Numbered from the stretch's first letter, positions 1-64,000 are shown. The stretch is DNA of 64,000 nt from an uncultured Fidelibacterota bacterium (GCA_902525615.1 CABZHT010000001.1:349282-413281); one strand, 5' to 3'. Translations and numbers: made by a program. The notes: generated by a model not told the origin, from the sequence alone.

Positions 1-754
1 TAGCTAACTGCTGCTCATTATACTTTTTTTTGTCAGCAATAATTTGCTTACGAAGTTGTTCCAAAGCATCAATTTGTTGTAATTGTACTGCTATCTCAGC
101 TTTTACTTCATTTTCTTCCTTCTTGAGTTGCTTCAGTAACTTTTCTTGATATATTTTTTTCTGATTTAAACTAGATATTTCTGTTTTTTTGTAATTTTTA
201 CTTTCTTCAACCTTATCAAGCAGTCCAGAAATTTCAGAAGTTTTTTTCCTATTAAATTGTTGTGTAGTTTTTATTTTATTAACAGACTTTTGATTTATTT
301 CTGAAATTATATTAAAGTATTTTAGACGGTAAATCATCTGCGAAAAACTTTTGGAATTGAAGATGTAATTTGAAAGATCGTTATTTCTATTTTTATAAAG
401 ACTTATTGATCTTATTTCATAAGATTTTTTTATGTCATTAATGGATTGGTTATTTCTGATAATTGCATTTTCAAGATTCACTAGTTGCTTATTATATAGA
501 CTGATTTTTTTGTCATATGCATTAATTAATGCATTGGAGTTGTTAATATTTTTTCTTGTTAGCTCAATTATATCTTTTGTTTTTTTTGATTGAGTTTTCA
601 ATTTTTCAACTTCTTTATTTCCTGAATTGATAGATGCTTTAAGTCTATTAATCTGTTCTTCAGTATCTTTAATTGATTTATCAAAGCTTTGATCTTGATT
701 AAATGCTAATGAAGTTATCAAAAGTATTATGAGATAAAATTTAAGTTTTTTCAT
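1..754 (-). CDS. Secreted coiled-coil protein, N-terminal 251 codons only (EnvC / M23-peptidase-activator-like architecture); C-terminus lies outside the window
   Basis: Hand-read on the reverse strand: ATG at 754-752, then MKKLKFYLIILLITSLAFNQDQSF (signal-peptide-like). Frame checked open down to position 2 (no in-frame TTA/CTA/TCA on the + strand). The rest is K/E/N/Q/I-rich heptad-like sequence. Absent from the ORF track because it is truncated by the window edge. Confidence 0.55.
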   Translation of the reverse strand, partial: MKKLKFYLIILLITSLAFNQDQSFDKSIKDTEEQINRLKASINSGNKEVEKLKTQSKKTKDIIELTRKNINNSNALINAYDKKISLYNKQLVNLENAIIRNNQSINDIKKSYEIRSISLYKNRNNDLSNYIFNSKSFSQMIYRLKYFNIISEINQKSVNKIKTTQQFNRKKTSEISGLLDKVEESKNYKKTEISSLNQKKIYQEKLLKQLKKEENEVKAEIAVQLQQIDALEQLRKQIIADKKKYNEQQLA

Positions 755-785
755 TTAAATAAAATTAAAACCTAAATTGTTAATA

Positions 786-1364
786 ATGATTAAAAAACTA
801 AATATAACTGCATTATTAATAATGCTAATGCTCGTCAATCAATTATTTGCTCAATCAGATAAAATATTATTATATGGAAATTGTAATATTGATGAAGCAA
901 ATAAATTATCAGAATACCTTAAAACTACTTCAAATATTGATTTAGCATTTGAAATAAATGATGAAGCTAATTTATTATTTTCAAAATATCCTATAATATT
1001 TCTATGCGGTAATTCTTATTTGAAATTATCAGAAACTCACATTCAAGAGTTAAATAGAATGATTTTAAATGGAAGTTTATTATTAATTGATAATTATAAG
1101 TCTGATTACACATTATCAATCTTTCTTAAGAAACTACTAGCTGAATATCCTGAGCGCAATAATTCCATTTCAGAAGTTTTGAAAAACAATCATTATAAAG
1201 TCAATTTTGAGCAAATACAGTTTAAAACTAAACAAGTATACATTAGTGAAAAGCTTAGAGTTTTTGCTTTAAAAAATGAAAGTATTTTTGATAGCGAACT
1301 TAATGATGATAACAACTTAAGATTGGCGTCTAGTATTATATTTAATTACTTAATTGGAAACTAA
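786..1364 (+). CDS. Secreted hypothetical protein, DUF4159-like (product call tentative)
   Basis: ORF 777..1364. ATG at 786 (MIKKLNITALLIMLMLVNQLFAQ, signal peptide) is preferred over TTG at 777. PIIFLCGNSYLKLSETHIQELNRMILNGSLLLIDN and the C-terminal LRLASSIIFNYL recall the DUF4159 pattern, from memory only. Confidence 0.6.
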   Translation: MIKKLNITALLIMLMLVNQLFAQSDKILLYGNCNIDEANKLSEYLKTTSNIDLAFEINDEANLLFSKYPIIFLCGNSYLKLSETHIQELNRMILNGSLLLIDNYKSDYTLSIFLKKLLAEYPERNNSISEVLKNNHYKVNFEQIQFKTKQVYISEKLRVFALKNESIFDSELNDDNNLRLASSIIFNYLIGN

Positions 1365-1783
1365 GTTTTACTTTTTTCTGCTTCAAAAACTCTCTTCCTA
1401 AGCTCTGAAGTTGAATAACCATGGTCCCTTGTATTAAAAACACATTTAATAGGAAGTTCATGTCCAGTAAAAAGGGTACCTTTATGGTCTGCCCCAAGAA
1501 TTCTTACATCTGGTTGAATATTTTTTAAAACCTCAATTAAGTCGGCTTCGGTATCATATGTTACCACCTCATCAACAAACTTTAGAGAACTTACTATACC
1601 TATTCTCTCTTCATGTGATTGAACAGGTTTATTTTTTTCAGGACGATCTATGCTAGGATCAGATTGTACTCCAACAATTAAGTAGTCGCAATATTCCTTA
1701 CATTCTTCAAACATCAAAGCATGGCCATAATGACAAAGATCAAAAGAACCAAAAGTTATTCCAACGATTTTATTTTTCTTCAT
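1361..1783 (-). CDS. hldC: Cytidylyltransferase-fold enzyme, most like D-beta-D-heptose 1-phosphate adenylyltransferase (RfaE/HldE domain II); TagD-like glycerol-3-P cytidylyltransferase is the alternative
   Basis: GSFDLCHYGHALMF (HxGH nucleotidyltransferase motif), LIVGVQSDPSIDRPEKNKPVQSHEERIGIVSSLKFVDEVV and a C-terminal GYSTSELRKRV align by eye with HldE domain II. Length is 140 aa. Confidence 0.65.
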   Translation of the reverse strand: MKKNKIVGITFGSFDLCHYGHALMFEECKEYCDYLIVGVQSDPSIDRPEKNKPVQSHEERIGIVSSLKFVDEVVTYDTEADLIEVLKNIQPDVRILGADHKGTLFTGHELPIKCVFNTRDHGYSTSELRKRVFEAEKSKT

Positions 1784-2540
1784 GCTTAGCTTTCTCCCAA
1801 TAATTTAATAGTTCCCTTAATGATATATCTTCAATTTTTTGATTATTTTTTTGTATAATTTTTTCAATAAAATTAAATCGTCTATAAAATTTCTGATTGG
1901 TCTTTCTTAGTGCTAAATCAGCTGAAATATCAAAAAATCTTGCAAGATTAACTAAGGTAATTAATAAATCTCCAATTTCCTCTTCAATATTATTTAAATC
2001 ATTATTGTTTATAGCCTGCTTTAGCTCTCCTAATTCTTCGTCAACTTTATCCATTGCTTGAGAAAAGTTTTCCCATTCAAAACCTACAGCGGCTGTTTTA
2101 TCTTGATATCTTTGGGCTACAATTAAAGACGAAAGTGATTTAGGTATACCATCAAGAATGGATTCTCTATTTTTTTCACTCTTTTTAATAAGCTCCCAAT
2201 TTTTTGCATTGGATAAATCTTCACCATCATAGTTTTTGTCAAAAATATGAGGATGTCTTTTAATTAATTTTTCATTTATTTGTTGGACAACGTCCTCAAA
2301 CTCGAACGTTTTTTTCTCGGAGGCTATGACTGCTTGAAAAACTACATGTAGAAGCAAATCTCCTAACTCCTCTTTCAAATTTTCAGAATTTTTTTCTAAC
2401 ACTGCATCTACCACCTCATTTGCTTCTTCAATTAAATGTGGCGTCAATGATTCTGAAGTTTGCTTTCTGTCCCAATCACAACCATTATCAGATCTTAACT
2501 TAATAACTATATCAATTAATTCTTTTACAGCTTCACTCAC
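1770..2540 (-). CDS. mazG: Nucleoside triphosphate pyrophosphohydrolase MazG
   Basis: CDWDRKQTSESLTPHLIEEANEVVDAV, EELGDLLLHVVF and a second EEIGDLLITLVNLARF repeat give the tandem MazG-domain signature. Length is 256 aa. Confidence 0.9.
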   Translation of the reverse strand: MSEAVKELIDIVIKLRSDNGCDWDRKQTSESLTPHLIEEANEVVDAVLEKNSENLKEELGDLLLHVVFQAVIASEKKTFEFEDVVQQINEKLIKRHPHIFDKNYDGEDLSNAKNWELIKKSEKNRESILDGIPKSLSSLIVAQRYQDKTAAVGFEWENFSQAMDKVDEELGELKQAINNNDLNNIEEEIGDLLITLVNLARFFDISADLALRKTNQKFYRRFNFIEKIIQKNNQKIEDISLRELLNYWEKAKHEEK

Positions 2541-2970
2541 TACAAACGTTTCCTGAAAAATTGGAAATAATCTCTTCTTGTTTTAAAAACATAATTTTTT
2601 TTGAATCTTCTGTATCATCGTTAAACCCAATTAAATGCAATACTCCATGAATTATAAGCCTACTGAGCTCATTATCAAGTGAAACATTAAATTCCTTGGA
2701 ATTTATCTTGGCCATTTCAACGCTGATGTATATTTCAGCTTCTAAATCATTATCATTCTTAATGGGAAAAGTAACTACATCTGTTAATACATCGTCATTA
2801 AAGTATTCTTTTTTAAAAGAATTCAGCTTGTCATTATCACAAAAAATCAAGTTGATTTGTACCTGATTATATTTAGCTGTCTCAAGAGATAAATTTATTA
2901 GTTGAATGATATGATCTTTATGAAAATCAATATCTTTATGTTCATTAAAAATATTTATTTCATTCATCAT
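2533..2970 (-). CDS. ybeY: Endoribonuclease YbeY (rRNA maturation factor)
   Basis: HGVLHLIGFNDDTE zinc-binding motif near the C-terminus. The start was moved from 3039 to the in-frame ATG at 2970-2968 (MMNEINIF), because the longer ORF would run about 80 nt into the upstream pgpH-like gene. Confidence 0.88.
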   Translation of the reverse strand: MMNEINIFNEHKDIDFHKDHIIQLINLSLETAKYNQVQINLIFCDNDKLNSFKKEYFNDDVLTDVVTFPIKNDNDLEAEIYISVEMAKINSKEFNVSLDNELSRLIIHGVLHLIGFNDDTEDSKKIMFLKQEEIISNFSGNVCSE

Positions 2971-5242
2971 CTTTTGATGGATATTCAGGTCTAGAATGAT
3001 ACAATCCTGACAATACTGGTAACAAACCATGCTTTCCATCTCTTCTGCCTTTAATTTTTTGAAGATCTTCCATTGTTAGCGGACATTCGTCAAATTGACC
3101 ATCTTCTAATCTACTTCGAATTGCTTTATCAATCATTGTTTCAAATTTTTCTAACGTTGGATTTTTTAGTGAGTTAGCTTGTGCTTCAATTGCTTCAGCT
3201 AACATAACAATACCTGTTTCTTTTGATGTAGGTTTTGGCCCTGGATATCTAAATTCATTCTCATCAACTTTGCTATCATTTTCTAATGCTTTTTTGTAGA
3301 AAAACTCCATTCTATTTTTAGCATGGTGGGTTTCAATAAAATCTTTAACAATATTTGGTAATCCATATTCATCTGCTAAAGCAAGCCCATCAGTAACATG
3401 TTGTTTTAAAATTTTTGCACTCATATGTGGAGTGATAGAATCATGCTTATTTTCCCCAGTTTGATTTTCTGCATAATATTCTGGTTTTTTAATTTTTCCT
3501 ATATCATGATAATATGATCCAACTCTACATAGCAGTGCTCTAGCTCCAATAGCATTTGCACAAGATTCCGCTAGAGTTCCTACTTTCACACTGTGCGTGT
3601 GAGTTCCGGGAGCATCTTCCATCAATTTTTTTAATAAAGGCTGATCATAATCAAGCAATTCTATTAAGCTCAAATCTGTAGTTATTCCAAAAAATGATTC
3701 AAATAATGGTACAAGTCCAAATGCTAAAATTGGACATAAAAAGCTTGAAAGAGCTAAATAACCAACTGTTGAATAATTATAATCAAGGAAATCAATTCCT
3801 TTGAAAAGCATTACAGAGAAAAATACAAACAAGCTACAAAAAACTAGGGTTAACATAGTTGCAATGATTTGTCTTCTTTTTCGTAATTTTCTTACACTTA
3901 AAATTGCAATAAATGATATGAAAAACTGCATTATTGCAAAGTCTAAGTCATTCCCGATGAGTAATGAGACTAAAAGTATTAATATTGTTGATGAGATAAG
4001 AGACACCGTTGTATCTAGCAATACTGTTAATAAAATTGAAAACATTGCAATTGGAATGATATAAACAGGTAATTGATAACTAACTATTATCCAAGAAAAG
4101 AACACTATTAGGTACATCAATAATCCAATCAATAATAATAATCTGGATTCATTAAAATACTCGTTCCTATAAATGTAAAAGAAAGAAAAAAGTAAAAATA
4201 ATAATATTGATACGACAAAGAAAGCTCCTAAATATTCTCTAAACTTATCTGCTGCTCTTTCATATCCAAGTCTTCTTTCAGATTCTAATTGTAATGACTT
4301 TAACTTAAGTAGTACAGATTCAGTAATTCTATTGTTTGTATCTACAATTAGCTCATTAGCAAGTACAGTTCCTTGGAATCTTGATACTTTATCTAATCTT
4401 TCTTTTTGTCTTGATTCAGTTAAATCTTTTTCAAAAAGAATATTTGGTTTAGTAAATTCATTTATTAATTCATAGCTCAGAGTAGATTTAATATCAAGCT
4501 CATTATCATATATCAGATTTACTTCTTCTCTATTTTTCTTCCAAGCCGTTTCAATATCATTGTAATTTCTTGTTGGAGCAATTACCAGCTCTCCTCCTTG
4601 AATAATACTTATTTCATCACTAAAAATATTCTCCAATGGCTCATCAATGATACCTTCTGCCCATCTATTTAAACATATTTGCTTAATCTGATTTTTGAAT
4701 AATTCTAAATTAAGTGGCTCAGTAAGACTCTCATTAATACCCAACAACTGATCCCATTGGGTTTTATCAATCTGAAATTGATATTTATCAAGAAACTCGC
4801 TGTACAATGTAACGTATGTGGTACTGTCAGCAATAAAGCTAGATTGATAGCTCTCAAATTCTGGTTCATATCGATATTTATAGAGCGAGTCTTGAGATGA
4901 AATAAATAGATCGTGTGCTGAGTAAATATCATTTAAGTAAATAAAAAAAGTGTCTATAATAGAAATTTGATTGTCAACAAAATCTTGATTTCTAGAAAAT
5001 GAAAATGGAACTGAATTTCGAGCCTCATCCAAATCTTTGTTTAATTTTTGCTCTGTCTTTAAAATTCCAAAATCAAATGGTGCAATTATAGGCTCATTAG
5101 CAATATCATTTAATTGATAAGAATATCTAATGGAAAAACCGGTAGGAAATGTTAATGAAATTGCAAAGGAAAGACCAAAAAAAATCAGAATTGGAAATTT
5201 ATTATCTGCAAAAAAAATTTTTATTTTTTCAAAATTATTCAT
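2960..5242 (-). CDS. pgpH: 7TM-receptor / HD-domain phosphohydrolase (PgpH/YqfF family, c-di-AMP phosphodiesterase-type)
   Basis: 760 aa. It has an N-terminal TM helix plus a large extracytoplasmic region, a central block of about 7 hydrophobic helices, and a C-terminal HD domain (HTHSVKVGTLAE ... YYHDIGK ... HH). Its position upstream of ybeY is the classical arrangement. Confidence 0.82.
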   Translation of the reverse strand: MNNFEKIKIFFADNKFPILIFFGLSFAISLTFPTGFSIRYSYQLNDIANEPIIAPFDFGILKTEQKLNKDLDEARNSVPFSFSRNQDFVDNQISIIDTFFIYLNDIYSAHDLFISSQDSLYKYRYEPEFESYQSSFIADSTTYVTLYSEFLDKYQFQIDKTQWDQLLGINESLTEPLNLELFKNQIKQICLNRWAEGIIDEPLENIFSDEISIIQGGELVIAPTRNYNDIETAWKKNREEVNLIYDNELDIKSTLSYELINEFTKPNILFEKDLTESRQKERLDKVSRFQGTVLANELIVDTNNRITESVLLKLKSLQLESERRLGYERAADKFREYLGAFFVVSILLFLLFSFFYIYRNEYFNESRLLLLIGLLMYLIVFFSWIIVSYQLPVYIIPIAMFSILLTVLLDTTVSLISSTILILLVSLLIGNDLDFAIMQFFISFIAILSVRKLRKRRQIIATMLTLVFCSLFVFFSVMLFKGIDFLDYNYSTVGYLALSSFLCPILAFGLVPLFESFFGITTDLSLIELLDYDQPLLKKLMEDAPGTHTHSVKVGTLAESCANAIGARALLCRVGSYYHDIGKIKKPEYYAENQTGENKHDSITPHMSAKILKQHVTDGLALADEYGLPNIVKDFIETHHAKNRMEFFYKKALENDSKVDENEFRYPGPKPTSKETGIVMLAEAIEAQANSLKNPTLEKFETMIDKAIRSRLEDGQFDECPLTMEDLQKIKGRRDGKHGLLPVLSGLYHSRPEYPSKDDE

Positions 5243-5243
5243 T

Positions 5244-6242
5244 TTACCATTTTATTGCTGCTGATGCCCAAGTATATCCAGCACCAAAGGCAGTTAATAT
5301 AATATTGTCACCTTTAGCCAACTTCCCTTCTTCAATTGCTTCGCATAGAGCAATTGGAATAGTAGCTGCTGTTGTATTACCATATTTATGAATGTTAATA
5401 TACATTTTCTCCATCGGTAGTTTCATTCTTTCAGCACAGGCTTCTAAAATTCTTCTATTTGCTTGATGTGCTACTACTAAAGAAACTTGATCAATGGATA
5501 AATTATTGTATTCTAAAGCAACATTAATTGCTTCTGGCATTCTTTTAACTGCATTTTTAAATACTTCTCTTCCGTTTTGATGTGGAAGGTGATGCCTATC
5601 TTCAATAATTTTAGCATCAATTCTTAATGGATTAAAAACTGATCCTGGAGCTTTTGCTCTTAGGTGTTCTACGCCGTCTCCATCAGCAAATAAGTGTGTT
5701 GATAAGATTTGGCTATCATCATCTGATTCTTGCAGCACTACAGCACCTGATCCGTCACCAAATAATACACCTGTTGCTCTTCCTTCTGGAGTTCTTTCTA
5801 TAATAGTTGACATTAAATCTGATCCAACTAATAACACATTACTATATTTTCCTGATTTAATATATTGATCTCCCATTTCAAGCAAATAAATAAAGGCAGA
5901 ACAAGCAGCGCTTATATCATATGCTGGAATGTTTGATGTAATTCCAAGCTTACGTTGAATAATAGGAGCCATGCCTGGAAAATTATAATCAGAACTGACT
6001 GTTCCAACGATGATGGCATCAATATCATTGGGTTTTATCCCAGCGCTTTCTATTGCCTTAACACATGCTGGAAGAGCTAGATCAGAATTCGCAGTTCCAG
6101 GAAGTACCCATCTTCGTTCTTTAATACCAGACCTGGTTTGAATCCATTCATCTGTTGTGTCCATCATTTTTTCGATGTCATGGTTTTTTACCACATTTGA
6201 AGGAACGTTAAATCCTATACCTGCTATTTTAGATTTTTTCAT
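5244..6242 (-). CDS. fabH: 3-oxoacyl-ACP synthase III (FabH)
   Basis: YDISAACSAFIY (active-site Cys), VAHQANRRIL (His), and GNTTAATIPIAL ... AFGAGYTWASAAIKW. Length is 332 aa. Confidence 0.93.
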   Translation of the reverse strand: MKKSKIAGIGFNVPSNVVKNHDIEKMMDTTDEWIQTRSGIKERRWVLPGTANSDLALPACVKAIESAGIKPNDIDAIIVGTVSSDYNFPGMAPIIQRKLGITSNIPAYDISAACSAFIYLLEMGDQYIKSGKYSNVLLVGSDLMSTIIERTPEGRATGVLFGDGSGAVVLQESDDDSQILSTHLFADGDGVEHLRAKAPGSVFNPLRIDAKIIEDRHHLPHQNGREVFKNAVKRMPEAINVALEYNNLSIDQVSLVVAHQANRRILEACAERMKLPMEKMYINIHKYGNTTAATIPIALCEAIEEGKLAKGDNIILTAFGAGYTWASAAIKW

Positions 6243-6249
6243 AATAATT

Positions 6250-6595
6250 TTTTGAGCTGATTTATAAGCCGGGTTCTGTACATCTATGATGCGATGATCA
6301 TTCCTCTCTATCTTATATTTCTATAAAACTCTAGCAATCTACCCTTCCCTCAAATGATACGAGCAGTATCTCGGGTCTACGTGATCTTGCACCTAGTGGG
6401 GTTTACCAGCTAATAATGTTACCATTATTACTGGTGGTCTCTTACACCACCGTTTCACCCTTACCATTTACTGGCGGTCTACTTTCTGCTGCACTGTCCA
6501 TATTCTCACGAATCCCACCTGTTAGGTGGCACTATGCTCTTCGGTGCCCGGACTTTCCTCTCGAAAAATCGAGTAATCATCCAATCAGCTCTTGT
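6250..6595 (-). ncRNA. rnpB: RNase P RNA, bacterial type A (ends +/- 5 nt)
   Basis: The reverse complement reads ...AGAGCTGATTGGATGATTACTCGATTTTTCGAGAGGAAAGTCCGGGCACCGAAGAGCATAGTGCCACCTAACAGGTGG...GGTAAGGGTGAAACGGTGGTGTAAGAGACCACC...GGTAAACCCCACTAGGTGCAAG...ACAGAACCCGGCTTATAAATCAGCTC. The universal GAGGAAAGTCCGGGC (P4 5' strand) and ACAGAACCCGGCTTA (P4 3' strand) boxes are present. P1 pairs GAGCTGATT (6591-6583) with AATCAGCTC (6262-6254). P3 is a minimal hairpin, CTCGA-TTTT-TCGAG. Confidence 0.93.
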
Positions 6596-6636
6596 GGATA
6601 TAATAAGGGATAGATATTGAATTTAGAAGAAAAAAA

Positions 6637-7344
6637 TTAATTTTCTGACTTATAAAGAAATCTACTACAATTACCACAAAAAACGATATTTTTTGCTATT
6701 GCCTCATTGATATTTTGTGGGGGCACCATTGCGCCGCACCCTTCACAGCTATTATCTAAAATTTCAGCTACTACTAGACCTTTTCGAGCTTTATAAATCT
6801 CAACATACTTTGACATTGTATCAGAATCTATATTTTTAGCGACGGATTCTCGTTCAGACTTTAATGCATTTTGCTCTTCTGACACCTCTTGCATTTTAGC
6901 ATTTAAAGCATCTTTTTTAGAATTTAATTCAGTAATAATTCCATCAAGTGCTGATATATCTTGTTCTATTTCTTTAGTCAACTCTTCTTTTTTACTCATT
7001 AATTCAATTAGCTCATTTTCTTTTTCAGACAGTAAGTTTTTCTCAAAATCTATGGTTTCCATCATAGCATCATATTCTTTATTAGTGCTAATAGATCCAT
7101 CAATAAGTTTATCTTTCAAGGAATTGATTTTATCAGAGGTGCTATTAACTAGAGTTTCATTTGAACTTATTGCAACTGATGTTTCTTTTAATTCATTTTC
7201 TTTATTCTGAAGTGATGTTTTAACATCATCTTCATTTCGAGTGAGCTCTTCAACTTTTGAGGGTAAATCGCCAAGTAATTTTTCAATCTCAAATAATTTA
7301 TTGTCAACTTCTTGCAATAAGATTATTTGATTAATTAAACTCAT
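6637..7344 (-). CDS. Coiled-coil protein with C-terminal C4 zinc ribbon (COG1579 / DUF164-type)
   Basis: 235 aa. It has a long E/K/L-rich coiled coil followed by CEGCGAMVPPQ ... CGNCSRFLY, two CxxC pairs. Confidence 0.75.
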   Translation of the reverse strand: MSLINQIILLQEVDNKLFEIEKLLGDLPSKVEELTRNEDDVKTSLQNKENELKETSVAISSNETLVNSTSDKINSLKDKLIDGSISTNKEYDAMMETIDFEKNLLSEKENELIELMSKKEELTKEIEQDISALDGIITELNSKKDALNAKMQEVSEEQNALKSERESVAKNIDSDTMSKYVEIYKARKGLVVAEILDNSCEGCGAMVPPQNINEAIAKNIVFCGNCSRFLYKSEN

Positions 7345-7447
7345 TAAATAGGATTTCCTAGATTTGTCTTCATGTCGAGATGAATATATTCTAATTACAC
7401 AATAAAAAAAACATTTATTATCAGTTTAAATAATTATATTATTTCAC

Positions 7448-7774
7448 GTGTCAAATTTTGAAAAATTAAAGACTTTTGAGCCTCTAGCATCTAGTTTAAC
7501 AATTAAAAGGTCTCATATCCATGGATTAGGTCTCTTTGCAACAACAGAAATATCATCACAAACTGAACTTGGAATATCGCACGTAAAAGATGATAGATTT
7601 TCTCATGGATATATCAGAACTCCATTAGGTGGATTTTTTAACCATTCAAAAAAACCAAACTGTGAAGCGATTTATGATGGAGATTTTATTAAAATTAAAA
7701 CTTTAATAAATATAAATTCAGGTGATGAAATTACCGTTGATTACACAAAACATGATTGGATAAAACAAGACTGA
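7448..7774 (+). CDS. Minimal SET-domain protein (putative protein-lysine methyltransferase)
   Basis: 108 aa. Motifs are HGLGLFAT, FFNHSKKPNCE (NHSxxPN SET motif) and SGDEITVDYT (ExxxDY with catalytic Tyr). It has a GTG start, and its stop overlaps the metK ATG (cTGATGa at 7772-7776). Confidence 0.75.
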   Translation: MSNFEKLKTFEPLASSLTIKRSHIHGLGLFATTEISSQTELGISHVKDDRFSHGYIRTPLGGFFNHSKKPNCEAIYDGDFIKIKTLININSGDEITVDYTKHDWIKQD

Positions 7775-8904
7775 TGAAAAACTATTTTTTTACATCTGAA
7801 TCTGTTACAGAAGGACATCCAGATAAAGTTGCTGACCTAATTTCAGATAATGTTGCTAATTATTTAATAAATCAAAATGTAAATCATAGAGCTGCTATTG
7901 AAACAATGGTTTCATCAAATATGGTAACCATTGCTGGAGAAGTTAAAACAGACTTAATGAATAATACTGATTCAATTGAAAAATTAGTTAGGCAAACGGT
8001 CAAAGATATTGGTTATGAACAAGAAAACTTTCATTGGGATACATTATCTTTTAAAAACTTAATTCATAATCAAAGTGTCGATATAGCTAGAGGTACCGAT
8101 GACTTCGGTGCGGGAGATCAAGGAATGATGTTTGGTTATGCATGTAATGAAAATGATTCTTTAATGCCAAGTGCTATTTATTATAGCCATAAGATTACTA
8201 AAGTGCTTTCAACTGCAAGACATAGTGGACAAGACTGGATGGGTCCTGATGGAAAAGCGCAAGTAACAGTTGAATACAGTAACGTTAATGAACCTGTAAG
8301 AATTTCAAATGTTGTTTGCAGTACTCAACATAGTAAAGATTTAAAAGATAATCCTGAGGAAGTTCAAAAAAGAGTAGAAGAAATTATCAAGCCAGAATTG
8401 AATAATATGTTCGACGACAATACTATTTTTCAAGTTAATCCAACCGGTAATTTTGTTACAGGTGGACCAGATGGAGATACTGGAGTTACAGGAAGAAAAA
8501 TCATTGTTGATACTTATGGGGGATATGCTCCTCATGGTGGAGGAGCATTTAGCGGAAAAGACTGTACAAAAGTAGATAGAAGTGGTGCATACATGGCAAG
8601 ATATTTAGCTAAAAATATCGTAGCATCAGGAATTTCACAAAATGCTACTATTCAACTTAGTTATGCTATAGGTATTAAAAAGCCCGTATCACTTTATGTT
8701 TATTGTGATGGTAGAGTTAGAAATGATATAGCAGATTGGATTAATCAAAATATTGATTTGACACCTCTGGGAATCATTAGAAAATTTAACCTGTTTAAAT
8801 TAGACCTAACTGAAACTACAAATTATGGTCATTTTGGTAAAAACCATCTTGCTTGGGAAAATACTGATATAGCAAATCAATTAAACTTTGAAGAGGAAAA
8901 ATGA
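7774..8904 (+). CDS. metK: S-adenosylmethionine synthase
   Basis: [32 protein letters not shown] and [19 protein letters not shown]. The start is set at ATG 7774 ([10 protein letters not shown]) rather than 7756. Confidence 0.95.
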
Positions 8905-10388
8905 GATTACAAACAACTGAATCAAACAAATCAATTAAATCAAAAAGTAAAACGAAGAATCAATCTAAAAGGATTGTTGAATCTTTACCATACAAAATCA
9001 AGGATATTGCATTAGCGAAATTAGGTAGAGATAAGATTGATATTTCTGAAAAAGAAATGCCTGGTTTAATGGAGTTAAGAAAAAAATATTCAAAATCAAA
9101 ACCTCTAAAAGGTCTTAGGCTTACAGGATCATTGCATATGACAATTGAAACAGCAATTCTAATAGAAACTGTAAAGGATTTGGGTGCTGATGTTCGATGG
9201 GCAAGTTGTAATATTTTTTCAACGCAAGATGAGGCAGCTGCTGCAATTGCAAAGACAAAAACTCCAGTATTTGCTTGGAAAGGTGAAACACTTGAAGAAT
9301 ATTGGGATTGTACATTACAAGCATTAACATTTAAAAACAACTTAGGTCCAAATCTTATTGTAGATGATGGTGGTGATGCAACATTATTAATTCATAAAGG
9401 ATATGAATTAGAAAACTATTTTAATAAAAACAAAAAACTTCCAAAAATCACAACAAAGATTGAGGAAGAGATAGTAATTGAAAAACTTTTAAGAAAAGTA
9501 CACAAAAAAAATCCAAATCATTGGCATAGCATTGTACCAGACATCATAGGAGTTTCAGAAGAAACTACAACAGGGGTAGCTAGATTACAGCAAATGGTAG
9601 AAGATGCAAGTTTATTGTTTCCAGCATTCAATGTAAATGATGCAGCGACAAAATCTAAGTTTGATAACCTTTATGGCTGTAGAGAATCTTTAGCTGATGG
9701 AATCAAACGTTCAACTGAGATAATGCTCGCCGGAAAAACAATTGTAGTTTGTGGTTATGGAGATGTAGGTAAAGGTTCAGCACAATCAATGAAGTCGTAC
9801 GGTTGTAAGGTTATTGTTACTGAAATTGATCCTATATGTGCACTGCAAGCAGCGATGGAAGGATTTGAAGTAAGAAGATTAGAAGATGTGCTTGATAGAG
9901 GTAATATTTTCGTTACAACAACAGGGAATAAAGATATTATTACTTTAAAACATATGAGAAAAATGAAAGATCAAGCTATTGTGTGTAATATTGGACATTT
10001 TGATAATGAAATTCAAGTAGATGCATTAAATAAATCAAATGCAAAAAGAGATCAAATAAAACCTCAGCTTGATAGATATACTTTTAAAAATGGAAAACAA
10101 ATATTTTTATTAGCTGAAGGAAGACTTGTTAACTTAGGATGTGCAACTGGTCACGCAAGCTTTGTTATGTCTACTTCATTTTCAAACCAAGTATTAGCTC
10201 AAGTTTTTCTAGCTAAAAATAAACCTCTAACAGGAATATATGATTTACCTAGAAAATTAGATGAAGAGGTTGCAAGAATTCATCTTAAACATCTTGGTGC
10301 AGATTTAACTAAATTAACTAAAAGTCAAGCTGAATATATTGGAGTTTCAGTTGATGGGCCATTTAAAAAAGATGAATATCGATATTAA
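8901..10388 (+). CDS. ahcY: Adenosylhomocysteinase (with about 28 aa basic N-terminal extension)
   Basis: [55 protein letters not shown] (NAD site) and GHFDNEI. There is an ATGA overlap with the metK stop at 8901-8904. Confidence 0.94.
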
Positions 10389-10944
10389 AGAAATAATTAA
10401 ATCAAATTTGGATACTACAAAATCATTACTTAATGATTTGGATAATATTAAACACGTTTGTGATTTGTCATTTAATACAATTGCAAAAAACGGAAAAATA
10501 ATTTTGTGTGGAAATGGTGGGAGTGCATCTGATAGCATTCACATTTCTTCTGAAATTGTTGGTAAATTTGAGAAAACTAGAAAAGCTCTTCCTGCCATTT
10601 CATTAAGTACAAATGTATCAAATCTTACTGCAATTGGAAATGATTTTGGTTTTGATAAAATTTTTTCTAGACAAATTGAAGCTATTGGTCAAAAAGGTGA
10701 TTTGCTTATTGCTATATCTACTTCTGGTAACAGCATAAATGTTTATAACGCAATAACAGTAGCAAAAAAATTAGGTTTAAATGTGATAATTTTTACCGGT
10801 AGAGATGGTGGGAAAATTAACAAGTTTGATTGTCCAAAAATTAAAATTAATAGTGAAAATGTTGCAAGAATACAAGAATGTCATATTCTTATTGGACACA
10901 TAATATCTAAATATATAGAAGAAAATATTAATTCGCTAAAGTGA
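10372..10944 (+). CDS. gmhA: D-sedoheptulose 7-phosphate isomerase (SIS domain)
   Basis: [34 protein letters not shown] and [14 protein letters not shown] are classical GmhA motifs. The start is set at ATG 10372 (MNIDIKEI). Confidence 0.85.
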
Positions 10945-11646
10945 ATATCCTGATGCCTTAGCATCATCATAAAACATTTTAACTGTTTCAAGAGAAAATT
11001 CGTCTAAATCTTTACCAACTTCCTTTTTATACGCGTCAATTAATTTAAAAGGTAAAGTAATAATATCTGTATTGCATCGCTCAGCTTGCATTATATTAAA
11101 AACTTCACGTGCACTTGCCCATAAAGTTTCAACTTTTGGATGATTGCTAGTTATATCTGAAGCATATTTCATAGTTATTTCCGGGTCAATACCAGCATTA
11201 GCTATTCTTCCAGCAAAAATTGAAATTATAGATTCGATTTCCTTATTTAAAGCACTATAAACATTATCTATATGATTTTTTGTAAATAATGCAGTAGCGT
11301 TGATTTTAACACCCTCATTACTCAATTTATGGATTAAGTCATAAGTATAGGTTGAATGTGTATTTGTAATGGGAATTTTGACCCATACATTTTCTCCTAA
11401 ATCTCTTAAAATTAAAGCTTGACGATACATATCATCTAAATCATCTGAAAAAACTTCAAAAGATATGGATTTGTCTGAAATTTCATTTAAAACTTGTTTC
11501 GCAAAGCTTAAGTAATCTTTTATTCCATTTCTAGCCATTAAAGTTGGATTTGTTGTAAACCCGGAAACAAGGTTTTCTGAATCCATTCTTTTCATTGCCT
11601 CAAGATCTGCCCCATCTGCATAAATTTTAACTTTTAAATTACTCAT
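10936..11646 (-). CDS. Transaldolase-family protein (short, type 3/FSA-like)
   Basis: KIYADGADLEAMKRM ... VSGFTTNPTLMARNG, followed by WVKIPIT (Schiff-base Lys region). Length is 236 aa. Its 3' end overlaps the gmhA 3' end by 9 bp in convergent orientation. Confidence 0.8.
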   Translation of the reverse strand: MSNLKVKIYADGADLEAMKRMDSENLVSGFTTNPTLMARNGIKDYLSFAKQVLNEISDKSISFEVFSDDLDDMYRQALILRDLGENVWVKIPITNTHSTYTYDLIHKLSNEGVKINATALFTKNHIDNVYSALNKEIESIISIFAGRIANAGIDPEITMKYASDITSNHPKVETLWASAREVFNIMQAERCNTDIITLPFKLIDAYKKEVGKDLDEFSLETVKMFYDDAKASGYSL

Positions 11647-12239
11647 TCAACTGACTCCCATTTCATTTCGTTTGCTAATAATAATGGATGAGCAACTAAT
11701 AAATGCCACACAACTGCCTGAAAAGCTTCAGTGTGAGGAGTAACATTTTCCTCATTTACAGTTGGAACAATAATACATTCGTCTGCTACTTGCGCTGTAT
11801 ATCCACCATCTCTACCAACAACACCACATATCTTTGATCCAACTTCTTGCCCAAGTTGTAATGATTTTAAAATATTAACACTTATATTTTTTTCTAGATT
11901 ACCACCTCCAACGGAAAAAACGAATAACATATCTTTACTATTTAAATGTGAACCTTTTAACCAATTCACATATGATGTATCCCACCCATCATCATTAACT
12001 CTTGCAGTTAGTTCCGACACATTATCAGTAGGTGCATAACTTTCAATAGAACATATTTTACGAAAATCATTTACAGCGTGCCCAGCATGTCCAGCTCCAC
12101 CACCAACTCCTAAAAAAAATATTCTTCCCTTATCTTGGCGAATAGAATTAACTAGATGTGCGATTTTTTCTATTTTATCAGGATTAATCTGTTTGCAGAT
12201 TGAAATACATTCTTCTAAATATTTTGCTGAAAAATTCAT
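11643..12239 (-). CDS. SIS-domain sugar-phosphate isomerase, second GmhA-like paralogue of a different subfamily
   Basis: FFLGVGGGAGHAGHAVNDFRK, LFVFSVGGGNLEKNIS and TPHTEAFQAVVWHLL show a SIS fold with a phosphoheptose-isomerase-like layout, but it is clearly divergent from the gene at 10372..10944. Confidence 0.7.
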   Translation of the reverse strand: MNFSAKYLEECISICKQINPDKIEKIAHLVNSIRQDKGRIFFLGVGGGAGHAGHAVNDFRKICSIESYAPTDNVSELTARVNDDGWDTSYVNWLKGSHLNSKDMLFVFSVGGGNLEKNISVNILKSLQLGQEVGSKICGVVGRDGGYTAQVADECIIVPTVNEENVTPHTEAFQAVVWHLLVAHPLLLANEMKWESVE

Positions 12240-12310
12240 ATTAATAAAAGTAGTGAATTATACTAATATTTTATCAATCATGTTATATTAAATATAATTA
12301 GTAATTTGGG

Positions 12311-12943
12311 TTATTTCCCTGTTCCCTTTAAAACAACAATAATTGTTTTAAAAAAAATCTTAAGATCAAGCCACAGTGACCAATTATCAATATATTGTAA
12401 ATCTAATTTTACCCAATCATCAAAACTATCTATGTTATTCCTTCCACTAACTTGCCAAAGACAAGAAATGCCTGGTTTTACGCTTAATTTTCTGTAATGC
12501 CAATCCTCATAATGAGGAAATTCATTAAAACCTGCAGGTCTTGGACCAATGAAACTCATATCTCCCTTAAGAACGGAATAAATTTGAGGCAATTCATCCA
12601 AGCTAAATTTTCTTAATATGTAACCAAGTTTAGTAATTCTAGGATCTTTTGTGATTTTAAAAACAGGACCATTCATTTCATTTAATTTTTCTAATTTTTC
12701 TTTTTCTTTATCAGCAAATCTGTGCATTGTTCTAAATTTGTATCCAATAAATTCTTTTCCTTCAATTCCATGAACTCTCCATGGATAAAAAACTGGAAAG
12801 CCGTCAAAAATTATAACTAAAAGAATAATAAGTGTCATAACAGGAGATAAAAAAATAATTAATAAGACTGAAAATGCTAAATCCAAAAATCTTTTAACTC
12901 CAAAGTATAGGAATTTATTTGTTATGTCATTTTTTTCAATCAT
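12311..12943 (-). CDS. Initiating phosphoglycosyl transferase (small bacterial sugar transferase, PglC/WbaP-C type)
   Basis: KRFLDLAFSVLLIIFLSPV (re-entrant helix) plus LDELPQIYSVLKGDMSFIGPRP, the hallmark motif. Length is 210 aa. Confidence 0.88.
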   Translation of the reverse strand: MIEKNDITNKFLYFGVKRFLDLAFSVLLIIFLSPVMTLIILLVIIFDGFPVFYPWRVHGIEGKEFIGYKFRTMHRFADKEKEKLEKLNEMNGPVFKITKDPRITKLGYILRKFSLDELPQIYSVLKGDMSFIGPRPAGFNEFPHYEDWHYRKLSVKPGISCLWQVSGRNNIDSFDDWVKLDLQYIDNWSLWLDLKIFFKTIIVVLKGTGK

Positions 12944-13467
12944 ATGTTATTATCAATTATATCTTTCAAATCATTTAAGGTATTAATTTTTACTGGATAG
13001 TTTAACTCTTTATTGTGGCTCCTTGAAACTAAAATAAACGAAAGATTAGCATTTTTTGCACAATCTCTATCTGCAATAGAATCACCTATAAAAAAACTTT
13101 TGGAAAAATCGATTTTCCATTTTTCTTTTGCTTGAAACAACATTTTTGGTGAAGGTTTCTTTGTGCCATTAATCGTGAATTCACTTTCAAAAGAATAATA
13201 TATTTCGTCAATACGTAATTTTTCATTTATTACTAAATCTATCTTCTCCAACTCTTTTATAGTCATTTTTCCTCTTGATATATCTGGTTGATTTGAAATA
13301 ATAAAAATCAAAAAATTTTTTTCAATTAAATAATCTATACATGGCTTTATATCATCGTAGAAAACAAAATCTTTTAATACTCGAGGAGAATATAACCCAC
13401 CGTCTCTAGCAACCAGTTTATTAACAACTCCATCTCTATCAAAAAAAATTGCTTTCTTATTATACAT
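12940..13467 (-). CDS. gmhB: D,D-heptose 1,7-bisphosphate phosphatase (HAD-IIIA)
   Basis: AIFFDRDGVVNK, FIISNQPDISRGK, KPSPKM and FIGDSIADRDCA. Length is 175 aa. Confidence 0.8.
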   Translation of the reverse strand: MYNKKAIFFDRDGVVNKLVARDGGLYSPRVLKDFVFYDDIKPCIDYLIEKNFLIFIISNQPDISRGKMTIKELEKIDLVINEKLRIDEIYYSFESEFTINGTKKPSPKMLFQAKEKWKIDFSKSFFIGDSIADRDCAKNANLSFILVSRSHNKELNYPVKINTLNDLKDIIDNNI

Positions 13468-14458
13468 TTATTGATTGGTTTTTTTTACTTGAGGCATATA
13501 TAGCATCAACAATTAAATTGGCTTGATAGCCGTTATCGGAACTCTTTTCATTTTGAATTAATTCTCTAAAAAATTTCCACTCTTTTTTCCACGAATCATC
13601 GTTAAGAATAGATTTTTCAGCTGAAAAAGAAAAAGATTCAATTTTTGGTTTTCCACCTTCAAAGTTTCTATGACCTAATACTAACTTTTCTTCTCCATAG
13701 GAACCACCTAATCCATTTATGCTTATAAAGCCATGTGATCCATAAATATTAAATTCGAATTTATTCTTCCAGTAAACCCAACCTACCGAGAAAAGACAAT
13801 TAATATTATTATCATATTGTAAAATAAATGAGGCAGAATCTTCTACTTCAGAATCCCAAACTAACTTACCTACGCTACCAAAAACGGTTTTAGGTATTCC
13901 TTTAAAGAAGAGCGCTAAATCAATCAAGTGTACTCCTTGATCTAATAATTCACCTCCGCCACTTAAATTTGGATTCATTCTCCATTCGTTTTCCATTCCT
14001 TTTCTACCTCCATGACCATAATGGCCATGAATATGTAAAATGTCCCCTATTTCTTTAGCACTAACTAATTCTTTTGCTTTTAATATTGCTGGATGAAATC
14101 GATGATTAAATCCTGTATAAAGAACTTTATTATTTTCAATTGCACAATCCGTCATTTGTTTACTTTCTGCAGCATTTCTTCCTAGAGGTTTTTCGGACAA
14201 AACATGTTTTTGGCTATTTAAAGCTTTTATAGCAATTTCTTTAATTAAATAGTTAGGGGTTGAAATGATAACAACATCGATCTTTTCACAATTAATAATT
14301 TCTCTGTAATCACTTGTAAAATTTGCATTTACTTCTTTAGCCAGTTTTTCTCCTTGATTTATATCGGTATCACAAACAGTATGAATATTTACCGACGGAG
14401 GCATACTCATAGCTCTTTTTGTTCCAATTAAACCACAACCAATAATCGCGACATTCAT
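13460..14458 (-). CDS. Gfo/Idh/MocA-family NAD(P)-dependent sugar oxidoreductase
   Basis: MNVAIIGCGLIGTKR Rossmann start and LSEKPL (EKP motif). Length is 332 aa. Confidence 0.8.
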   Translation of the reverse strand: MNVAIIGCGLIGTKRAMSMPPSVNIHTVCDTDINQGEKLAKEVNANFTSDYREIINCEKIDVVIISTPNYLIKEIAIKALNSQKHVLSEKPLGRNAAESKQMTDCAIENNKVLYTGFNHRFHPAILKAKELVSAKEIGDILHIHGHYGHGGRKGMENEWRMNPNLSGGGELLDQGVHLIDLALFFKGIPKTVFGSVGKLVWDSEVEDSASFILQYDNNINCLFSVGWVYWKNKFEFNIYGSHGFISINGLGGSYGEEKLVLGHRNFEGGKPKIESFSFSAEKSILNDDSWKKEWKFFRELIQNEKSSDNGYQANLIVDAIYASSKKNQSINV

Positions 14459-14461
14459 AAT

Positions 14462-15220
14462 TTATTCTTTTTCATTAAAATATTTATTATCAATTCTTTT
14501 TAATGTGAACAGATTCTTATCATTAATAATATTATGGATATTTTTTAAACTAATATTATCCCATTGTGCTGCAATAAGTCTACCTGTGAATCCATCACTT
14601 TTTCGTGATAAAAGTAACCTGCAAATATCCAATACCTTAGATTTGCTTTGTCCACCACTACTTAATGTTTTGAGTGCATCTTTATATTCACTTCCTAAAA
14701 CTTCTCCATGATCAGCAATTTCTTGAATCATTTTTGACTTAATTACGCCAGGTGCAATGATATTGAAATCAATTTTTCCTTCAAATTCAAGAGCTAGTGT
14801 TTCGTTTAATTTATAAAGTGAAATCTTTGATACTGAATATGCTGAAAAATTTTTCCTAGGAAAAGTAACTCCACCTCCTGAAAAACTTATTACTTTTTTT
14901 AAAGATGATTTGTTTTTGTTTATCAAATTTTGTAAAAAAAACGAATAATTTATAAAATTGACGTAAATATTTTTTTCCCATTTTTCAAAGTCTGATTCTG
15001 CAAAATTTTGTATTGGTTTTTGTATTCCATAACAATTAATTAACCCAAATGTATCTTTAGATTTTTTTAAAAATTTTGTTATTGATTTTCTATCTGAAAA
15101 ATCTATATAATTTTTGGAGTCATTTCTATTTACAGCGATAATATCGTAAGATTTAGATAATTTTAAAGATAAATAATTTCCTAACTCTCCTGATGAACCT
15201 AGTATAATTACTTTTTTCAT
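14462..15220 (-). CDS. Short-chain dehydrogenase/reductase (classical SDR)
   Basis: VIILGSSGELGNYL (TGxxxGxG-like) and YSVSKISL (YxxxK). Length is 252 aa. Confidence 0.75.
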   Translation of the reverse strand: MKKVIILGSSGELGNYLSLKLSKSYDIIAVNRNDSKNYIDFSDRKSITKFLKKSKDTFGLINCYGIQKPIQNFAESDFEKWEKNIYVNFINYSFFLQNLINKNKSSLKKVISFSGGGVTFPRKNFSAYSVSKISLYKLNETLALEFEGKIDFNIIAPGVIKSKMIQEIADHGEVLGSEYKDALKTLSSGGQSKSKVLDICRLLLSRKSDGFTGRLIAAQWDNISLKNIHNIINDKNLFTLKRIDNKYFNEKE

Positions 15221-16206
15221 CTATGATTTGAAATAATTTTAGAACCATCAAAATCAAAAGAATAATCTAATTCATTTAATCCTTTTGCTGCCATTGCGCT
15301 TCTCAGCATGTCATGATTTTTGTTGCAGTAAAAAGTAAAAAATCCTCCACCGCCTGCACCCGATATTTTTCCTCCTAAAGCACCATTATCCAAAGCTGTT
15401 TGATAGATAGAATTAATTTTATCATTTGTAACACCTGAAGATAGTTTTTTCTTCATTTCCCAATGATCTCTGAACATTAAACCTAATTCATCAATTTTCC
15501 CAGATTGTACAATGTCTAAAATCTGATAACCAGATTTTTTAATATAATGTAATGATTCAAGAACTTCTTGATCACTCTTCCTTGTTGATTTATCCTGTTC
15601 ATTTAATATTTTATTATTTTTTCTTTGTTGACCTGTGAAAAATATTAAAAGGTTTCTATTAAGTTCATTTTGAATAGATTTTTCTATAAGAATTTTTTCT
15701 GAGCTTACATTTCCCTTTTTATCAATATCTAGTCTAACAAATCCACCGAGAGCAGCTAAGTATTGATCTTGCTTACCCATTGGTTTTTTTAAAATATCCA
15801 TTTCTATTATACACGCTTCTTTTGCTAAAAAATCTAGGCTTTTGTAATCACCATTTAAAGAATGTAATGCATTTAGTAGACCAACAGTGTAGGTACTTGA
15901 ACTTCCCAGACCAGAACCAGCAGGAATATCTGATAATGATGCTATTTCAATTTTTGAAGAAACCCCAACTCTATCTAAACAAGCTCTAGCTATATCGTGA
16001 TTTAAATCATTAACTGATTTAACAGTTTCTGAAATGCTGTACTTTAAGCGTATTAATTCATCAACAGAAGGACGATTAATACATACATACATGTATTTCG
16101 AAAGTGTAAAGCTAAAAATAAATCCACCGTGATTTTCATAATAACTAGGCAGATCTGTTCCGCCGCCTCCTAAAGTAATTCTGAATGGTGTTCTTGAAAC
16201 AATCAT
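15217..16206 (-). CDS. hddA: GHMP kinase, D-glycero-alpha-D-manno-heptose 7-phosphate kinase type
   Basis: MIVSRTPFRITLGGGGTDLPSYY (characteristic HddA N-terminus), PAGSGLGSSST (GHMP motif II) and GKISGAGGGGFF (motif III). Confidence 0.8.
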   Translation of the reverse strand: MIVSRTPFRITLGGGGTDLPSYYENHGGFIFSFTLSKYMYVCINRPSVDELIRLKYSISETVKSVNDLNHDIARACLDRVGVSSKIEIASLSDIPAGSGLGSSSTYTVGLLNALHSLNGDYKSLDFLAKEACIIEMDILKKPMGKQDQYLAALGGFVRLDIDKKGNVSSEKILIEKSIQNELNRNLLIFFTGQQRKNNKILNEQDKSTRKSDQEVLESLHYIKKSGYQILDIVQSGKIDELGLMFRDHWEMKKKLSSGVTNDKINSIYQTALDNGALGGKISGAGGGGFFTFYCNKNHDMLRSAMAAKGLNELDYSFDFDGSKIISNHR

Positions 16207-16210
16207 GTCA

Positions 16211-17128
16211 TCAAATTACATTTTCTTTTATATAATCTATAGATTTTTTTAATCCTATTGAAATACTCGTTTTAGGCTCCCAACCTATTTTTTTTGCTTG
16301 ATCTATATTGGCAAGAGTATCCTGAGCTTCAAAATCAAAATTTTCTCCATAAATTGGTTTTATATCCGAATTAAGTATTGATTTAATTCGTTCATAAATA
16401 GATTTTATTGAATAATTTTTACCAGAGCCAATATTGTAAATGTTATTATCAGTAAGTTTATTTTGCATACACATCAGATGAAAGTCGTTAACATCATCTA
16501 CATAAACGAAATCTCTTTTTTTTGACCCATCTCCATAAATAGTAGGGCGTTCACCTTGCAGCATTTTAATTATAAATGCACTGAAAACTGGAGGTATGGT
16601 TCTTCTATAATCTTGATGTGGCCCATAAACATTAAAATATCTTAAACCTGTTGCAAATAATCCTTTAGATATAAACAGTTGCTGAGCAATAGTATTGGTT
16701 TCCATTTTTGACTTAGCATAAATACTTTTCGGATAAGTAGTTGTTTCTACGCTTGGTAATGCTTCTACACCTTCATAAACTGCTGAAGATTCTGCATAAA
16801 TTACTTTCTTAACACCTTTGTTTATGGATATGTTAAATATATTTTTTGTTCCATTGACATTTATATCATGCGTCTCAGCAGGATTATTTTCACAGTCTAT
16901 TAAAGAATTTTTTGCTGCTAAATGAAATACATAGTCAACTCTGTCAAATAAACCTGAAATTTGTTTATCTCTTATATCTTCCTGAAAAAATTTTACCCCA
17001 CTCGGTATTTGACTTTTTACACCATAGGAAAGATTATCAATTCCAATTACGTCTATGTTATTTTCTATTAGTTTACGGGATAAATTACTCCCAATAAAAC
17101 CTGCCACTCCTGTTACAAGAACTTTCAT
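16211..17128 (-). CDS. NAD-dependent NDP-sugar epimerase/dehydratase (extended SDR)
   Basis: VLVTGVAGFIGSNL, YAKSKMETN (YxxxK) and RYFNVYGP. Length is 305 aa. Confidence 0.8.
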   Translation of the reverse strand: MKVLVTGVAGFIGSNLSRKLIENNIDVIGIDNLSYGVKSQIPSGVKFFQEDIRDKQISGLFDRVDYVFHLAAKNSLIDCENNPAETHDINVNGTKNIFNISINKGVKKVIYAESSAVYEGVEALPSVETTTYPKSIYAKSKMETNTIAQQLFISKGLFATGLRYFNVYGPHQDYRRTIPPVFSAFIIKMLQGERPTIYGDGSKKRDFVYVDDVNDFHLMCMQNKLTDNNIYNIGSGKNYSIKSIYERIKSILNSDIKPIYGENFDFEAQDTLANIDQAKKIGWEPKTSISIGLKKSIDYIKENVI

Positions 17129-18102
17129 TTATAAAGCTTAAGGCGTGCCTCAATCATGTCATCAAGCATTGTCTCGAATGTATAATTTGGCTTCCAACCT
17201 AATTCAGATCTTATTTTTGTTGAATCTCCCTTAAGATGACTTAGCTCTTCAGGTCGAAGATATTTCTTATTTATTTTTATATAGCTTTTTGGATCCATAT
17301 CTAACTTATTAAAAGTATAATCAACTAAATCTTGTACTGAATGAGAAACTCCAGTTGCGCACACAAAATCATCTGGCTTATCATGGTTAAGTATTAAATG
17401 CATTGCTTCAACATAGTCTTTTGCATGTCCCCAATCTCTCGTTGCTTGTAAGTTTCCCAACTCTAAAACATTTGATAAGTTTAACTTAATTTTTACAGCT
17501 TCATTTACAACCTTATTTGTTACGAAATTAAGACCTCTTCTAGGAGATTCATGATTAAATAAGATCCCATTGCTAAGAAATAGTTTATATGAATGCCTAT
17601 AATTTCTAATAATATTGTAACCAAATAATTTGGCGCATCCATAAGGACTTACAGGATACATTGGGGTGCTTTCTCGCTGAAAACCATCACCATCAATCGA
17701 ATTTCCAAACATTTCCGAAGAAGAAGCTTGATATAGCCTAATGTTGGTATCAAATAATCGTATCGACTCTAAAAGATTTAAAGTACCAAAAACAATTGTG
17801 TTGGTTGTATAAATAGGTTGATCAAAAGATATTTTTACATGAGATTGAGCCCCTAAATTATATATCTCAGTTGGCTTTACTTGCTTGATAAGTCGAGTTA
17901 AAGAACTCATATCTGTTAAGTCAGCATATTCCAAGTTTACATTTTCAAATATATTATTTAGACGGCTAGTTTGGTTTTCAACGACAGAATTTCTTTTTAA
18001 AGTACCAAAAACTTCATAGTCTTTTGAAAGTAAATATTCAGCTAAATATGATCCATCTTGACCATTAATGCCTGTAATTAAAGCTCTTTTTTTATTTTTC
18101 AT
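17125..18102 (-). CDS. gmd: GDP-mannose 4,6-dehydratase (or a GDP-heptose 4,6-dehydratase of the same family)
   Basis: ALITGINGQDGSYLAEYLL, YNLGAQSHV, SSSEMFG, SPYGCAKL, ILFNHESPRRG and RDWGHAKDYVEAM. The start is set at ATG 18102 (MKNKKRALITG), giving an 11-nt overlap with fcl. Confidence 0.9.
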   Translation of the reverse strand: MKNKKRALITGINGQDGSYLAEYLLSKDYEVFGTLKRNSVVENQTSRLNNIFENVNLEYADLTDMSSLTRLIKQVKPTEIYNLGAQSHVKISFDQPIYTTNTIVFGTLNLLESIRLFDTNIRLYQASSSEMFGNSIDGDGFQRESTPMYPVSPYGCAKLFGYNIIRNYRHSYKLFLSNGILFNHESPRRGLNFVTNKVVNEAVKIKLNLSNVLELGNLQATRDWGHAKDYVEAMHLILNHDKPDDFVCATGVSHSVQDLVDYTFNKLDMDPKSYIKINKKYLRPEELSHLKGDSTKIRSELGWKPNYTFETMLDDMIEARLKLYK

Positions 18103-19006
18103 TTCTATCCTTATAAATATTATATACCTTTTTAATTCCTTTTGATAAAGAGGTAAATTCAAAATCACCTAAGAGTTTTTTTAGTTTTTCAGAAGAAACA
18201 TCTTTACGGTAATTACCATCTTCTATTTCATTACCTGAAAATACTATCTCTAAATCTTTTCTACCCAGTGCTTTTAAAGCAATTTCTGCTATTTCTTTAA
18301 CTGAACATACTTCTTCATTTGCAATATTAACGTTTTCAAAAATATTTTTTTCTATTAATGATTTAATAGCTAAAGCTAAGTCACCTGAGTACATAAATTG
18401 TCTAAGAGGTGTTCCTGTACCTAAAAGATAAATTTTTCCATCTTTAGAGTTATATATTTTATCAATTAATGATGAAACATAATGTGACCTTTCATATTTA
18501 AATTTATCGTCTTCTCCATATAAATTACATGGGATAATATAGCACCAATTACTTTTTTTATATTGCTGCACATATGAATCAATTTGAACAGCCATACATC
18601 TTTTCGCATATGCATAAGAAAAGTTTTGAATGGGAGGAGGTCCATTATACAATTGATCTTCTGTCATGGGGTATCTATCGGCATTTTCTGGATAAATACA
18701 AGTACTTAACACTGCCATTAAATTTTTAGTACCTGAAATATGTGCCGCTTTACACAAATTTGTATTTATAAAAATATTTTCCTCTAGAAAATCAACTGGG
18801 TATTTTAAATTTTCAAGAATTCCTCCTACTCTGCCAGCGATATGAATGATTGTATCAGGTTTTTCTTTTTTAAAAAATTTAGTTGTTTCATCAAGATTTG
18901 AAAGGTCACAATCTTTAGAACTTAAATATATAGCAGTAGGCATAATTTTTTGCAAAGATTGCCCAACCATACCAGTTCCGCCAGTAATAACGATTTTATC
19001 TTTCAT
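18092..19006 (-). CDS. fcl: GDP-4-keto-6-deoxy-mannose 3,5-epimerase/4-reductase (GDP-L-fucose synthase family)
   Basis: IVITGGTGMVGQSL, STCIYP, YAYAKRC and NLYGEDDKF. Length is 304 aa, immediately upstream of gmd. Confidence 0.82.
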   Translation of the reverse strand: MKDKIVITGGTGMVGQSLQKIMPTAIYLSSKDCDLSNLDETTKFFKKEKPDTIIHIAGRVGGILENLKYPVDFLEENIFINTNLCKAAHISGTKNLMAVLSTCIYPENADRYPMTEDQLYNGPPPIQNFSYAYAKRCMAVQIDSYVQQYKKSNWCYIIPCNLYGEDDKFKYERSHYVSSLIDKIYNSKDGKIYLLGTGTPLRQFMYSGDLALAIKSLIEKNIFENVNIANEEVCSVKEIAEIALKALGRKDLEIVFSGNEIEDGNYRKDVSSEKLKKLLGDFEFTSLSKGIKKVYNIYKDRNEK

Positions 19007-19076
19007 AAATTTCAGACAATTATAGGGATATTATGACTATATTTCAATTACATATATTAATACCTTAGTATTCGAA

Positions 19077-19853
19077 GTGATGAAAGTTTCAATTATAACA
19101 TTGACATATAATTCTGAAAAAACGATATCTCGTTCTCTTAAATCTGTTAGTAATCAAACTTATAAAAATATTGAACACATAATTATTGATGGTAAATCGA
19201 AAGATAATACCATTCAAATAATTAATACTCACAATAAACATTCAATATTAGTATCAGAAAAAGATGAGGGTATTTATGATGCATGGAACAAAGGTATGAA
19301 ACTAGCTAATGGTGATATTGTAGGAACTGTAATGTCTGATGACTATTTAAAAAGTAAAACAACTATTGAAAGTATTGTTCAATCATTTAATAAGGAAGGT
19401 TGCGATATTTTATATGGAAATATGGATTTTGTATTAAATGGTGAAATAATAAGAAAATGGAGAGCTGGAAATTTTAAAAAATATAAATACTATTTTGGAT
19501 GGATGCCACCTCCTCCAGCAGTTTATATAAAAAACTCAATTATAAAAAAAAATAAACTATTTGATTTACAATATAAAATTGGCGCTGACTATGAATGGCT
19601 TTTGAGATTATTTTATATTAAAAACTATAATATATTTTACAAAGATGAGTATTTATATACATTAGAATACGGTGGAATAAGTAATAAGTCATTGAAAAAT
19701 GTTTTTAAAGGAAATATGGAAAATTATTATGCTTGGAAAAATAATAACCTATCTAAATTTCCATTTTGGGTTCCTATGAAACCTCTTTTTAAGATTTTTC
19801 AAATAAAGAAGTTAAGTAGTTTTTTTAAGTTCTACTTTTTGAAGTCTAACTGA
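19077..19853 (+). CDS. Family 2 glycosyltransferase
   Basis: VSIITLTYNSEKTISRSLKSVSNQTYKNIEHIIIDGKSKDNT and SDDY (DxD-like). It is the only + strand gene inside the 12.3-37.0 kb minus-strand run. Confidence 0.85.
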   Translation: MMKVSIITLTYNSEKTISRSLKSVSNQTYKNIEHIIIDGKSKDNTIQIINTHNKHSILVSEKDEGIYDAWNKGMKLANGDIVGTVMSDDYLKSKTTIESIVQSFNKEGCDILYGNMDFVLNGEIIRKWRAGNFKKYKYYFGWMPPPPAVYIKNSIIKKNKLFDLQYKIGADYEWLLRLFYIKNYNIFYKDEYLYTLEYGGISNKSLKNVFKGNMENYYAWKNNNLSKFPFWVPMKPLFKIFQIKKLSSFFKFYFLKSN

Positions 19854-21026
19854 TCTTATTGAAATAATATAGCCTATTATTGCAACAAAAAAGAAATTAA
19901 AAAACCTAAGCCCACCAAGTCTAAATTCAACAAAAAATGAGGCTATCAAAAAGGTATAAAGTATATATATGAAAATATTTCTATTTTTTTGAGGCAGATT
20001 CAAAAATTGCTCAATTATTGCAAAAATGTAAACTATAAATACTATTATTCCAGACTCAAAAATTAATGTAAGATAACTGTTATGAAGATGATCGGTAGAA
20101 TCAAATTCGAAAAGGCCCAATTCAAAATTTGTAAGAAACATATTTTTAATATCAAAATAACTGCTATAACCAAATCCAAATAAAAAATTATCTTTCAACA
20201 TTTCAATTGCATAAAACCATACAACTTCCCTACCAGAGCCTAAGTTTTCTAATCTTAGAATATTATAAAAAAAATCTAGTGGAATAATAAAATAAATAAG
20301 ACCAATCGAGAGTCCTAGTAATGCAAAATTTTTCAACCTAACAAAAGAAATAGTAGAAGCAAATATCATAGACAACCAAGCTGTGCGGCTAAACGAAATG
20401 AAAATACCAATGATTATTAATGATATTTTTATGAATTTTAAAGCAATTTTTTTATTAAAGAATAAAGTTGAGAATAAAATTGCAATGGTTGAACCATAAG
20501 AAATTTGATGTTCTAACAAACTCGCAGTATTTTTAAAAAATAGAAAGTTATAACTATCAATAGCTTTAGATGTAACAAAAAATATATTTGAATTTAAAAT
20601 ATTTAATGAGTTGATGATCCCAAAAAAAATCAACGTGTACAAAATTCCCTTACATAGTTTTATAAAAAAATTAAAGGTATCTTTTCTGTCAAATAAAAAA
20701 CTTAAAGCAAGCACATTTGAAAAAAAAGATAAGAAATAGCCTAAAACTCTAATTTCATTTTCAATAGAAAGGTTATGGTAAAATAGTTGAACGAATAAGT
20801 TTAAAAAAAAGAATAGAAAAAAATATTTTAGAAGCATAATTCTTTCATAGACCACTTTTACTTCTTTTTTCCTTATTAAAAAAATCAATACTGATAAAGA
20901 AATAAAAATTTGAAAAAAATAGAAGGGCGTTGCTACATTAAGGAAATTAATAATGAAATGTGTACTACCTAAAAAAGATAAAATAGTTAGTACAATAATA
21001 AAAAATTTTTCAATTGTTATTTTCAA
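19812..21026 (-). CDS. wzy: O-antigen/capsule repeat-unit polymerase (Wzy, O-antigen-ligase-like family)
   Basis: 404 aa with about 10-11 hydrophobic helices, FSRTAWLS and HLHNSYLTLIFESGII (Wzy_C-type motif). GC is very low: 11 of 60 (18%) in the line starting at 20641. Confidence 0.75.
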   Translation of the reverse strand: MKITIEKFFIIVLTILSFLGSTHFIINFLNVATPFYFFQIFISLSVLIFLIRKKEVKVVYERIMLLKYFFLFFFLNLFVQLFYHNLSIENEIRVLGYFLSFFSNVLALSFLFDRKDTFNFFIKLCKGILYTLIFFGIINSLNILNSNIFFVTSKAIDSYNFLFFKNTASLLEHQISYGSTIAILFSTLFFNKKIALKFIKISLIIIGIFISFSRTAWLSMIFASTISFVRLKNFALLGLSIGLIYFIIPLDFFYNILRLENLGSGREVVWFYAIEMLKDNFLFGFGYSSYFDIKNMFLTNFELGLFEFDSTDHLHNSYLTLIFESGIIVFIVYIFAIIEQFLNLPQKNRNIFIYILYTFLIASFFVEFRLGGLRFFNFFFVAIIGYIISIRSVRLQKVELKKTT

Positions 21027-21943
21027 AATAGAATAGGTCCATTAATTTTTGCTAGTTTCCAATAAGTCTTAAGTGAGATAACTTTCCTATTATTTTTAAT
21101 ATAGATTAAGTCATCTTTCATCAAATTATAAGCAATCTTTAAAACTTGAAATGTTTTATACTTTAAAATAAACTGTGTTGAGCGGATAAAAATATAAGAT
21201 AGTACAGATAAAAAATTTAAATTAAGCATAGCGACTTTAATTCTATTTTTTAGGTTTAGACCTGCTACGTCAATTGGGGGAATATACCTTGCATCATCTG
21301 TTTTGTTATGAAATACTTTAATATCTTTTGCATAAAAAATATCATATCCACTATCTTTAACTCTTATAGATAAATCTATTTCTTCTTGTCCATATGGGTA
21401 AAAGTCGTTGTAGTAATTAACTTTATCAAAAATTTCTTTTCGAAATGCATGTCCTGCACCAATAAACCAAGCACATTCAGTTAATGGGTTATTTAGTTTC
21501 TTCATTTTATTAAAAAAAGGAAATTCTTCTCTTCTAAAATCCATATTTTTATTTTTTAATATTGAAAATGCAATTATTCCTATATTTTTATGTTTTTTTA
21601 AAATTTGACGAGCATTTCTAATAGCATGAATTGATTCAAATTCTGCATCGTCATCAATTTCAATTATAATATCTCCCTTTGCTTTTTTAAGGCCAAAATT
21701 TCTACCACCGCTAACCCCAAGATTTTCATTCATTAAATAATAATCTGCTTTATACTTATCTGCTAGCTCTTGGTTTTTTCGCTGCTCAATTTCTTTCGAA
21801 TGATTATCGATAATGATAATTTCTTCAGGCGCTAATGATTGAAGAGATATATTCTCAAGTACAATTCTCATATGAGAAGAGCGATTCATTGTAAGAATTA
21901 CAATTGAAACAGAGCTTGTACTAGATTGGATTGCCTGATCCAT
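21023..21943 (-). CDS. Family 2 glycosyltransferase
   Basis: VSIVILTMNRSSHMRIVLENISLQS, IIIIDNHS, GVSGGRNFGL and IIEIDDDA (DxD). Confidence 0.85.
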   Translation of the reverse strand: MDQAIQSSTSSVSIVILTMNRSSHMRIVLENISLQSLAPEEIIIIDNHSKEIEQRKNQELADKYKADYYLMNENLGVSGGRNFGLKKAKGDIIIEIDDDAEFESIHAIRNARQILKKHKNIGIIAFSILKNKNMDFRREEFPFFNKMKKLNNPLTECAWFIGAGHAFRKEIFDKVNYYNDFYPYGQEEIDLSIRVKDSGYDIFYAKDIKVFHNKTDDARYIPPIDVAGLNLKNRIKVAMLNLNFLSVLSYIFIRSTQFILKYKTFQVLKIAYNLMKDDLIYIKNNRKVISLKTYWKLAKINGPILF

Positions 21944-22953
21944 ATTTCAGTCTCCTTTAACCCTGCATCAAAGGCTGTATACTTCATATTCAATTCTTTT
22001 TTAGAATTTAAATTAGAATATTTAGCTTGTGTAATCAGTAAACTTAGTTCATTTATATCGGGGTTCGCCTTCAGTCCAGATTGAGTTGATTTTAAAAGTG
22101 TATTTGAATATTTATTTTTTTGATACATAATGTTCACTAAAAATCTTAGATATTTTAATATGGGTTTTGCTATAAATCGAATTGGAGCTTGCAACAATAC
22201 AATAAATCTTAAATTAAAATTATTTTTAAATTTGATTTTATTATGATAAGTACCTATATCATAAAAATTATAGTATTCTTTCCATGTTATTTGGTCGTCA
22301 CTAATTATATTGCAAGTAATATTATTATCTTCATACTCACACGCAGAAATAATGGAATTAACCAAATCATTAATATAAGTAAGATTACATTGCGTTATTT
22401 CAGCTTTATAAGGAAGATTAAAACCATTCAATTTTCTTTCAATAATTCGATTTGTCCATAACGTTGATCCTTTTCCATAAATAATTCCAGGTCGTAAAAT
22501 GATAATTTGTAATTTATCTTTCAAACTATTCAGGAATTTTTCTGAATGAATCTTTGCTTTTGAATAGTCTCCTCTATCACCGACCATTTTAGAATTTTCA
22601 TTTATTATTCCTTTTAAATTACCATATACATCAGTACTACTTATGTGTATTAATTTTTTTGCTTTTTTATTAACGCAAGCATTTGCAATATTTGTGGTAC
22701 TATTTACTAAGGTATCGTAATCCCCGTTAATACAGTTAATAACTATGGAAGATTCATCAATCACACTCAAGGTCTCTTCATAATCAAGTGAATTACAAAT
22801 TGTTGTTTTAATTCCAAGATTTGAAATAAAAGAACAACTATTCTTATTTCTAATTATACATTTTAAATCATTTTTTGAATTCATCGATTCAGCAATTGCT
22901 GATCCAACAAATCCATTCGCACCAAAAATTATTATTTTATCTTTCATATGCAT
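21898..22953 (-). CDS. NAD-dependent epimerase/dehydratase-family protein with C-terminal extension
   Basis: IIIFGANGFVGSAI and YSKAKIHSE (YxxxK), plus about 100 aa of extra C-terminus with no recognised motif. Confidence 0.7.
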   Translation of the reverse strand: MHMKDKIIIFGANGFVGSAIAESMNSKNDLKCIIRNKNSCSFISNLGIKTTICNSLDYEETLSVIDESSIVINCINGDYDTLVNSTTNIANACVNKKAKKLIHISSTDVYGNLKGIINENSKMVGDRGDYSKAKIHSEKFLNSLKDKLQIIILRPGIIYGKGSTLWTNRIIERKLNGFNLPYKAEITQCNLTYINDLVNSIISACEYEDNNITCNIISDDQITWKEYYNFYDIGTYHNKIKFKNNFNLRFIVLLQAPIRFIAKPILKYLRFLVNIMYQKNKYSNTLLKSTQSGLKANPDINELSLLITQAKYSNLNSKKELNMKYTAFDAGLKETEIWIRQSNLVQALFQL

Positions 22954-23908
22954 CAGAAATTACTTTTATTGAATTTTCAACATCAAAAAAACTGGTACTG
23001 TTATTTTGAAAATTTAAAAAATTATCAAAAACAACTTTACCTAACTCATAATAATTATCTACTAAACCTTTTGCCATAATAACTTTACGGTAATTAGAGG
23101 AAATTATTTCATAAGAATTAAGATCATTAACTCCAAAGACAATTTTTCCATTTTCAAAAGCAATAATTACTTGATTTGCAAGCTTATACTTCCAACTTAA
23201 TGTAATATTTATAGGTATTTTCTTTTGTTTAGTCTCAAGCTTAATAAATGTGTGTGACTCAGGTAGAAATTTATTTGAATCTTTAAAAAATTCTTTTACT
23301 ACTAAATCATCTTCTAGCATCCATCCAATCAAATCTATAGCATGGGGTCCTCTATCAAGAAGTACTCCTTGTTGATTTTTAAAATAAAATCCGGAAGTAG
23401 AATCCCAATCAAATTTGCTTCCATCAGAATATGATACAGATTTTAAATCACCTAAATTAAAATTATCATTAACATTTATAAGAATTTTTTTTATATCAAT
23501 CGCCAAAGGAGAAAACCTTCTTGTTTGATTAATAAATATTTCTGCTTTTGATTTTTGAATTTTAGCTTTTAAAGTCAGATAATCCTTGTAATTAGAGACC
23601 ACAGGTTTTTCACATAGAATTTTAATATCATATTCTAATAAAATATTTAAAATATCATAGTTGAGTTGATATGGTACTGCTAAAACAACAAAAGAGTAAT
23701 TATTGAAATCAACTTCAGACATATCTTTATACGAAGTTTCGATTTTAAAAGAACTACAAGCAGACTTTAAAGTATTAATATCTTTTTCAAGAATAGCCAC
23801 ATTTTTTCTTTTGAAAAATTTTAATATTGCAGGCAAATGCATATTTTGTGCTATTTGACCGCATCCGATTAAAAGTATTTTACTATTTTTCATAAAAGAA
23901 TTTATCAA
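22937..23908 (-). CDS. Gfo/Idh/MocA-family oxidoreductase (second copy)
   Basis: ILLIGCGQIAQNMHLP and CEKPV (EKP motif). Length is 323 aa. Confidence 0.72.
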   Translation of the reverse strand: MINSFMKNSKILLIGCGQIAQNMHLPAILKFFKRKNVAILEKDINTLKSACSSFKIETSYKDMSEVDFNNYSFVVLAVPYQLNYDILNILLEYDIKILCEKPVVSNYKDYLTLKAKIQKSKAEIFINQTRRFSPLAIDIKKILINVNDNFNLGDLKSVSYSDGSKFDWDSTSGFYFKNQQGVLLDRGPHAIDLIGWMLEDDLVVKEFFKDSNKFLPESHTFIKLETKQKKIPINITLSWKYKLANQVIIAFENGKIVFGVNDLNSYEIISSNYRKVIMAKGLVDNYYELGKVVFDNFLNFQNNSTSFFDVENSIKVISDAYER

Positions 23909-24737
23909 AATCTAAATTTTTAGCACCTTTAATTCTACTTACAGGGCTAAAATTATATACTTTTACCCCTTTTTTAGATAAAAAATCCACGGCACTTTCT
24001 ATTGCAACTTGCATTCTATCTTGTCTTGGAAAGTGCCATCTCTTCCCTTTTCCAAACCAATCTTTGTGTAAATGATTATCATCAGAATCGGTAGAAGTAA
24101 TTATACTCCCATTGATTTTAGCAGATTCTGGTATCTTGTATGATAAGTCAACACCAAACAAGTATATTTTTTTGAAACCTAAAAAGTATGCAATTTGAAG
24201 GCTAAAATATACAACAGTTCCTCCCCAAAACCCCTTTCTAGACAAGTCATCTGAAAATTTAAATTCAAGGTTATTATCTTTTGTGGTCTCCCTTGAATCA
24301 ATATATGTATAATCAAAATTTATGTAAGTCACATTTTCACGATTTTTAATGTACTTTTTTAACTTAAGAGGAACAATAATATCGATATCCTTTATTTTAT
24401 TAAGTTCGGTAGAATTATCTTCTGCAGGTAACGGATCTTCTATAACATATAGAGAGGGCTTAAAAGTGTAAGTGTCTTTAAGTAGATAAAATGCGTTATG
24501 AACTATTGAAAATTTATCTTCTAAAATATTCAAGTTTTGATTTTTAATTGAAGGCCCTCCACCAATTATAAAACATTCATCATAATTTTTCTTAGTTTTT
24601 TTTAGACTATTAATTTTTTTCTTATCTAAATGCAAAGAAAGATTATATCGTACTAAAATATCCATGAAATTCTGATTAAGTCTTTTGATAAAAAAAATGA
24701 ATTGATAAGGAATAAAAAATCTAAAGATTCTTTTCAT
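23883..24737 (-). CDS. DUF115 / MptE-like (Maf- or sialyltransferase-like) protein, putative ulosonic-acid transferase
   Basis: ECFIIGGGPSIKNQNLNIL (the GxGPS loop typical of DUF115/GT42-like proteins) and FLGFKKIYLFGVDLSY (GxD block). Length is 284 aa. Family recalled from memory. Confidence 0.5.
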   Translation of the reverse strand: MKRIFRFFIPYQFIFFIKRLNQNFMDILVRYNLSLHLDKKKINSLKKTKKNYDECFIIGGGPSIKNQNLNILEDKFSIVHNAFYLLKDTYTFKPSLYVIEDPLPAEDNSTELNKIKDIDIIVPLKLKKYIKNRENVTYINFDYTYIDSRETTKDNNLEFKFSDDLSRKGFWGGTVVYFSLQIAYFLGFKKIYLFGVDLSYKIPESAKINGSIITSTDSDDNHLHKDWFGKGKRWHFPRQDRMQVAIESAVDFLSKKGVKVYNFSPVSRIKGAKNLDFDKFFYEK

Positions 24738-25647
24738 TTATTAATAGCTCCATATTTTCTATTGATTCAATTGCTTGATTTTGTACATTATCAATTGTTC
24801 GTGAAGCAGTATGGGGTGAGATAAAAATTTTACTATGACTATTAAAAATTATGCTATTTTTTTTCATTGGTTCCTCTTGGAGTACATCTGTAAGATAAGC
24901 TTGAATTTTTTGTTCTGTAAGCATCGAAATTATATCTGACTCGTTAACTACATGACCTCTTGAAGTATTAATTATGACTAGTTTTTTACTACAGTTTTTC
25001 AAAGAGCTTTTATTAACTAATTCAAATGTAGATTTATCAAGATTTGTATGCAACGATAAAAAATCAACTTCTGAAATTGCATCAGAAATATTTTCATATA
25101 AATCGTATTTATCAGTTTTAACAAATGGATCAACAACTATAACATTCATCTTAAAAGCTTCAGCAAGGCTAGCAACTCTTTTTCCTATAGCACCAAAACC
25201 TACAATCATAATGGTTTTATTTTTTATATCAGATCCTGCAAATCTTTTCCATTCTCCTTTTTTGGTATTTTTATAATTTTCAAATAGATTCTTTGAAAAG
25301 GATAATATTTTAGCAAAAACATGTTCAGCTACAGTATCCGAATTAACTCCTTTGCAATTTACTACTTTAATACCAACTTCTTTAGCATACTCTAAGTCAA
25401 TTTTATCTAAGCCAATACCATATTTTGAAATACCATAAAAAGTATCTCCGCTCCAACTATCTAAAACATCCTTATTAATTTCATCATCTCCACAAATGAT
25501 TCCATTTATGTTTTTTTTAAAATTAATTAGGGCATCAGAGCTTAATGGTCCCCTCAAGTAAAAAATGTTCCAAGATTTTGTTTTTAATAAATCAAAATGA
25601 GCACCGGGAGTATCTTGAAAGGATGTGCTAGTAATTAATATGTTCAT
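24721..25647 (-). CDS. D-isomer-specific 2-hydroxyacid dehydrogenase (SerA/GhrB-like)
   Basis: IMIVGFGAIGKRVA (NAD site), LSLHTNL, IINTSRG and ISPHTAS (catalytic His region). Length is 308 aa. Confidence 0.82.
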   Translation of the reverse strand: MNILITSTSFQDTPGAHFDLLKTKSWNIFYLRGPLSSDALINFKKNINGIICGDDEINKDVLDSWSGDTFYGISKYGIGLDKIDLEYAKEVGIKVVNCKGVNSDTVAEHVFAKILSFSKNLFENYKNTKKGEWKRFAGSDIKNKTIMIVGFGAIGKRVASLAEAFKMNVIVVDPFVKTDKYDLYENISDAISEVDFLSLHTNLDKSTFELVNKSSLKNCSKKLVIINTSRGHVVNESDIISMLTEQKIQAYLTDVLQEEPMKKNSIIFNSHSKIFISPHTASRTIDNVQNQAIESIENMELLINEKNL

Positions 25648-26276
25648 CTTATTAATGAATTAAAATTATGAAAATTTTTGATAGAATATACTACATCACT
25701 ATCAATTAAGTGCTCATTATCTCCTGTTAACCTTATACAAAAATCAATTGAATTCTGTACCGCAGCATCTTTATCGCTAAAGGCATCACCTATAAATAAT
25801 GAATCTTTATTTGAAATGATATTCTTTTTAATTAAATGAGTTAACCAATACTTTTTATCATTTGGTGATCCGTAGGATTTCTTAAAGAAACGTCTAATAT
25901 TTAACTCATCAAGAATTTTTAATAATTCCTCCGAAGGTGTAGCAGAAATGATATAAAAATTATAGGCTGTATGATTATTATCTAAAAACTCCTTAACGCC
26001 TTCAACAAAGGGTGCATTGCATACTTCTTTAAAAACTATTGATGAGAAATTATTAATAATTTTATTATAATCTTCTTTTGGAAGTTTAAATTTATTGATT
26101 ACGTATTCTACTTTATCAAACCTAGAAATTCCTCTATTTTTTAAGTGATAATTTTGACTAAAAGAAGCAACTTTTTCCCCATAATCTAAAAAAATTGAGA
26201 AAAACGCTTTATCCTTTACATGATTAGAATCAATAATCACACCATCAAAATCAAAAATAATTGTCTTATATTTCAT
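25644..26276 (-). CDS. HAD-IA family phosphatase
   Basis: IIFDFDGVIIDS (DxDG nucleophile motif), ISATP and FIGDAFSDKDAA. Length is 210 aa. Confidence 0.8.
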   Translation of the reverse strand: MKYKTIIFDFDGVIIDSNHVKDKAFFSIFLDYGEKVASFSQNYHLKNRGISRFDKVEYVINKFKLPKEDYNKIINNFSSIVFKEVCNAPFVEGVKEFLDNNHTAYNFYIISATPSEELLKILDELNIRRFFKKSYGSPNDKKYWLTHLIKKNIISNKDSLFIGDAFSDKDAAVQNSIDFCIRLTGDNEHLIDSDVVYSIKNFHNFNSLIR

Positions 26277-26899
26277 TTTCCTTCAGCTAAAATTATGTTC
26301 AATTTTTCTTTGTGCTCCATAAGTCGATTTAAAGGGTAAAAATCTTTATTGAAAAACTTTTTATATGCTTTAATTTTACTATCGCCTCTAAAATATAAAA
26401 TTATAGCTCTAGATCTTATAATGAAATCAAGATTAAGCGAAAATCTATTATATTTATGATACTCAGAATTACAATAAAACGAGTGATTTGAGTCATAAAT
26501 AACATCACACTTATTAGGAAAAATTGATGCAACATGTCCGTCATTTCCTACCCCAAGCATACATAAATCAAAATCTCTTTTTTGAAGTGTATCTTCATAA
26601 TTATTTATGGTGTTTTTATAGTTTTTCTCTGGTATGAAACCTTTAAAAGTGAAGTTTTTATATTTTAATTTTCTATATGAATTAAGGTTTGAATCACAAG
26701 AGTCATATTTAACATTTCTTTCATCTGTTAAATAAAAATGAAATTTCAAATTTTCTCGAGACATTCTTTTGAGCATAAATAAAAAACTTGTACCACCAGA
26801 AATTAAAATATCATCACCATCTTGACACTTATTTATAATATATTGAGCTAAAAAATTGTCAGCAGAATTAAGCTCTTCAAAATGTTTAATTGTCATCAT
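26273..26899 (-). CDS. 6-phosphogluconolactonase / glucosamine-6-P deaminase-family protein
   Basis: ILISGGTSF, YLTDERNV and LGVGNDGHVASIFP match the Pgl/DevB signature GxGxDGHxAS(L/I)FP. Length is 208 aa. Confidence 0.7.
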   Translation of the reverse strand: MMTIKHFEELNSADNFLAQYIINKCQDGDDILISGGTSFLFMLKRMSRENLKFHFYLTDERNVKYDSCDSNLNSYRKLKYKNFTFKGFIPEKNYKNTINNYEDTLQKRDFDLCMLGVGNDGHVASIFPNKCDVIYDSNHSFYCNSEYHKYNRFSLNLDFIIRSRAIILYFRGDSKIKAYKKFFNKDFYPLNRLMEHKEKLNIILAEGK

Positions 26900-27764
26900 T
26901 TAAAGATTGTACAATCTCAATTAGACCTTCTCCTAAATCGATATGTGGATTATTAGTAAGTTTTTTAACTGGATCTTTTTGGTAAGAATATGGGGTGCTT
27001 TTGTAATGAGTTTTTGATTGATTTTCATGCATACTAATTTGTAAGGAATTATCAAAGATCTCATTTATCATATCAAATAAATCTTTATACTTCATTGATT
27101 TGGTACCTGTTAACATTAGTGTATTTTTATCATACAACTCTTTAAAACTTTCTATAGTAAGCTCTGCTGCATCTTTCACATTTATAAATTCTCTTACCTC
27201 TTCACCAGTACCAGAATAATCAATTTTAGATTTTTTCAAAGCAGATTTTAAAAATCTATAAATAGAATTTCTATCATCTGAACCTAATCCATATAATGAA
27301 CCATATCGTAAAATAGTATAATTAAAACTATAGTTCTCAGAATACTCTTTAATTATTTCTTCACATGCTTTTTTACCAATAGCATAAAATGAACCACTAG
27401 TTCCTGAAGCATATGCTGAACTTGCGTAGATGTACTTTTTTAGTTTAGATGATTCTTTTAGAACATCTATAATATTTAAGTTAGATATAATATTTATCGT
27501 CAAAGATTCTTTTGGATTTTTATGACAATAGTCTAAATCGGATATTCCTGCAAAATTGATAACATAATCAAATTCATTTTTATTATTTTTTAAAAAATCA
27601 AGATCTTGAACAATATTTGAATGCACATTTGTTAAATTTTTACTTTCAATATTACATGAATTAATATCAAGATTAGTAACTTTGCAACCTTTAAATAAAA
27701 GCTGATTAATTACATGAGACCCTAAAAATCCTGAACCACCAATTACAAGAACATCACTTTTCAT
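26886..27764 (-). CDS. NAD-dependent epimerase/dehydratase (extended SDR)
   Basis: VLVIGGSGFLGSHV and YAIGKKACE (YxxxK). Length is 292 aa. Confidence 0.78.
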   Translation of the reverse strand: MKSDVLVIGGSGFLGSHVINQLLFKGCKVTNLDINSCNIESKNLTNVHSNIVQDLDFLKNNKNEFDYVINFAGISDLDYCHKNPKESLTINIISNLNIIDVLKESSKLKKYIYASSAYASGTSGSFYAIGKKACEEIIKEYSENYSFNYTILRYGSLYGLGSDDRNSIYRFLKSALKKSKIDYSGTGEEVREFINVKDAAELTIESFKELYDKNTLMLTGTKSMKYKDLFDMINEIFDNSLQISMHENQSKTHYKSTPYSYQKDPVKKLTNNPHIDLGEGLIEIVQSLNDDN

Positions 27765-28509
27765 TGATAATATCCTTTAATGAGTTTAAATGTGATACAA
27801 TGAATTTAAAATCAAGTCCATAGCCTAAAAAACTGTATCCTTCGTTTCTAGCAGCAATGAGCTTTTTAGGATCTGGTTCAACAATATGCATCCCAATTGG
27901 AATGTTATTTTCTCTTGCAATATTCTTAATCTTGTTAACTTCATTTAAAAAAAGTGGATTTTCGAATTCTCCTGCAATTCCTAAAGAACTTGTTAAATCA
28001 TATGGCCCAATCATTAGCGCATCAATATGCTTAACCGTTATTATTTCATTTAAATTTTCTACAGCATCACAATTTTCAATTTGAACAACTAATACTGATT
28101 CTTTATTATTTTTATGATAGTAAGAATCGAAGTTATTACCAAAATTTTGCGCACTAAATAGACCAGCACCTCTTTTACCTTCAGGTGGATATTTCATAAA
28201 CTTTACTGCATCATTTACATCTTCTAGACTTGAAATGTTAGGGGCTATAATACCATCTGCCCCACAGTCCATTATACGCTTAATATATATATTATCAACA
28301 ATTGGCGGTCTGACTAAACATCCAATATTTGTATTTTTGAAGAAAGAAATGGCTTGGTGTAACCCACTAAAATCAATGGCCGAATGTTCTAGCTCAATTA
28401 ATACCCAATCAAAAGGATATTCGGAGATAGACTGGTAAATAACTGGATGATCAATAGTAATCCAAGTCCCAAGCGTGCTTCCATTTTTTATCTTATTTTT
28501 TAAGTTCAT
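27754..28509 (-). CDS. HpcH/HpaI-family class II (metal-dependent) pyruvate aldolase
   Basis: FDWVLIELEHSA, LVRPP, MKYPPEGKRGAG, VVQIENCDAVENLNEI and ALMIGPYDLTSSLG match the HpaI/GarL/YfaU pattern along the whole length. The start is set at ATG 28509 (MNLKNKIKNG). Confidence 0.8.
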   Translation of the reverse strand: MNLKNKIKNGSTLGTWITIDHPVIYQSISEYPFDWVLIELEHSAIDFSGLHQAISFFKNTNIGCLVRPPIVDNIYIKRIMDCGADGIIAPNISSLEDVNDAVKFMKYPPEGKRGAGLFSAQNFGNNFDSYYHKNNKESVLVVQIENCDAVENLNEIITVKHIDALMIGPYDLTSSLGIAGEFENPLFLNEVNKIKNIARENNIPIGMHIVEPDPKKLIAARNEGYSFLGYGLDFKFIVSHLNSLKDIINEK

Positions 28510-29164
28510 CGCCTTTATATAATGCTCGTGCAAGTTGTAAATCTTCGTAATAATCAATATCAATAGATTCTAATTTATTTATTGTAAAGTAAAAAGGCTT
28601 ATTACCAATTCTATTATTTCCATTTTTAGTAAAAGAATCCTTACTAAAAATATAAAAACAAGAATTTTCTTCATATAATGGCTCTAAGTCTTGAGTTCTA
28701 AGAATATTAGATGAGCCATCATGATTAATTGGATTGTGTTTACTATCATAGAATCTACTTTTATGCTCATTTACGGATACTATACTATCATATGTATTAT
28801 TTTTATAAAATGAAATTGCTTTATCAATAGTCTTGGTCTTAAGTAATGGATTTGTAATATGTGTTTGAATAAATGAATTATTTTCAAACTGACTGATATC
28901 ATATTTAATAATGTCATTCATTGGAACAAAATCGCCAATCAATTCTTTAGGTCTGTTAATAAATTCAATTGAATTTGATGGATAAAATTTTTTTACTTCA
29001 CTAATAATTTTTTGGGAATCAGTATTAATAGCTACTTTTGATATGAAATTTGAACTTAATAGAGTATCAATTACAAAAGAGAATAAAGGCTTATTATCTA
29101 TAGTTTTGAAAGATTTATTTGGTATTCTTTCAGAATGTTCTTTAATTGGAAGTAATGCAATCAT
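28493..29164 (-). CDS. Acylneuraminate/Kdo-type cytidylyltransferase (CTP_transf_3 family, NeuA/KdsB-like)
   Basis: MIALLPIKEHSERIPNKSF ... NKPLFSFVIDT, INTDSQKI, THITNPLL, RTQDLEPLYEENSCFYIF and SIDIDYYEDLQLA. Length is 223 aa. Confidence 0.78.
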   Translation of the reverse strand: MIALLPIKEHSERIPNKSFKTIDNKPLFSFVIDTLLSSNFISKVAINTDSQKIISEVKKFYPSNSIEFINRPKELIGDFVPMNDIIKYDISQFENNSFIQTHITNPLLKTKTIDKAISFYKNNTYDSIVSVNEHKSRFYDSKHNPINHDGSSNILRTQDLEPLYEENSCFYIFSKDSFTKNGNNRIGNKPFYFTINKLESIDIDYYEDLQLARALYKGDELKK

Positions 29165-30576
29165 ACTTTTTTCAAATTTAATATATTTAAAGAGTATTCA
29201 CTAAAATTCCATTTTAAAAGCTTCAAATTTAGATAAACTGGAAACCAATTATTGAATGACAGCTGTATAAAAAATTGTGTAAGAACAATTCCTAATAAAC
29301 CATAAGATTGAACAAGTATGAATGAAATTAAAATAATTAATAATCCAGATATCAATCCTGGCCATAAAAATGGTACATGGTTAGTTGAAAGATATATATT
29401 CGCATGAAATCCGTGATGTGCTTCTAGTACAATTCCTACTGACATAATAATAAATAAATAATTATCAATAATTCTAATATCTTTAGAGAAGAAATTAATT
29501 AAATCATTTCCACTTAAAAAAATAGTAAATAGAGTGATACACAAAACCAAGATCGCATTTCTTATTATAAGAGATAAAGATTTTTTAACTTTATAAAAAT
29601 TCTTAGAAACTACCAAATTAATTAATGAAGGGTAGTTAGCATTAAATTGCGAAATAGATAAGGATCTTATAATTACTAATATTCTTACTGTAAGTAGGTA
29701 ACTAGCAATCAAAGAAGTATCAGATAATTGAGCTACAACAAGTGCAGTACCATTGTTAATAAAGTGACTACCAAATAACATTAAGCCATAACGCCATGTA
29801 GATGGCCAAATTTGATTAAAAATTTCTAGATTAAGAATTTTTGAATAGGCTATATTTTTTTTATTAATAATTTGACTAATCATTCTATTAGAGTAAAAGT
29901 TTGCAATTAGTTGCAATAATAATTCCATCAGAAATAAGTGAAGAATATTAAAATCTAATAAGATTAGGATAGTAAATAATATTATTTTTGATAAACCAAA
30001 TAGCGTCTCCAATAATCTAATTTTTGCAACAAAATTAAAACCCTCAATTATAGAAACAGATCTTGAAAAAAGAATTCTAAATATTGCAATTAATCCTACC
30101 AACCCAAAAGAAAGCCAATTTTCAATTGAATGGCTTCCAAGAGACATAATGTTCCATGAGATTAAAACACCTAAAGTTGAAATTAAAAATACTGCAAAAA
30201 TTGATAGTAGAATATATATCCTGGAGGTTAAAAAAAGAATATCTCCAATACCTTTTTTATTAATGATTTTGTGATTATCTAATTTTTCAAATGTGTAATT
30301 AAACTGATTTATTGATTTAGGTATACTATTATAGCCAGCAAGAAAATAATTAATACACCTTACTATGGATTGACCAAATCCAAAACTAGCTAAACTAATA
30401 AAACCCAGAAGCGTAGTTAGATATAGCCACAAAGAAATTTCATAAGAATTAAATTTTAAAATTATCAAAGGAAGTACAGCAATACCAATGCCAAACCTTG
30501 AAAAGGTGCTTAGGAAAGTCATTATAGTAGCATTATTTATAATTTTAATAAAGTTGCTATAAATAGTTTTACTCAC
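29161..30576 (-). CDS. wzx: Polysaccharide repeat-unit flippase (Wzx, MOP superfamily)
   Basis: 471 aa with about 12-14 TM helices and the typical Wzx N-terminus (NFIKIINNATIMTFLSTFSRFGIGIAVLPLII). Confidence 0.78.
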   Translation of the reverse strand: MSKTIYSNFIKIINNATIMTFLSTFSRFGIGIAVLPLIILKFNSYEISLWLYLTTLLGFISLASFGFGQSIVRCINYFLAGYNSIPKSINQFNYTFEKLDNHKIINKKGIGDILFLTSRIYILLSIFAVFLISTLGVLISWNIMSLGSHSIENWLSFGLVGLIAIFRILFSRSVSIIEGFNFVAKIRLLETLFGLSKIILFTILILLDFNILHLFLMELLLQLIANFYSNRMISQIINKKNIAYSKILNLEIFNQIWPSTWRYGLMLFGSHFINNGTALVVAQLSDTSLIASYLLTVRILVIIRSLSISQFNANYPSLINLVVSKNFYKVKKSLSLIIRNAILVLCITLFTIFLSGNDLINFFSKDIRIIDNYLFIIMSVGIVLEAHHGFHANIYLSTNHVPFLWPGLISGLLIILISFILVQSYGLLGIVLTQFFIQLSFNNWFPVYLNLKLLKWNFSEYSLNILNLKKV

Positions 30577-30585
30577 CCTTAATAA

Positions 30586-31758
30586 TTAATGTATACTTTT
30601 TTTATAAGAATTATACTTATGAACTAATAAAATATATATCAAAAGATAAAAATTTTTGATAGTAAAATATAAATTGTATAGATACGATTCCCTTATTACT
30701 AAATCTTTAAATCTATTAGAATTTGTTATAAAGTAATTATTTTTATCTAAATATATCAATGAACCATCTAGATAGTTTTTTTTTGAAAAATGTACGTCTT
30801 CAAATTCTCCCCAATGTAGATGATCTAAAAATAAGTTTTTACACATAATGCTTTTTTTACCTGTTATCGATCCACCTTGTAGAAATTGATTTGGAGAAGA
30901 TTGTTTTAAACGCAGAAATGGATATGATCTCATATATATATCTGCAATATTATTATTATAAACTTGATGATATGGTGCTCTTAATTTAGAAATGTCAACA
31001 TTAGGTATTTCAAGAAAATCAAAATAGTTACCATATTCTTTCATATTTGAATACCAATTTTTTGGTAATAAATATCTATCATGTAGTAAGCAAAGATTCT
31101 CAAATTTTGAAATTTTTATTAAAGTATTTTTTTTTCTAGAAATTGGACCTCTTATGTCAGGTGAAATTTTAACATCTTTTGAAATATAAACATTATTTGG
31201 TAACTGACTATCATATGGGCTTGGACCACAAATGTTTACTTCAAAATTTGGAATATTCTGATCTATAATTGATTCGACTAACGATTTTACAGAATCATTA
31301 TTTTGTCCATTAGTGATAATTCCAAAACTCCAGTTTTCTATTGAATCATTTTCTTTAAGTGTTGAGCTCTTTTTAATGTAATTTAATATCGTAAAGTTTT
31401 TTCCTTCTTCTTTTGATTTCAAAATATATCTTCCATTTGTGGACACTGAAAATTCATACATTATTTGCATTACTGATCTTATGCCCAAAGCATGTCTTTG
31501 ATTTTTCATTGATGTAAAAATAATTTTAAAATTTCCGCTTGGTTGAAGTAAGATATCTAGTTCCTTTATTATGAAACGGATAAGAGAGTTTCTATCTAAA
31601 ATATAAGCTGCTGTAACGCTTTCAACAGATTCTGGCGCTATTTTTTTTGATTTATAAATTCTTCTAGTATGATTTACATCTTTTTTAGAAAGTGATAAGT
31701 CATAATAATCACTTTTATGTTTGTTTATAGACCAAAGAACTTTTTTATATTCATTCAT
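30586..31758 (-). CDS. Hypothetical two-domain protein (N-terminal Rossmann/methyltransferase-like region, GT-A-like region, C-terminal TM helix)
   Basis: 390 aa. WSFGIITNGQNNDSVKSLVESIIDQNIPNFEVNICG and RKKNTLIKISKFENLCLLHDRY resemble the first strands of a GT-A fold, but with HDR where DxD is expected. The C-terminus LYFTIKNFYLLIYILLV is hydrophobic. No confident family assignment. Confidence 0.55.
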   Translation of the reverse strand: MNEYKKVLWSINKHKSDYYDLSLSKKDVNHTRRIYKSKKIAPESVESVTAAYILDRNSLIRFIIKELDILLQPSGNFKIIFTSMKNQRHALGIRSVMQIMYEFSVSTNGRYILKSKEEGKNFTILNYIKKSSTLKENDSIENWSFGIITNGQNNDSVKSLVESIIDQNIPNFEVNICGPSPYDSQLPNNVYISKDVKISPDIRGPISRKKNTLIKISKFENLCLLHDRYLLPKNWYSNMKEYGNYFDFLEIPNVDISKLRAPYHQVYNNNIADIYMRSYPFLRLKQSSPNQFLQGGSITGKKSIMCKNLFLDHLHWGEFEDVHFSKKNYLDGSLIYLDKNNYFITNSNRFKDLVIRESYLYNLYFTIKNFYLLIYILLVHKYNSYKKSIH

Positions 31759-32458
31759 GAAAAAAACTGCTTAATGATTTGACTAATTTAACTTTTAATG
31801 GTTCTACAATACTATTTTGATCAATAATACCATTTACTGAAGGACAGATAAACAACAAGTTATTATACATTACTTCTTCTTTATTTTTTATTGAAAAGTC
31901 AATGGCAGATAATAAGGTAGATAAGTTTCTAAAAATATAAGTTCCTGCTGATGCATTATCAGAAATCACGTCTTTTTCTTTTGTTTTTATAACCTTATTA
32001 GAGTCATCAATTATTAAATAACTAAATTTATCTTCATTTGACTTAAAATAAGGTATTATTGCATTTATATTGCTTTCTAAGAACATAGATTCAATACTTT
32101 TATAATTTTTGATTTCATAAATAATATCAACTAAATCGATGATAATTGGCTCCTCAAAGTCTTTTATAATAGATAAACCAGATAGGACAGTCATCAAAGC
32201 ACCTTGAGTAATTTCTGGAATTTTTACAATTTTTGAGCCTGGATAAGATTTATTAGCATAATCTTCAAAAATAATTGATTCGTTCGTGTCCCTTAAAATG
32301 AATATTAAGTCTTCATTTAAAATTTCTTTATTATAAATCCAAGGTCTCGAATTTAAAATAAAATTAATTAGTGTATCCTCATTGTATTTTGTTAAGGGTT
32401 TAATACCATATTCTTTTCTATAAAAATCTGGTCCAGCAAGAGGAATAATGCACTTCAT
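31751..32458 (-). CDS. Nucleotidyltransferase-fold paralogue with degenerate G-rich loop
   Basis: It is a paralogue of the next two genes (TQGALMTVL vs TEGAACTVL/TDGAARTVL, ISDNASAGTYIF vs ISDIATVGIYMF/ISDDATAGVYYF, LFICPSVN vs FYVCPVYN). However, its N-terminal loop is IIPLAGPDFYRK instead of PMAGRGSRF. Confidence 0.65.
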   Translation of the reverse strand: MKCIIPLAGPDFYRKEYGIKPLTKYNEDTLINFILNSRPWIYNKEILNEDLIFILRDTNESIIFEDYANKSYPGSKIVKIPEITQGALMTVLSGLSIIKDFEEPIIIDLVDIIYEIKNYKSIESMFLESNINAIIPYFKSNEDKFSYLIIDDSNKVIKTKEKDVISDNASAGTYIFRNLSTLLSAIDFSIKNKEEVMYNNLLFICPSVNGIIDQNSIVEPLKVKLVKSLSSFFHE

Positions 32459-33186
32459 TTTGATTTTTTTTTAATAAAGTTTTTTAAATCTTCGGGTGTA
32501 CCAATACCGTGCATTGCATCAAATGGTATATTATGTATTCCAATATTTTTTTTATTATTTATTAAGTAATTATATACAGGGCAAACATAAAATTCATTAT
32601 TAACTCTATCATTTCTAACTATCATATCAAGTGCGTTTTCAACAAAAAATTTTCCTTTTTTAAACATGTAAATCCCTACGGTAGCTATATCTGAAATAGG
32701 TTCTTTTTCTTTTACCTCCACAACCAAACCTTTACTATCAATTTTTGCAAAAGACCATTTTTTGTTTTTTTGAGGATCTTTAAATGTTAAAATTGATCCA
32801 TCGAGATTTCTTTCTGAACAATCTGAGACAAAATCACCAATGTCAATATCAATAATTTGATCTGAGTTGGCTATTATTAATGAATTATTTGAATTGATAT
32901 ATTTTCTTGCGAAGAGCACTGTGCAAGCCGCGCCTTCTGTAACCATATCTATTGGAATAAATACTACATTATATTTATTTTTAATTTTTGCTACTGTATC
33001 GGGAAAATTTTCAATATGTTCTTTTCTTACAATCAATATAAATCTTGCATTATCAACCTTCAAATTGCTTAAAACATTCTCGATCATTGTTTTACCAAGC
33101 ACATCAATAAACGGCTTGGGCTTTTTATAGCCTCCATCAACAAATCTACTACCTCTTCCAGCCATGGGTATTACAATATCTATCAT
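32455..33186 (-). CDS. Sugar/alcohol-phosphate nucleotidyltransferase (GT-A fold, LicC/MobA-like loop)
   Basis: MIDIVIPMAGRGSRF ... KPKPFIDVLGKTMI is the canonical nucleotidyltransferase P-loop-like signature. Length is 243 aa. Confidence 0.75.
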   Translation of the reverse strand: MIDIVIPMAGRGSRFVDGGYKKPKPFIDVLGKTMIENVLSNLKVDNARFILIVRKEHIENFPDTVAKIKNKYNVVFIPIDMVTEGAACTVLFARKYINSNNSLIIANSDQIIDIDIGDFVSDCSERNLDGSILTFKDPQKNKKWSFAKIDSKGLVVEVKEKEPISDIATVGIYMFKKGKFFVENALDMIVRNDRVNNEFYVCPVYNYLINNKKNIGIHNIPFDAMHGIGTPEDLKNFIKKKSK

Positions 33187-34562
33187 ATATTTTTTAGGTC
33201 TTTGATGAAATATTCCAAACCTTCAGGGACAGAAAAAGACCAAACCTTCTCAATATCAAATTTTCGTATTTTGTTTCCATCCAAAATTAATTCATTATAA
33301 ACTGGACAAACAAAATATTGATCATCTACTGTTATTTTTTTATCAATCATTTGATTTGCAGCTTCAACAAAGCTTTTCCCTTCTCTAAAATAATAAACTC
33401 CTGCAGTAGCATCATCACTGATGGGTTTTTTTTCTGAACATTCTTTAACAAAGCCGTCATCACCTGTTTTTACAAAACTGAATTGAGGGTGAGTTGATTT
33501 GAAAGTTACAAGTCCTCCATCGCATTCATCGGCAGCCATAGCATAAAAGAATTCATTTGAATTCCATTTCATGTATTGATCACCATTCACGATTGCTAGA
33601 GGATATTCATTATTAATTAAATTCTTAGCTTTTAATACTGTTCTTGCAGCACCATCAGTTTCTTCATTAAGCAGTATAATTTCAAAATCTTTTACTAATA
33701 ACTGAAACATATATTTTAAATTATATTTCTCAAAATCAGATTTTTTTAAAATAAATATATACTTTCCTTCAACATTAATATTTTCAACAACCCACTGAAT
33801 CATTGGCTTTCCAGCTATGTCCACTAAAAATTTTGGGAAATTATAACCAGCTCTTTCATATGAACTTCCAGAGCCAGCTAATGGAATCACAACTCTCAAA
33901 TCTCCGCCTTGCCACTTAGGAGTATAATTATTTTTATTATTATTAGATCCAGATTTTTCAATAACAGATTGAATTTTTTCGTATGTTACATCTTGAGAAT
34001 TTTCTACAGCACAAAGATGAGCTCCTGATTCAAAAGCTGCTTGTCTTCCATAATGAGAGTCTTCAACAATTACACATTCTTTAGGAGACACGCCATATTT
34101 TACCATAGCCTTTAAAAACATTTCAGGGTTAGGTTTAGGATTCTTAACATCTTGGTTAGAAATAAAAAAATCCATAAATTTTTTAAATCCTCTTCTTAAT
34201 AACATCAGTCTAGTTGTTTCTCTGATAGAGTTAGAACAAACGCAGATTTTAAGTCCATCTTTCTTTAACTTCGATAAAATTTTTATCATCCTTTCATCAG
34301 GACCATATTCTTCATCAATTATTTTTTGTGTTTGAAATTGCTTATCCTTCCATATTTCTTCATAAACTTTTTTTGGCAAACCTTTATTCTCTGTTAGCAA
34401 TTCTAATTTTTTTGTTGTTGGTAAACCATCATATGTAGATAAATGTTCATCCCTTGTTATCCTTGCATCATACTTATCTAGAGCTCTGTTTAATGCTTCG
34501 TAGTGTAGCTCTCTAGCGTCAACTAATACTCCATCTAAATCAAATATCACTACTTTAATCAT
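33183..34562 (-). CDS. Fusion protein: HAD-IA (beta-phosphoglucomutase/phosphatase-like) domain + nucleotidyltransferase domain
   Basis: The N-terminus has VVIFDLDGVLVD, CSNS and VEDSHYGRQAA (HAD motifs I-IV). The C-terminus has VVIPLAGSGSSY ... PKFLVDIAGKPMI and is paralogous to 32455..33186. The start is set at ATG 34562 (MIKVVIFDLDG). Confidence 0.78.
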   Translation of the reverse strand: MIKVVIFDLDGVLVDARELHYEALNRALDKYDARITRDEHLSTYDGLPTTKKLELLTENKGLPKKVYEEIWKDKQFQTQKIIDEEYGPDERMIKILSKLKKDGLKICVCSNSIRETTRLMLLRRGFKKFMDFFISNQDVKNPKPNPEMFLKAMVKYGVSPKECVIVEDSHYGRQAAFESGAHLCAVENSQDVTYEKIQSVIEKSGSNNNKNNYTPKWQGGDLRVVIPLAGSGSSYERAGYNFPKFLVDIAGKPMIQWVVENINVEGKYIFILKKSDFEKYNLKYMFQLLVKDFEIILLNEETDGAARTVLKAKNLINNEYPLAIVNGDQYMKWNSNEFFYAMAADECDGGLVTFKSTHPQFSFVKTGDDGFVKECSEKKPISDDATAGVYYFREGKSFVEAANQMIDKKITVDDQYFVCPVYNELILDGNKIRKFDIEKVWSFSVPEGLEYFIKDLKNI

Positions 34563-35196
34563 TAAAATACTCCTTTGCTTTATAAGGGTGATCAGTACAC
34601 AAGAAAACCTTATCACTAGGTAAAAGTTTTTTAATTAGACCCCATTGTTTATTATAGTCTCTATTGTGTAATTCTGATGAAACAAAAAAAATGTTTTTGT
34701 TCATATTTAATAAATTTTTTAGAAAATTTTCCGAATACCATTCATCTTTAAAAGCATCTAGCCATATACCACTTGATAATTCTGTAAAAGTATTTTGATT
34801 TTCATACTCGCTTATTCTATTAAGAAATACTAAATCAAGATTTATATATTTTATCATTTCAGGTAAAGACATATCAAATGTAAAATAATTTTTAATATTG
34901 TATTCTGACAAAGAATCTTTAACATGCTCTGCTATGCCATCCGACTTAATATTAATGCCTATAATTTGTTCTTTACAGTCTAATTCATTGTAAAGGTCGA
35001 GTACTAAATCAAATGACATATATTTATCTAAACCGTTTGGAGGATCATGTGAAACAATTAATTTTGAGTTATAATCCCTAATATCTATTTCAATACTAAA
35101 ACCATCAGAGAATGCATTCTTGAATGATTCGATTGAATTTTGATTATTTTTTTTAGACCATAGTCCTCTGTGGCAAAGGATATTTGATTTTTTCAT
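34555..35196 (-). CDS. Glycerophosphodiester phosphodiesterase-family (GDPD-like) protein, cytoplasmic
   Basis: ILCHRGLW ... NSIESFKNAFSDGFSIEIDIRDYNSKLIVSHDPP fits the GDPD HRG...E.D...HD pattern. There is no signal peptide. Length is 213 aa. Confidence 0.6.
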   Translation of the reverse strand: MKKSNILCHRGLWSKKNNQNSIESFKNAFSDGFSIEIDIRDYNSKLIVSHDPPNGLDKYMSFDLVLDLYNELDCKEQIIGINIKSDGIAEHVKDSLSEYNIKNYFTFDMSLPEMIKYINLDLVFLNRISEYENQNTFTELSSGIWLDAFKDEWYSENFLKNLLNMNKNIFFVSSELHNRDYNKQWGLIKKLLPSDKVFLCTDHPYKAKEYFND

Positions 35197-36212
35197 TATA
35201 AAAATAATTGAACTCTATAGCGATATAATTTGAGCATTAAAAACAGTACGTAGGACATAAAAAAGACATACAAAATACCTTGAATTAAACCAAATCCTTC
35301 TATCGATGAATTTTGAATTTCCCTGTCAAGATAGAAGACAGAATTTGTATTATCCTTAGAATCTATCTTAGCCAGTTCAAACTGATCTAGTAAACTTAAA
35401 TATACTTGATTATAAGCATTAATATCTCTTTGAATTCTATTCTTTTCTAATAAGAGAGTTGGCGATGTTCGAAAATTTTTGTTTTGTACTTCAAACTCTA
35501 ACAATTTCTCCTCAGATTTTTTAAGATTGAATTGGACTTCAACTAATCTATCTTCAATAAATGCAATTTTTTCATTTGCCTTAATATTATTGATTTGGTT
35601 AGCATAATCTAATACAGCAAAATATATTTCTTTTGTAATTTGCTTAGATAAGCTAGGGTGTTCTTTAATAATTACTTTAACAGTGTTTAAGCCTGACCTT
35701 CTATTTTCAGAATGTAAAATACTGCCGGATAAAACTTCTTTAGCAAAAGAAATACGTCTTTCTTCAATGCTTAAATTGTGAGCAAACATTATATTTCTAT
35801 TAATTGTTTTTAAAAATGAAAAAGGGTTTAAAGTCAAATAATTATTATAGTGAACTCCCCAATAATCTATCAGTGATATATCTTCTTCATTAATCATATA
35901 TTTTTTTTGAATAATATTTTTCAAGAATCTGTCAGATTGCAAATATTCTGAAATAGAAAAGTTTAATCCTGCTTGATCAAGATTTGCAATGTCTCCAAGA
36001 AATGGGCTCAGCAATGATGACTGTTTAACATCATTATAATTTGTATAGAAAGTTATCTTTGAAGAATATGTAGGAGTTTTTGCAAAGAAATAAACTACAA
36101 ATATCAGAGTTATGTACAACGAGTATTTCAAACAACTTGCACTATGTTTTCTTAAAAAAACCATCAAGTTAGTTAAATTGAAATAGCCTTCCTCAATAAT
36201 AGGTTTATTCAA
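35196..36212 (-). CDS. wzz: Polysaccharide co-polymerase / chain-length determinant (Wzz-type, no kinase domain)
   Basis: 338 aa. It has an N-terminal TM (LYITLIFVVYFFA), a periplasmic region with a coiled-coil segment (IEDRLVEVQFNLKKSEEKLLEFE) and a C-terminal TM (ILYVFFMSYVLFLML). Confidence 0.7.
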   Translation of the reverse strand: MNKPIIEEGYFNLTNLMVFLRKHSASCLKYSLYITLIFVVYFFAKTPTYSSKITFYTNYNDVKQSSLLSPFLGDIANLDQAGLNFSISEYLQSDRFLKNIIQKKYMINEEDISLIDYWGVHYNNYLTLNPFSFLKTINRNIMFAHNLSIEERRISFAKEVLSGSILHSENRRSGLNTVKVIIKEHPSLSKQITKEIYFAVLDYANQINNIKANEKIAFIEDRLVEVQFNLKKSEEKLLEFEVQNKNFRTSPTLLLEKNRIQRDINAYNQVYLSLLDQFELAKIDSKDNTNSVFYLDREIQNSSIEGFGLIQGILYVFFMSYVLFLMLKLYRYRVQLFL

Positions 36213-37038
36213 CTACAGCCCTACCTTTCAATAATTTCCAGTCTTGTTTTCTTCGGTCAATATTTTGATTTCTTTCCCATGCAGCTTTTAAAACAATACT
36301 CTCTATTTTACTATCATTAAAAACAGATAATAAAGCACTCAAATCTTTTGGAAAACAAGTCCCCCCAAATCCATATTCACCATCTGGGCCAGGGACGCTT
36401 AGATGAGAAGAACCTATTCTTACATCTTTTATGGCCGTTTTCACAACTTGATTATAATCTATATTCAATTTATCACATAAAGAATGTATTTCATTTGCAA
36501 ACGAAACCTTTAAGGCTAAAAAACTATTTGAAAAATATTTTACCATTTCAGCCTCAGCATAGTCTAGCTTTATAATTTTTGATTTAGGGAAATGTTTTTT
36601 ATAAAGTTCTTCAGCTAAATTCAATTTTTTCCCACCTAAAATTATTCTGTCTTGGTTAATAAAATCTTGAAAAAAATTTGCTTCTGTTAAAAATTCTGGG
36701 TTAAAAATAATGTCTAAATTTTTATATTTAATTTGAAAATTTTTACAAGTACCAGGTGGAACGGTTGACTTAATAACAACTGATTGATTGTTTGTTAAAG
36801 AATTTAAATCACGTAATACTTGATTCACAATATCCAAACAGCATGAACCATTTTCATTCATTGGAGTTGGTACACATATAAAAATAATATCTGATTTGCT
36901 GGATAAGTCTTTTAAAGTTTTTTCACTACATGATTCAGTTGTATCAAAAGTATAGATGTTTTCTGAGCTAAATCCATTTAATAAAGCTTTACCTACATAT
37001 CCAAGTCCGACGATACCAATATTAAAATTCTTTTTCAT
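36205..37038 (-). CDS. UDP-glucose/GDP-mannose dehydrogenase-family protein lacking the C-terminal nucleotide-sugar-binding domain
   Basis: IGIVGLGYVGKAL (NAD site), VPTP, NPEFL and GFGGTCFPKD (catalytic Cys motif) are present. The protein ends about 45 aa after the Cys, at 277 aa versus roughly 390-440 for the family. Confidence 0.72.
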   Translation of the reverse strand: MKKNFNIGIVGLGYVGKALLNGFSSENIYTFDTTESCSEKTLKDLSSKSDIIFICVPTPMNENGSCCLDIVNQVLRDLNSLTNNQSVVIKSTVPPGTCKNFQIKYKNLDIIFNPEFLTEANFFQDFINQDRIILGGKKLNLAEELYKKHFPKSKIIKLDYAEAEMVKYFSNSFLALKVSFANEIHSLCDKLNIDYNQVVKTAIKDVRIGSSHLSVPGPDGEYGFGGTCFPKDLSALLSVFNDSKIESIVLKAAWERNQNIDRRKQDWKLLKGRAVVE

Positions 37039-37134
37039 ATTTCTTAAAATGATTAGTTAATTTATATATTTAATGAACCATTCAAAATATTAAATGTTTT
37101 TTTAAATGAATGTGATTATAATGATTTATTTTTA

Positions 37135-37208
37135 GGGCCCATAGCTCAATTGGTTAGAGCAACGGACTCATAATCCGCAGGTTCGGGGTTCAAGTCCCTG
37201 TGGGCCCA
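37135..37208 (+). tRNA. tRNA with CAU anticodon: elongator tRNA-Met or tRNA-Ile2 (lysidine type); not initiator
   Basis: Hand-folded 74-nt cloverleaf. Acceptor stem GGGCCCA/TGGGCCC, D stem GCTC/GAGC with loop AATTGGTTA, anticodon loop CTCATAA (CAT at 37169-37171), 5-nt variable loop, T arm CGGGG-TTCAAGT-CCCTG, discriminator A. The G1-C72 pair and the lack of three G-C pairs in the anticodon stem argue against tRNA-fMet. CCA is not encoded. Confidence 0.92.
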
Positions 37209-37211
37209 CAT

Positions 37212-38120
37212 ATGAGCAGCCATTCATATATAGAAAATTCCAAAAATCAGGAAATTTATATCAATATAAACGGTAAATTATTTCATAGAAGTGAGGCTAA
37301 AATTTCTGTTTTTGATAGTGGTTTTTTACTTGGGGACGGAGTTTGGGAAGGTATTAGACTGCATGAGTCAAAACTGCTTTTTATAGATGAACACCTTGAC
37401 CGTCTTTTTAGTAGTGCTAAAGGTATCTCAATAAACATATCTCTAAAGAAAGAAGATATTATTTCTGAAATCAAAAAGGTTTTAATAAAAAATAATATGC
37501 AGGATGATGTTCATATTCGATTAATAATATCGAGGGGTGATAAAATAACACCATACCAAAACCCAAATGCTAATGTCGGTCCAATAAATTTTGTAATCAT
37601 TCCTGAATTTAAAAAAACTAATCCTAATGTTTATAAAAATGGGATTACTATTGGCAGAGTAAAAATTATTAGACCTTCTGATGATATTTTAAGTACGCAT
37701 TATAATACTTTGAGTAAACTAAATTGTATTATAGCAAGCATAGAGGCTAATAAACTTAACTATGATGAAGGAATTATGAATGATCCTCTTGGTAATATTA
37801 GTACATGCAATTCGACGAATCTTTTCTTTATCAAAAATGAGCAAGTATGGACTTCAACAGGCAAATTTTGCCTAAATGGAATTACAAGAAGCAAAGCACT
37901 TTTAGTATGTAAAAACAGTAGAATTCCCTATAAAGAAGCTAATTTTACTTTTGAAGATATTAAAAATTGTGAAGAAGCCTTTGTCACTGGTACATTTGCT
38001 GGTATTATACCAGTTTCAAAAATCGAACAAAGAAATTTGGTATCGACCAATAAAGAATCTTTAACTAATAAGATAAGATTTCTATATAACAAGCATGTAC
38101 TAGAATATATTAATACATAA
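37212..38120 (+). CDS. Class IV (fold type IV) PLP aminotransferase (IlvE / D-amino-acid aminotransferase / PabC family)
   Basis: INGKLFHRSEAKISVFDSGFLLGDGVWEGIR, the typical fold-IV N-terminus, then GITR and EAFVTGTFAGIIPV. The ORF-track start at 37200 lies inside the tRNA, so ATG 37212 is used. Confidence 0.8.
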   Translation: MSSHSYIENSKNQEIYININGKLFHRSEAKISVFDSGFLLGDGVWEGIRLHESKLLFIDEHLDRLFSSAKGISINISLKKEDIISEIKKVLIKNNMQDDVHIRLIISRGDKITPYQNPNANVGPINFVIIPEFKKTNPNVYKNGITIGRVKIIRPSDDILSTHYNTLSKLNCIIASIEANKLNYDEGIMNDPLGNISTCNSTNLFFIKNEQVWTSTGKFCLNGITRSKALLVCKNSRIPYKEANFTFEDIKNCEEAFVTGTFAGIIPVSKIEQRNLVSTNKESLTNKIRFLYNKHVLEYINT

Positions 38121-38830
38121 TGATAGTAGCTTGTTGGTCCGGACCAAGAAATATATCAACGGCTCTAATGAGATCGTGGTCATCAAGGAAAGATACTTTT
38201 ATATCTGATGAACCTTTCTACGCATATTACTTAAAAGAAACTCAAAATCATCACCCTATGCGTGAACAAATAATTAGTCACTATGAAACAGACTATGATA
38301 AAGTTGTCGCTCATCTTTTAGATAAAATACCTAATCAAAAAACCGTTTGGTATCAAAAACATATGGCACATCATTTAATTAACATCAAAAATATAGATTG
38401 GATTACAAAATGCGAGAATTGTATTTTGCTTAGGCATCCAAAAGAAGTTATTCATTCCTATGTATCTAAAAATAATTTACAGAGTGTTGAAGAATTAGGA
38501 TATCCACAACAACTTAAAATTGTACAACTTTTACAAAAATCAAATAGAAAATTTATTATTATTAATTCGGAGGACTTATTGAATAACCCGAAAAAAATAT
38601 TATCAAATTGGTGCAAAAATATTAACATTGATTTTGAACAATCTATGCTTAGTTGGAAAATAGGAGTTCATCAAAATGATGGTATTTGGTGGGAATACTG
38701 GTATGATAACGTAATTAGAACTACAGGGTTTATAAATTATCAAAAAAGAGATATTAACATTGAGAATAAATATCATTCTATTTATAATGAATGCATGGAA
38801 TATTATAATTATTTAAAAGGTCTGAAGTGA
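38120..38830 (+). CDS. P-loop sulfotransferase-like protein (tentative)
   Basis: CWSGPRNISTALMR (5'-PSB-like loop) and LLRHPKEVIHSY (3'-PB-like RxP..S motif). Length is 236 aa. There is a TAATG overlap with the preceding gene. The family call is from memory of Sulfotransfer-type proteins and is unverified. Confidence 0.5.
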   Translation: MIVACWSGPRNISTALMRSWSSRKDTFISDEPFYAYYLKETQNHHPMREQIISHYETDYDKVVAHLLDKIPNQKTVWYQKHMAHHLINIKNIDWITKCENCILLRHPKEVIHSYVSKNNLQSVEELGYPQQLKIVQLLQKSNRKFIIINSEDLLNNPKKILSNWCKNINIDFEQSMLSWKIGVHQNDGIWWEYWYDNVIRTTGFINYQKRDINIENKYHSIYNECMEYYNYLKGLK

Positions 38831-39027
38831 ACTCATTATTAAAATTATGGTCTCAACCTTCCTGGATTAAATGGATAATTTATTTTGCCATTGTATATAT
38901 TTTATTTTTAATTAAAGAAGCATTTGCAATAGTTCTATGGTTTCTTTTTTGTGTTATTTTGTATTATATCATTTTTGCTAATAACATTTTTAAAACGAAG
39001 ACTTATTATGAAAAAAATAATTTTTAG
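38827..39027 (+). CDS. Small two-helix membrane protein (hypothetical)
   Basis: 66 aa. The GTG start sits in a GTGA overlap with the upstream stop. There are two hydrophobic segments (WIIYFAIVYILFLI, IVLWFLFCVILYYIIF). It is only weakly supported, and AT-rich DNA yields such ORFs easily. Confidence 0.35.
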   Translation: MNSLLKLWSQPSWIKWIIYFAIVYILFLIKEAFAIVLWFLFCVILYYIIFANNIFKTKTYYEKNNF

Positions 39028-40663
39028 TCTACTAGTATTTACCTTATTGCATTGCCAAGAAAATAGACCAGATAGAAACCAATATAACCTACCTGAATTA
39101 ACTCCAAATAATTTATTAATAGGTAATTTAAATGAAGATCGCTCTTCATTTAGAGTATCATTTTATGACATTAATATTGATTTTGACATTGAAAAAAAAT
39201 TATTAAATGGTTATGTAACTATTAAAGCTGAAAGTTTGAGAGATTTAAATCAATTACAAATTGATTTAGCAGAGAATTTAAAAATAAAAAAAATAACTTA
39301 TAAAGATCGTAACCTCGTCTTTAAAAGAGAACTTGATGCCGTATTAATTGATTTTAAATCTACTATAGAAAAAGGTAATCTTTTTGAGTTTACTGTTTTT
39401 TATCATGGGTCTCCACAAAGTGCAGATAACCCTCCTTGGTCTGGAGGATTTACTTGGTCAAAAGATAAAGATGGAAGAGATTGGGTCGCAGTATCATGTG
39501 AAGGTGAAGGTGCAAGAATTTGGTGGCCAAATAAAGACCATATTACTGCTGAAGGGGATAGTGTAAGAATGGTATATACTGTTCCATCAAATATGGTTGC
39601 TGTTGGAAATGGAAAACTAAGAAGTATAGAAAAAAATGGAGAGAAATCTTCGTATGAATGGTTTGTAAAAAATCCGATAAATAATTATAATATTTCTGTT
39701 CAAATAGGTAGTTATGTAGCTGTTCAAGATACTTTTATTAAAGAAGATACCATTCATAATATGAATCATTATGTATTGGATTATAATGAAGAGCTAGCCT
39801 CAAATTATTTTCCTCAATCCAAAGAAGTTATTCGTTTTTATGAAAAATATTTTGGTGATTATCAGTGGTACAATGATGGATTTAAACTAATTGAAGTTCC
39901 ATATTTAGGTATGGAGCATCAATCAGCTGTAACATATGGTAACGGTTTTAGTATTTACAATGGAGCAAGAAGTAAAAGTTGGCCAATGTATGGTGTTATT
40001 GACCCGTTAATAATACATGAAACTGGGCATGAATGGTTCGGTAATAGTGTTACAGCATCTGATCCAACACACATTTGGTTACATGAAGGTTTGCAAGTTT
40101 ATTCAGAAGCAATATTTTTTGAAGATAAGTTTGATAGTTACGAAGTTGGAGTTCATTATCTTAACACTCTTAAGAATAGGATTATAAATGAAATTCCAAT
40201 AGTAGGCTATGAAAATGAAAATCATTGGTCTCTTCATGGAGATACATATATGAAAGGTGCATGGATAATGCACACTTTAAGAAGTGTAATAGATGATGAT
40301 AAAATCTGGTTTGAAATTTTAAAAGAGTTTATGACAGAAAATGCAAAGGGTTTTGTAAATACTAGAGATTTTTTTAATAAGGTTAATGAAAAAACAAATT
40401 CGAATTATTGGTATTTTGCTCAGCAATATTTATACACACCTAACCAACCAATTTTAAAATATTACCAAAAAGAACAAGAATTTTACTATAAATGGGACAA
40501 TGTTAACGATAATTTTGTAATGCCTATTGATTTATTAGTAAATGGGAAAAAGAAAAGGGTTTATCCGAAAGGAGAATACCAAAAATTTTACATTAAAAAG
40601 CATTCACAAATAGAGGCAATGGATTGGAGATTTTATATTCTTCCTACAAAAGATGAACTATAA
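39008..40663 (+). CDS. M1-family zinc metallopeptidase (aminopeptidase N-like), lipoprotein
   Basis: MKKIIFSLLVFTLLHCQ (lipobox-like LLHC). IIHETGHEWFGN (HExxH) plus WLHEGLQVY (the E 18 residues downstream) form the gluzincin M1 signature. The start is set at ATG 39008. Confidence 0.85.
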   Translation: MKKIIFSLLVFTLLHCQENRPDRNQYNLPELTPNNLLIGNLNEDRSSFRVSFYDINIDFDIEKKLLNGYVTIKAESLRDLNQLQIDLAENLKIKKITYKDRNLVFKRELDAVLIDFKSTIEKGNLFEFTVFYHGSPQSADNPPWSGGFTWSKDKDGRDWVAVSCEGEGARIWWPNKDHITAEGDSVRMVYTVPSNMVAVGNGKLRSIEKNGEKSSYEWFVKNPINNYNISVQIGSYVAVQDTFIKEDTIHNMNHYVLDYNEELASNYFPQSKEVIRFYEKYFGDYQWYNDGFKLIEVPYLGMEHQSAVTYGNGFSIYNGARSKSWPMYGVIDPLIIHETGHEWFGNSVTASDPTHIWLHEGLQVYSEAIFFEDKFDSYEVGVHYLNTLKNRIINEIPIVGYENENHWSLHGDTYMKGAWIMHTLRSVIDDDKIWFEILKEFMTENAKGFVNTRDFFNKVNEKTNSNYWYFAQQYLYTPNQPILKYYQKEQEFYYKWDNVNDNFVMPIDLLVNGKKKRVYPKGEYQKFYIKKHSQIEAMDWRFYILPTKDEL

Positions 40664-41912
40664 AAAAATTCTAGTTACCTACTTATTCCTTTCTTCCCTT
40701 TTTTCAAACGAAAATTTAAATGAAGATAAACTAATAATTACATACATTAGTGGATCACCTGAAAATTATTGGTCAAAAAAAATAGATAAAATTGATATAT
40801 CCAGTAACGCAATACATATTAAGAATTACAATAATTATTATTTTTCATCTTTTTATATTTCCAATTCAAAAGTTTATATAGATGAGTTTTATTATAAAAA
40901 AAAATTTCCAGAAAATAAGCTTGGTAATTTCAATTTAAAAATAGGAAGTCTAACAAATAACTTTTCAAGTATAGATAACAATATATTGAGTTCGGGTTCA
41001 ATGATTGAAAGTGGAAACTCTTATGGAATTCCAAGATATTTAGTTGAATTTTCAAATTCTTTTAAAAATTTTGATATTTATTTTTCACTTTCAGATGGTA
41101 TTCTTGACAAAAATTCAATAAACATAAAACGACCTTTTTTACATGATAAAAGGTTGTACTTAAGTTTTAAAAATTTGTCAATTGGTTTTGTACATAATGT
41201 TATTTGGGGAGGGGAAGTTACAGCATATGGAAAACAACCAAATGATTTGGACGACTATTTTCGCATTTTTCTTGGAAGAGGTGGTGGAGCTGATGCCGTT
41301 ATAACAGATCAGCCTAATGCGCTTGGAGATGCTTTTGGGATGTGGGATTTTTCTTATAAGAAAAATGTAAGATTAGGTGAAATAAAAGTTTATCATCAAA
41401 CTTATTTTGAGGATGGTAGTGGTTTAAAGCTCACTAATAAAATGAGTGAGTTTGATGGCTTAAGTGGGATAAGTTTTAAGTACAAAAAAACAAATATACT
41501 TCTTGAAAGATTAAAAACAACCTTTCAAGGGGGTAATACTCATCCACCAGGAATCGATAGTTATTACTGGAATGGAATTTATCGAAATGGATGGCAATTT
41601 AAAGATAGAATTATAGGAAATATTTTTATTAATCCATCTAAAAATAGAGTTAGAGTGATTCATTTTGGCTTATCAACTGTTTATAAAAAAAATAAATTTC
41701 AACTGAACTTTTCAGATATAAAAAAATATAACATATCATACAATGGCTTTCCTCCATCAGAGACTATTGATTTGGGTGAAGATTTTTTTAAAAAAGAGAT
41801 TCAAAGAAATTTATACTATGAAAGAAAATTAAATAATTTCGGTGTTGGTATTATGCTTGAAGATAATCAAATTAATACAAATATTTATTTTAAAATAAAA
41901 TACCATTTATAA
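40653..41912 (+). CDS. Secreted, probable outer-membrane beta-barrel protein; possibly capsule-assembly Wzi-like
   Basis: Signal-like N-terminus (MNYKKILVTYLFLSSLFS), alternating beta-strand-like sequence, and an aromatic-rich C-terminal strand (NIYFKIKYHL). The Wzi resemblance (SGSMIESGNSYGIPRY, YHQTYFEDGSG) is from memory and weak. Confidence 0.45.
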   Translation: MNYKKILVTYLFLSSLFSNENLNEDKLIITYISGSPENYWSKKIDKIDISSNAIHIKNYNNYYFSSFYISNSKVYIDEFYYKKKFPENKLGNFNLKIGSLTNNFSSIDNNILSSGSMIESGNSYGIPRYLVEFSNSFKNFDIYFSLSDGILDKNSINIKRPFLHDKRLYLSFKNLSIGFVHNVIWGGEVTAYGKQPNDLDDYFRIFLGRGGGADAVITDQPNALGDAFGMWDFSYKKNVRLGEIKVYHQTYFEDGSGLKLTNKMSEFDGLSGISFKYKKTNILLERLKTTFQGGNTHPPGIDSYYWNGIYRNGWQFKDRIIGNIFINPSKNRVRVIHFGLSTVYKKNKFQLNFSDIKKYNISYNGFPPSETIDLGEDFFKKEIQRNLYYERKLNNFGVGIMLEDNQINTNIYFKIKYHL

Positions 41913-42376
41913 TGATTATTTGGCTTACTGGACAACCTGCAAGCGGTAAAACTACTCTTGCAAACTCTATAATTATGAGATTGAGTAAAGAAAGTCCTGA
42001 ATTAAAAATAATTAATATAGATGGGGATGATTTAAGATTAATAAATAAAAATAAAGATTATTCTAAAGAGGGAAGAATTAAGAATATTAGTACAGCAATT
42101 TCAATAGCTAGATTCTTAGCAAATAAAAATTATCTATGTATTCTTTCCATTGTTGCCCCATATAGATTTTTGAGAGACGAACTAAAAGAAGATTTTAAAT
42201 TTTTGGAGGTATACCTTCATACTTCTGAAATTAGAGGAAGAGAAAAATTCTTTGCAGACGATTATGAAATACCTATTGATGAAAAAACATTAAAGCTAGA
42301 TACAGGTCAACTAACAGTTAAGGAATGTACAAATGAAATATTCGATGTTTATAGGCAGATGGCAACCTTGGCATAA
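41912..42376 (+). CDS. Adenylylsulfate (APS) kinase-family P-loop kinase, short form
   Basis: IIWLTGQPASGKTTLA (Walker A) and IDGDDLRLINKNKDYSKEGRIKNISTAISIARFL (the DGDxxR...dR.eNirR block of CysC). It is only 154 aa and lacks the usual KGLY/ARxG segment. Confidence 0.65.
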   Translation: MIIWLTGQPASGKTTLANSIIMRLSKESPELKIINIDGDDLRLINKNKDYSKEGRIKNISTAISIARFLANKNYLCILSIVAPYRFLRDELKEDFKFLEVYLHTSEIRGREKFFADDYEIPIDEKTLKLDTGQLTVKECTNEIFDVYRQMATLA

Positions 42377-42671
42377 AGGCCATAGGTGGTTAATTGATCA
42401 AAGATTAAATGAAGGTAAAAATGTACTTATTTGTGTTCGCGAAGTAAGCAAAGATGATAAAAATCCATATAACCCAATTGAAGTTAAAGAAAACGTTGAA
42501 AATGCTTTAAAAGAATTGATTGACACAAAAAGAGTAAAAGTTATTATTATACCAGATATTGAATCAGTAAATTATGGAAGAGGTGTTGGATATGATATTA
42601 TTGAACATCTTCCACCTAAAAATATTGGTGAAATTTCCGCAACTAAGATAAGAAAAAAACTATTTGGTTAG
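42345..42671 (+). CDS. Minimal HxGH nucleotidyltransferase (cytidylyltransferase-like, NadM/NMNAT-like N-terminus)
   Basis: MFIGRWQPWHKGHRWLI (GRFQPxHxGH motif) and ISATKIRKKL (ISST-like C-terminal motif). It is about 108 aa and overlaps the APS-kinase-like gene by 32 nt (44 nt if ATG 42333 is used). Confidence 0.6.
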   Translation: MFIGRWQPWHKGHRWLIDQRLNEGKNVLICVREVSKDDKNPYNPIEVKENVENALKELIDTKRVKVIIIPDIESVNYGRGVGYDIIEHLPPKNIGEISATKIRKKLFG

Positions 42672-43577
42672 TAGAGATTCTATCTCATGAATCTTTACCG
42701 TTGCAGTTCCCATTTTACTTACCACAATTGATGCAGCAGCATTCGCAACTTTAGCCGCAAGCTCTACGTCTTCATACTGTGCATAAGCTAAAGAAAAAGC
42801 AGCTATAACTGTATCTCCAGCTCCAGTGACATCAGGTTTTTTTACAAAATGTGGATCTATAATCTTTAAAAAGTTATTCTTACCGACAACCATCATTCCT
42901 TTTTCTCCCATTTTTGCAATAATATACTCTAAGTTTGTTTTAACAAGAATCTCATTGCACGCTTTTTGAATTGAATCAAAATCCTTGAGCTCAACTTTAG
43001 TTGTTCTTTGTAGCTCATTAAGATTAGGAGTAATGATTTTAACATTTGAATAGAATGAAAAATTATTTTTCTTTGGGTCGGCAATTATATTTTGAAATTT
43101 TAAGTTTTTAAACCAATCGTTGTTCAATACTCCTTTGTTATAATCAGATAAAATTATTATATCAAAGTTTTTTATTTCTAATTCTGAAATTGATCTTGGT
43201 TTCCAATTATCTAATATTTCTTCATAATCAATTCTCAATATTTGTTTTCCATTAGACAAAAATCTTTTTTTTACTGTTGTTAAAATTTTTTCTATTTGGA
43301 GATGTTTATGATCAATCCCTTTTTCATTGAATATTTTTTTTAGTACTTCACCTGGTAGATCGTTTCCAATGTATCCTAAACAAGAAACATTTGCTCCTAA
43401 TGATTTTAAATTCATAGCAACATTACCAGCTCCACCAGGTATCAAATCAATTTTATGTTCTTTTATTACAGGGACCGGTGCTTCCGGTGATTGCCTTGTT
43501 GAATTTCCATTAACATAACTATCAATCATAAAATCGCCAATTAGTAATACATTTATTTTAGAAAAATCAAGTCTCAA
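42660..43577 (-). CDS. hldA: D-glycero-beta-D-manno-heptose 7-phosphate kinase (RfaE/HldE domain I, PfkB family)
   Basis: VLLIGDFMIDSYVNGNSTRQSPEAPVPVI, PGGAGNVAMNLKSLGA, LRIDYEE and DVTGAGDTVIAA (PfkB motif). Length is 305 aa. Confidence 0.82.
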   Translation of the reverse strand: MRLDFSKINVLLIGDFMIDSYVNGNSTRQSPEAPVPVIKEHKIDLIPGGAGNVAMNLKSLGANVSCLGYIGNDLPGEVLKKIFNEKGIDHKHLQIEKILTTVKKRFLSNGKQILRIDYEEILDNWKPRSISELEIKNFDIIILSDYNKGVLNNDWFKNLKFQNIIADPKKNNFSFYSNVKIITPNLNELQRTTKVELKDFDSIQKACNEILVKTNLEYIIAKMGEKGMMVVGKNNFLKIIDPHFVKKPDVTGAGDTVIAAFSLAYAQYEDVELAAKVANAAASIVVSKMGTATVKIHEIESLLTK

Positions 43578-44314
43578 TTTACTTTTCCTTGGTTTTTTAT
43601 CATTTCTTGTTTTTTTTGCAACTCCTTTTCGTTTATTAAATATTCTTTACTGTGAACATTAAAATTTGGTCCAAACGAATAAATTAATGGAACGCCTGTA
43701 GGAATATTTACTGAAACAATTTCTCGTTCATTCAAATTATCCAAAATTTTGATAATTGCTCTTAGTGAGTTACTGTGAGCAACAATGAGATGGTTACCAT
43801 TGGTTTTTTTTATTGATTCTAAATAATTATCTAAAAAAGGTTTTAGCCTATTAATAACCTGTTTAAGACTTTCTCCAACTGGTAATTCAGCTCTAATATC
43901 TTTAAATTTTTTATTATACTTTGGATGTCTTTTATCATTGTCGTCCAAAAAAGGAGGTGGAATATCATAACTTCTTCTCCAAATTTTCACTTTATCTTCT
44001 CCATACTTAGCAGCAGTTTCTGATTTATTCAAACCTTGGAGAGCTCCATAATGTCTTTCATTTAAACGCCAGTCAAATTGTACATTTTTTTTAGGAAATT
44101 TTATAATTTCTGTAACAATATTTGTTGTTTCTATCGCTCTTTTAAGTAAGGAAGTATAAACGCTATTTATCTTAATATTTTTTTCTAAAATTTGATGTCC
44201 AGAAAATGCTGCTTCATTTTTGCCATTGTTTGTAAGAGAAACATCTTTCCAACCAGTAAATCTATTTTCCAAGTTCCATTTACTTTCACCATGACGGAGA
44301 AGAATTAATTTCAT
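43574..44314 (-). CDS. gpmA: 2,3-bisphosphoglycerate-dependent phosphoglycerate mutase
   Basis: LILLRHGESKWNLENRFTGWKDVSLT, ERHYGALQG and VAHSNSLRAI. Length is 246 aa. Confidence 0.92.
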   Translation of the reverse strand: MKLILLRHGESKWNLENRFTGWKDVSLTNNGKNEAAFSGHQILEKNIKINSVYTSLLKRAIETTNIVTEIIKFPKKNVQFDWRLNERHYGALQGLNKSETAAKYGEDKVKIWRRSYDIPPPFLDDNDKRHPKYNKKFKDIRAELPVGESLKQVINRLKPFLDNYLESIKKTNGNHLIVAHSNSLRAIIKILDNLNEREIVSVNIPTGVPLIYSFGPNFNVHSKEYLINEKELQKKQEMIKNQGKVN

Positions 44315-44319
44315 TATGG

Positions 44320-46236
44320 TTAATCGGTTTGATTGTCTATAATTAAAAGTATTGCAGCAATATTAGCGAAAGTTGTTGCAAGGTCTGCAATGAAAGTTGT
44401 TAAATCAAATTCATTAGGATTAGGATTAAGGGGTACTACAATAGTATCACCGGGGCTTAATCTTTTTGTTCTACCGTTAAAAATATTTGCTTTTTCTATT
44501 TCACCGTTTGCTTTTATAACATATGAACTTTTCTTTAAGCTATAAGGCTTGTAACCTCCAGCCTGAATAATAGCCCTTGACATGGTAAGCTCTCTACTAT
44601 GCGCAACAAGTCCGGGACTATATACGTTCCCTTCAACCTTCACAACATTTTCAAATGGTAGAGCATTAATTACAGAATTTGCGCCTAATTCAAAGTCTAA
44701 AGAAACATTAGCTACAGTTTGTGTTTTTGTAACTTCTTTATCTAATTCGTTTAATTCAGTGAATTCTTGACTAACAACTAAATTATTATAACTTGAAAGC
44801 TCTGTTAACCCCCCAGCTAATTTTAATGCTTCTTTAATAGTAGTTCCTTTAATAAGTGGATAAGTTCCAGGCTTATTAACTTGTCCTTCAACACGGTAAG
44901 TGAAACTATTTCTATAATTTATATCTTCATATACAAATATTTTATCATTTACATTTAACGAAAATGATTCTGAATCTTCATAAGCAATTATGAACTCATC
45001 GCTATAAAATTGTTTTGCATTTTGTCTTAAAATAGTAATCTCATCAGCTTTAATTGTTTGCCTAAAAATAGGATCATCAAAACCTCCCGCAATATCTAGA
45101 ATATCTTTCAAAGACATATTTGAGGATGAATACTCACCTGGTACTTTAACCCTACCATAAATCTGAACTTTAGAATTAGAATCACCCACATTTCTTACAG
45201 TAATAATATCGCCATTATTAAAGGATGTTCTATCAGAATTTTTTAAATCAATGTTTATGCTTGAGATAATATTATCCTGTGAAGTTCTTTCATCAATAGG
45301 CAATACTGTATCTACTGTAATGATGGATGATGCTCTGGCTGCCAATCCTGCAGCATAACCAATTATGTCTTTTAAGCTATCATTTGCTAATAATTCATAA
45401 TAGCCTGGTCTGAGTACAGAACCTTTAACTTCGACTCGGTCTTTAATAGCTGGTACATGAATTATATCTCCATCAACTAATCTCAAGTTTGAAAAATTGT
45501 TTGATCCTTTTGTAAAAAATGAATAGAAATCTATAGTATCAATTTTTTCATTGTTTCTTATTAATTGAATATTTCTTAAAGATCCTTCAACATTCACTCC
45601 TCCAACTTGCACGAGTGCAGCAAAAATATCTGAAAAAGGATGAACCAACTGAATACCTGGCTTATTTACTTCACCAGAAAAATAAATATTTAAGGACCTA
45701 AGCTTACCAAGCTCAAGCATTAATTTTGTGGAATTTTCACTATCATTTAAAGTCGAATAAATTTTTGATAGCTCAGAGGATAATAATTCCTCAGCTTCTT
45801 CAATTGTTTTATTTGAAATATTTATAAAACCTATATTCTTATAATAAATCAGACCTTCTTTATTAATTATAAACTTTTCTCTTAAGTTAATTTCACCCCA
45901 TAAAGATATGATAACTTCGTCACCAGCACCAAGTTTAAAATCTGATGGCGTAGGAATGTTATCGAAGAAATTAATTTTAGTTTTAAAATAATTGTATCCA
46001 AAATACATATTATCTATTTGATTAATATCTGTATTTTCATCTATTTCAACAGAAAGAGATTTTACATCTTCAAAAGATTTTATACTATCATCTGAATTTT
46101 CAAATTCAAATTTTTGTTGTTCTTTTAAGCTCTCTCGTAACTTATCTAAATCAGAATTATTCATTTGCCCAATATCTAGGTTTTGAGCTTGAAGAAGACT
46201 AATAAATAAAAATAATACAGTTGTAATTTTTTTCAT
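44320..46236 (-). CDS. wza: Outer-membrane polysaccharide export protein (Wza-like; Poly_export domain + multiple SLBB repeats)
   Basis: It has a signal peptide, FKLGAGDEVIISLWGE (the Poly_export motif), several repeats of the V.GEV..PG.Y type (SGEVNKPGIQL, KGSVLRPGYYEL, YGRVKVPGEY, EGQVNKPGTY, EGNVYSPG) and a C-terminal TM helix. Confidence 0.82.
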   Translation of the reverse strand: MKKITTVLFLFISLLQAQNLDIGQMNNSDLDKLRESLKEQQKFEFENSDDSIKSFEDVKSLSVEIDENTDINQIDNMYFGYNYFKTKINFFDNIPTPSDFKLGAGDEVIISLWGEINLREKFIINKEGLIYYKNIGFINISNKTIEEAEELLSSELSKIYSTLNDSENSTKLMLELGKLRSLNIYFSGEVNKPGIQLVHPFSDIFAALVQVGGVNVEGSLRNIQLIRNNEKIDTIDFYSFFTKGSNNFSNLRLVDGDIIHVPAIKDRVEVKGSVLRPGYYELLANDSLKDIIGYAAGLAARASSIITVDTVLPIDERTSQDNIISSINIDLKNSDRTSFNNGDIITVRNVGDSNSKVQIYGRVKVPGEYSSSNMSLKDILDIAGGFDDPIFRQTIKADEITILRQNAKQFYSDEFIIAYEDSESFSLNVNDKIFVYEDINYRNSFTYRVEGQVNKPGTYPLIKGTTIKEALKLAGGLTELSSYNNLVVSQEFTELNELDKEVTKTQTVANVSLDFELGANSVINALPFENVVKVEGNVYSPGLVAHSRELTMSRAIIQAGGYKPYSLKKSSYVIKANGEIEKANIFNGRTKRLSPGDTIVVPLNPNPNEFDLTTFIADLATTFANIAAILLIIDNQTD

Positions 46237-46275
46237 GTTTGCAATTTAGTTTTAAAAATACTGTTTACAAATAAA

Positions 46276-47301
46276 TTATATAGAAAGCCACCTATCATTT
46301 TTAAGAGTCCAATCGATTGTTGATTCAAGTCTTTCATAAGCAGATTTAGGAGTCCAACCCATCAATTTCATTTTTTCTCCACTCAAAGCGTATCTTAAAT
46401 CATGTCCTGGCCTTTGAGAATGAAAATCAACCATTTCATACCTAAGGTTTTTGTTTTGCGTTTTTGCAATGAACTCTGCCAACTCAAGATTGTCGATTTC
46501 ATCTTTACCAACAATGTTAAATTTTTGACATTTAGCTCCAGTAATATCGGACTCTAGTGAAGATATATCATAATTAAATAAAAACATTAATGCATCTGCA
46601 ACATCACTAGCATGAATATAATGCCTTGATCCAGCTTTTGTTTTTGCAGCATTAGAATGAACAGAAATAGTTTGATTATCGCGTACTTTTTTTATAGCCA
46701 TAGGAATGTATTTTTCCGGATTTTGTCTTTCTCCGAAAACGTTCATTGTATGTGTTATCAATGATGGTAAACCATATGTATTCTCAAATGCAACAACTAA
46801 TTCTTCTGCACCTGCTTTTGTCGCAGAATATGGATTTGTTGAATTATATCTATCATTTTCTTTATAATTAATTCCAGCTGGTGCTGGCCCAAAAATTTCA
46901 TCCGTACTAAAATACGCAAATCTTTCTAGCCTATCACATTTTCTTGCATAATCTAAAATATTGGCTGTGCCAACAACATTGTCCATAACAAATTCTAGAG
47001 GATACTTAATAGATCTGTCAACATGTGACCCTGCTGCAAGATGTGCAATGAGGTCAAGTTCTCCTAATGATGCCACTATTTCAGGATTTAATTCAGCTTT
47101 TAAATCATGATAAACAACTTTTACTCTTTTTCTATCTTCACTTTTATGCGAAGATACAACTTCATTTAACCTGTTCAGATTACCGCTAAAGTCAAGCCTA
47201 TCTAAAGTAATAATTTCCCAATCTGTAGTTGATAATATTTTATCAATCAAATGATGGGCTATAAATCCAGCACCTCCAGTAATCAGTATTTTCTTTGACA
47301 T
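46276..47301 (-). CDS. NDP-sugar 4,6-dehydratase (RfbB-like extended SDR)
   Basis: ILITGGAGFIAHHL, FSTDEIFG, YSATKAGAEELV (YxxxK) and THTMNVFGERQ. Length is 341 aa. Confidence 0.72.
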   Translation of the reverse strand: MSKKILITGGAGFIAHHLIDKILSTTDWEIITLDRLDFSGNLNRLNEVVSSHKSEDRKRVKVVYHDLKAELNPEIVASLGELDLIAHLAAGSHVDRSIKYPLEFVMDNVVGTANILDYARKCDRLERFAYFSTDEIFGPAPAGINYKENDRYNSTNPYSATKAGAEELVVAFENTYGLPSLITHTMNVFGERQNPEKYIPMAIKKVRDNQTISVHSNAAKTKAGSRHYIHASDVADALMFLFNYDISSLESDITGAKCQKFNIVGKDEIDNLELAEFIAKTQNKNLRYEMVDFHSQRPGHDLRYALSGEKMKLMGWTPKSAYERLESTIDWTLKNDRWLSI

Positions 47302-48209
47302 CAGATTCCTAAATCTTCTTTATATTTTGGAACCCAATCTTCAATAATAACTGATGGCGACCAGCCAAGTAGTTCTTTAGCTTTTGAATTATCAGCAAGA
47401 GTTTCTCTAGGCTCAATAACAGGTTCAATATGTTTTGTTGGCCCACCAATCATTTTAGCAATTTGATTTACAGATTTATTTTCACCATTTCCAATATTAA
47501 TTACTTCACCTTGACCTACTTTGTTTGAGTTCATAGCTAAAATATTAGCTCTTGCGATATCCTTAACATGAGTAAAGTCTCTTCTTTGTTCTCCATCTCC
47601 TCTGATTGTTAAAGGTTGATCGTTTAATCTTTGTCTAGCAAAAACGCACATTACCAATGCATAAGCACCTTCTAAGCTTTGTCTTTCACCATAAACATTA
47701 AAATATCTTAAGGAAACAGTTTCTAAACCATAAACATTAGCAAACATTCTACATGCGACTTCTCCATAGTATTTTTGCATTGCATAGGGTGAGATTGGAT
47801 CTACAGGACCATCTTCTTTTAATGGCAGATTTATAGCATTGCCATAAGCTGAAGAGGATGCACTATAAACTAATCTTTTAACTTTTGAATCTGAACAGGC
47901 TTTTAAAATGTTAATCGTACTCAAAGTATTATTTTTCTCAAAATGGATTGGATTATCAATCGATTCCTGAACTCTAGGCAAAGCAGCTAAATGAAAAACT
48001 CCATTCGATCCAGAAACAATATCTTTTAATTGATTAAAATTTGAATCGTCAGAAATATCTAATTCAAAATATTTCGCCTTATTATTACAATTTTCTTTTT
48101 CCCCTGTCGAAAAATTGTCAATTACATCAACTTGATGGCCTTCTTCAATTAATATATCAACTAAATTACTTCCAATGAACCCTGCCCCGCCGGTTACGAT
48201 GTATTTCAT
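47301..48209 (-). CDS. NAD-dependent NDP-sugar epimerase (GalE/WbpP-like)
   Basis: YIVTGGAGFIGSNLVD, SSSAYG, YAMQKYYGE (YxxxK), RYFNVYGERQ and RDFTHVKD. Length is 302 aa. Confidence 0.8.
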   Translation of the reverse strand: MKYIVTGGAGFIGSNLVDILIEEGHQVDVIDNFSTGEKENCNNKAKYFELDISDDSNFNQLKDIVSGSNGVFHLAALPRVQESIDNPIHFEKNNTLSTINILKACSDSKVKRLVYSASSSAYGNAINLPLKEDGPVDPISPYAMQKYYGEVACRMFANVYGLETVSLRYFNVYGERQSLEGAYALVMCVFARQRLNDQPLTIRGDGEQRRDFTHVKDIARANILAMNSNKVGQGEVINIGNGENKSVNQIAKMIGGPTKHIEPVIEPRETLADNSKAKELLGWSPSVIIEDWVPKYKEDLGI

Positions 48210-48210
48210 T

Positions 48211-49317
48211 TTATCCTTTTAAAACTTCTATAATTTTATCAATATCTGTGGTTTCAAGATAAGGATGCATTGGTAAACTGACAATGGTTTTTGATAACTT
48301 TTCGGAAACATCTAAATCATTTTCTTTATAGCCTAAATAGGAGAATGCTTCCATTAAATGAATTGGAAATTTATAATATATTACAGATGGAATTTTATTT
48401 TTTGATAATCTTTCAACTAAATCGTTTCTTTTGCTATTTGAACCTAAAACTATTGAAAATAAAGCATGAGCAGATTGATATTCTTTGGGATGATGTTGAG
48501 CATTATTTAAATATTTTCTATAATATTTATCTACTTCAATTCTCCTTTCTAACTCTTCATCAAAAAAAGATAACTTTTCTAATAAAACTGCTGCTTGAAT
48601 ACTATCAAGTCTTCCATTTAAACCAATCATTTCGCTATTGTATTTATCTTTTTTGGTACCATGAATACGGATAGCTTTACATTCTTCTGCCAAATTGTCG
48701 TCATTTGTAAAAATAGCACCACCATCTCCATAACATCCAAGAGGCTTCGCGGGATAAAAAGAAGTAGCAGCAACATCCCCAAACATACCAACTTTTTTGT
48801 CTCTAATTGTGCCTCCAAAACTTTGTGCTGCATCTTCTATAACTTTTAAATTATATTTTTTAGCAATCTTATCTATAAGTCTATATCTTGCAGGTAATCC
48901 AAATAAATCTACAGGGATGATTGCTTTGGGCTTAAGTTTGCCATCATCAATGACTTTATTTATTTCAATTTCTAACTTATCACAATCAATATTGTAAGTT
49001 GATTCATAAACATCTACAAAAACAGGAGTTGCCCCAAGAATTGAAATTACTTCTGCAGTAGCAACATATGTAAAAGGAGTTGTAAATACTGCATCTCCAG
49101 GACCTACCTCCCAGGCCATTAAAGGTATTAACAATGCATCAGTTCCAGAAGAACATGAAATAGCATGTTTTACTCCACAATAATCTGCTAATTTTTGCTC
49201 GAGTTCAAATACTTCTGGTCCCATAATGTATGCACCATGATCAAGAATTTTATTAATTCTCTTTTCAAGAGGTTTTCGAAAGCGTTTTTGTTGAGTCTTT
49301 AAGTCCAAAAATTCCAT
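48211..49317 (-). CDS. DegT/DnrJ/EryC1/StrS-family PLP-dependent sugar aminotransferase
   Basis: ILDHGAYIMGPEVFELEQKLADYCG, SSGTDALL, IIPVDLFG and SFYPAKPLGCYGDGGAIFT (the PLP-Lys region). Length is 368 aa. Confidence 0.88.
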   Translation of the reverse strand: MEFLDLKTQQKRFRKPLEKRINKILDHGAYIMGPEVFELEQKLADYCGVKHAISCSSGTDALLIPLMAWEVGPGDAVFTTPFTYVATAEVISILGATPVFVDVYESTYNIDCDKLEIEINKVIDDGKLKPKAIIPVDLFGLPARYRLIDKIAKKYNLKVIEDAAQSFGGTIRDKKVGMFGDVAATSFYPAKPLGCYGDGGAIFTNDDNLAEECKAIRIHGTKKDKYNSEMIGLNGRLDSIQAAVLLEKLSFFDEELERRIEVDKYYRKYLNNAQHHPKEYQSAHALFSIVLGSNSKRNDLVERLSKNKIPSVIYYKFPIHLMEAFSYLGYKENDLDVSEKLSKTIVSLPMHPYLETTDIDKIIEVLKG

Positions 49318-49523
49318 AATTGGATAGTAAATTAATGAATTTATTTTCTGAATGATAAAAATTAATTAAAAATAGGTTTTGAAAAGATATTTGTTAGAGA
49401 ATGATTAGAAAATTATAATGTTAAATAATCGTTTGTATTTTTAATATATTTATAACAAATTTGCAATGTAACTGGGATTATCAATTATAATCCTCGATAA
49501 CTAATAATAAGGAAAATAAAACT

Positions 49524-52265
49524 ATGAAACGTACAATTTTAAATGCTCTTTTAGTTTTCGCCTTTTCTGCTAGTGCAGTTTTTGCACAAGGAACTGTGTC
49601 AGGTACTGTGACTGATGCTGATGGTAAAGCGCTACCAGGAGCTAACGTAATTGTTGAAGGAACAAATCTTGGTGCTGCTGCAACTTTAAGTGGTGGTTAT
49701 TCAATTGATGTTCCATCTGGTTCATACACATTAACTGCATCAGTAGTTGGTTTTACTACTGAATCTGTTTCTGTAAGTGTTAGTGGAACTGGAAAAACAG
49801 TAAATTTTGCTTTAAGCCCATCAGCTGTAGCATTAGGTGGAGTGGATGTTCTTGCTAATAGAGTTAATGAGAATTCTGCTGTTCCTTACACTGATTTCTT
49901 AAAAAGTGAAATCGACTTTAGATTAGGTGGTAGAGGTTTGCCGCAGGCACTTTCTACTCAACCAAACGTTCATGTTAACCAAGGTGGTGGTTGGGATGAT
50001 GAGAATGTTTTTGTTAGAGGTTTTGATGACAGATATACATCTTACGCTATTAATGGTATTCCAATGAACGATATGGAAAACGGAAATCTATACTTCTCTA
50101 ATTGGTCCGTTTTAGCAGATGTTGCTAGTGTAGTACAAATCCAAAAAGGTGCTTCAGCAATTAACTTAGCTGTTCCAAACCTTGGTGGTGTAGTAAACTT
50201 TATTTCATTTAATCCAAATCAAGAAAAGAGCTATTCTGTTAAACAAGAGATGGGTTCTAATGGATTAAACAGAACTGCTGTTGTATTAAACAGTGGGTTA
50301 TTAATGGATGGTAAACTTGCTCTTGTTGGAGCTGCTTCAAGAAGAACAGCACATCAGAGGGTTGCCAAAGGTACTTTCTCCGAAGCATGGGGTTTTTACT
50401 TCATGGGTTCCTATCAATTTAATGATAAGAATAGAGTAGAATTTGTTGCTATAGGTGCTCCACAGAAACATGGTCAGGCTTACTATACTGATTACATTTC
50501 AAACTACAGTAACGATTTAGCTAGAGAATATGGTGTAGACGAAGCTGATTTAAGAGATGAGTATGGCTGGGACTACAATGCTAATGGTTGGGGTCAATTT
50601 ACTAATGGCTTCAAACAAAAAAGAGCATGGGCCAGCTGGGTACCTTTTGATGGTAACATAAACCAACCAATGAGAATTGACGATGAGAATTGGTCAAATG
50701 ATGAGTGGACTACAAGAGTTAACTACTTCAATAAACCAATTATGCAATTCAATATTTATAATACATTAGCAAATGGAATGACACTAACTTCATCAATATA
50801 TAATTCTGGTGGAGAAGGTGGTGGAGGTGGATTTACCTCAGACAGATACACTATTGTTGGTGATGTTGGTGACTATTTAGAAGGTCCTAATGGATCTGTA
50901 AACGTGGACTGGTTAGTAGACTATAATGCTAATCCAGACACAAGACAAGAAACAGCTTATGGTGTTGCTACTCCAGTAGCTGGTAGATCTTCAAGAAATA
51001 ACCAAAATACCTTAGGTGTTATGTCAAAACTTTCTATGGATTTAAATCCTGAAAGCAAACTAACCATTGGTCTTGATGTAAGAACTGCAGAAGTTGAGCA
51101 CACAAGTAGAATTGTAAATTTATTTGGTGCTGATGTGTATTATAATTCTTATTTAGGAGATAATGCATGGACAGACGCTCAAAAATATAGAGGTTTAGGA
51201 GATAGACAAGAGTATTGGACAGTGTCAGATATAGATTGGCAAGGAATGTATGTTCAATATGATTATAATTCTGGACCTACAACAGCATTTGCTGTAGCAG
51301 GAGTTACTTCCGCACAATACGCAGTTACTGACAAGTTTGGTGGTGCTGTTGGCGAAACAGACCCAGTTCTAGAAGCTGACGCAGCTACAGGATGGCAAGT
51401 AAAAGCTGGAGCAAGTCATAATTTAAATGACACATACCAATTATTTGGTACTGTTGGATATACACAACTTACTCCTACACTTGATAAACTGATCAATGAC
51501 GAAGCTTTCCAAATGAATACTGGTTTCGAAAATGAATTAGCTACTTTTGTAGACTTTGGAACAAGATTCAAATCTGCAAATGGTCAAGTTGTTGGTTCTG
51601 TTGGTTTATATTACACACTATGGGAAAATAGAGACCTTAGAGTATCACAAACTGATGCTTCAGGAGATAGATCTTACTTAAGTATTCAAGGACAAGATCA
51701 GGCTCACTCAGGAATTGAATACTCAATTTCTTATCAGCCAATACCTGTTTTAAGGTTTGACCTTAGAGGTTCTGAAAATGTTTGGGAAAATACAAGTGAT
51801 TTTACTTTTCAATACATTAGCGACCTATCAGACCCAACGAACTTAACAACAGTAAACGCTTACATGGATGGAACAAAAATTGGTGGGGCTCCACAAAGCC
51901 AACAATCATTTATTGTTACTACATTCATGAATAGGTTAAAAGCTTCTATGGAAGTTGAGAGATTTGGAAATATGTATGCACAATTCAAGTACGGTAACGA
52001 TGCCGCACAAAGATTATACGTATTTGATGATCCTGATAATCTATACAAAGATATCCAGCAGAAATCACTTGACCACACAGTGATGAATTTACTGTTCGAA
52101 TATCAATTAGATAAAGTAAAACTAAATCTTGGTATATTTAATGCTCTTGACGAAGAGTACGTACTTGATTTAGAAGATAATGGAATGGATGGAGAGGTTA
52201 AAGACTTAAAAGGTCAACCTCAAATGATGCGCAATTATACACTTGGTTTATCATATTCATTCTAA
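49524..52265 (+). CDS. TonB-dependent outer-membrane receptor with N-terminal carboxypeptidase-regulatory-like domain
   Basis: Signal peptide (AVFAQG), then TVSGTVTDADGKALPGANVIVEGTNLGAATLSGGYSI (CarboxypepD_reg), a plug region (VFVRGFDDRYTSYAINGIPMND), a long barrel and a terminal YTLGLSYSF (C-terminal Phe). GC is noticeably higher than in the surrounding sequence. Confidence 0.88.
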   Translation: MKRTILNALLVFAFSASAVFAQGTVSGTVTDADGKALPGANVIVEGTNLGAAATLSGGYSIDVPSGSYTLTASVVGFTTESVSVSVSGTGKTVNFALSPSAVALGGVDVLANRVNENSAVPYTDFLKSEIDFRLGGRGLPQALSTQPNVHVNQGGGWDDENVFVRGFDDRYTSYAINGIPMNDMENGNLYFSNWSVLADVASVVQIQKGASAINLAVPNLGGVVNFISFNPNQEKSYSVKQEMGSNGLNRTAVVLNSGLLMDGKLALVGAASRRTAHQRVAKGTFSEAWGFYFMGSYQFNDKNRVEFVAIGAPQKHGQAYYTDYISNYSNDLAREYGVDEADLRDEYGWDYNANGWGQFTNGFKQKRAWASWVPFDGNINQPMRIDDENWSNDEWTTRVNYFNKPIMQFNIYNTLANGMTLTSSIYNSGGEGGGGGFTSDRYTIVGDVGDYLEGPNGSVNVDWLVDYNANPDTRQETAYGVATPVAGRSSRNNQNTLGVMSKLSMDLNPESKLTIGLDVRTAEVEHTSRIVNLFGADVYYNSYLGDNAWTDAQKYRGLGDRQEYWTVSDIDWQGMYVQYDYNSGPTTAFAVAGVTSAQYAVTDKFGGAVGETDPVLEADAATGWQVKAGASHNLNDTYQLFGTVGYTQLTPTLDKLINDEAFQMNTGFENELATFVDFGTRFKSANGQVVGSVGLYYTLWENRDLRVSQTDASGDRSYLSIQGQDQAHSGIEYSISYQPIPVLRFDLRGSENVWENTSDFTFQYISDLSDPTNLTTVNAYMDGTKIGGAPQSQQSFIVTTFMNRLKASMEVERFGNMYAQFKYGNDAAQRLYVFDDPDNLYKDIQQKSLDHTVMNLLFEYQLDKVKLNLGIFNALDEEYVLDLEDNGMDGEVKDLKGQPQMMRNYTLGLSYSF

Positions 52266-52282
52266 CGATTGTTATTAGTTAT

Positions 52283-52318
52283 AAAAAAAGGCTCTCATTT
52301 TTTGAGAGCCTTTTTTTT
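52283..52318. terminator. Bidirectional intrinsic terminator between the TonB receptor gene and dnaG
   Basis: AAAAAAAGGCTCTCA-TTTTT-TGAGAGCCTTTTTTTT forms a perfect 9-bp stem (52289-52297 / 52303-52311) with a 5-nt loop. It is flanked by A7 upstream and T8 downstream, so it reads as a hairpin plus U-tract on both strands. The dnaG stop codon (52317-52319) sits in the T-tract. Confidence 0.85.
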
Positions 52319-54059
52319 AAGATATACTTCTTTGTAGTGAAACTAGTTTATTAACAAGTGTTTCAGGTGCTAACTTTCCCGATTCTTCAATTAATTTTAT
52401 TTCATTTCTAAGATCTAAGACTTGCTTTTTTATTTGCTCCCTCTCAAGTGCTTGAATACAGTCTTCCAAAATGATTTTTTCATTTTCTGTCTCGATTTTG
52501 TCAACAGCTAATAGAGCAACTAAATTTCTTTCTTCTGGACTAGAACCGATAAATTCTAATAATTGTGCTACATTAGAATATTTTCCAATATGATCTTTAA
52601 TTGACTTCATGATATTGTAAAATAATTTATTATTGAAAAGAGTAGATGGAATATTCTTTGATAGTTCGGGATTGTGAATTATTAGCTTTAAAATTTCTAA
52701 TTGGGCTTTTTCAGCCTTTGAGCTAAAGTGTTCAATTGAAGTGTTTTCATGTTCTACTGATTTACTGTTAACTGTTTTTTTAATTTTAGCACTATTAAAC
52801 CTACTTAATATTTCACTTTCTGCAACACTTAATTCATTCGACAATCTCTTAATCAGATCATTTCTAATTATAACATCTATAATATTTTTTATTTCGTTGA
52901 TACATTCATTTAAAAACTTTGATCTTTCAGATGCGCCTTTTTCTAGAATATTTTTTTTGTTAATGATATAATTAATGGGATGTACGGCATCTTTAATTAA
53001 TTTTTTAAAAGAAGCAGTATCATTTGTTGGAGATTTAAAGAAATCATCAGGATCTAAGCCATCTTGCAAGTCAATAACTCTAACCTCAAATCCATTCTGC
53101 ATTAAAATATATCCAGTTCTAATTGCTGCATTAATTCCAGCATTATCTGAATCATAAGTAAGTATGACACGATTTGTATACTTATTTAAAGCTGCTGCAT
53201 GTTTGGAAGAAAAAGCGGTACCGGATGTTGCTAACACATTTGTAAACCCTTTTTCATATAATCTTAAAAAATCTGTCTGTCCTTCAACTAAAAGAACATA
53301 GTTTTGCTTACGAATTTCTGGCATTGTTTGGTACGAGCCATAAAAAACCTTACTTTTTTGAAATAATAATGTTTCTGGTGAGTTAAGATATTTAACATCT
53401 TCCTTATCGGATAAGCTCCTTCCACTAAAACCAATCACCTTTCCAGAGGGGCTAAAAAATGGAAACATGATTCTATTTCTAAACCTATCGATATAACCCC
53501 TTTTCCCCTTAGAAAATAAACCAGATTTTTCAATAACTTCGTTATCAAATTTATCTTTTAATTCATTATAAAGCTGATCCCACGAATCAGTAGCAAAACC
53601 AATGGACAACTTTTTAAGAATGGTATCATCAAAAGATCTATCTTGCATATAAGATTTTGCCTTCATTCCCTTATTGGAAGATAAATTATTAATAAAAAAT
53701 ATGTTTGTAAGATTATGGATTTCGTAAAGCTTGTCATATAAGTTACTTTGTTGTTCATCGCCAACTTCAATTATTTCAATATTATGCTTTTCAGCAAGAG
53801 ATCGTATAGCTTCAGAAAAACTAATTTTTTCATATTCAATAAGGAATTGTACCGCGTTGCCTCCCTGACCAGAACCAAAGTCGTACCACATATTTTTATC
53901 AGGTGCTACACTAAATGACGGCTTTGTCTCTGATCTAAATGGACTCAACCCAAAGTAGTTTTTACCTCTTTTTTTTAAATCAACATACTGCGATATAACT
54001 TCAAAGATATCAACTTCTTCTAAAACTCTATTTATTGTTTCTTGTGCTATTCTTCTCAT
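52317..54059 (-). CDS. dnaG: DNA primase
   Basis: The zinc-finger region is unusually degenerate, but there is a KNYFGLSPFRSETKPSFSV-type N-terminus. RIMFPFFSPSGKVIGFSGR and LVEGQTDFL (TOPRIM EGxxD) ... YDSDNAG are also present. Length is 580 aa. Confidence 0.9.
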   Translation of the reverse strand: MRRIAQETINRVLEEVDIFEVISQYVDLKKRGKNYFGLSPFRSETKPSFSVAPDKNMWYDFGSGQGGNAVQFLIEYEKISFSEAIRSLAEKHNIEIIEVGDEQQSNLYDKLYEIHNLTNIFFINNLSSNKGMKAKSYMQDRSFDDTILKKLSIGFATDSWDQLYNELKDKFDNEVIEKSGLFSKGKRGYIDRFRNRIMFPFFSPSGKVIGFSGRSLSDKEDVKYLNSPETLLFQKSKVFYGSYQTMPEIRKQNYVLLVEGQTDFLRLYEKGFTNVLATSGTAFSSKHAAALNKYTNRVILTYDSDNAGINAAIRTGYILMQNGFEVRVIDLQDGLDPDDFFKSPTNDTASFKKLIKDAVHPINYIINKKNILEKGASERSKFLNECINEIKNIIDVIIRNDLIKRLSNELSVAESEILSRFNSAKIKKTVNSKSVEHENTSIEHFSSKAEKAQLEILKLIIHNPELSKNIPSTLFNNKLFYNIMKSIKDHIGKYSNVAQLLEFIGSSPEERNLVALLAVDKIETENEKIILEDCIQALEREQIKKQVLDLRNEIKLIEESGKLAPETLVNKLVSLQRSIS

Positions 54060-54523
54060 TAACTAAAAATATAGTCTTTGATAGGTTCCAGTAAAACAAG
54101 AATCTTAGACTGTTCAAATAAAATTTCGTATAGCCGTAATGAAATGAATTTTTCAAAAATGCCTGTAAATAGTACTAAACTTAATGCGCCTTTAAATATG
54201 CCCAACATAAAGCCTAAAATCATATTTAGTGTTTTGTATGATGAAATGCTTCCATCAAATAAAAATAATAGTAAGCTCGTTAAAAGCCGTAATATTATAA
54301 GTGATATTATAAAGATTACGCCAATAGAGAAGAATATGATAATAGTTGGATTAATTGAAACATATTTAGAGATTAAGAATGATAAATCTACATAAAAAAA
54401 CAACGCAATTGATATTCCTACCACAAGATTTAAAAAGTCTGTAAGTGATTCAATAAATCCTTTTCTCATTCCAAAAACACCCATGATGAGAAATATCATT
54501 AAAAAAAGGATATCAATAATCAT
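54059..54523 (-). CDS. cvpA: CvpA-family membrane protein
   Basis: 154 aa with four hydrophobic helices and a MIIDILFLMIFLIMGVFGMRKGFI N-terminus typical of CvpA. Confidence 0.7.
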   Translation of the reverse strand: MIIDILFLMIFLIMGVFGMRKGFIESLTDFLNLVVGISIALFFYVDLSFLISKYVSINPTIIIFFSIGVIFIISLIILRLLTSLLLFLFDGSISSYKTLNMILGFMLGIFKGALSLVLFTGIFEKFISLRLYEILFEQSKILVLLEPIKDYIFS

Positions 54524-54525
54524 AT

Positions 54526-54963
54526 TTAAGAAAGTAATTCTTTGACAATAGATTGGGCTACATTTCCGTCTACTTTGCCTGCGCCCTTTTTCATCACTTG
54601 AGGCATTACCTTACCAAAATCTGACATTTGTGAAGCCCCAACTTCTGAAATAATATTTTCTACTAAACTTCTAACCTTTTCTTCACTCATCATTGATGGT
54701 AAGTATGATTCTACAAATTGTAATTCATTCATTTCAGCTTCAACTAAATCATCTCTATTGCCTTCTTTGTACATTCTAATAGATTCTTTATGTTGTTTTG
54801 CTGCCGTTTGAAGCACTTTTATAACCTCAGTGTTAGATAATTCATGTCCAACCTCAATAGCTTTATTTTTGCACTTAGATATTAAAAGCCTCAACGCTCC
54901 TGCTTTTTCTTTATTCTTATTTTTGAGTGCCTTCATCATATCTTTTTCAATCTGTTTTAGCAT
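54526..54963 (-). CDS. yqeY: GatB/YqeY-domain protein
   Basis: MLKQIEKDMMKALKNKNKEKAGALRLL ... KQHKESIRMYKEGNRDDLVEAEMNELQFVESYLP ... GKVMPQVMKK. Length is 145 aa. Confidence 0.85.
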   Translation of the reverse strand: MLKQIEKDMMKALKNKNKEKAGALRLLISKCKNKAIEVGHELSNTEVIKVLQTAAKQHKESIRMYKEGNRDDLVEAEMNELQFVESYLPSMMSEEKVRSLVENIISEVGASQMSDFGKVMPQVMKKGAGKVDGNVAQSIVKELLS

Positions 54964-55692
54964 TTATTTTTCTCTTTCATTAATTGTTTTCATAGCAAGA
55001 AGAATTTGGTCTTGATTATTTTCAAAGCCTATAAATCTTCTGCCTCTTTTTTTAGCAACAACACCGACAGCTCCTACATTCATAAACGGATCAAGAATCC
55101 AGTTTAGCTTAAAACTACTTGCCTTAACTATTCTATGTACTATTTCTTCATAATCAAGATGAAACCATAGGTTATCTTTAATTTCTTCTGGTTTAGGGTT
55201 ATTTATGTTTTTCCCATTTACTATATAATTTTGGTTGAAAATATAGTCATTTGTTTTGGTAGCGAACCAAATATCTGATATTTTATTCTTCCACTGAGAT
55301 AGTTCAGTATTTTCTATTTGTCTTTCAGCTGTAATTCTTGATTGTATGATAAAATTTTTTCCAAGCACAGAGTGATAAAGAGACGAAGATTCCCAAGGAC
55401 ATATAATATAAATTGAACCACTAGCTGTTAAAACTCTTTTACATTCTGAAACCCATTCTTCAATCCACTTAATATAAGATGAATAGGGCATACCACTGTT
55501 AGGATCTAATGCTGGCTCAGTGACAATCAAATCAATAGACTCGCTTGGAATTTTTTTCAATCCTACTAATGCGTCTACTTTAAATAATCCCTCTTTAAGC
55601 TTTTCTTGAAAATGAATATCAATCTCTGTCTTTAAAGCAGGTAAATATTTATTTAAATCTTTTACAGTTAAAATATCTTTATTCATTAACAT
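54964..55692 (-). CDS. N4/N6 DNA-methyltransferase-like protein (beta-class layout) with degenerate catalytic and SAM-binding motifs
   Basis: The layout is ESIDLIVTEPALD (in place of DPPY), RVLTASGSIYII, and ILDPFMNVGAVGVVAKKRGRRFIGFENN (in place of DPFxGSGTT...GRxxIGxE). Length is 242 aa. Confidence 0.6.
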   Translation of the reverse strand: MLMNKDILTVKDLNKYLPALKTEIDIHFQEKLKEGLFKVDALVGLKKIPSESIDLIVTEPALDPNSGMPYSSYIKWIEEWVSECKRVLTASGSIYIICPWESSSLYHSVLGKNFIIQSRITAERQIENTELSQWKNKISDIWFATKTNDYIFNQNYIVNGKNINNPKPEEIKDNLWFHLDYEEIVHRIVKASSFKLNWILDPFMNVGAVGVVAKKRGRRFIGFENNQDQILLAMKTINEREK

Positions 55693-55737
55693 AATTTAAT
55701 CTTATAAAGTTAATTTAAAAATTGTAAGTTTTTAAAA

Positions 55738-56622
55738 ATGAACGACTTAAAAAAAATCACAATTGCTGTTAGCTCTCTTCCAAAAAATGGCTGGTGGAAT
55801 AGTGGCATAGTAGCATATCATGATAATGATATGATGAGTAATGGTGCAATACCTAATCAAGAGCTATTAACAAAAGAACATGAAAATTTAATTGACGTAC
55901 TTAATAAACATTCTCTTAAAACAATAATCATTCCCTTTAAATCAGAACTTGAAGCAAGTAAAAAATATGATTTTGTTTTTATGCGTGATCATTTTCTCTG
56001 CAATACGAATAAAGATATTGTAATGTGTAATATGAAGCTTTCTGAAAGAATGGATGAAGGAGAATATGTTATATCTACTTTAAATGACTTACAATACAGG
56101 GTTTCATTTCTAGATGAAGATTGTATAGCTGAGGGCGGGGAATTCTTCTATCTTCCAAATGAAAATATATTATTGGCTGGTCAATGTAGAAACAACCTTA
56201 GAGGCGCAGAGCAAATGGCAGAAAAACTTAATGTGTCTAATCTTCATATTATAAATTCAAGAGTTTATCATTTAGATACTTCAATTTCTCCTATTTTTAA
56301 TAATGAATATGATTGCATAGGACTAATATGTGCTCGTGAAGTATTCAGTAATAATGAAATAAATGATTTAAGGAGTATTTGTGCATCTAATCAATGGGAG
56401 TTAATAGAGATTGAACATCAAGATATTAATTCATCATTAAGTTTTAGAACTGCAATGAACGGTCTTACATTACCAGGGCTCTTCATTGGAAGCAAAAAAT
56501 TGAATCAAAAACCAATATCAGATTTTGCATTATCAAATAACATAACTTTTGATTCTACTAATGTATCTCAGTTTAATTTAAGTGGTGGTTCTGTTCATTG
56601 TCTTACAAATGAGCTTTTTTAA
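55738..56622 (+). CDS. Guanidino-group-modifying enzyme superfamily protein (DDAH / amidinotransferase / arginine-deiminase-like)
   Basis: FVFMRDHF, AEGGEFFYL, YHLDTS and a C-terminal SGGSVHCLTNELF (catalytic Cys). Length is 294 aa. Confidence 0.72.
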   Translation: MNDLKKITIAVSSLPKNGWWNSGIVAYHDNDMMSNGAIPNQELLTKEHENLIDVLNKHSLKTIIIPFKSELEASKKYDFVFMRDHFLCNTNKDIVMCNMKLSERMDEGEYVISTLNDLQYRVSFLDEDCIAEGGEFFYLPNENILLAGQCRNNLRGAEQMAEKLNVSNLHIINSRVYHLDTSISPIFNNEYDCIGLICAREVFSNNEINDLRSICASNQWELIEIEHQDINSSLSFRTAMNGLTLPGLFIGSKKLNQKPISDFALSNNITFDSTNVSQFNLSGGSVHCLTNELF

Positions 56623-57203
56623 TTAGGAAAATCGTCACCAAGTGACTCCCAAAGATACAAAGTTGCAATAGTTTTGTATGGCGACCACTGATTAGCTATT
56701 TCTTTAATTTTATCGTGACAATCAACTTGATATTCTTTTTTAATCACATTGATTAATGCTAAATCTCCTTCTGGAAAAATATCGAGATTATTTTTTGAGA
56801 AAATTAAAAACATATCAATTGTCCAGTTGCCAACTCCTTTAATTTGAATAAGTTGTTTGTAGATTTTTTTTACATCGTTCACATGTTTTAGATCATATAT
56901 TTCATTTTTTAATTTAAAAATGTTCTCAATGTAATTTTTTTTCTGGTTTGATAATCCAATGTGTTTCCATTCTTGTTCATTCCAAGCTGAGATGTTGTTT
57001 TTTTTTGCATTATAATAATCTAGAAAACGATTATAAATGCTATTCCCAGCTTTTGTAGATATTTGTTGAAAGATAATATACTTATATAAATCTAATACAT
57101 AGTCTTTGGACTTCGATATTTTCGGAATTGTGTTATTTTCAATTATACTTTTTAATGTATTATCTACTTTTGATAAATAATCTATATGTTTTTGATTAAT
57201 CAT
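56619..57203 (-). CDS. HhH-GPD DNA glycosylase (DNA-3-methyladenine glycosylase II / AlkA-like)
   Basis: IKGVGNWTIDMFLIF (HhH) and DIFPEGDLAL (catalytic Asp region). The start is placed at ATG 57203 (MINQKHI, a TAATG overlap with the upstream stop). ATG 57227 is the alternative. Confidence 0.75.
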   Translation of the reverse strand: MINQKHIDYLSKVDNTLKSIIENNTIPKISKSKDYVLDLYKYIIFQQISTKAGNSIYNRFLDYYNAKKNNISAWNEQEWKHIGLSNQKKNYIENIFKLKNEIYDLKHVNDVKKIYKQLIQIKGVGNWTIDMFLIFSKNNLDIFPEGDLALINVIKKEYQVDCHDKIKEIANQWSPYKTIATLYLWESLGDDFPN

Positions 57204-58168
57204 TATTGGCTTTGAAAAAACTGCCATATTAATTCTGAGGTATTAATGTCGTGTCCCCATGATTTTTTCCACCAAGTATGACCTTCCCCCTCTAAAGAAT
57301 AAAGTTCAACACTTTTATTTTCTTCGCAGTCGTATGATATTAAGCGCGTAGTATGCTCGCCATCACCATTAAAGTCTGGTATGGTTATCTCATTTTGTGA
57401 ATTGCATTGATTATGATTTTTCCAAAAATCATGTGCTGCTTTTGCAGAATAACTCCATTCAACACCATTATATGGAACAACAGCATCATTCATTCCATGA
57501 AAATGGATAATGCTTGATTTTTTAGGAGGGTTACATTGATAATATCTTGCCATTGACCCCGTCACAGATCCAATACTATTAATTTCTTCTAGCTCACAAG
57601 CTAATCTATAACTCATAAAACCGCCTAGCGACATTCCAGAAGAAAAAATCTTGTTACTATCAATATTATAACTGGCTTTAAAATATTTAATTAGTGCTTT
57701 AAAAAATCCTACATCATCTACACCAAGGAAACTCGCTACAAGATTGACATTCCATCCTGTATTGCCAAACTGATCTGTAGTCCCTTGAACATAAACAACT
57801 ATGAATCTTTCTTCATCTGCAATTTGATCAAATCCTGAATACTCTCTGATTGATGGTGCCCTACCTGTATATCCATGTAAAACAAATAATAATGGCAGCG
57901 ATTCGGTTTGATAATCAAAATTTGGAGGTGTATGTACAATGAAGTTCCTCATAAAACTACCATATGGAGTTGCAAACGAAGCTGTTTGATTATTATAGGT
58001 AGAAATTAATTCTACAGTTAATTCAGGAATCGTTTGGTTGCTTCCCCCTGTGAAATCTCCACCACCTTCATTCCCACTATTATCACTTAAAATATCTTCA
58101 GAACTAACATCAGAAGAACAATGGAAAATAAATAAGGTGTTAAAAAATATTTTGAAAAATTTATTCAT
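57203..58168 (-). CDS. Secreted alpha/beta esterase (LpqC / PHB-depolymerase / CE1-like)
   Basis: Signal/lipoprotein-like N-terminus (LFIFHCSS), LLFVLHGYTG and SSGMSLGGFMS (GxSxG). Length is 321 aa. Confidence 0.7.
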   Translation of the reverse strand: MNKFFKIFFNTLFIFHCSSDVSSEDILSDNSGNEGGGDFTGGSNQTIPELTVELISTYNNQTASFATPYGSFMRNFIVHTPPNFDYQTESLPLLFVLHGYTGRAPSIREYSGFDQIADEERFIVVYVQGTTDQFGNTGWNVNLVASFLGVDDVGFFKALIKYFKASYNIDSNKIFSSGMSLGGFMSYRLACELEEINSIGSVTGSMARYYQCNPPKKSSIIHFHGMNDAVVPYNGVEWSYSAKAAHDFWKNHNQCNSQNEITIPDFNGDGEHTTRLISYDCEENKSVELYSLEGEGHTWWKKSWGHDINTSELIWQFFQSQ

Positions 58169-58749
58169 ATTATTTTCGTTATAATTTGGTCTATTTTGCT
58201 AAATAGCTCCAACTCTGATGAATTATTTTCTACAACATAGTCAGAATATTTACTTTTTTCATCATCATTCATTTGTAAGCGCATTCTATCTTTTATCGTT
58301 TCTTCCTCTAAATTATCTCTATGAATTGCTCGCTTTAATCTTATTTGCTCATCTGCTATAACTAAAATGAGTTTGGCACCGCTCTTTTGGTGTTGTTCAA
58401 ATATTCCTGATTCAATAATTAATGCAGCATCTATAACAAAAATATTATGCAAATCTTTTTTTTCATTAATTCTTTCTAATATTAAATCACTTATCATAGG
58501 ATGAATAATATTATTAATTTTTGACTGCGATTCTGAGTTTTTAAATACTTCTTGAGCAATAGATGTGGCTGAGAAGTCTTCAAGATTTGGGAACGCTTGA
58601 AGAATTTTATCTTTTACAAAAGATGATTGTAGTAGTGCTTTTGCTTCTTTGTCTGCATCAAAAATATATGCGTCATGCTTAACTTCTAAATATAAAGAAA
58701 CTGTGCTTTTACCTGATGCTATTCCACCAGTAATTCCAATTATCTTCAT
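58165..58749 (-). CDS. coaE: Dephospho-CoA kinase
   Basis: IIGITGGIASGKSTVS and IHPMI. Length is 194 aa. Confidence 0.88.
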   Translation of the reverse strand: MKIIGITGGIASGKSTVSLYLEVKHDAYIFDADKEAKALLQSSFVKDKILQAFPNLEDFSATSIAQEVFKNSESQSKINNIIHPMISDLILERINEKKDLHNIFVIDAALIIESGIFEQHQKSGAKLILVIADEQIRLKRAIHRDNLEEETIKDRMRLQMNDDEKSKYSDYVVENNSSELELFSKIDQIITKII

Positions 58750-59300
58750 TACGGAATATGTTTTAAAATTCTTGCTGTAACCTCATCAATTGATCCATCG
58801 CCATTAATATGAATGATGTTACTTTGATAAAATTCAATTAAAGGTGCTGTGAGTTCTAAATAAACATTTTGTCGGTTTACAATTACCTCTTCTGTGTCAT
58901 CAGCTCTTCCTGATTTTTTTGCTCTTTCAACTAATCTTGTGATTAAAACATTCTTATCAACTTCGATGTTTATAATACTATCAATTGCTTGATTTAAAGA
59001 TTGAAAAATTTTTGATAACCCTATTGCTTGAGGAATTGTTCTAGGGAAACCATCAAGTATGATTCCTGAATCTTTTAATTCAGTTAAAGTTGATTGCATC
59101 ATTTCCAACAAGACCTCATCTGGAACAAGATTTCCAGCGTTCATATAAGTTTGAGCTTTAAGTCCTACTTTGGAGGATTTATCAATCTCTTTTCTAAGGA
59201 TATCTCCTGTTGATAGATGAACAAGGTTAAATTTCTTTGCTAAAATTTTGGCTTGGGTTCCTTTTCCTGCCCCTGGAGGTCCCATAATTAACAACTTCAT
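58749..59300 (-). CDS. adk: Adenylate kinase (short-lid form)
   Basis: LLIMGPPGAGKGTQAKILAKKF, STGDILR and ILDGFPRT. Length is 183 aa, with no Cys4 lid. Confidence 0.93.
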   Translation of the reverse strand: MKLLIMGPPGAGKGTQAKILAKKFNLVHLSTGDILRKEIDKSSKVGLKAQTYMNAGNLVPDEVLLEMMQSTLTELKDSGIILDGFPRTIPQAIGLSKIFQSLNQAIDSIINIEVDKNVLITRLVERAKKSGRADDTEEVIVNRQNVYLELTAPLIEFYQSNIIHINGDGSIDEVTARILKHIP

Positions 59301-59819
59301 TTAAATACCCTGTGATTTAGGTGGATCAAAAATTGCTTGCATAACGATTGCTAATTTGGTTGGCTTATTTTTTAACTTTTGTTGTAATTTTAATAATCTT
59401 TGTTCAGAGTGACTGTCCACCTGCTTTGTGGTGATGCGTGATTTTAAATGACTTAAATGTTTATCTTTTATATTATAAAAACTCTTCGAATTCTGCTTAT
59501 AATTATCTTTATTTAAATCATCTACTTCAGCATCGGTAGTTTGAACTGATTGTTTTAACTGCCTTGAAATAGGTGAATCATCCTTTAATGGTTCGACAAA
59601 ATTTGAAGTTAAACTATCATCTAATTCTATTGCAGATTTCTCCATCGATTCGTCTAAAAATTCGAAAATATTAAAATCTGTTTTTGAAGTTTTACTTTGT
59701 GTTTGAGGCAATGGGTCTGGAACTTGGACTTGTTCACCTTCTACCTTTTTCTGCCTACTTCTGTAGGCAGAAAATAGATAAAATAGGAAAATTATTCCCC
59801 AATATATTAACTCTTCCAA
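59301..59819 (-). CDS. Hypothetical N-terminally membrane-anchored, low-complexity protein
   Basis: 172 aa. It has one TM helix (LIYWGIIFLFYLFSAY) followed by a D/E/K/Q/S-rich sequence. It lies immediately downstream of floA. Confidence 0.5.
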   Translation of the reverse strand: MEELIYWGIIFLFYLFSAYRSRQKKVEGEQVQVPDPLPQTQSKTSKTDFNIFEFLDESMEKSAIELDDSLTSNFVEPLKDDSPISRQLKQSVQTTDAEVDDLNKDNYKQNSKSFYNIKDKHLSHLKSRITTKQVDSHSEQRLLKLQQKLKNKPTKLAIVMQAIFDPPKSQGI

Positions 59820-59821
59820 AG

Positions 59822-60793
59822 TTAATCCTTAGATTCTTCTTTGTTGTCATCTGTTACACCAGCTATTGATTGTCTCATGCTAGTATCAGATGCAATATTG
59901 TCTAGCTTATAATAGTCTAGCACACCAAGATTTCCTTTTTTGAAGGCTTCAGCCATAGCTAAAGGAACTTCAGATTCTGCTTCAACAACCTTAGCTTTCA
60001 TTTCTTGCTCTAATGCAACAGCCATAGCTCTTCTAGTTTCCGCTTTAGCTTGAGCAACTCTAAGATCTGCTTCTGCTTGGTCAGCTTGTAATTGAGCACC
60101 AATGTTTTTACCAACATCTATATCGGCAATATCAATAGAAAGAATCTCAAAAGCTGTACCTTTGTTTAGTCCTTTTTCAAGTACCGTTCTTGATATTGAA
60201 TCAGGATTTTCTAAAACAGCTTCGTATGTTTCTCTTGAACCAATAGCGCTTACAATGCCTTCACCAACTCTTGCAATTATGGTATCTTCAGTTGCACCTC
60301 CTACAAGGTTTGGTATATCGGTTCTCACTGTAACTCTAGCTCTTGCTCGCACCTCAATACCATCCTTCGCAACTGCAGATAATTTCCCATCGACCGGTGC
60401 ATCAATAACTTTTGGATATACGCTTGTTTGAACTGCTGACAATACATCTCTACCTGCTAGATCAATTGCTGTTGCTATTGAATAAGTCAACTCAATTCCT
60501 GCTTTTGAAGCGGCAATTAACGCAGCAACAACTTTATCAACGTTACCACCAGCCATAAAATGCACCTCAAGATCACTGGTTGATATATTATCAAGACCTG
60601 CTTTTCTTGCAGCGATCAAGCCATTTACAATGACTCCTGGCGGTACACGTCTAAACCTCATACCAACAAGACCTAGAATGGTTACACTTCCTCCTCCAAT
60701 ACTAAAAATAGCTTGTAACCACAAACCAACTGGTACAATCCATAATAGTAATAAAATAAATAGTACTAACGGTATGGCAACATATACTCCCAT
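59822..60793 (-). CDS. floA: Flotillin-like protein FloA (UPF0365/YqfA family)
   Basis: [32 protein letters not shown], the characteristic FloA N-terminus, followed by an Ala/Glu-rich coiled coil ([17 protein letters not shown]). Confidence 0.88.
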
Positions 60794-60853
60794 TACTCCT
60801 CCTTCATGTGTTTTATAGATAAATTTAAGTCTTTAGTAATTAGCATATTACAA

Positions 60854-62059
60854 CTACTCAACTTTACTTCTGTTTTTAAAATTCTTTTTTAAGGTTGTTT
60901 TATTAGAATCACTGCTCACTAATTTTTGAAAAAATGCAGATTTACCAATTAATCTTAAAATAAAAATAATACCAAAAATTCCAACAACAATTGCCCATGA
61001 AAATCCATCTAATGCTTCAGAATAAATTTCAGGACTTACGGGTACATCGGGTATTAATAATAAGTATAGCCCGTAAAACAAAACAATAATACCTGTGATG
61101 CCAAATACTCCAAATCCAGGAATTGCAATAGCTTCAACAAACAATAAAACAAGGCCTAATAAAATTATCAGAATATCTGTTGAAGATGCTAATTGAGTGA
61201 AATATCCTGCACCCAGCGCAAGTGTTAAACAAATAATACCAATAGTACCGCCTATACCCCATCCAGCACTGTACAATTCAGAGATTACTCCGATAGTACC
61301 AAAAGTAGTTAACAATGATGACACTGTAGGATTGGTTAATATTCTAACAACATTTTCAGACCAATTTTCACCCACAGTTATAATTTCATAATCATCTATT
61401 TGTAATGATGAAAGTACTTCTTCAATGCTCTCACCTTTACCATCAGCAATGCCATATTTCATTGCTAGCTCAGTAGTCAATGTAATTAGCTTCCCTTCTT
61501 TCCTTCCTTCAATATCATCTACCTGAAGAGTATCTCCTTCTACAACTAAATATTCAAAACTTAATTCTTCATCTACCATTCCACGTGCAATATCAGGATT
61601 TTTACCTGATTTTTCTGCAGTTGCAGCCATCTCTTCTCTCATATAACTTTGAGATTTTTCAGACTGCTTAGATCCCGACATATCAACAACGCTTGTGGCA
61701 CCAATCGTGGCTCCCCCAGTCATATAAATTTGATCGCAAGAAAGAGATATTAAGGATCCAGCAGAAATAGCTCTTCGATTAATAAAAGCGATAGTTTCAA
61801 TTTCCGTAGATGATATAGCATCTTTTATTTGTGTAGCAGCGTCAACACGCCCACCAAAAGTATCGATATCAAAAATAATTAATGAAGCATTATCTGTCTC
61901 AGCTAAATTGATTGCACGGGTAACCAAGCCTGGTATACCAAGATCAATTACATCTTGAATAGGTACAACATATACTTTCTTACTTGTTTGTTCTGCAAAA
62001 ATAAATGCAGAAAATAAAAAAGTAATGCCGATTAATATGTTCTTAAATTTTGTTTTCAT
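60854..62059 (-). CDS. nfeD: NfeD-family membrane-bound ClpP-class serine protease
   Basis: It has a signal peptide, a ClpP-like domain (FDIDTFGGRVDAA ... AISAGSLISLSC), a block of TM helices and a C-terminal region. It sits upstream of floA, as in the yqeZ-yqfA pairing. Confidence 0.8.
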   Translation of the reverse strand: MKTKFKNILIGITFLFSAFIFAEQTSKKVYVVPIQDVIDLGIPGLVTRAINLAETDNASLIIFDIDTFGGRVDAATQIKDAISSTEIETIAFINRRAISAGSLISLSCDQIYMTGGATIGATSVVDMSGSKQSEKSQSYMREEMAATAEKSGKNPDIARGMVDEELSFEYLVVEGDTLQVDDIEGRKEGKLITLTTELAMKYGIADGKGESIEEVLSSLQIDDYEIITVGENWSENVVRILTNPTVSSLLTTFGTIGVISELYSAGWGIGGTIGIICLTLALGAGYFTQLASSTDILIILLGLVLLFVEAIAIPGFGVFGITGIIVLFYGLYLLLIPDVPVSPEIYSEALDGFSWAIVVGIFGIIFILRLIGKSAFFQKLVSSDSNKTTLKKNFKNRSKVE

Positions 62060-62087
62060 TGCTAATTCAAAGATTTACATTACGGAG

Positions 62088-62918
62088 ATGTATTTTTTTT
62101 TAAAAGTGTTTTCTTTGTACTTAAGAAATGCTCCAGCATTTGCTTATGAAATTACCTATAAAATAATTTATAGTCTACTATTCCATGTGCTAAAAATGAG
62201 ACAAAAAACAGTATTAATTAATCTTCGATGGGCTTTCCCAGATAAAAATGAAGAGTGGTACAAAAATACAATGAAGCAGTGCTATAAATTTTTTACAAAA
62301 GAATTTTTAGATTTTATATCATTTCCAAAAAATTATAGCCCAAGTAAAGTAAAATTTAACAATCTAGAGGTTTTATCCTCAGCACATGCAATGAAAAAAG
62401 GAATTATACTTGTAGGATCTCATTATGGTTCTTTTGATAAACTATTTTATGCACTAAGTCAGGAAGAGTACAATTTAACTGGCGTTGCTTATAAACAGAA
62501 TAACAGTGGTGCCGATATTTTTTTCAAACAAATAAGAGAAAATTTTGTGGAAGACCAGTTTTACAAAGGTAGTAATGTAAAGCAGCTAAGAAATTCGTTA
62601 GTTAAAAATAATATTTTAATTTTATTAAGTGATCAAGATGCTAAGAAAAAAGGGGTTAAAGCTAAATTTTTTGGAATTGACTCATCAACACACTCCGGGG
62701 CTGCTATACTAAGCAAAAGAAATAAGAGTCCTATTGTCTATGCAAGCATTACATGTAAAAACAATATTTATGAAGTGGAGTTTGTAAAAATCAATACTTC
62801 AGGTAGTATCAATGATATTGTACAACATTATACATCAGAAATTGAAAAGACAATTATCAATAATCCAGAGCAATATTTTTGGTTTCATAAAAGATGGAAG
62901 TCAGTCAGGGCATACTAA
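62088..62918 (+). CDS. Lipid A biosynthesis (Kdo)2-lipid IVA acyltransferase-family protein (LpxL/HtrB-like)
   Basis: MRQKTVLINLRWAFPDKNEEW (NL..aFP motif), VGSHYGSFD (HxxxxD acyltransferase motif) and PEQYFWFHKRWK. The start is set at ATG 62088 to avoid overlapping the nfeD start. Confidence 0.78.
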   Translation: MYFFLKVFSLYLRNAPAFAYEITYKIIYSLLFHVLKMRQKTVLINLRWAFPDKNEEWYKNTMKQCYKFFTKEFLDFISFPKNYSPSKVKFNNLEVLSSAHAMKKGIILVGSHYGSFDKLFYALSQEEYNLTGVAYKQNNSGADIFFKQIRENFVEDQFYKGSNVKQLRNSLVKNNILILLSDQDAKKKGVKAKFFGIDSSTHSGAAILSKRNKSPIVYASITCKNNIYEVEFVKINTSGSINDIVQHYTSEIEKTIINNPEQYFWFHKRWKSVRAY

Positions 62919-63481
62919 TGAAGAGGGTTAAAATAAATCATCCTGATGCAAAAGAAATATTCATCAATGCAATACATGATAATCAAGTTATTGCTTATCC
63001 AACGGATACCATATATGGTTTAGGTACTGCAATAAATAATGATGAAGGAATTAAAAGAATAAATCTGATGAAAATGCGAGAACAGCCAATGAGTATTGCA
63101 TTGGGAAGCTTTAGTGTTATTAAAAATCACATTATAGCCGATGAAAATGTAATGTTTGAAATAAAAGAAATTCTCAAGGATGGTAGTACCTGCATTGCGC
63201 CATATATTCCTGGATCATTAAATGATAAAATTGCTAAAGATGGTAAAATAGGCTTTAGAATTCCTAATCATGAATATCTAAAAATTGTATTAAATGAATA
63301 TCAGCAACCTATTATAACCACCAGTATTAATAAAACAGGATCTGAACCATTATATATGCCAGATGAAATTGAAGAACAGTTTGGTGATAAAATTGATTTA
63401 TTGATTGATGGTGGAATAATCAAAAATAGTCCTTCGAAAATTTTTATATTTGAAAAGAACAAAGTAAGACGGATACGTTAA
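62918..63481 (+). CDS. tsaC: L-threonylcarbamoyladenylate synthase (TsaC/YrdC family)
   Basis: VIAYPTDTIYGLG, RIPNHE and PIITTSINKTG. The start is at ATG 62918, in a TAATG overlap. Confidence 0.85.
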   Translation: MKRVKINHPDAKEIFINAIHDNQVIAYPTDTIYGLGTAINNDEGIKRINLMKMREQPMSIALGSFSVIKNHIIADENVMFEIKEILKDGSTCIAPYIPGSLNDKIAKDGKIGFRIPNHEYLKIVLNEYQQPIITTSINKTGSEPLYMPDEIEEQFGDKIDLLIDGGIIKNSPSKIFIFEKNKVRRIR

Positions 63482-64000
63482 ATGAAATTAATTATAATCA
63501 TTGTTTTAAGCTCATTTACATTAATGGCAAATAGTCAAAATGATCGTTTTGACTCCAAAGTAAAATATGAATATAACGTATATCTTGAAGTATTAAATCT
63601 AAAACTAGGGGAAGCTTCTTTGTCAGTAAAAGCTCCAGGAATTATAGATGGAATAAATGTTTACCACTTAAATTTTAATGTTCGTACTACTAAGTTGGGA
63701 GACACAATATATAAAATCCGAAATAAAATAGATGTTTGGGTTAACCAGGAAACTCTGAATGTAGTAAAGCAAAATAAAAATATAAGGGAGCTTCGAAAAA
63801 AGAAGAATTCTGAAACTATTATTAAAAATCAGAAAGGAATCACAAATGGTAAAGAATTTATTGTTAAAGACAACATTTTTGATCCATACTCACTAATATT
63901 AATTTTATCAGAATTTGATATACCAATTAATCAATCTAAAGAGTTTAATATCGTTGATGCTGGTAAAAGCAGGATAATAGAAATAAAAAATCTTGGTACT
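63482..64000 (+). CDS. Secreted protein, DUF3108-like, N-terminal 173 codons (3' end outside the window)
   Basis: Hand-translated: ATG 63482, MKLIIIIVLSSFTLMANSQ (signal peptide) then YEYNVYLEVLNLKLGEASLSV..., open to the window end. The DUF3108 call is from memory. Confidence 0.6.
   Translation, partial: MKLIIIIVLSSFTLMANSQNDRFDSKVKYEYNVYLEVLNLKLGEASLSVKAPGIIDGINVYHLNFNVRTTKLGDTIYKIRNKIDVWVNQETLNVVKQNKNIRELRKKKNSETIIKNQKGITNGKEFIVKDNIFDPYSLILILSEFDIPINQSKEFNIVDAGKSRIIEIKNLGT

Follow-up and report, generated by a model that had tools for sequence, protein, structure and literature searches.

The closest described systems for the synthesis of CMP-activated keto-sugar acids are the CMP-Kdo and the nonulosonic acid pathways. 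In the former (KdsD, KdsA, KdsC and KdsB, followed by WaaA/WaaZ), a sugar phosphate is converted to a keto acid phosphate, which passes to a phosphatase and a CTP_transf_3 cytidylyltransferase before transfer; the latter employ synthases such as NeuB/PseI/LegI, cytidylyltransferases such as NeuA/PseF/LegF, and Maf proteins or sialyltransferases. Class II metal-dependent aldolases of the HpcH/HpaI family (GarL, HpaI, RhmA/YfaU) are ordinarily catabolic, and in the non-phosphorylative oxidative sugar pathways an HpcH-type aldolase is found together with a dehydrogenase and a lactonase. A precedent for the formation of an ulosonic acid from pyruvate and an aldose, in a form activatable by a CTP_transf_3 enzyme, is the reversal of NanA in chemoenzymatic sialic acid synthesis. 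NanA, however, belongs to the class I (Schiff-base) aldolases, has a different fold and is catabolic in vivo, and we know of no natural biosynthetic pathway relying on it.

The cassette described here was identified in a 64,000-nucleotide stretch of DNA (hereafter the window) from a marine bacterium, where it sits within a surface-polysaccharide gene cluster (Table 1); Wza and a TonB-dependent receptor are also encoded in the window. The first-pass annotation had placed seven consecutive minus-strand genes joined by start/stop overlaps downstream of wzx. All seven open reading frames lie at those coordinates, and all the quoted motifs (RTQDL, SIDIDYYEDL, LIELEHS, YPPEGKRGAG, VQIEN, GPYDL and GVGNDGHVASIFP) were found. 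Neighbouring genes share 4 to 17 nt, a figure which presumes translation of the aldolase from the ATG at 28509 and not from the TTG at 28563, from which the frame is also readable; the ATG is the likely start, since all the homologues in the alignment begin at its equivalent. The string of overlapping genes runs on downstream into the GFO_IDH_MocA, second SDR, GT2 and Wzy genes. Each of the seven proteins scored above the Pfam gathering cut-off for its expected family, and none reached a curated equivalog cut-off in NCBIfam.

Table 1. Genes of the cassette and its surroundings, in order of decreasing coordinate
Predicted product	Coordinates	Strand	Family match	Remarks
Wzx-like O-unit flippase	29161-30576	-	NCBIfam WZX_like	directly upstream; 4-nt overlap with cytidylyltransferase gene
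CTP_transf_3 cytidylyltransferase	28493-29164	-	Pfam PF02348	aldolase-linked 'CTP3a' clade
HpcH/HpaI class II metal-dependent 2-oxoacid aldolase	27754-28509	-	Pfam PF03328	
Extended SDR (Epimerase family)	26886-27764	-	Pfam PF01370	292 aa
6-phosphogluconolactonase-family protein, probable lactonase	26273-26899	-	Pfam PF01182	
HAD-IA phosphatase	25644-26276	-	Pfam HAD_2	
D-isomer 2-hydroxyacid dehydrogenase	24721-25647	-	2-Hacid_dh_C	
MptE-like (formerly DUF115) predicted glycosyltransferase	23883-24737	-	Pfam PF01973	
GFO_IDH_MocA oxidoreductase	22937-23908	-	Pfam PF01408, 52 bits	overlaps transferase gene
Second SDR	21898-22953	-	Pfam	downstream, same overlapping gene string
GT2 glycosyltransferase	21023-21943	-	Pfam	downstream, same overlapping gene string
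Wzy-type polymerase	19812-21026	-	Pfam	downstream, same overlapping gene string

The cassette resembles the CMP-Kdo pathway in its predicted succession of steps, in a local WaaZ match of its transferase and in the SIS-type isomerases of sister architectures. It differs in the absence of KdsA (DAHP_synth_1), in whose place the HpcH aldolase stands, in a phosphatase of the HAD-IA and not the KdsC type (HAD-SF-IIIA, 24.6 bits against a cut-off of 44.6), in a cytidylyltransferase scoring 33 bits at most on the KdsB models of NCBIfam, and in the addition of two dehydrogenases and a lactonase-like enzyme. With the nonulosonic acid systems, which some carriers possess side by side with the cassette, it shares a cytidylyltransferase nearest PseF and NeuA and a transferase whose model folds like Maf and CstII, but it lacks NeuB, NeuC, PseG and aminotransferase genes, and its C-C bond would be made with a metal-bound 2-oxoacid enolate instead of PEP. 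It differs from the non-phosphorylative pathways in having no dehydratase and in possessing a phosphatase, a cytidylyltransferase, a glycosyltransferase and a biosynthetic context.

The cytidylyltransferase (CTP_transf_3, 77 bits) is predicted to make a CMP-activated keto-sugar acid. PseF is its best NCBIfam match (84 bits against an equivalog cut-off of 206), and its matches among PDB sequences are CMP-Neu5Ac synthetases only. Its identity with the aldolase-linked homologues of C. lari, Paludibacter and locus L088 is 44-51%, as against just 25% with a NeuB-linked enzyme; judged by such identities, the aldolase-linked cytidylyltransferases form a clade distinct from the NeuB-linked enzyme.

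The aldolase (HpcH_HpaI, 110 bits) has GarL, HpaI and RhmA as its nearest named families, with scores of only 88-130 bits against equivalog cut-offs of 369-441. Its residues H42, R67, E145 and D171 align with His50, Arg75, Glu153 and Asp179 of GarL, so that all four catalytic and metal residues are kept, and these positions are invariant across 22 homologues in the alignment; the enzyme is predicted to be a catalytically intact class II aldolase. The cassette aldolases share this residue set with the catabolic enzymes, but they form a separate clade, members from all the architectures being 50-64% identical among themselves, and they occur in polysaccharide loci beside a cytidylyltransferase instead of aromatic or sugar-acid catabolic operons. 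The window enzyme is an outlier with about 42% identity to the rest of the clade.

The MptE-like protein (53 bits, cut-off 35), proposed in the first-pass annotation as the transferase of the CMP-sugar, was also examined as a structural model. The AlphaFold model (pLDDT 89.8) has as its best PDB folds Maf (5mu5, E = 3e-6), the HPPK-type MptE, and the sialyltransferases CstII and ST8SiaIII, and the sequence carries a local match to the Kdo-III-transferase WaaZ (33.5 bits). The proposal is supported by this likeness to CMP-sugar-donor enzymes and by WaaZ/Maf-like transferases in 26 of 63 related loci, and the protein is predicted from its model to be a glycosyltransferase with a CMP-sugar acid as donor. 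The flippase encoded directly upstream of the cassette reaches 191.9 bits on WZX_like (cut-off 300).

Four enzymes remain. The SDR (Epimerase, 114 bits) carries the GxxGxxG and YxxxK motifs and is nearest, at 68 bits or less, to NDP-sugar epimerases and dehydratases in the PDB. The lactonase-like protein (Glucosamine_iso, 93 bits; TIGR01198 pgl, 89.7 bits against a cut-off of 124) matches 6PGL structures only in the PDB. The phosphatase (HAD_2, 56 bits; DFDGVIID motif) gives 46 bits with a beta-PGM-family hydrolase model of NCBIfam and weak matches to hexitol and 6-phosphogluconate phosphatases; its nearest families are sugar-phosphate and sugar-acid-phosphate phosphatases. The 2-hydroxyacid dehydrogenase (2-Hacid_dh_C, 151 bits; best PDB match 1wwk, 134 bits) is PGDH-like overall (TIGR01327, 180 bits against a cut-off of 454), but its loop 'c-GDDEIN' aligns with 'vRSKPKVT' and is devoid of the PGDH substrate-loop Arg-Ser; a role in converting 3-phosphoglycerate to phosphohydroxypyruvate is therefore doubtful.

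The occurrence of the cassette in other genomes was examined in 63 related aldolase loci, each flanked by 3 kb or more on both sides. A CTP_transf_3 gene adjoins the aldolase gene in 62 of these, and the two are naturally fused in one protein (P0261). The loci span the Bacteroidota, Campylobacterota, Deferribacterota, Desulfobacterota, Omnitrophota, Bdellovibrionota and others; the arrangement goes far beyond chance, and the same partnership recurs across many phyla. The cassette is present in dozens of further species, Campylobacter among them. The 2-hydroxyacid dehydrogenase gene is found in 55/63 loci, an SDR in 50/63 (a GFO-family dehydrogenase replacing it in other architectures and in L090) and a HAD phosphatase in 40/63, L088 carrying an inositol-monophosphatase-family gene instead. 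The slot between the SDR and HAD genes holds a PGL-like gene in six loci and a cyclase-family (PF04199) hydrolase gene in 40 (together 46/63), never both; neither occurs in L046, L057, L061, L083 and L088. A NanQ/YhcH-like anomerase gene is present in 17/63 loci, in several of them next to the cytidylyltransferase and aldolase genes or between the two. Travelling with the aldolase-cytidylyltransferase pair are an MptE/Maf/WaaZ-like transferase and a flippase.

The surroundings of the cassette are also conserved in part. The flippase keeps its position in L085, and flippase genes adjoin the aldolase in other architectures too; the order second SDR-GT2-Wzy, and the GFO_IDH_MocA gene following the MptE-like gene, recur in L085 and L090. 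The GFO_IDH_MocA oxidoreductase is possibly a member of the module, or else belongs to the pathway of the next sugar. In L090, a related genome, the transferase is 60% identical, and the transferase with its flanking genes 50-60%, but the cassette is only 28-43% identical, with a GFO gene in place of the SDR and a cyclase in place of the lactonase-like gene; conserved flanks around a divergent and partly exchanged cassette imply functionally equivalent cassettes.

The absence of NeuB and KdsA from the window, as earlier noted, was upheld by family scans of nearly all its open reading frames, and NeuB, NeuC or PseI-type genes were not found there. A tblastn search of the window with NeuB from locus L001 and with an E. 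coli KdsA sequence, the KdsA probe having no positive control, gave a best E-value of 4.5. NeuB lies within about 9 kb of the aldolase in only 13 of the 63 loci, and among the 42 with a window-type cytidylyltransferase it is nearby in four and not in 38. The host, a Gram-negative, very probably carries kdsA and kdsB outside the window.

On balance, the seven genes probably form a self-contained, NeuB/KdsA-independent route for making, activating and transferring a CMP-activated 2-ulosonic acid in a Wzx/Wzy-dependent cluster. The aldolase would form the C3-C4 bond of a 4-hydroxy-2-oxo acid from an aldose phosphate and either pyruvate or hydroxypyruvate supplied by the 2-hydroxyacid dehydrogenase. 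The HAD enzyme would remove the terminal phosphate, like KdsC in the Kdo pathway, and the lactonase-like enzyme may hold the acid in the ring form required by the next enzyme, a task that at other loci would fall to the cyclase-family hydrolase or to a DUF386 protein of the NanQ type. The SDR would epimerise or otherwise tailor the sugar, the cytidylyltransferase would produce the CMP donor, and the MptE-like enzyme would attach the sugar acid to a repeat unit flipped by Wzx and polymerised by Wzy. The core of the scheme in the first-pass annotation is retained, the aldolase and the NeuA-type enzyme being an invariant and once fused pair mostly devoid of NeuB; the roles it gave to the lactonase, dehydrogenase and phosphatase are putative, and supply through phosphohydroxypyruvate is doubtful. 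HpcH aldolases being ordinarily catabolic, and aldol condensation being thermodynamically weaker than a PEP-driven reaction, are points against this scheme, as are the outlying position of the window aldolase in its clade and the missing PGDH Arg-Ser of the 2-hydroxyacid dehydrogenase; the scheme also leaves the recurrent dehydrogenase and lactonase-like hydrolase pair without a necessary role.

That pair finds a role if the carbon skeleton is derived from a sugar phosphate and not by aldol condensation, which appears rather unlikely. Starting from an aldose phosphate, C1 oxidation by the SDR (or GFO) would yield a lactone for the lactonase-like or cyclase hydrolase to open; oxidation at C2 by the 2-hydroxyacid dehydrogenase would then lead to a 2-keto-aldonate phosphate, from which the HAD enzyme would remove the phosphate. 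The aldolase would only equilibrate the C3/C4 stereochemistry by retro-aldol and aldol reactions or exchange the aldehyde part, and the cytidylyltransferase and MptE-like enzyme would work as above. The dehydrogenase, hydrolase, phosphatase and 2-hydroxyacid dehydrogenase set fits such an oxidative route equally well. All the recurrent enzymes, aldolase and cytidylyltransferase included, are employed, and the reaction order is closely matched by the window gene order SDR-lactonase-HAD-2-hydroxyacid dehydrogenase; the specifically 6PGL-like lactonase, the 6-phosphogluconate phosphatases among the weak best matches of the HAD enzyme and the missing PGDH phosphate loop point the same way, and in other architectures SIS_2 isomerases would provide the aldose phosphate. 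Stereocontrol at C4 is poor in HpcH aldolases, and epimerases of the AraD type operate through retro-aldol chemistry. An invariant and sometimes fused aldolase-cytidylyltransferase pair, however, is more easily reconciled with a step on the main line than with an accessory epimerase, the five loci noted above lack both hydrolases, and to our knowledge no SDR of this clade has sugar-phosphate 1-dehydrogenase activity.

It is still less likely that the cytidylyltransferase activates a canonical ulosonic acid (Kdo or a nonulosonic acid) produced by a KdsA or NeuB whose gene lies outside the window, and that the genes for the aldolase, dehydrogenase and phosphatase make another product such as a glyceroyl/lactyl-type substituent or a rare neutral sugar. 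A Gram-negative host, with Wza and a TonB-dependent receptor encoded in the window, must carry kdsA elsewhere, the WaaZ match is to a Kdo transferase, and the Campylobacterota aldolase block occurs in loci also bearing NeuB, methyltransferases and acyltransferases, glyceroyl-modified nonulosonic acids being known in Campylobacter (SugarBase preprint 10.64898/2026.04.20.719630). Against this, the cytidylyltransferase is far nearer PseF/NeuA than KdsB, its clade travels with the aldolase (in P0261 as a fusion) and not with NeuB, which is not nearby in most window-type loci, and genes of the NeuB, NeuC or PseI type are missing from the window. That the genes serve in the catabolism or salvage of sugar acids and are merely located inside a polysaccharide island, as the nearest named aldolase families and the resemblance of dehydrogenase, lactonase and HpcH aldolase to L-rhamnose, D-xylose and glucarate catabolic routes might suggest, is very improbable given the absence of dehydratase, kinase, transporter and regulator among them, their translational coupling between wzx and the glycosyltransferase, GT2 and wzy genes, the near-constant cytidylyltransferase linkage and aldolase equivalog scores far under the cut-offs.

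No paper or curated family covering the gene set was found, nor any paper in the literature search connecting HpcH aldolases with CMP-sugars. The earlier suggestion of a candidate undescribed NeuB/KdsA-less CMP-keto-acid pathway stands on comparative-genomic grounds, because the pair is invariant or fused, NeuB is mostly absent, a transferase is often present and the set is undescribed. As far as the sequences indicate, the aldolase is an obligate partner of a distinct NeuA/PseF-like cytidylyltransferase clade; were the oxidative route to hold, it would not necessarily be the chain builder.

The seven consecutive minus-strand open reading frames (ORFs), which the first-pass annotation had described as an aldolase-centred module, were recovered as a gene set on reading the ORFs, and the Pfam searches placed all seven in the families predicted for them (see the table). 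A gene for a Wzx-like flippase lies directly upstream (WZX_like 192 bits, below the cut-off of 300), and the same string continues downstream with a GFO_IDH_MocA oxidoreductase (GFO), a second SDR, a GT2 and a Wzy gene, the stops and starts of which all overlap. None of the seven proteins falls in a named equivalog of the NCBIfam curated models (release of June 2026).

Features of the window and of the compared loci, with their coordinates and supporting matches
Feature	Position	Strand	Details
HldE halves, separate genes	1361-1783 and 42660-43577		heptose-7-P kinase domain; RfaE domain II-like adenylyltransferase/cytidylyltransferase
RNase P RNA gene	6249-6592	minus	bacterial class A, 263 bits
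Heptose/GDP-sugar set	10339-19006		gmhA (plus strand), transaldolase/FSA-like, second SIS_2 isomerase, GmhB-like HAD, GFO, classical SDR, GHMP kinase, epimerase, GDP-mannose 4,6-dehydratase, fcl-like reductase
Polysaccharide island	10.9-37 kb		about 26 kb
Wzx/Wzy cluster genes			Wzy_C 53 bits; Wzz 22.7 bits (weak); Bac_transf 202 bits; two GT2
Seven-gene module	23883-29164	minus	genes 1 to 7 below, in transcription order
1, cytidylyltransferase		minus	CTP_transf_3 (PF02348), 77 bits
2, aldolase		minus	HpcH_HpaI (PF03328), 109.7 bits, gathering cut-off 25; start most likely the ATG at 28509, because homologues begin there
3, extended SDR		minus	Epimerase, 114 bits
4, 6-phosphogluconolactonase-family (PGL-like) protein		minus	Glucosamine_iso, 93 bits
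5, HAD phosphatase		minus	HAD_2, 56 bits
6, 2-hydroxyacid dehydrogenase (2HADH)		minus	2-Hacid_dh_C, 151 bits
7, MptE-like putative transferase (former DUF115)		minus	PF01973, 52.8 bits, cut-off 34.6
Three cluster ORFs	30586-32458 and 34555-35196		390, 235 and 213 aa; no Pfam match
HAD_2::NTP_transferase fusion and stand-alone NTP_transferase	32455-34616		fusion of 477 aa
Ugd-like (UDP-glucose/GDP-mannose dehydrogenase-like) ORF	36205-37209		277 aa only; no match to the C-terminal domain of the family
APS-kinase-like ORF	41912-42376		short
Wza-like exporter	44320-46236		638 aa
Second sugar group	44320-49317		Wza-like exporter, dTDP-glucose 4,6-dehydratase-like, GalE-like, PseC/LegC-like DegT aminotransferase
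AroB-related phospholyase, locus L087	7085-8164		'sugar phosphate phospholyase (cyclizing)', TIGR04425, 455 bits, above cut-off
APS kinase and/or sulfotransferase genes, Campylobacter lari (L004)	2218-5414		adjoining the aldolase module
APS kinase and/or sulfotransferase genes, related MAG (L090)	686-1672		adjoining the aldolase module

The aldolase scores 130, 130 and 88 bits against the GarL, HpaI and RhmA models, the equivalog cut-offs of which are 407, 369 and 441, respectively. On alignment, residues H42, R67, E145 and D171 of the 251-aa window protein correspond to His50, Arg75, Glu153 and Asp179 of GarL, the first two of which are catalytic and the last two metal-binding in the GarL and HpaI structures. 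These positions are invariant across 22 homologues, and at the level of the alignment the active site is shown to be intact. Close relatives of the window aldolase include four proteins of 520-1019 aa (P0153, P0154, P0175 and P0217), which carry two or three tandem HpcH domains.

The other module enzymes likewise stay below the curated cut-offs. The cytidylyltransferase reaches 84 bits against PseF (cut-off 206) and at most 33 bits against the KdsB models (cut-offs 155-281). The PGL-like protein scores 89.7 bits against TIGR01198 (cut-off 124.45), retains the 6PGL signature GxGxDGHxAS(I/L)FP as GVGNDGHVASIFP and matches 6PGL structures alone in the PDB, with at most 43 bits. The 2HADH scores 180 bits against the phosphoglycerate dehydrogenase (PGDH) model TIGR01327, far under the cut-off of 454, and the PGDH loop 'vRSxxKVT' (1wwk, 2ekl) aligns with 'c-GDDEIN' in the window protein; this Arg-Ser substrate-loop motif is missing in all 16 module 2HADH homologues aligned. 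The assignment of the 2HADH as a true SerA was therefore rejected, a PGDH identity being unlikely without the loop.

Related loci were collected through a scan of species-representative genomes, from which the best 80 loci of at least 564 matches, with aldolases 38-46% identical to that of the window, were taken; ORFs were called in 85 loci and clustered by all-against-all BLASTP, and the gene order was read around the aldolase. The 63 loci with at least 3 kb on each side of the aldolase constitute the evaluable set. The module recurs in the related aldolase loci of other genomes, and its confinement to the present organism was thus rejected. Carriers that can be cultured include C. lari (CP063088), C. 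hyointestinalis, Mucilaginibacter spp., Sulfurimonas sp. CS5 and Seleniivibrio woodruffii. The co-occurrence of HpcH and CTP_transf_3, which the first-pass annotation had put forward for checking, holds in 62 of the 63 loci, in which a CTP_transf_3 gene adjoins the aldolase. Other frequent neighbours are the 2-hydroxyacid dehydrogenase (55/63), the extended SDR (50/63), the HAD phosphatase and a hydrolase of the cyclase family PF04199 (40/63 each) and an MptE-like gene (26/63). The PGL-like gene is present in only 6 of the 63 loci and hence is not universal to the cassette.

Three architectures were distinguished. The window-type order is CTP3a-ALD-SDR-(cyclase or PGL)-HAD-2HADH...MptE, where ALD denotes the HpcH/HpaI aldolase and CTP3a the aldolase-linked CTP_transf_3 clade that includes the window enzyme; in Campylobacter lari such a module occurs in the capsule locus, adjoining kpsC/kpsS-type genes. 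The second, typical of Bacteroidia, reads 2HADH-GFO-SIS_2-classical SDR-AroB-related phospholyase-DUF386-CTP3a-cyclase-ALD-MptE, in which DUF386 stands for a YhcH/NanQ-family protein. The third, found in Campylobacterota, comprises flippase-ALD-CTP3b...methyltransferases-2HADH-SDR-cyclase-HAD and is often near NeuB genes. The AroB-related phospholyase identified in L087 occurs with aldolase and cytidylyltransferase genes in 13 other loci of the Bacteroidia type (11/63 evaluable), which also hold GmhA-like, IolG-like and classical SDR genes. The possibility that the aldolase differs between architectures was rejected, since the aldolases share 50-64% identity across all of them; a single reaction is thus probable throughout.

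No locus has both the cyclase and the PGL-like protein, and the window-type loci place either one between the SDR and the HAD genes. A shared slot combined with mutual exclusion is the signature of non-orthologous replacement, and the exclusion (40 versus 6 loci) suggests that this clade of the arylformamidase-like PF04199 family has lactonase or related hydrolase activity. Such an activity is not known to have been described in the family.

Several observations in addition to the adjacency connect the aldolase with the cytidylyltransferase. CTP_transf_3 and HpcH are fused in one representative protein, P0261 (478 aa). With aldolase-linked enzymes of three other phyla the window cytidylyltransferase shares 44-51% identity, against only 25% with the NeuB-linked C. 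hyointestinalis enzyme. A gene for a NanQ-like anomerase is found in 17 loci, in several of which it lies beside or between the cytidylyltransferase and aldolase genes, and the cyclase gene occupies the interval between the two in the second architecture. Adjacency, fusion, clade identities, intervening genes and the GarL-type residues together argue that the two enzymes act on the same molecule.

The textbook routes to CMP-ulosonic acids (Kdo, sialic, pseudaminic and legionaminic acids) all begin with a PEP-dependent synthase. The absence of NeuB and KdsA from the 64-kb window, on which the initial proposal depended, was borne out by family scans and by tblastn, the KdsA probe for which was used without a positive control. 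Thus, of the canonical pair, a synthase encoded together with a cytidylyltransferase, the window carries the CTP_transf_3 member only. Among the related loci, NeuB is present near the aldolase in 13 and absent from 50 of the 63.

The AlphaFold model of the MptE-like protein (35 homologues used, pLDDT 89.8) has as its top PDB fold match the Maf flagellin glycosyltransferase 5mu5 (E = 3.2e-6); MptE, the sialyltransferase CstII with bound CMP and ST8SiaIII rank after it, and the TM-scores are modest at 0.33-0.44. No match to the PDB was found by sequence, and the hit to the Kdo-III transferase WaaZ (33.5 bits, cut-off 200) is a local match only. An MptE-like relative is present on a Vibrio cyclitrophicus contig, which is truncated.

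The related MAG L090 carries the same island as the window, and its MetK is 71% identical; labelled Hydrogenophilales, it is the closest relative that bears a label. The Ugd-like, Wzz, GT2 and MptE-like proteins of L090 retain 50-60% identity to their window counterparts, whereas its biosynthetic block, GFO-SIS_2-2HADH-139-aa ORF-ALD-CTP3-cyclase, is only 28-43% identical to that of the window; in the 139-aa ORF a DFDG motif is seen by eye, with no Pfam match. As the transferase has been kept while the cassette has been exchanged, both cassettes probably supply an identical or closely similar donor. Six enzymes make up the recurrent recipe: a dehydrogenase of SDR or GFO type, a PGL-like or cyclase hydrolase, a phosphatase, the 2HADH, the aldolase and the cytidylyltransferase.

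The module is located inside a polysaccharide island with a G+C content of 25-28%, as against 30-36% in the flanks, which bear the housekeeping genes metK, ahcY, fabH, RNase P RNA, gpmA and adk. A flippase, a polymerase, a chain-length regulator, an initiating transferase and glycosyltransferases are found together, as in a Wzx/Wzy-dependent cluster; further island genes are for heptose and GDP-sugar enzymes and for nucleotidyltransferases. The contig is 642,810 bp long. Near-identical proteins derive from marine samples (Tara, ENA, JGI), and a Delaware-coast metagenome contig (L085) bears this cluster too, its proteins being 70-87% identical. The GFO of the heptose/GDP-sugar set is 32-33% identical to the GFO accompanying the aldolase in other architectures; therefore, part of this set might serve the aldolase pathway and not a GDP-6-deoxyheptose.

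Among the remaining cluster genes, the 390-aa and 235-aa ORFs that match no Pfam family are both conserved in L085, and the HAD_2::NTP_transferase fusion resembles a nucleotidyltransferase for a further activated sugar to which a phosphomutase or phosphatase has been attached. The truncated Ugd-like gene abuts a tRNA-Met at the low-G+C island edge; L085 and L090 share the short form, which is therefore not a recent truncation. The two HldE halves are split about 41 kb apart, and no NeuB accompanies the second sugar group beyond the island. The APS-kinase-like ORF near the island and the genes adjoining the aldolase modules of C. lari and L090 hint at sulfation of these polysaccharides.

We infer that the cassette produces a 2-ulosonic acid in CMP-activated form and does so independently of NeuB and KdsA. 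In the preferred scheme, modelled on the logic of Kdo synthesis, the aldolase would condense an aldose phosphate with a 2-oxoacid, either pyruvate or hydroxypyruvate supplied by the 2HADH; the HAD protein would then remove the phosphate, a lactonase or anomerase would prepare the ring form, the SDR would tailor the sugar, the cytidylyltransferase would activate it and the MptE-like enzyme would transfer it. The chief alternative is an oxidative route, in which an aldose phosphate would be converted through a lactone and an aldonate to a 2-keto-aldonate and the aldolase would only equilibrate stereochemistry; it employs all six enzymes of the recurrent recipe. The aldol and the oxidative readings alike lead to a CMP-keto-sugar acid by a non-canonical route. 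The theme, CMP-ulosonic acid biosynthesis, is known; the key enzyme would differ.

Full-text literature searches found no paper treating the gene set as a pathway. The sole mention found is a locus list for Leptospira serovar Hardjo, which names an aldolase, a 6-phosphogluconolactonase, an inositol monophosphatase and a cytidylyltransferase and gives no function. A SugarBase preprint (10.64898/2026.04.20.719630) reports new CMP-linked keto acids and leaves aldolases unmentioned. The hexulosonic acid of E. coli K3 offers a further literature lead.

On the broadest reading, advanced tentatively and with a confidence slightly short of even, the cassette represents a widespread and so far unrecognised CMP-ulosonic logic, in which a class II HpcH aldolase replaces the PEP-dependent NeuB/KdsA synthase to yield a keto-sugar acid not yet assigned to any gene set, perhaps a 3-hydroxy or short-chain ulosonic acid. 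The pathway would serve the surface glycans of numerous phyla, among which are Campylobacter, Helicobacter-related, Bacteroides/Prevotella and probably Leptospira lineages. Genome mining for CMP-ulosonic sugars depends on the detection of NeuB or KdsA, to which such cassettes, if the reading is true, would be invisible. It would also define a cytidylyltransferase family and give the Maf/WaaZ-like transferases a donor, both of them new, could account for keto acids of bacterial polysaccharides such as hexulosonic, pentulosonic and heptulosaric acids, for which no genes are known to have been described, and would make the aldolase and cytidylyltransferase pair a useful biocatalytic route from pyruvate to CMP-sugar analogues. 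Animal-associated Campylobacter carriers have the cassette within a capsule locus or next to glycan genes that include NeuB, and abundant marine bacteria have it in a hypervariable surface-glycan island; given this location, its product is likely an antigen and a phage-receptor determinant.
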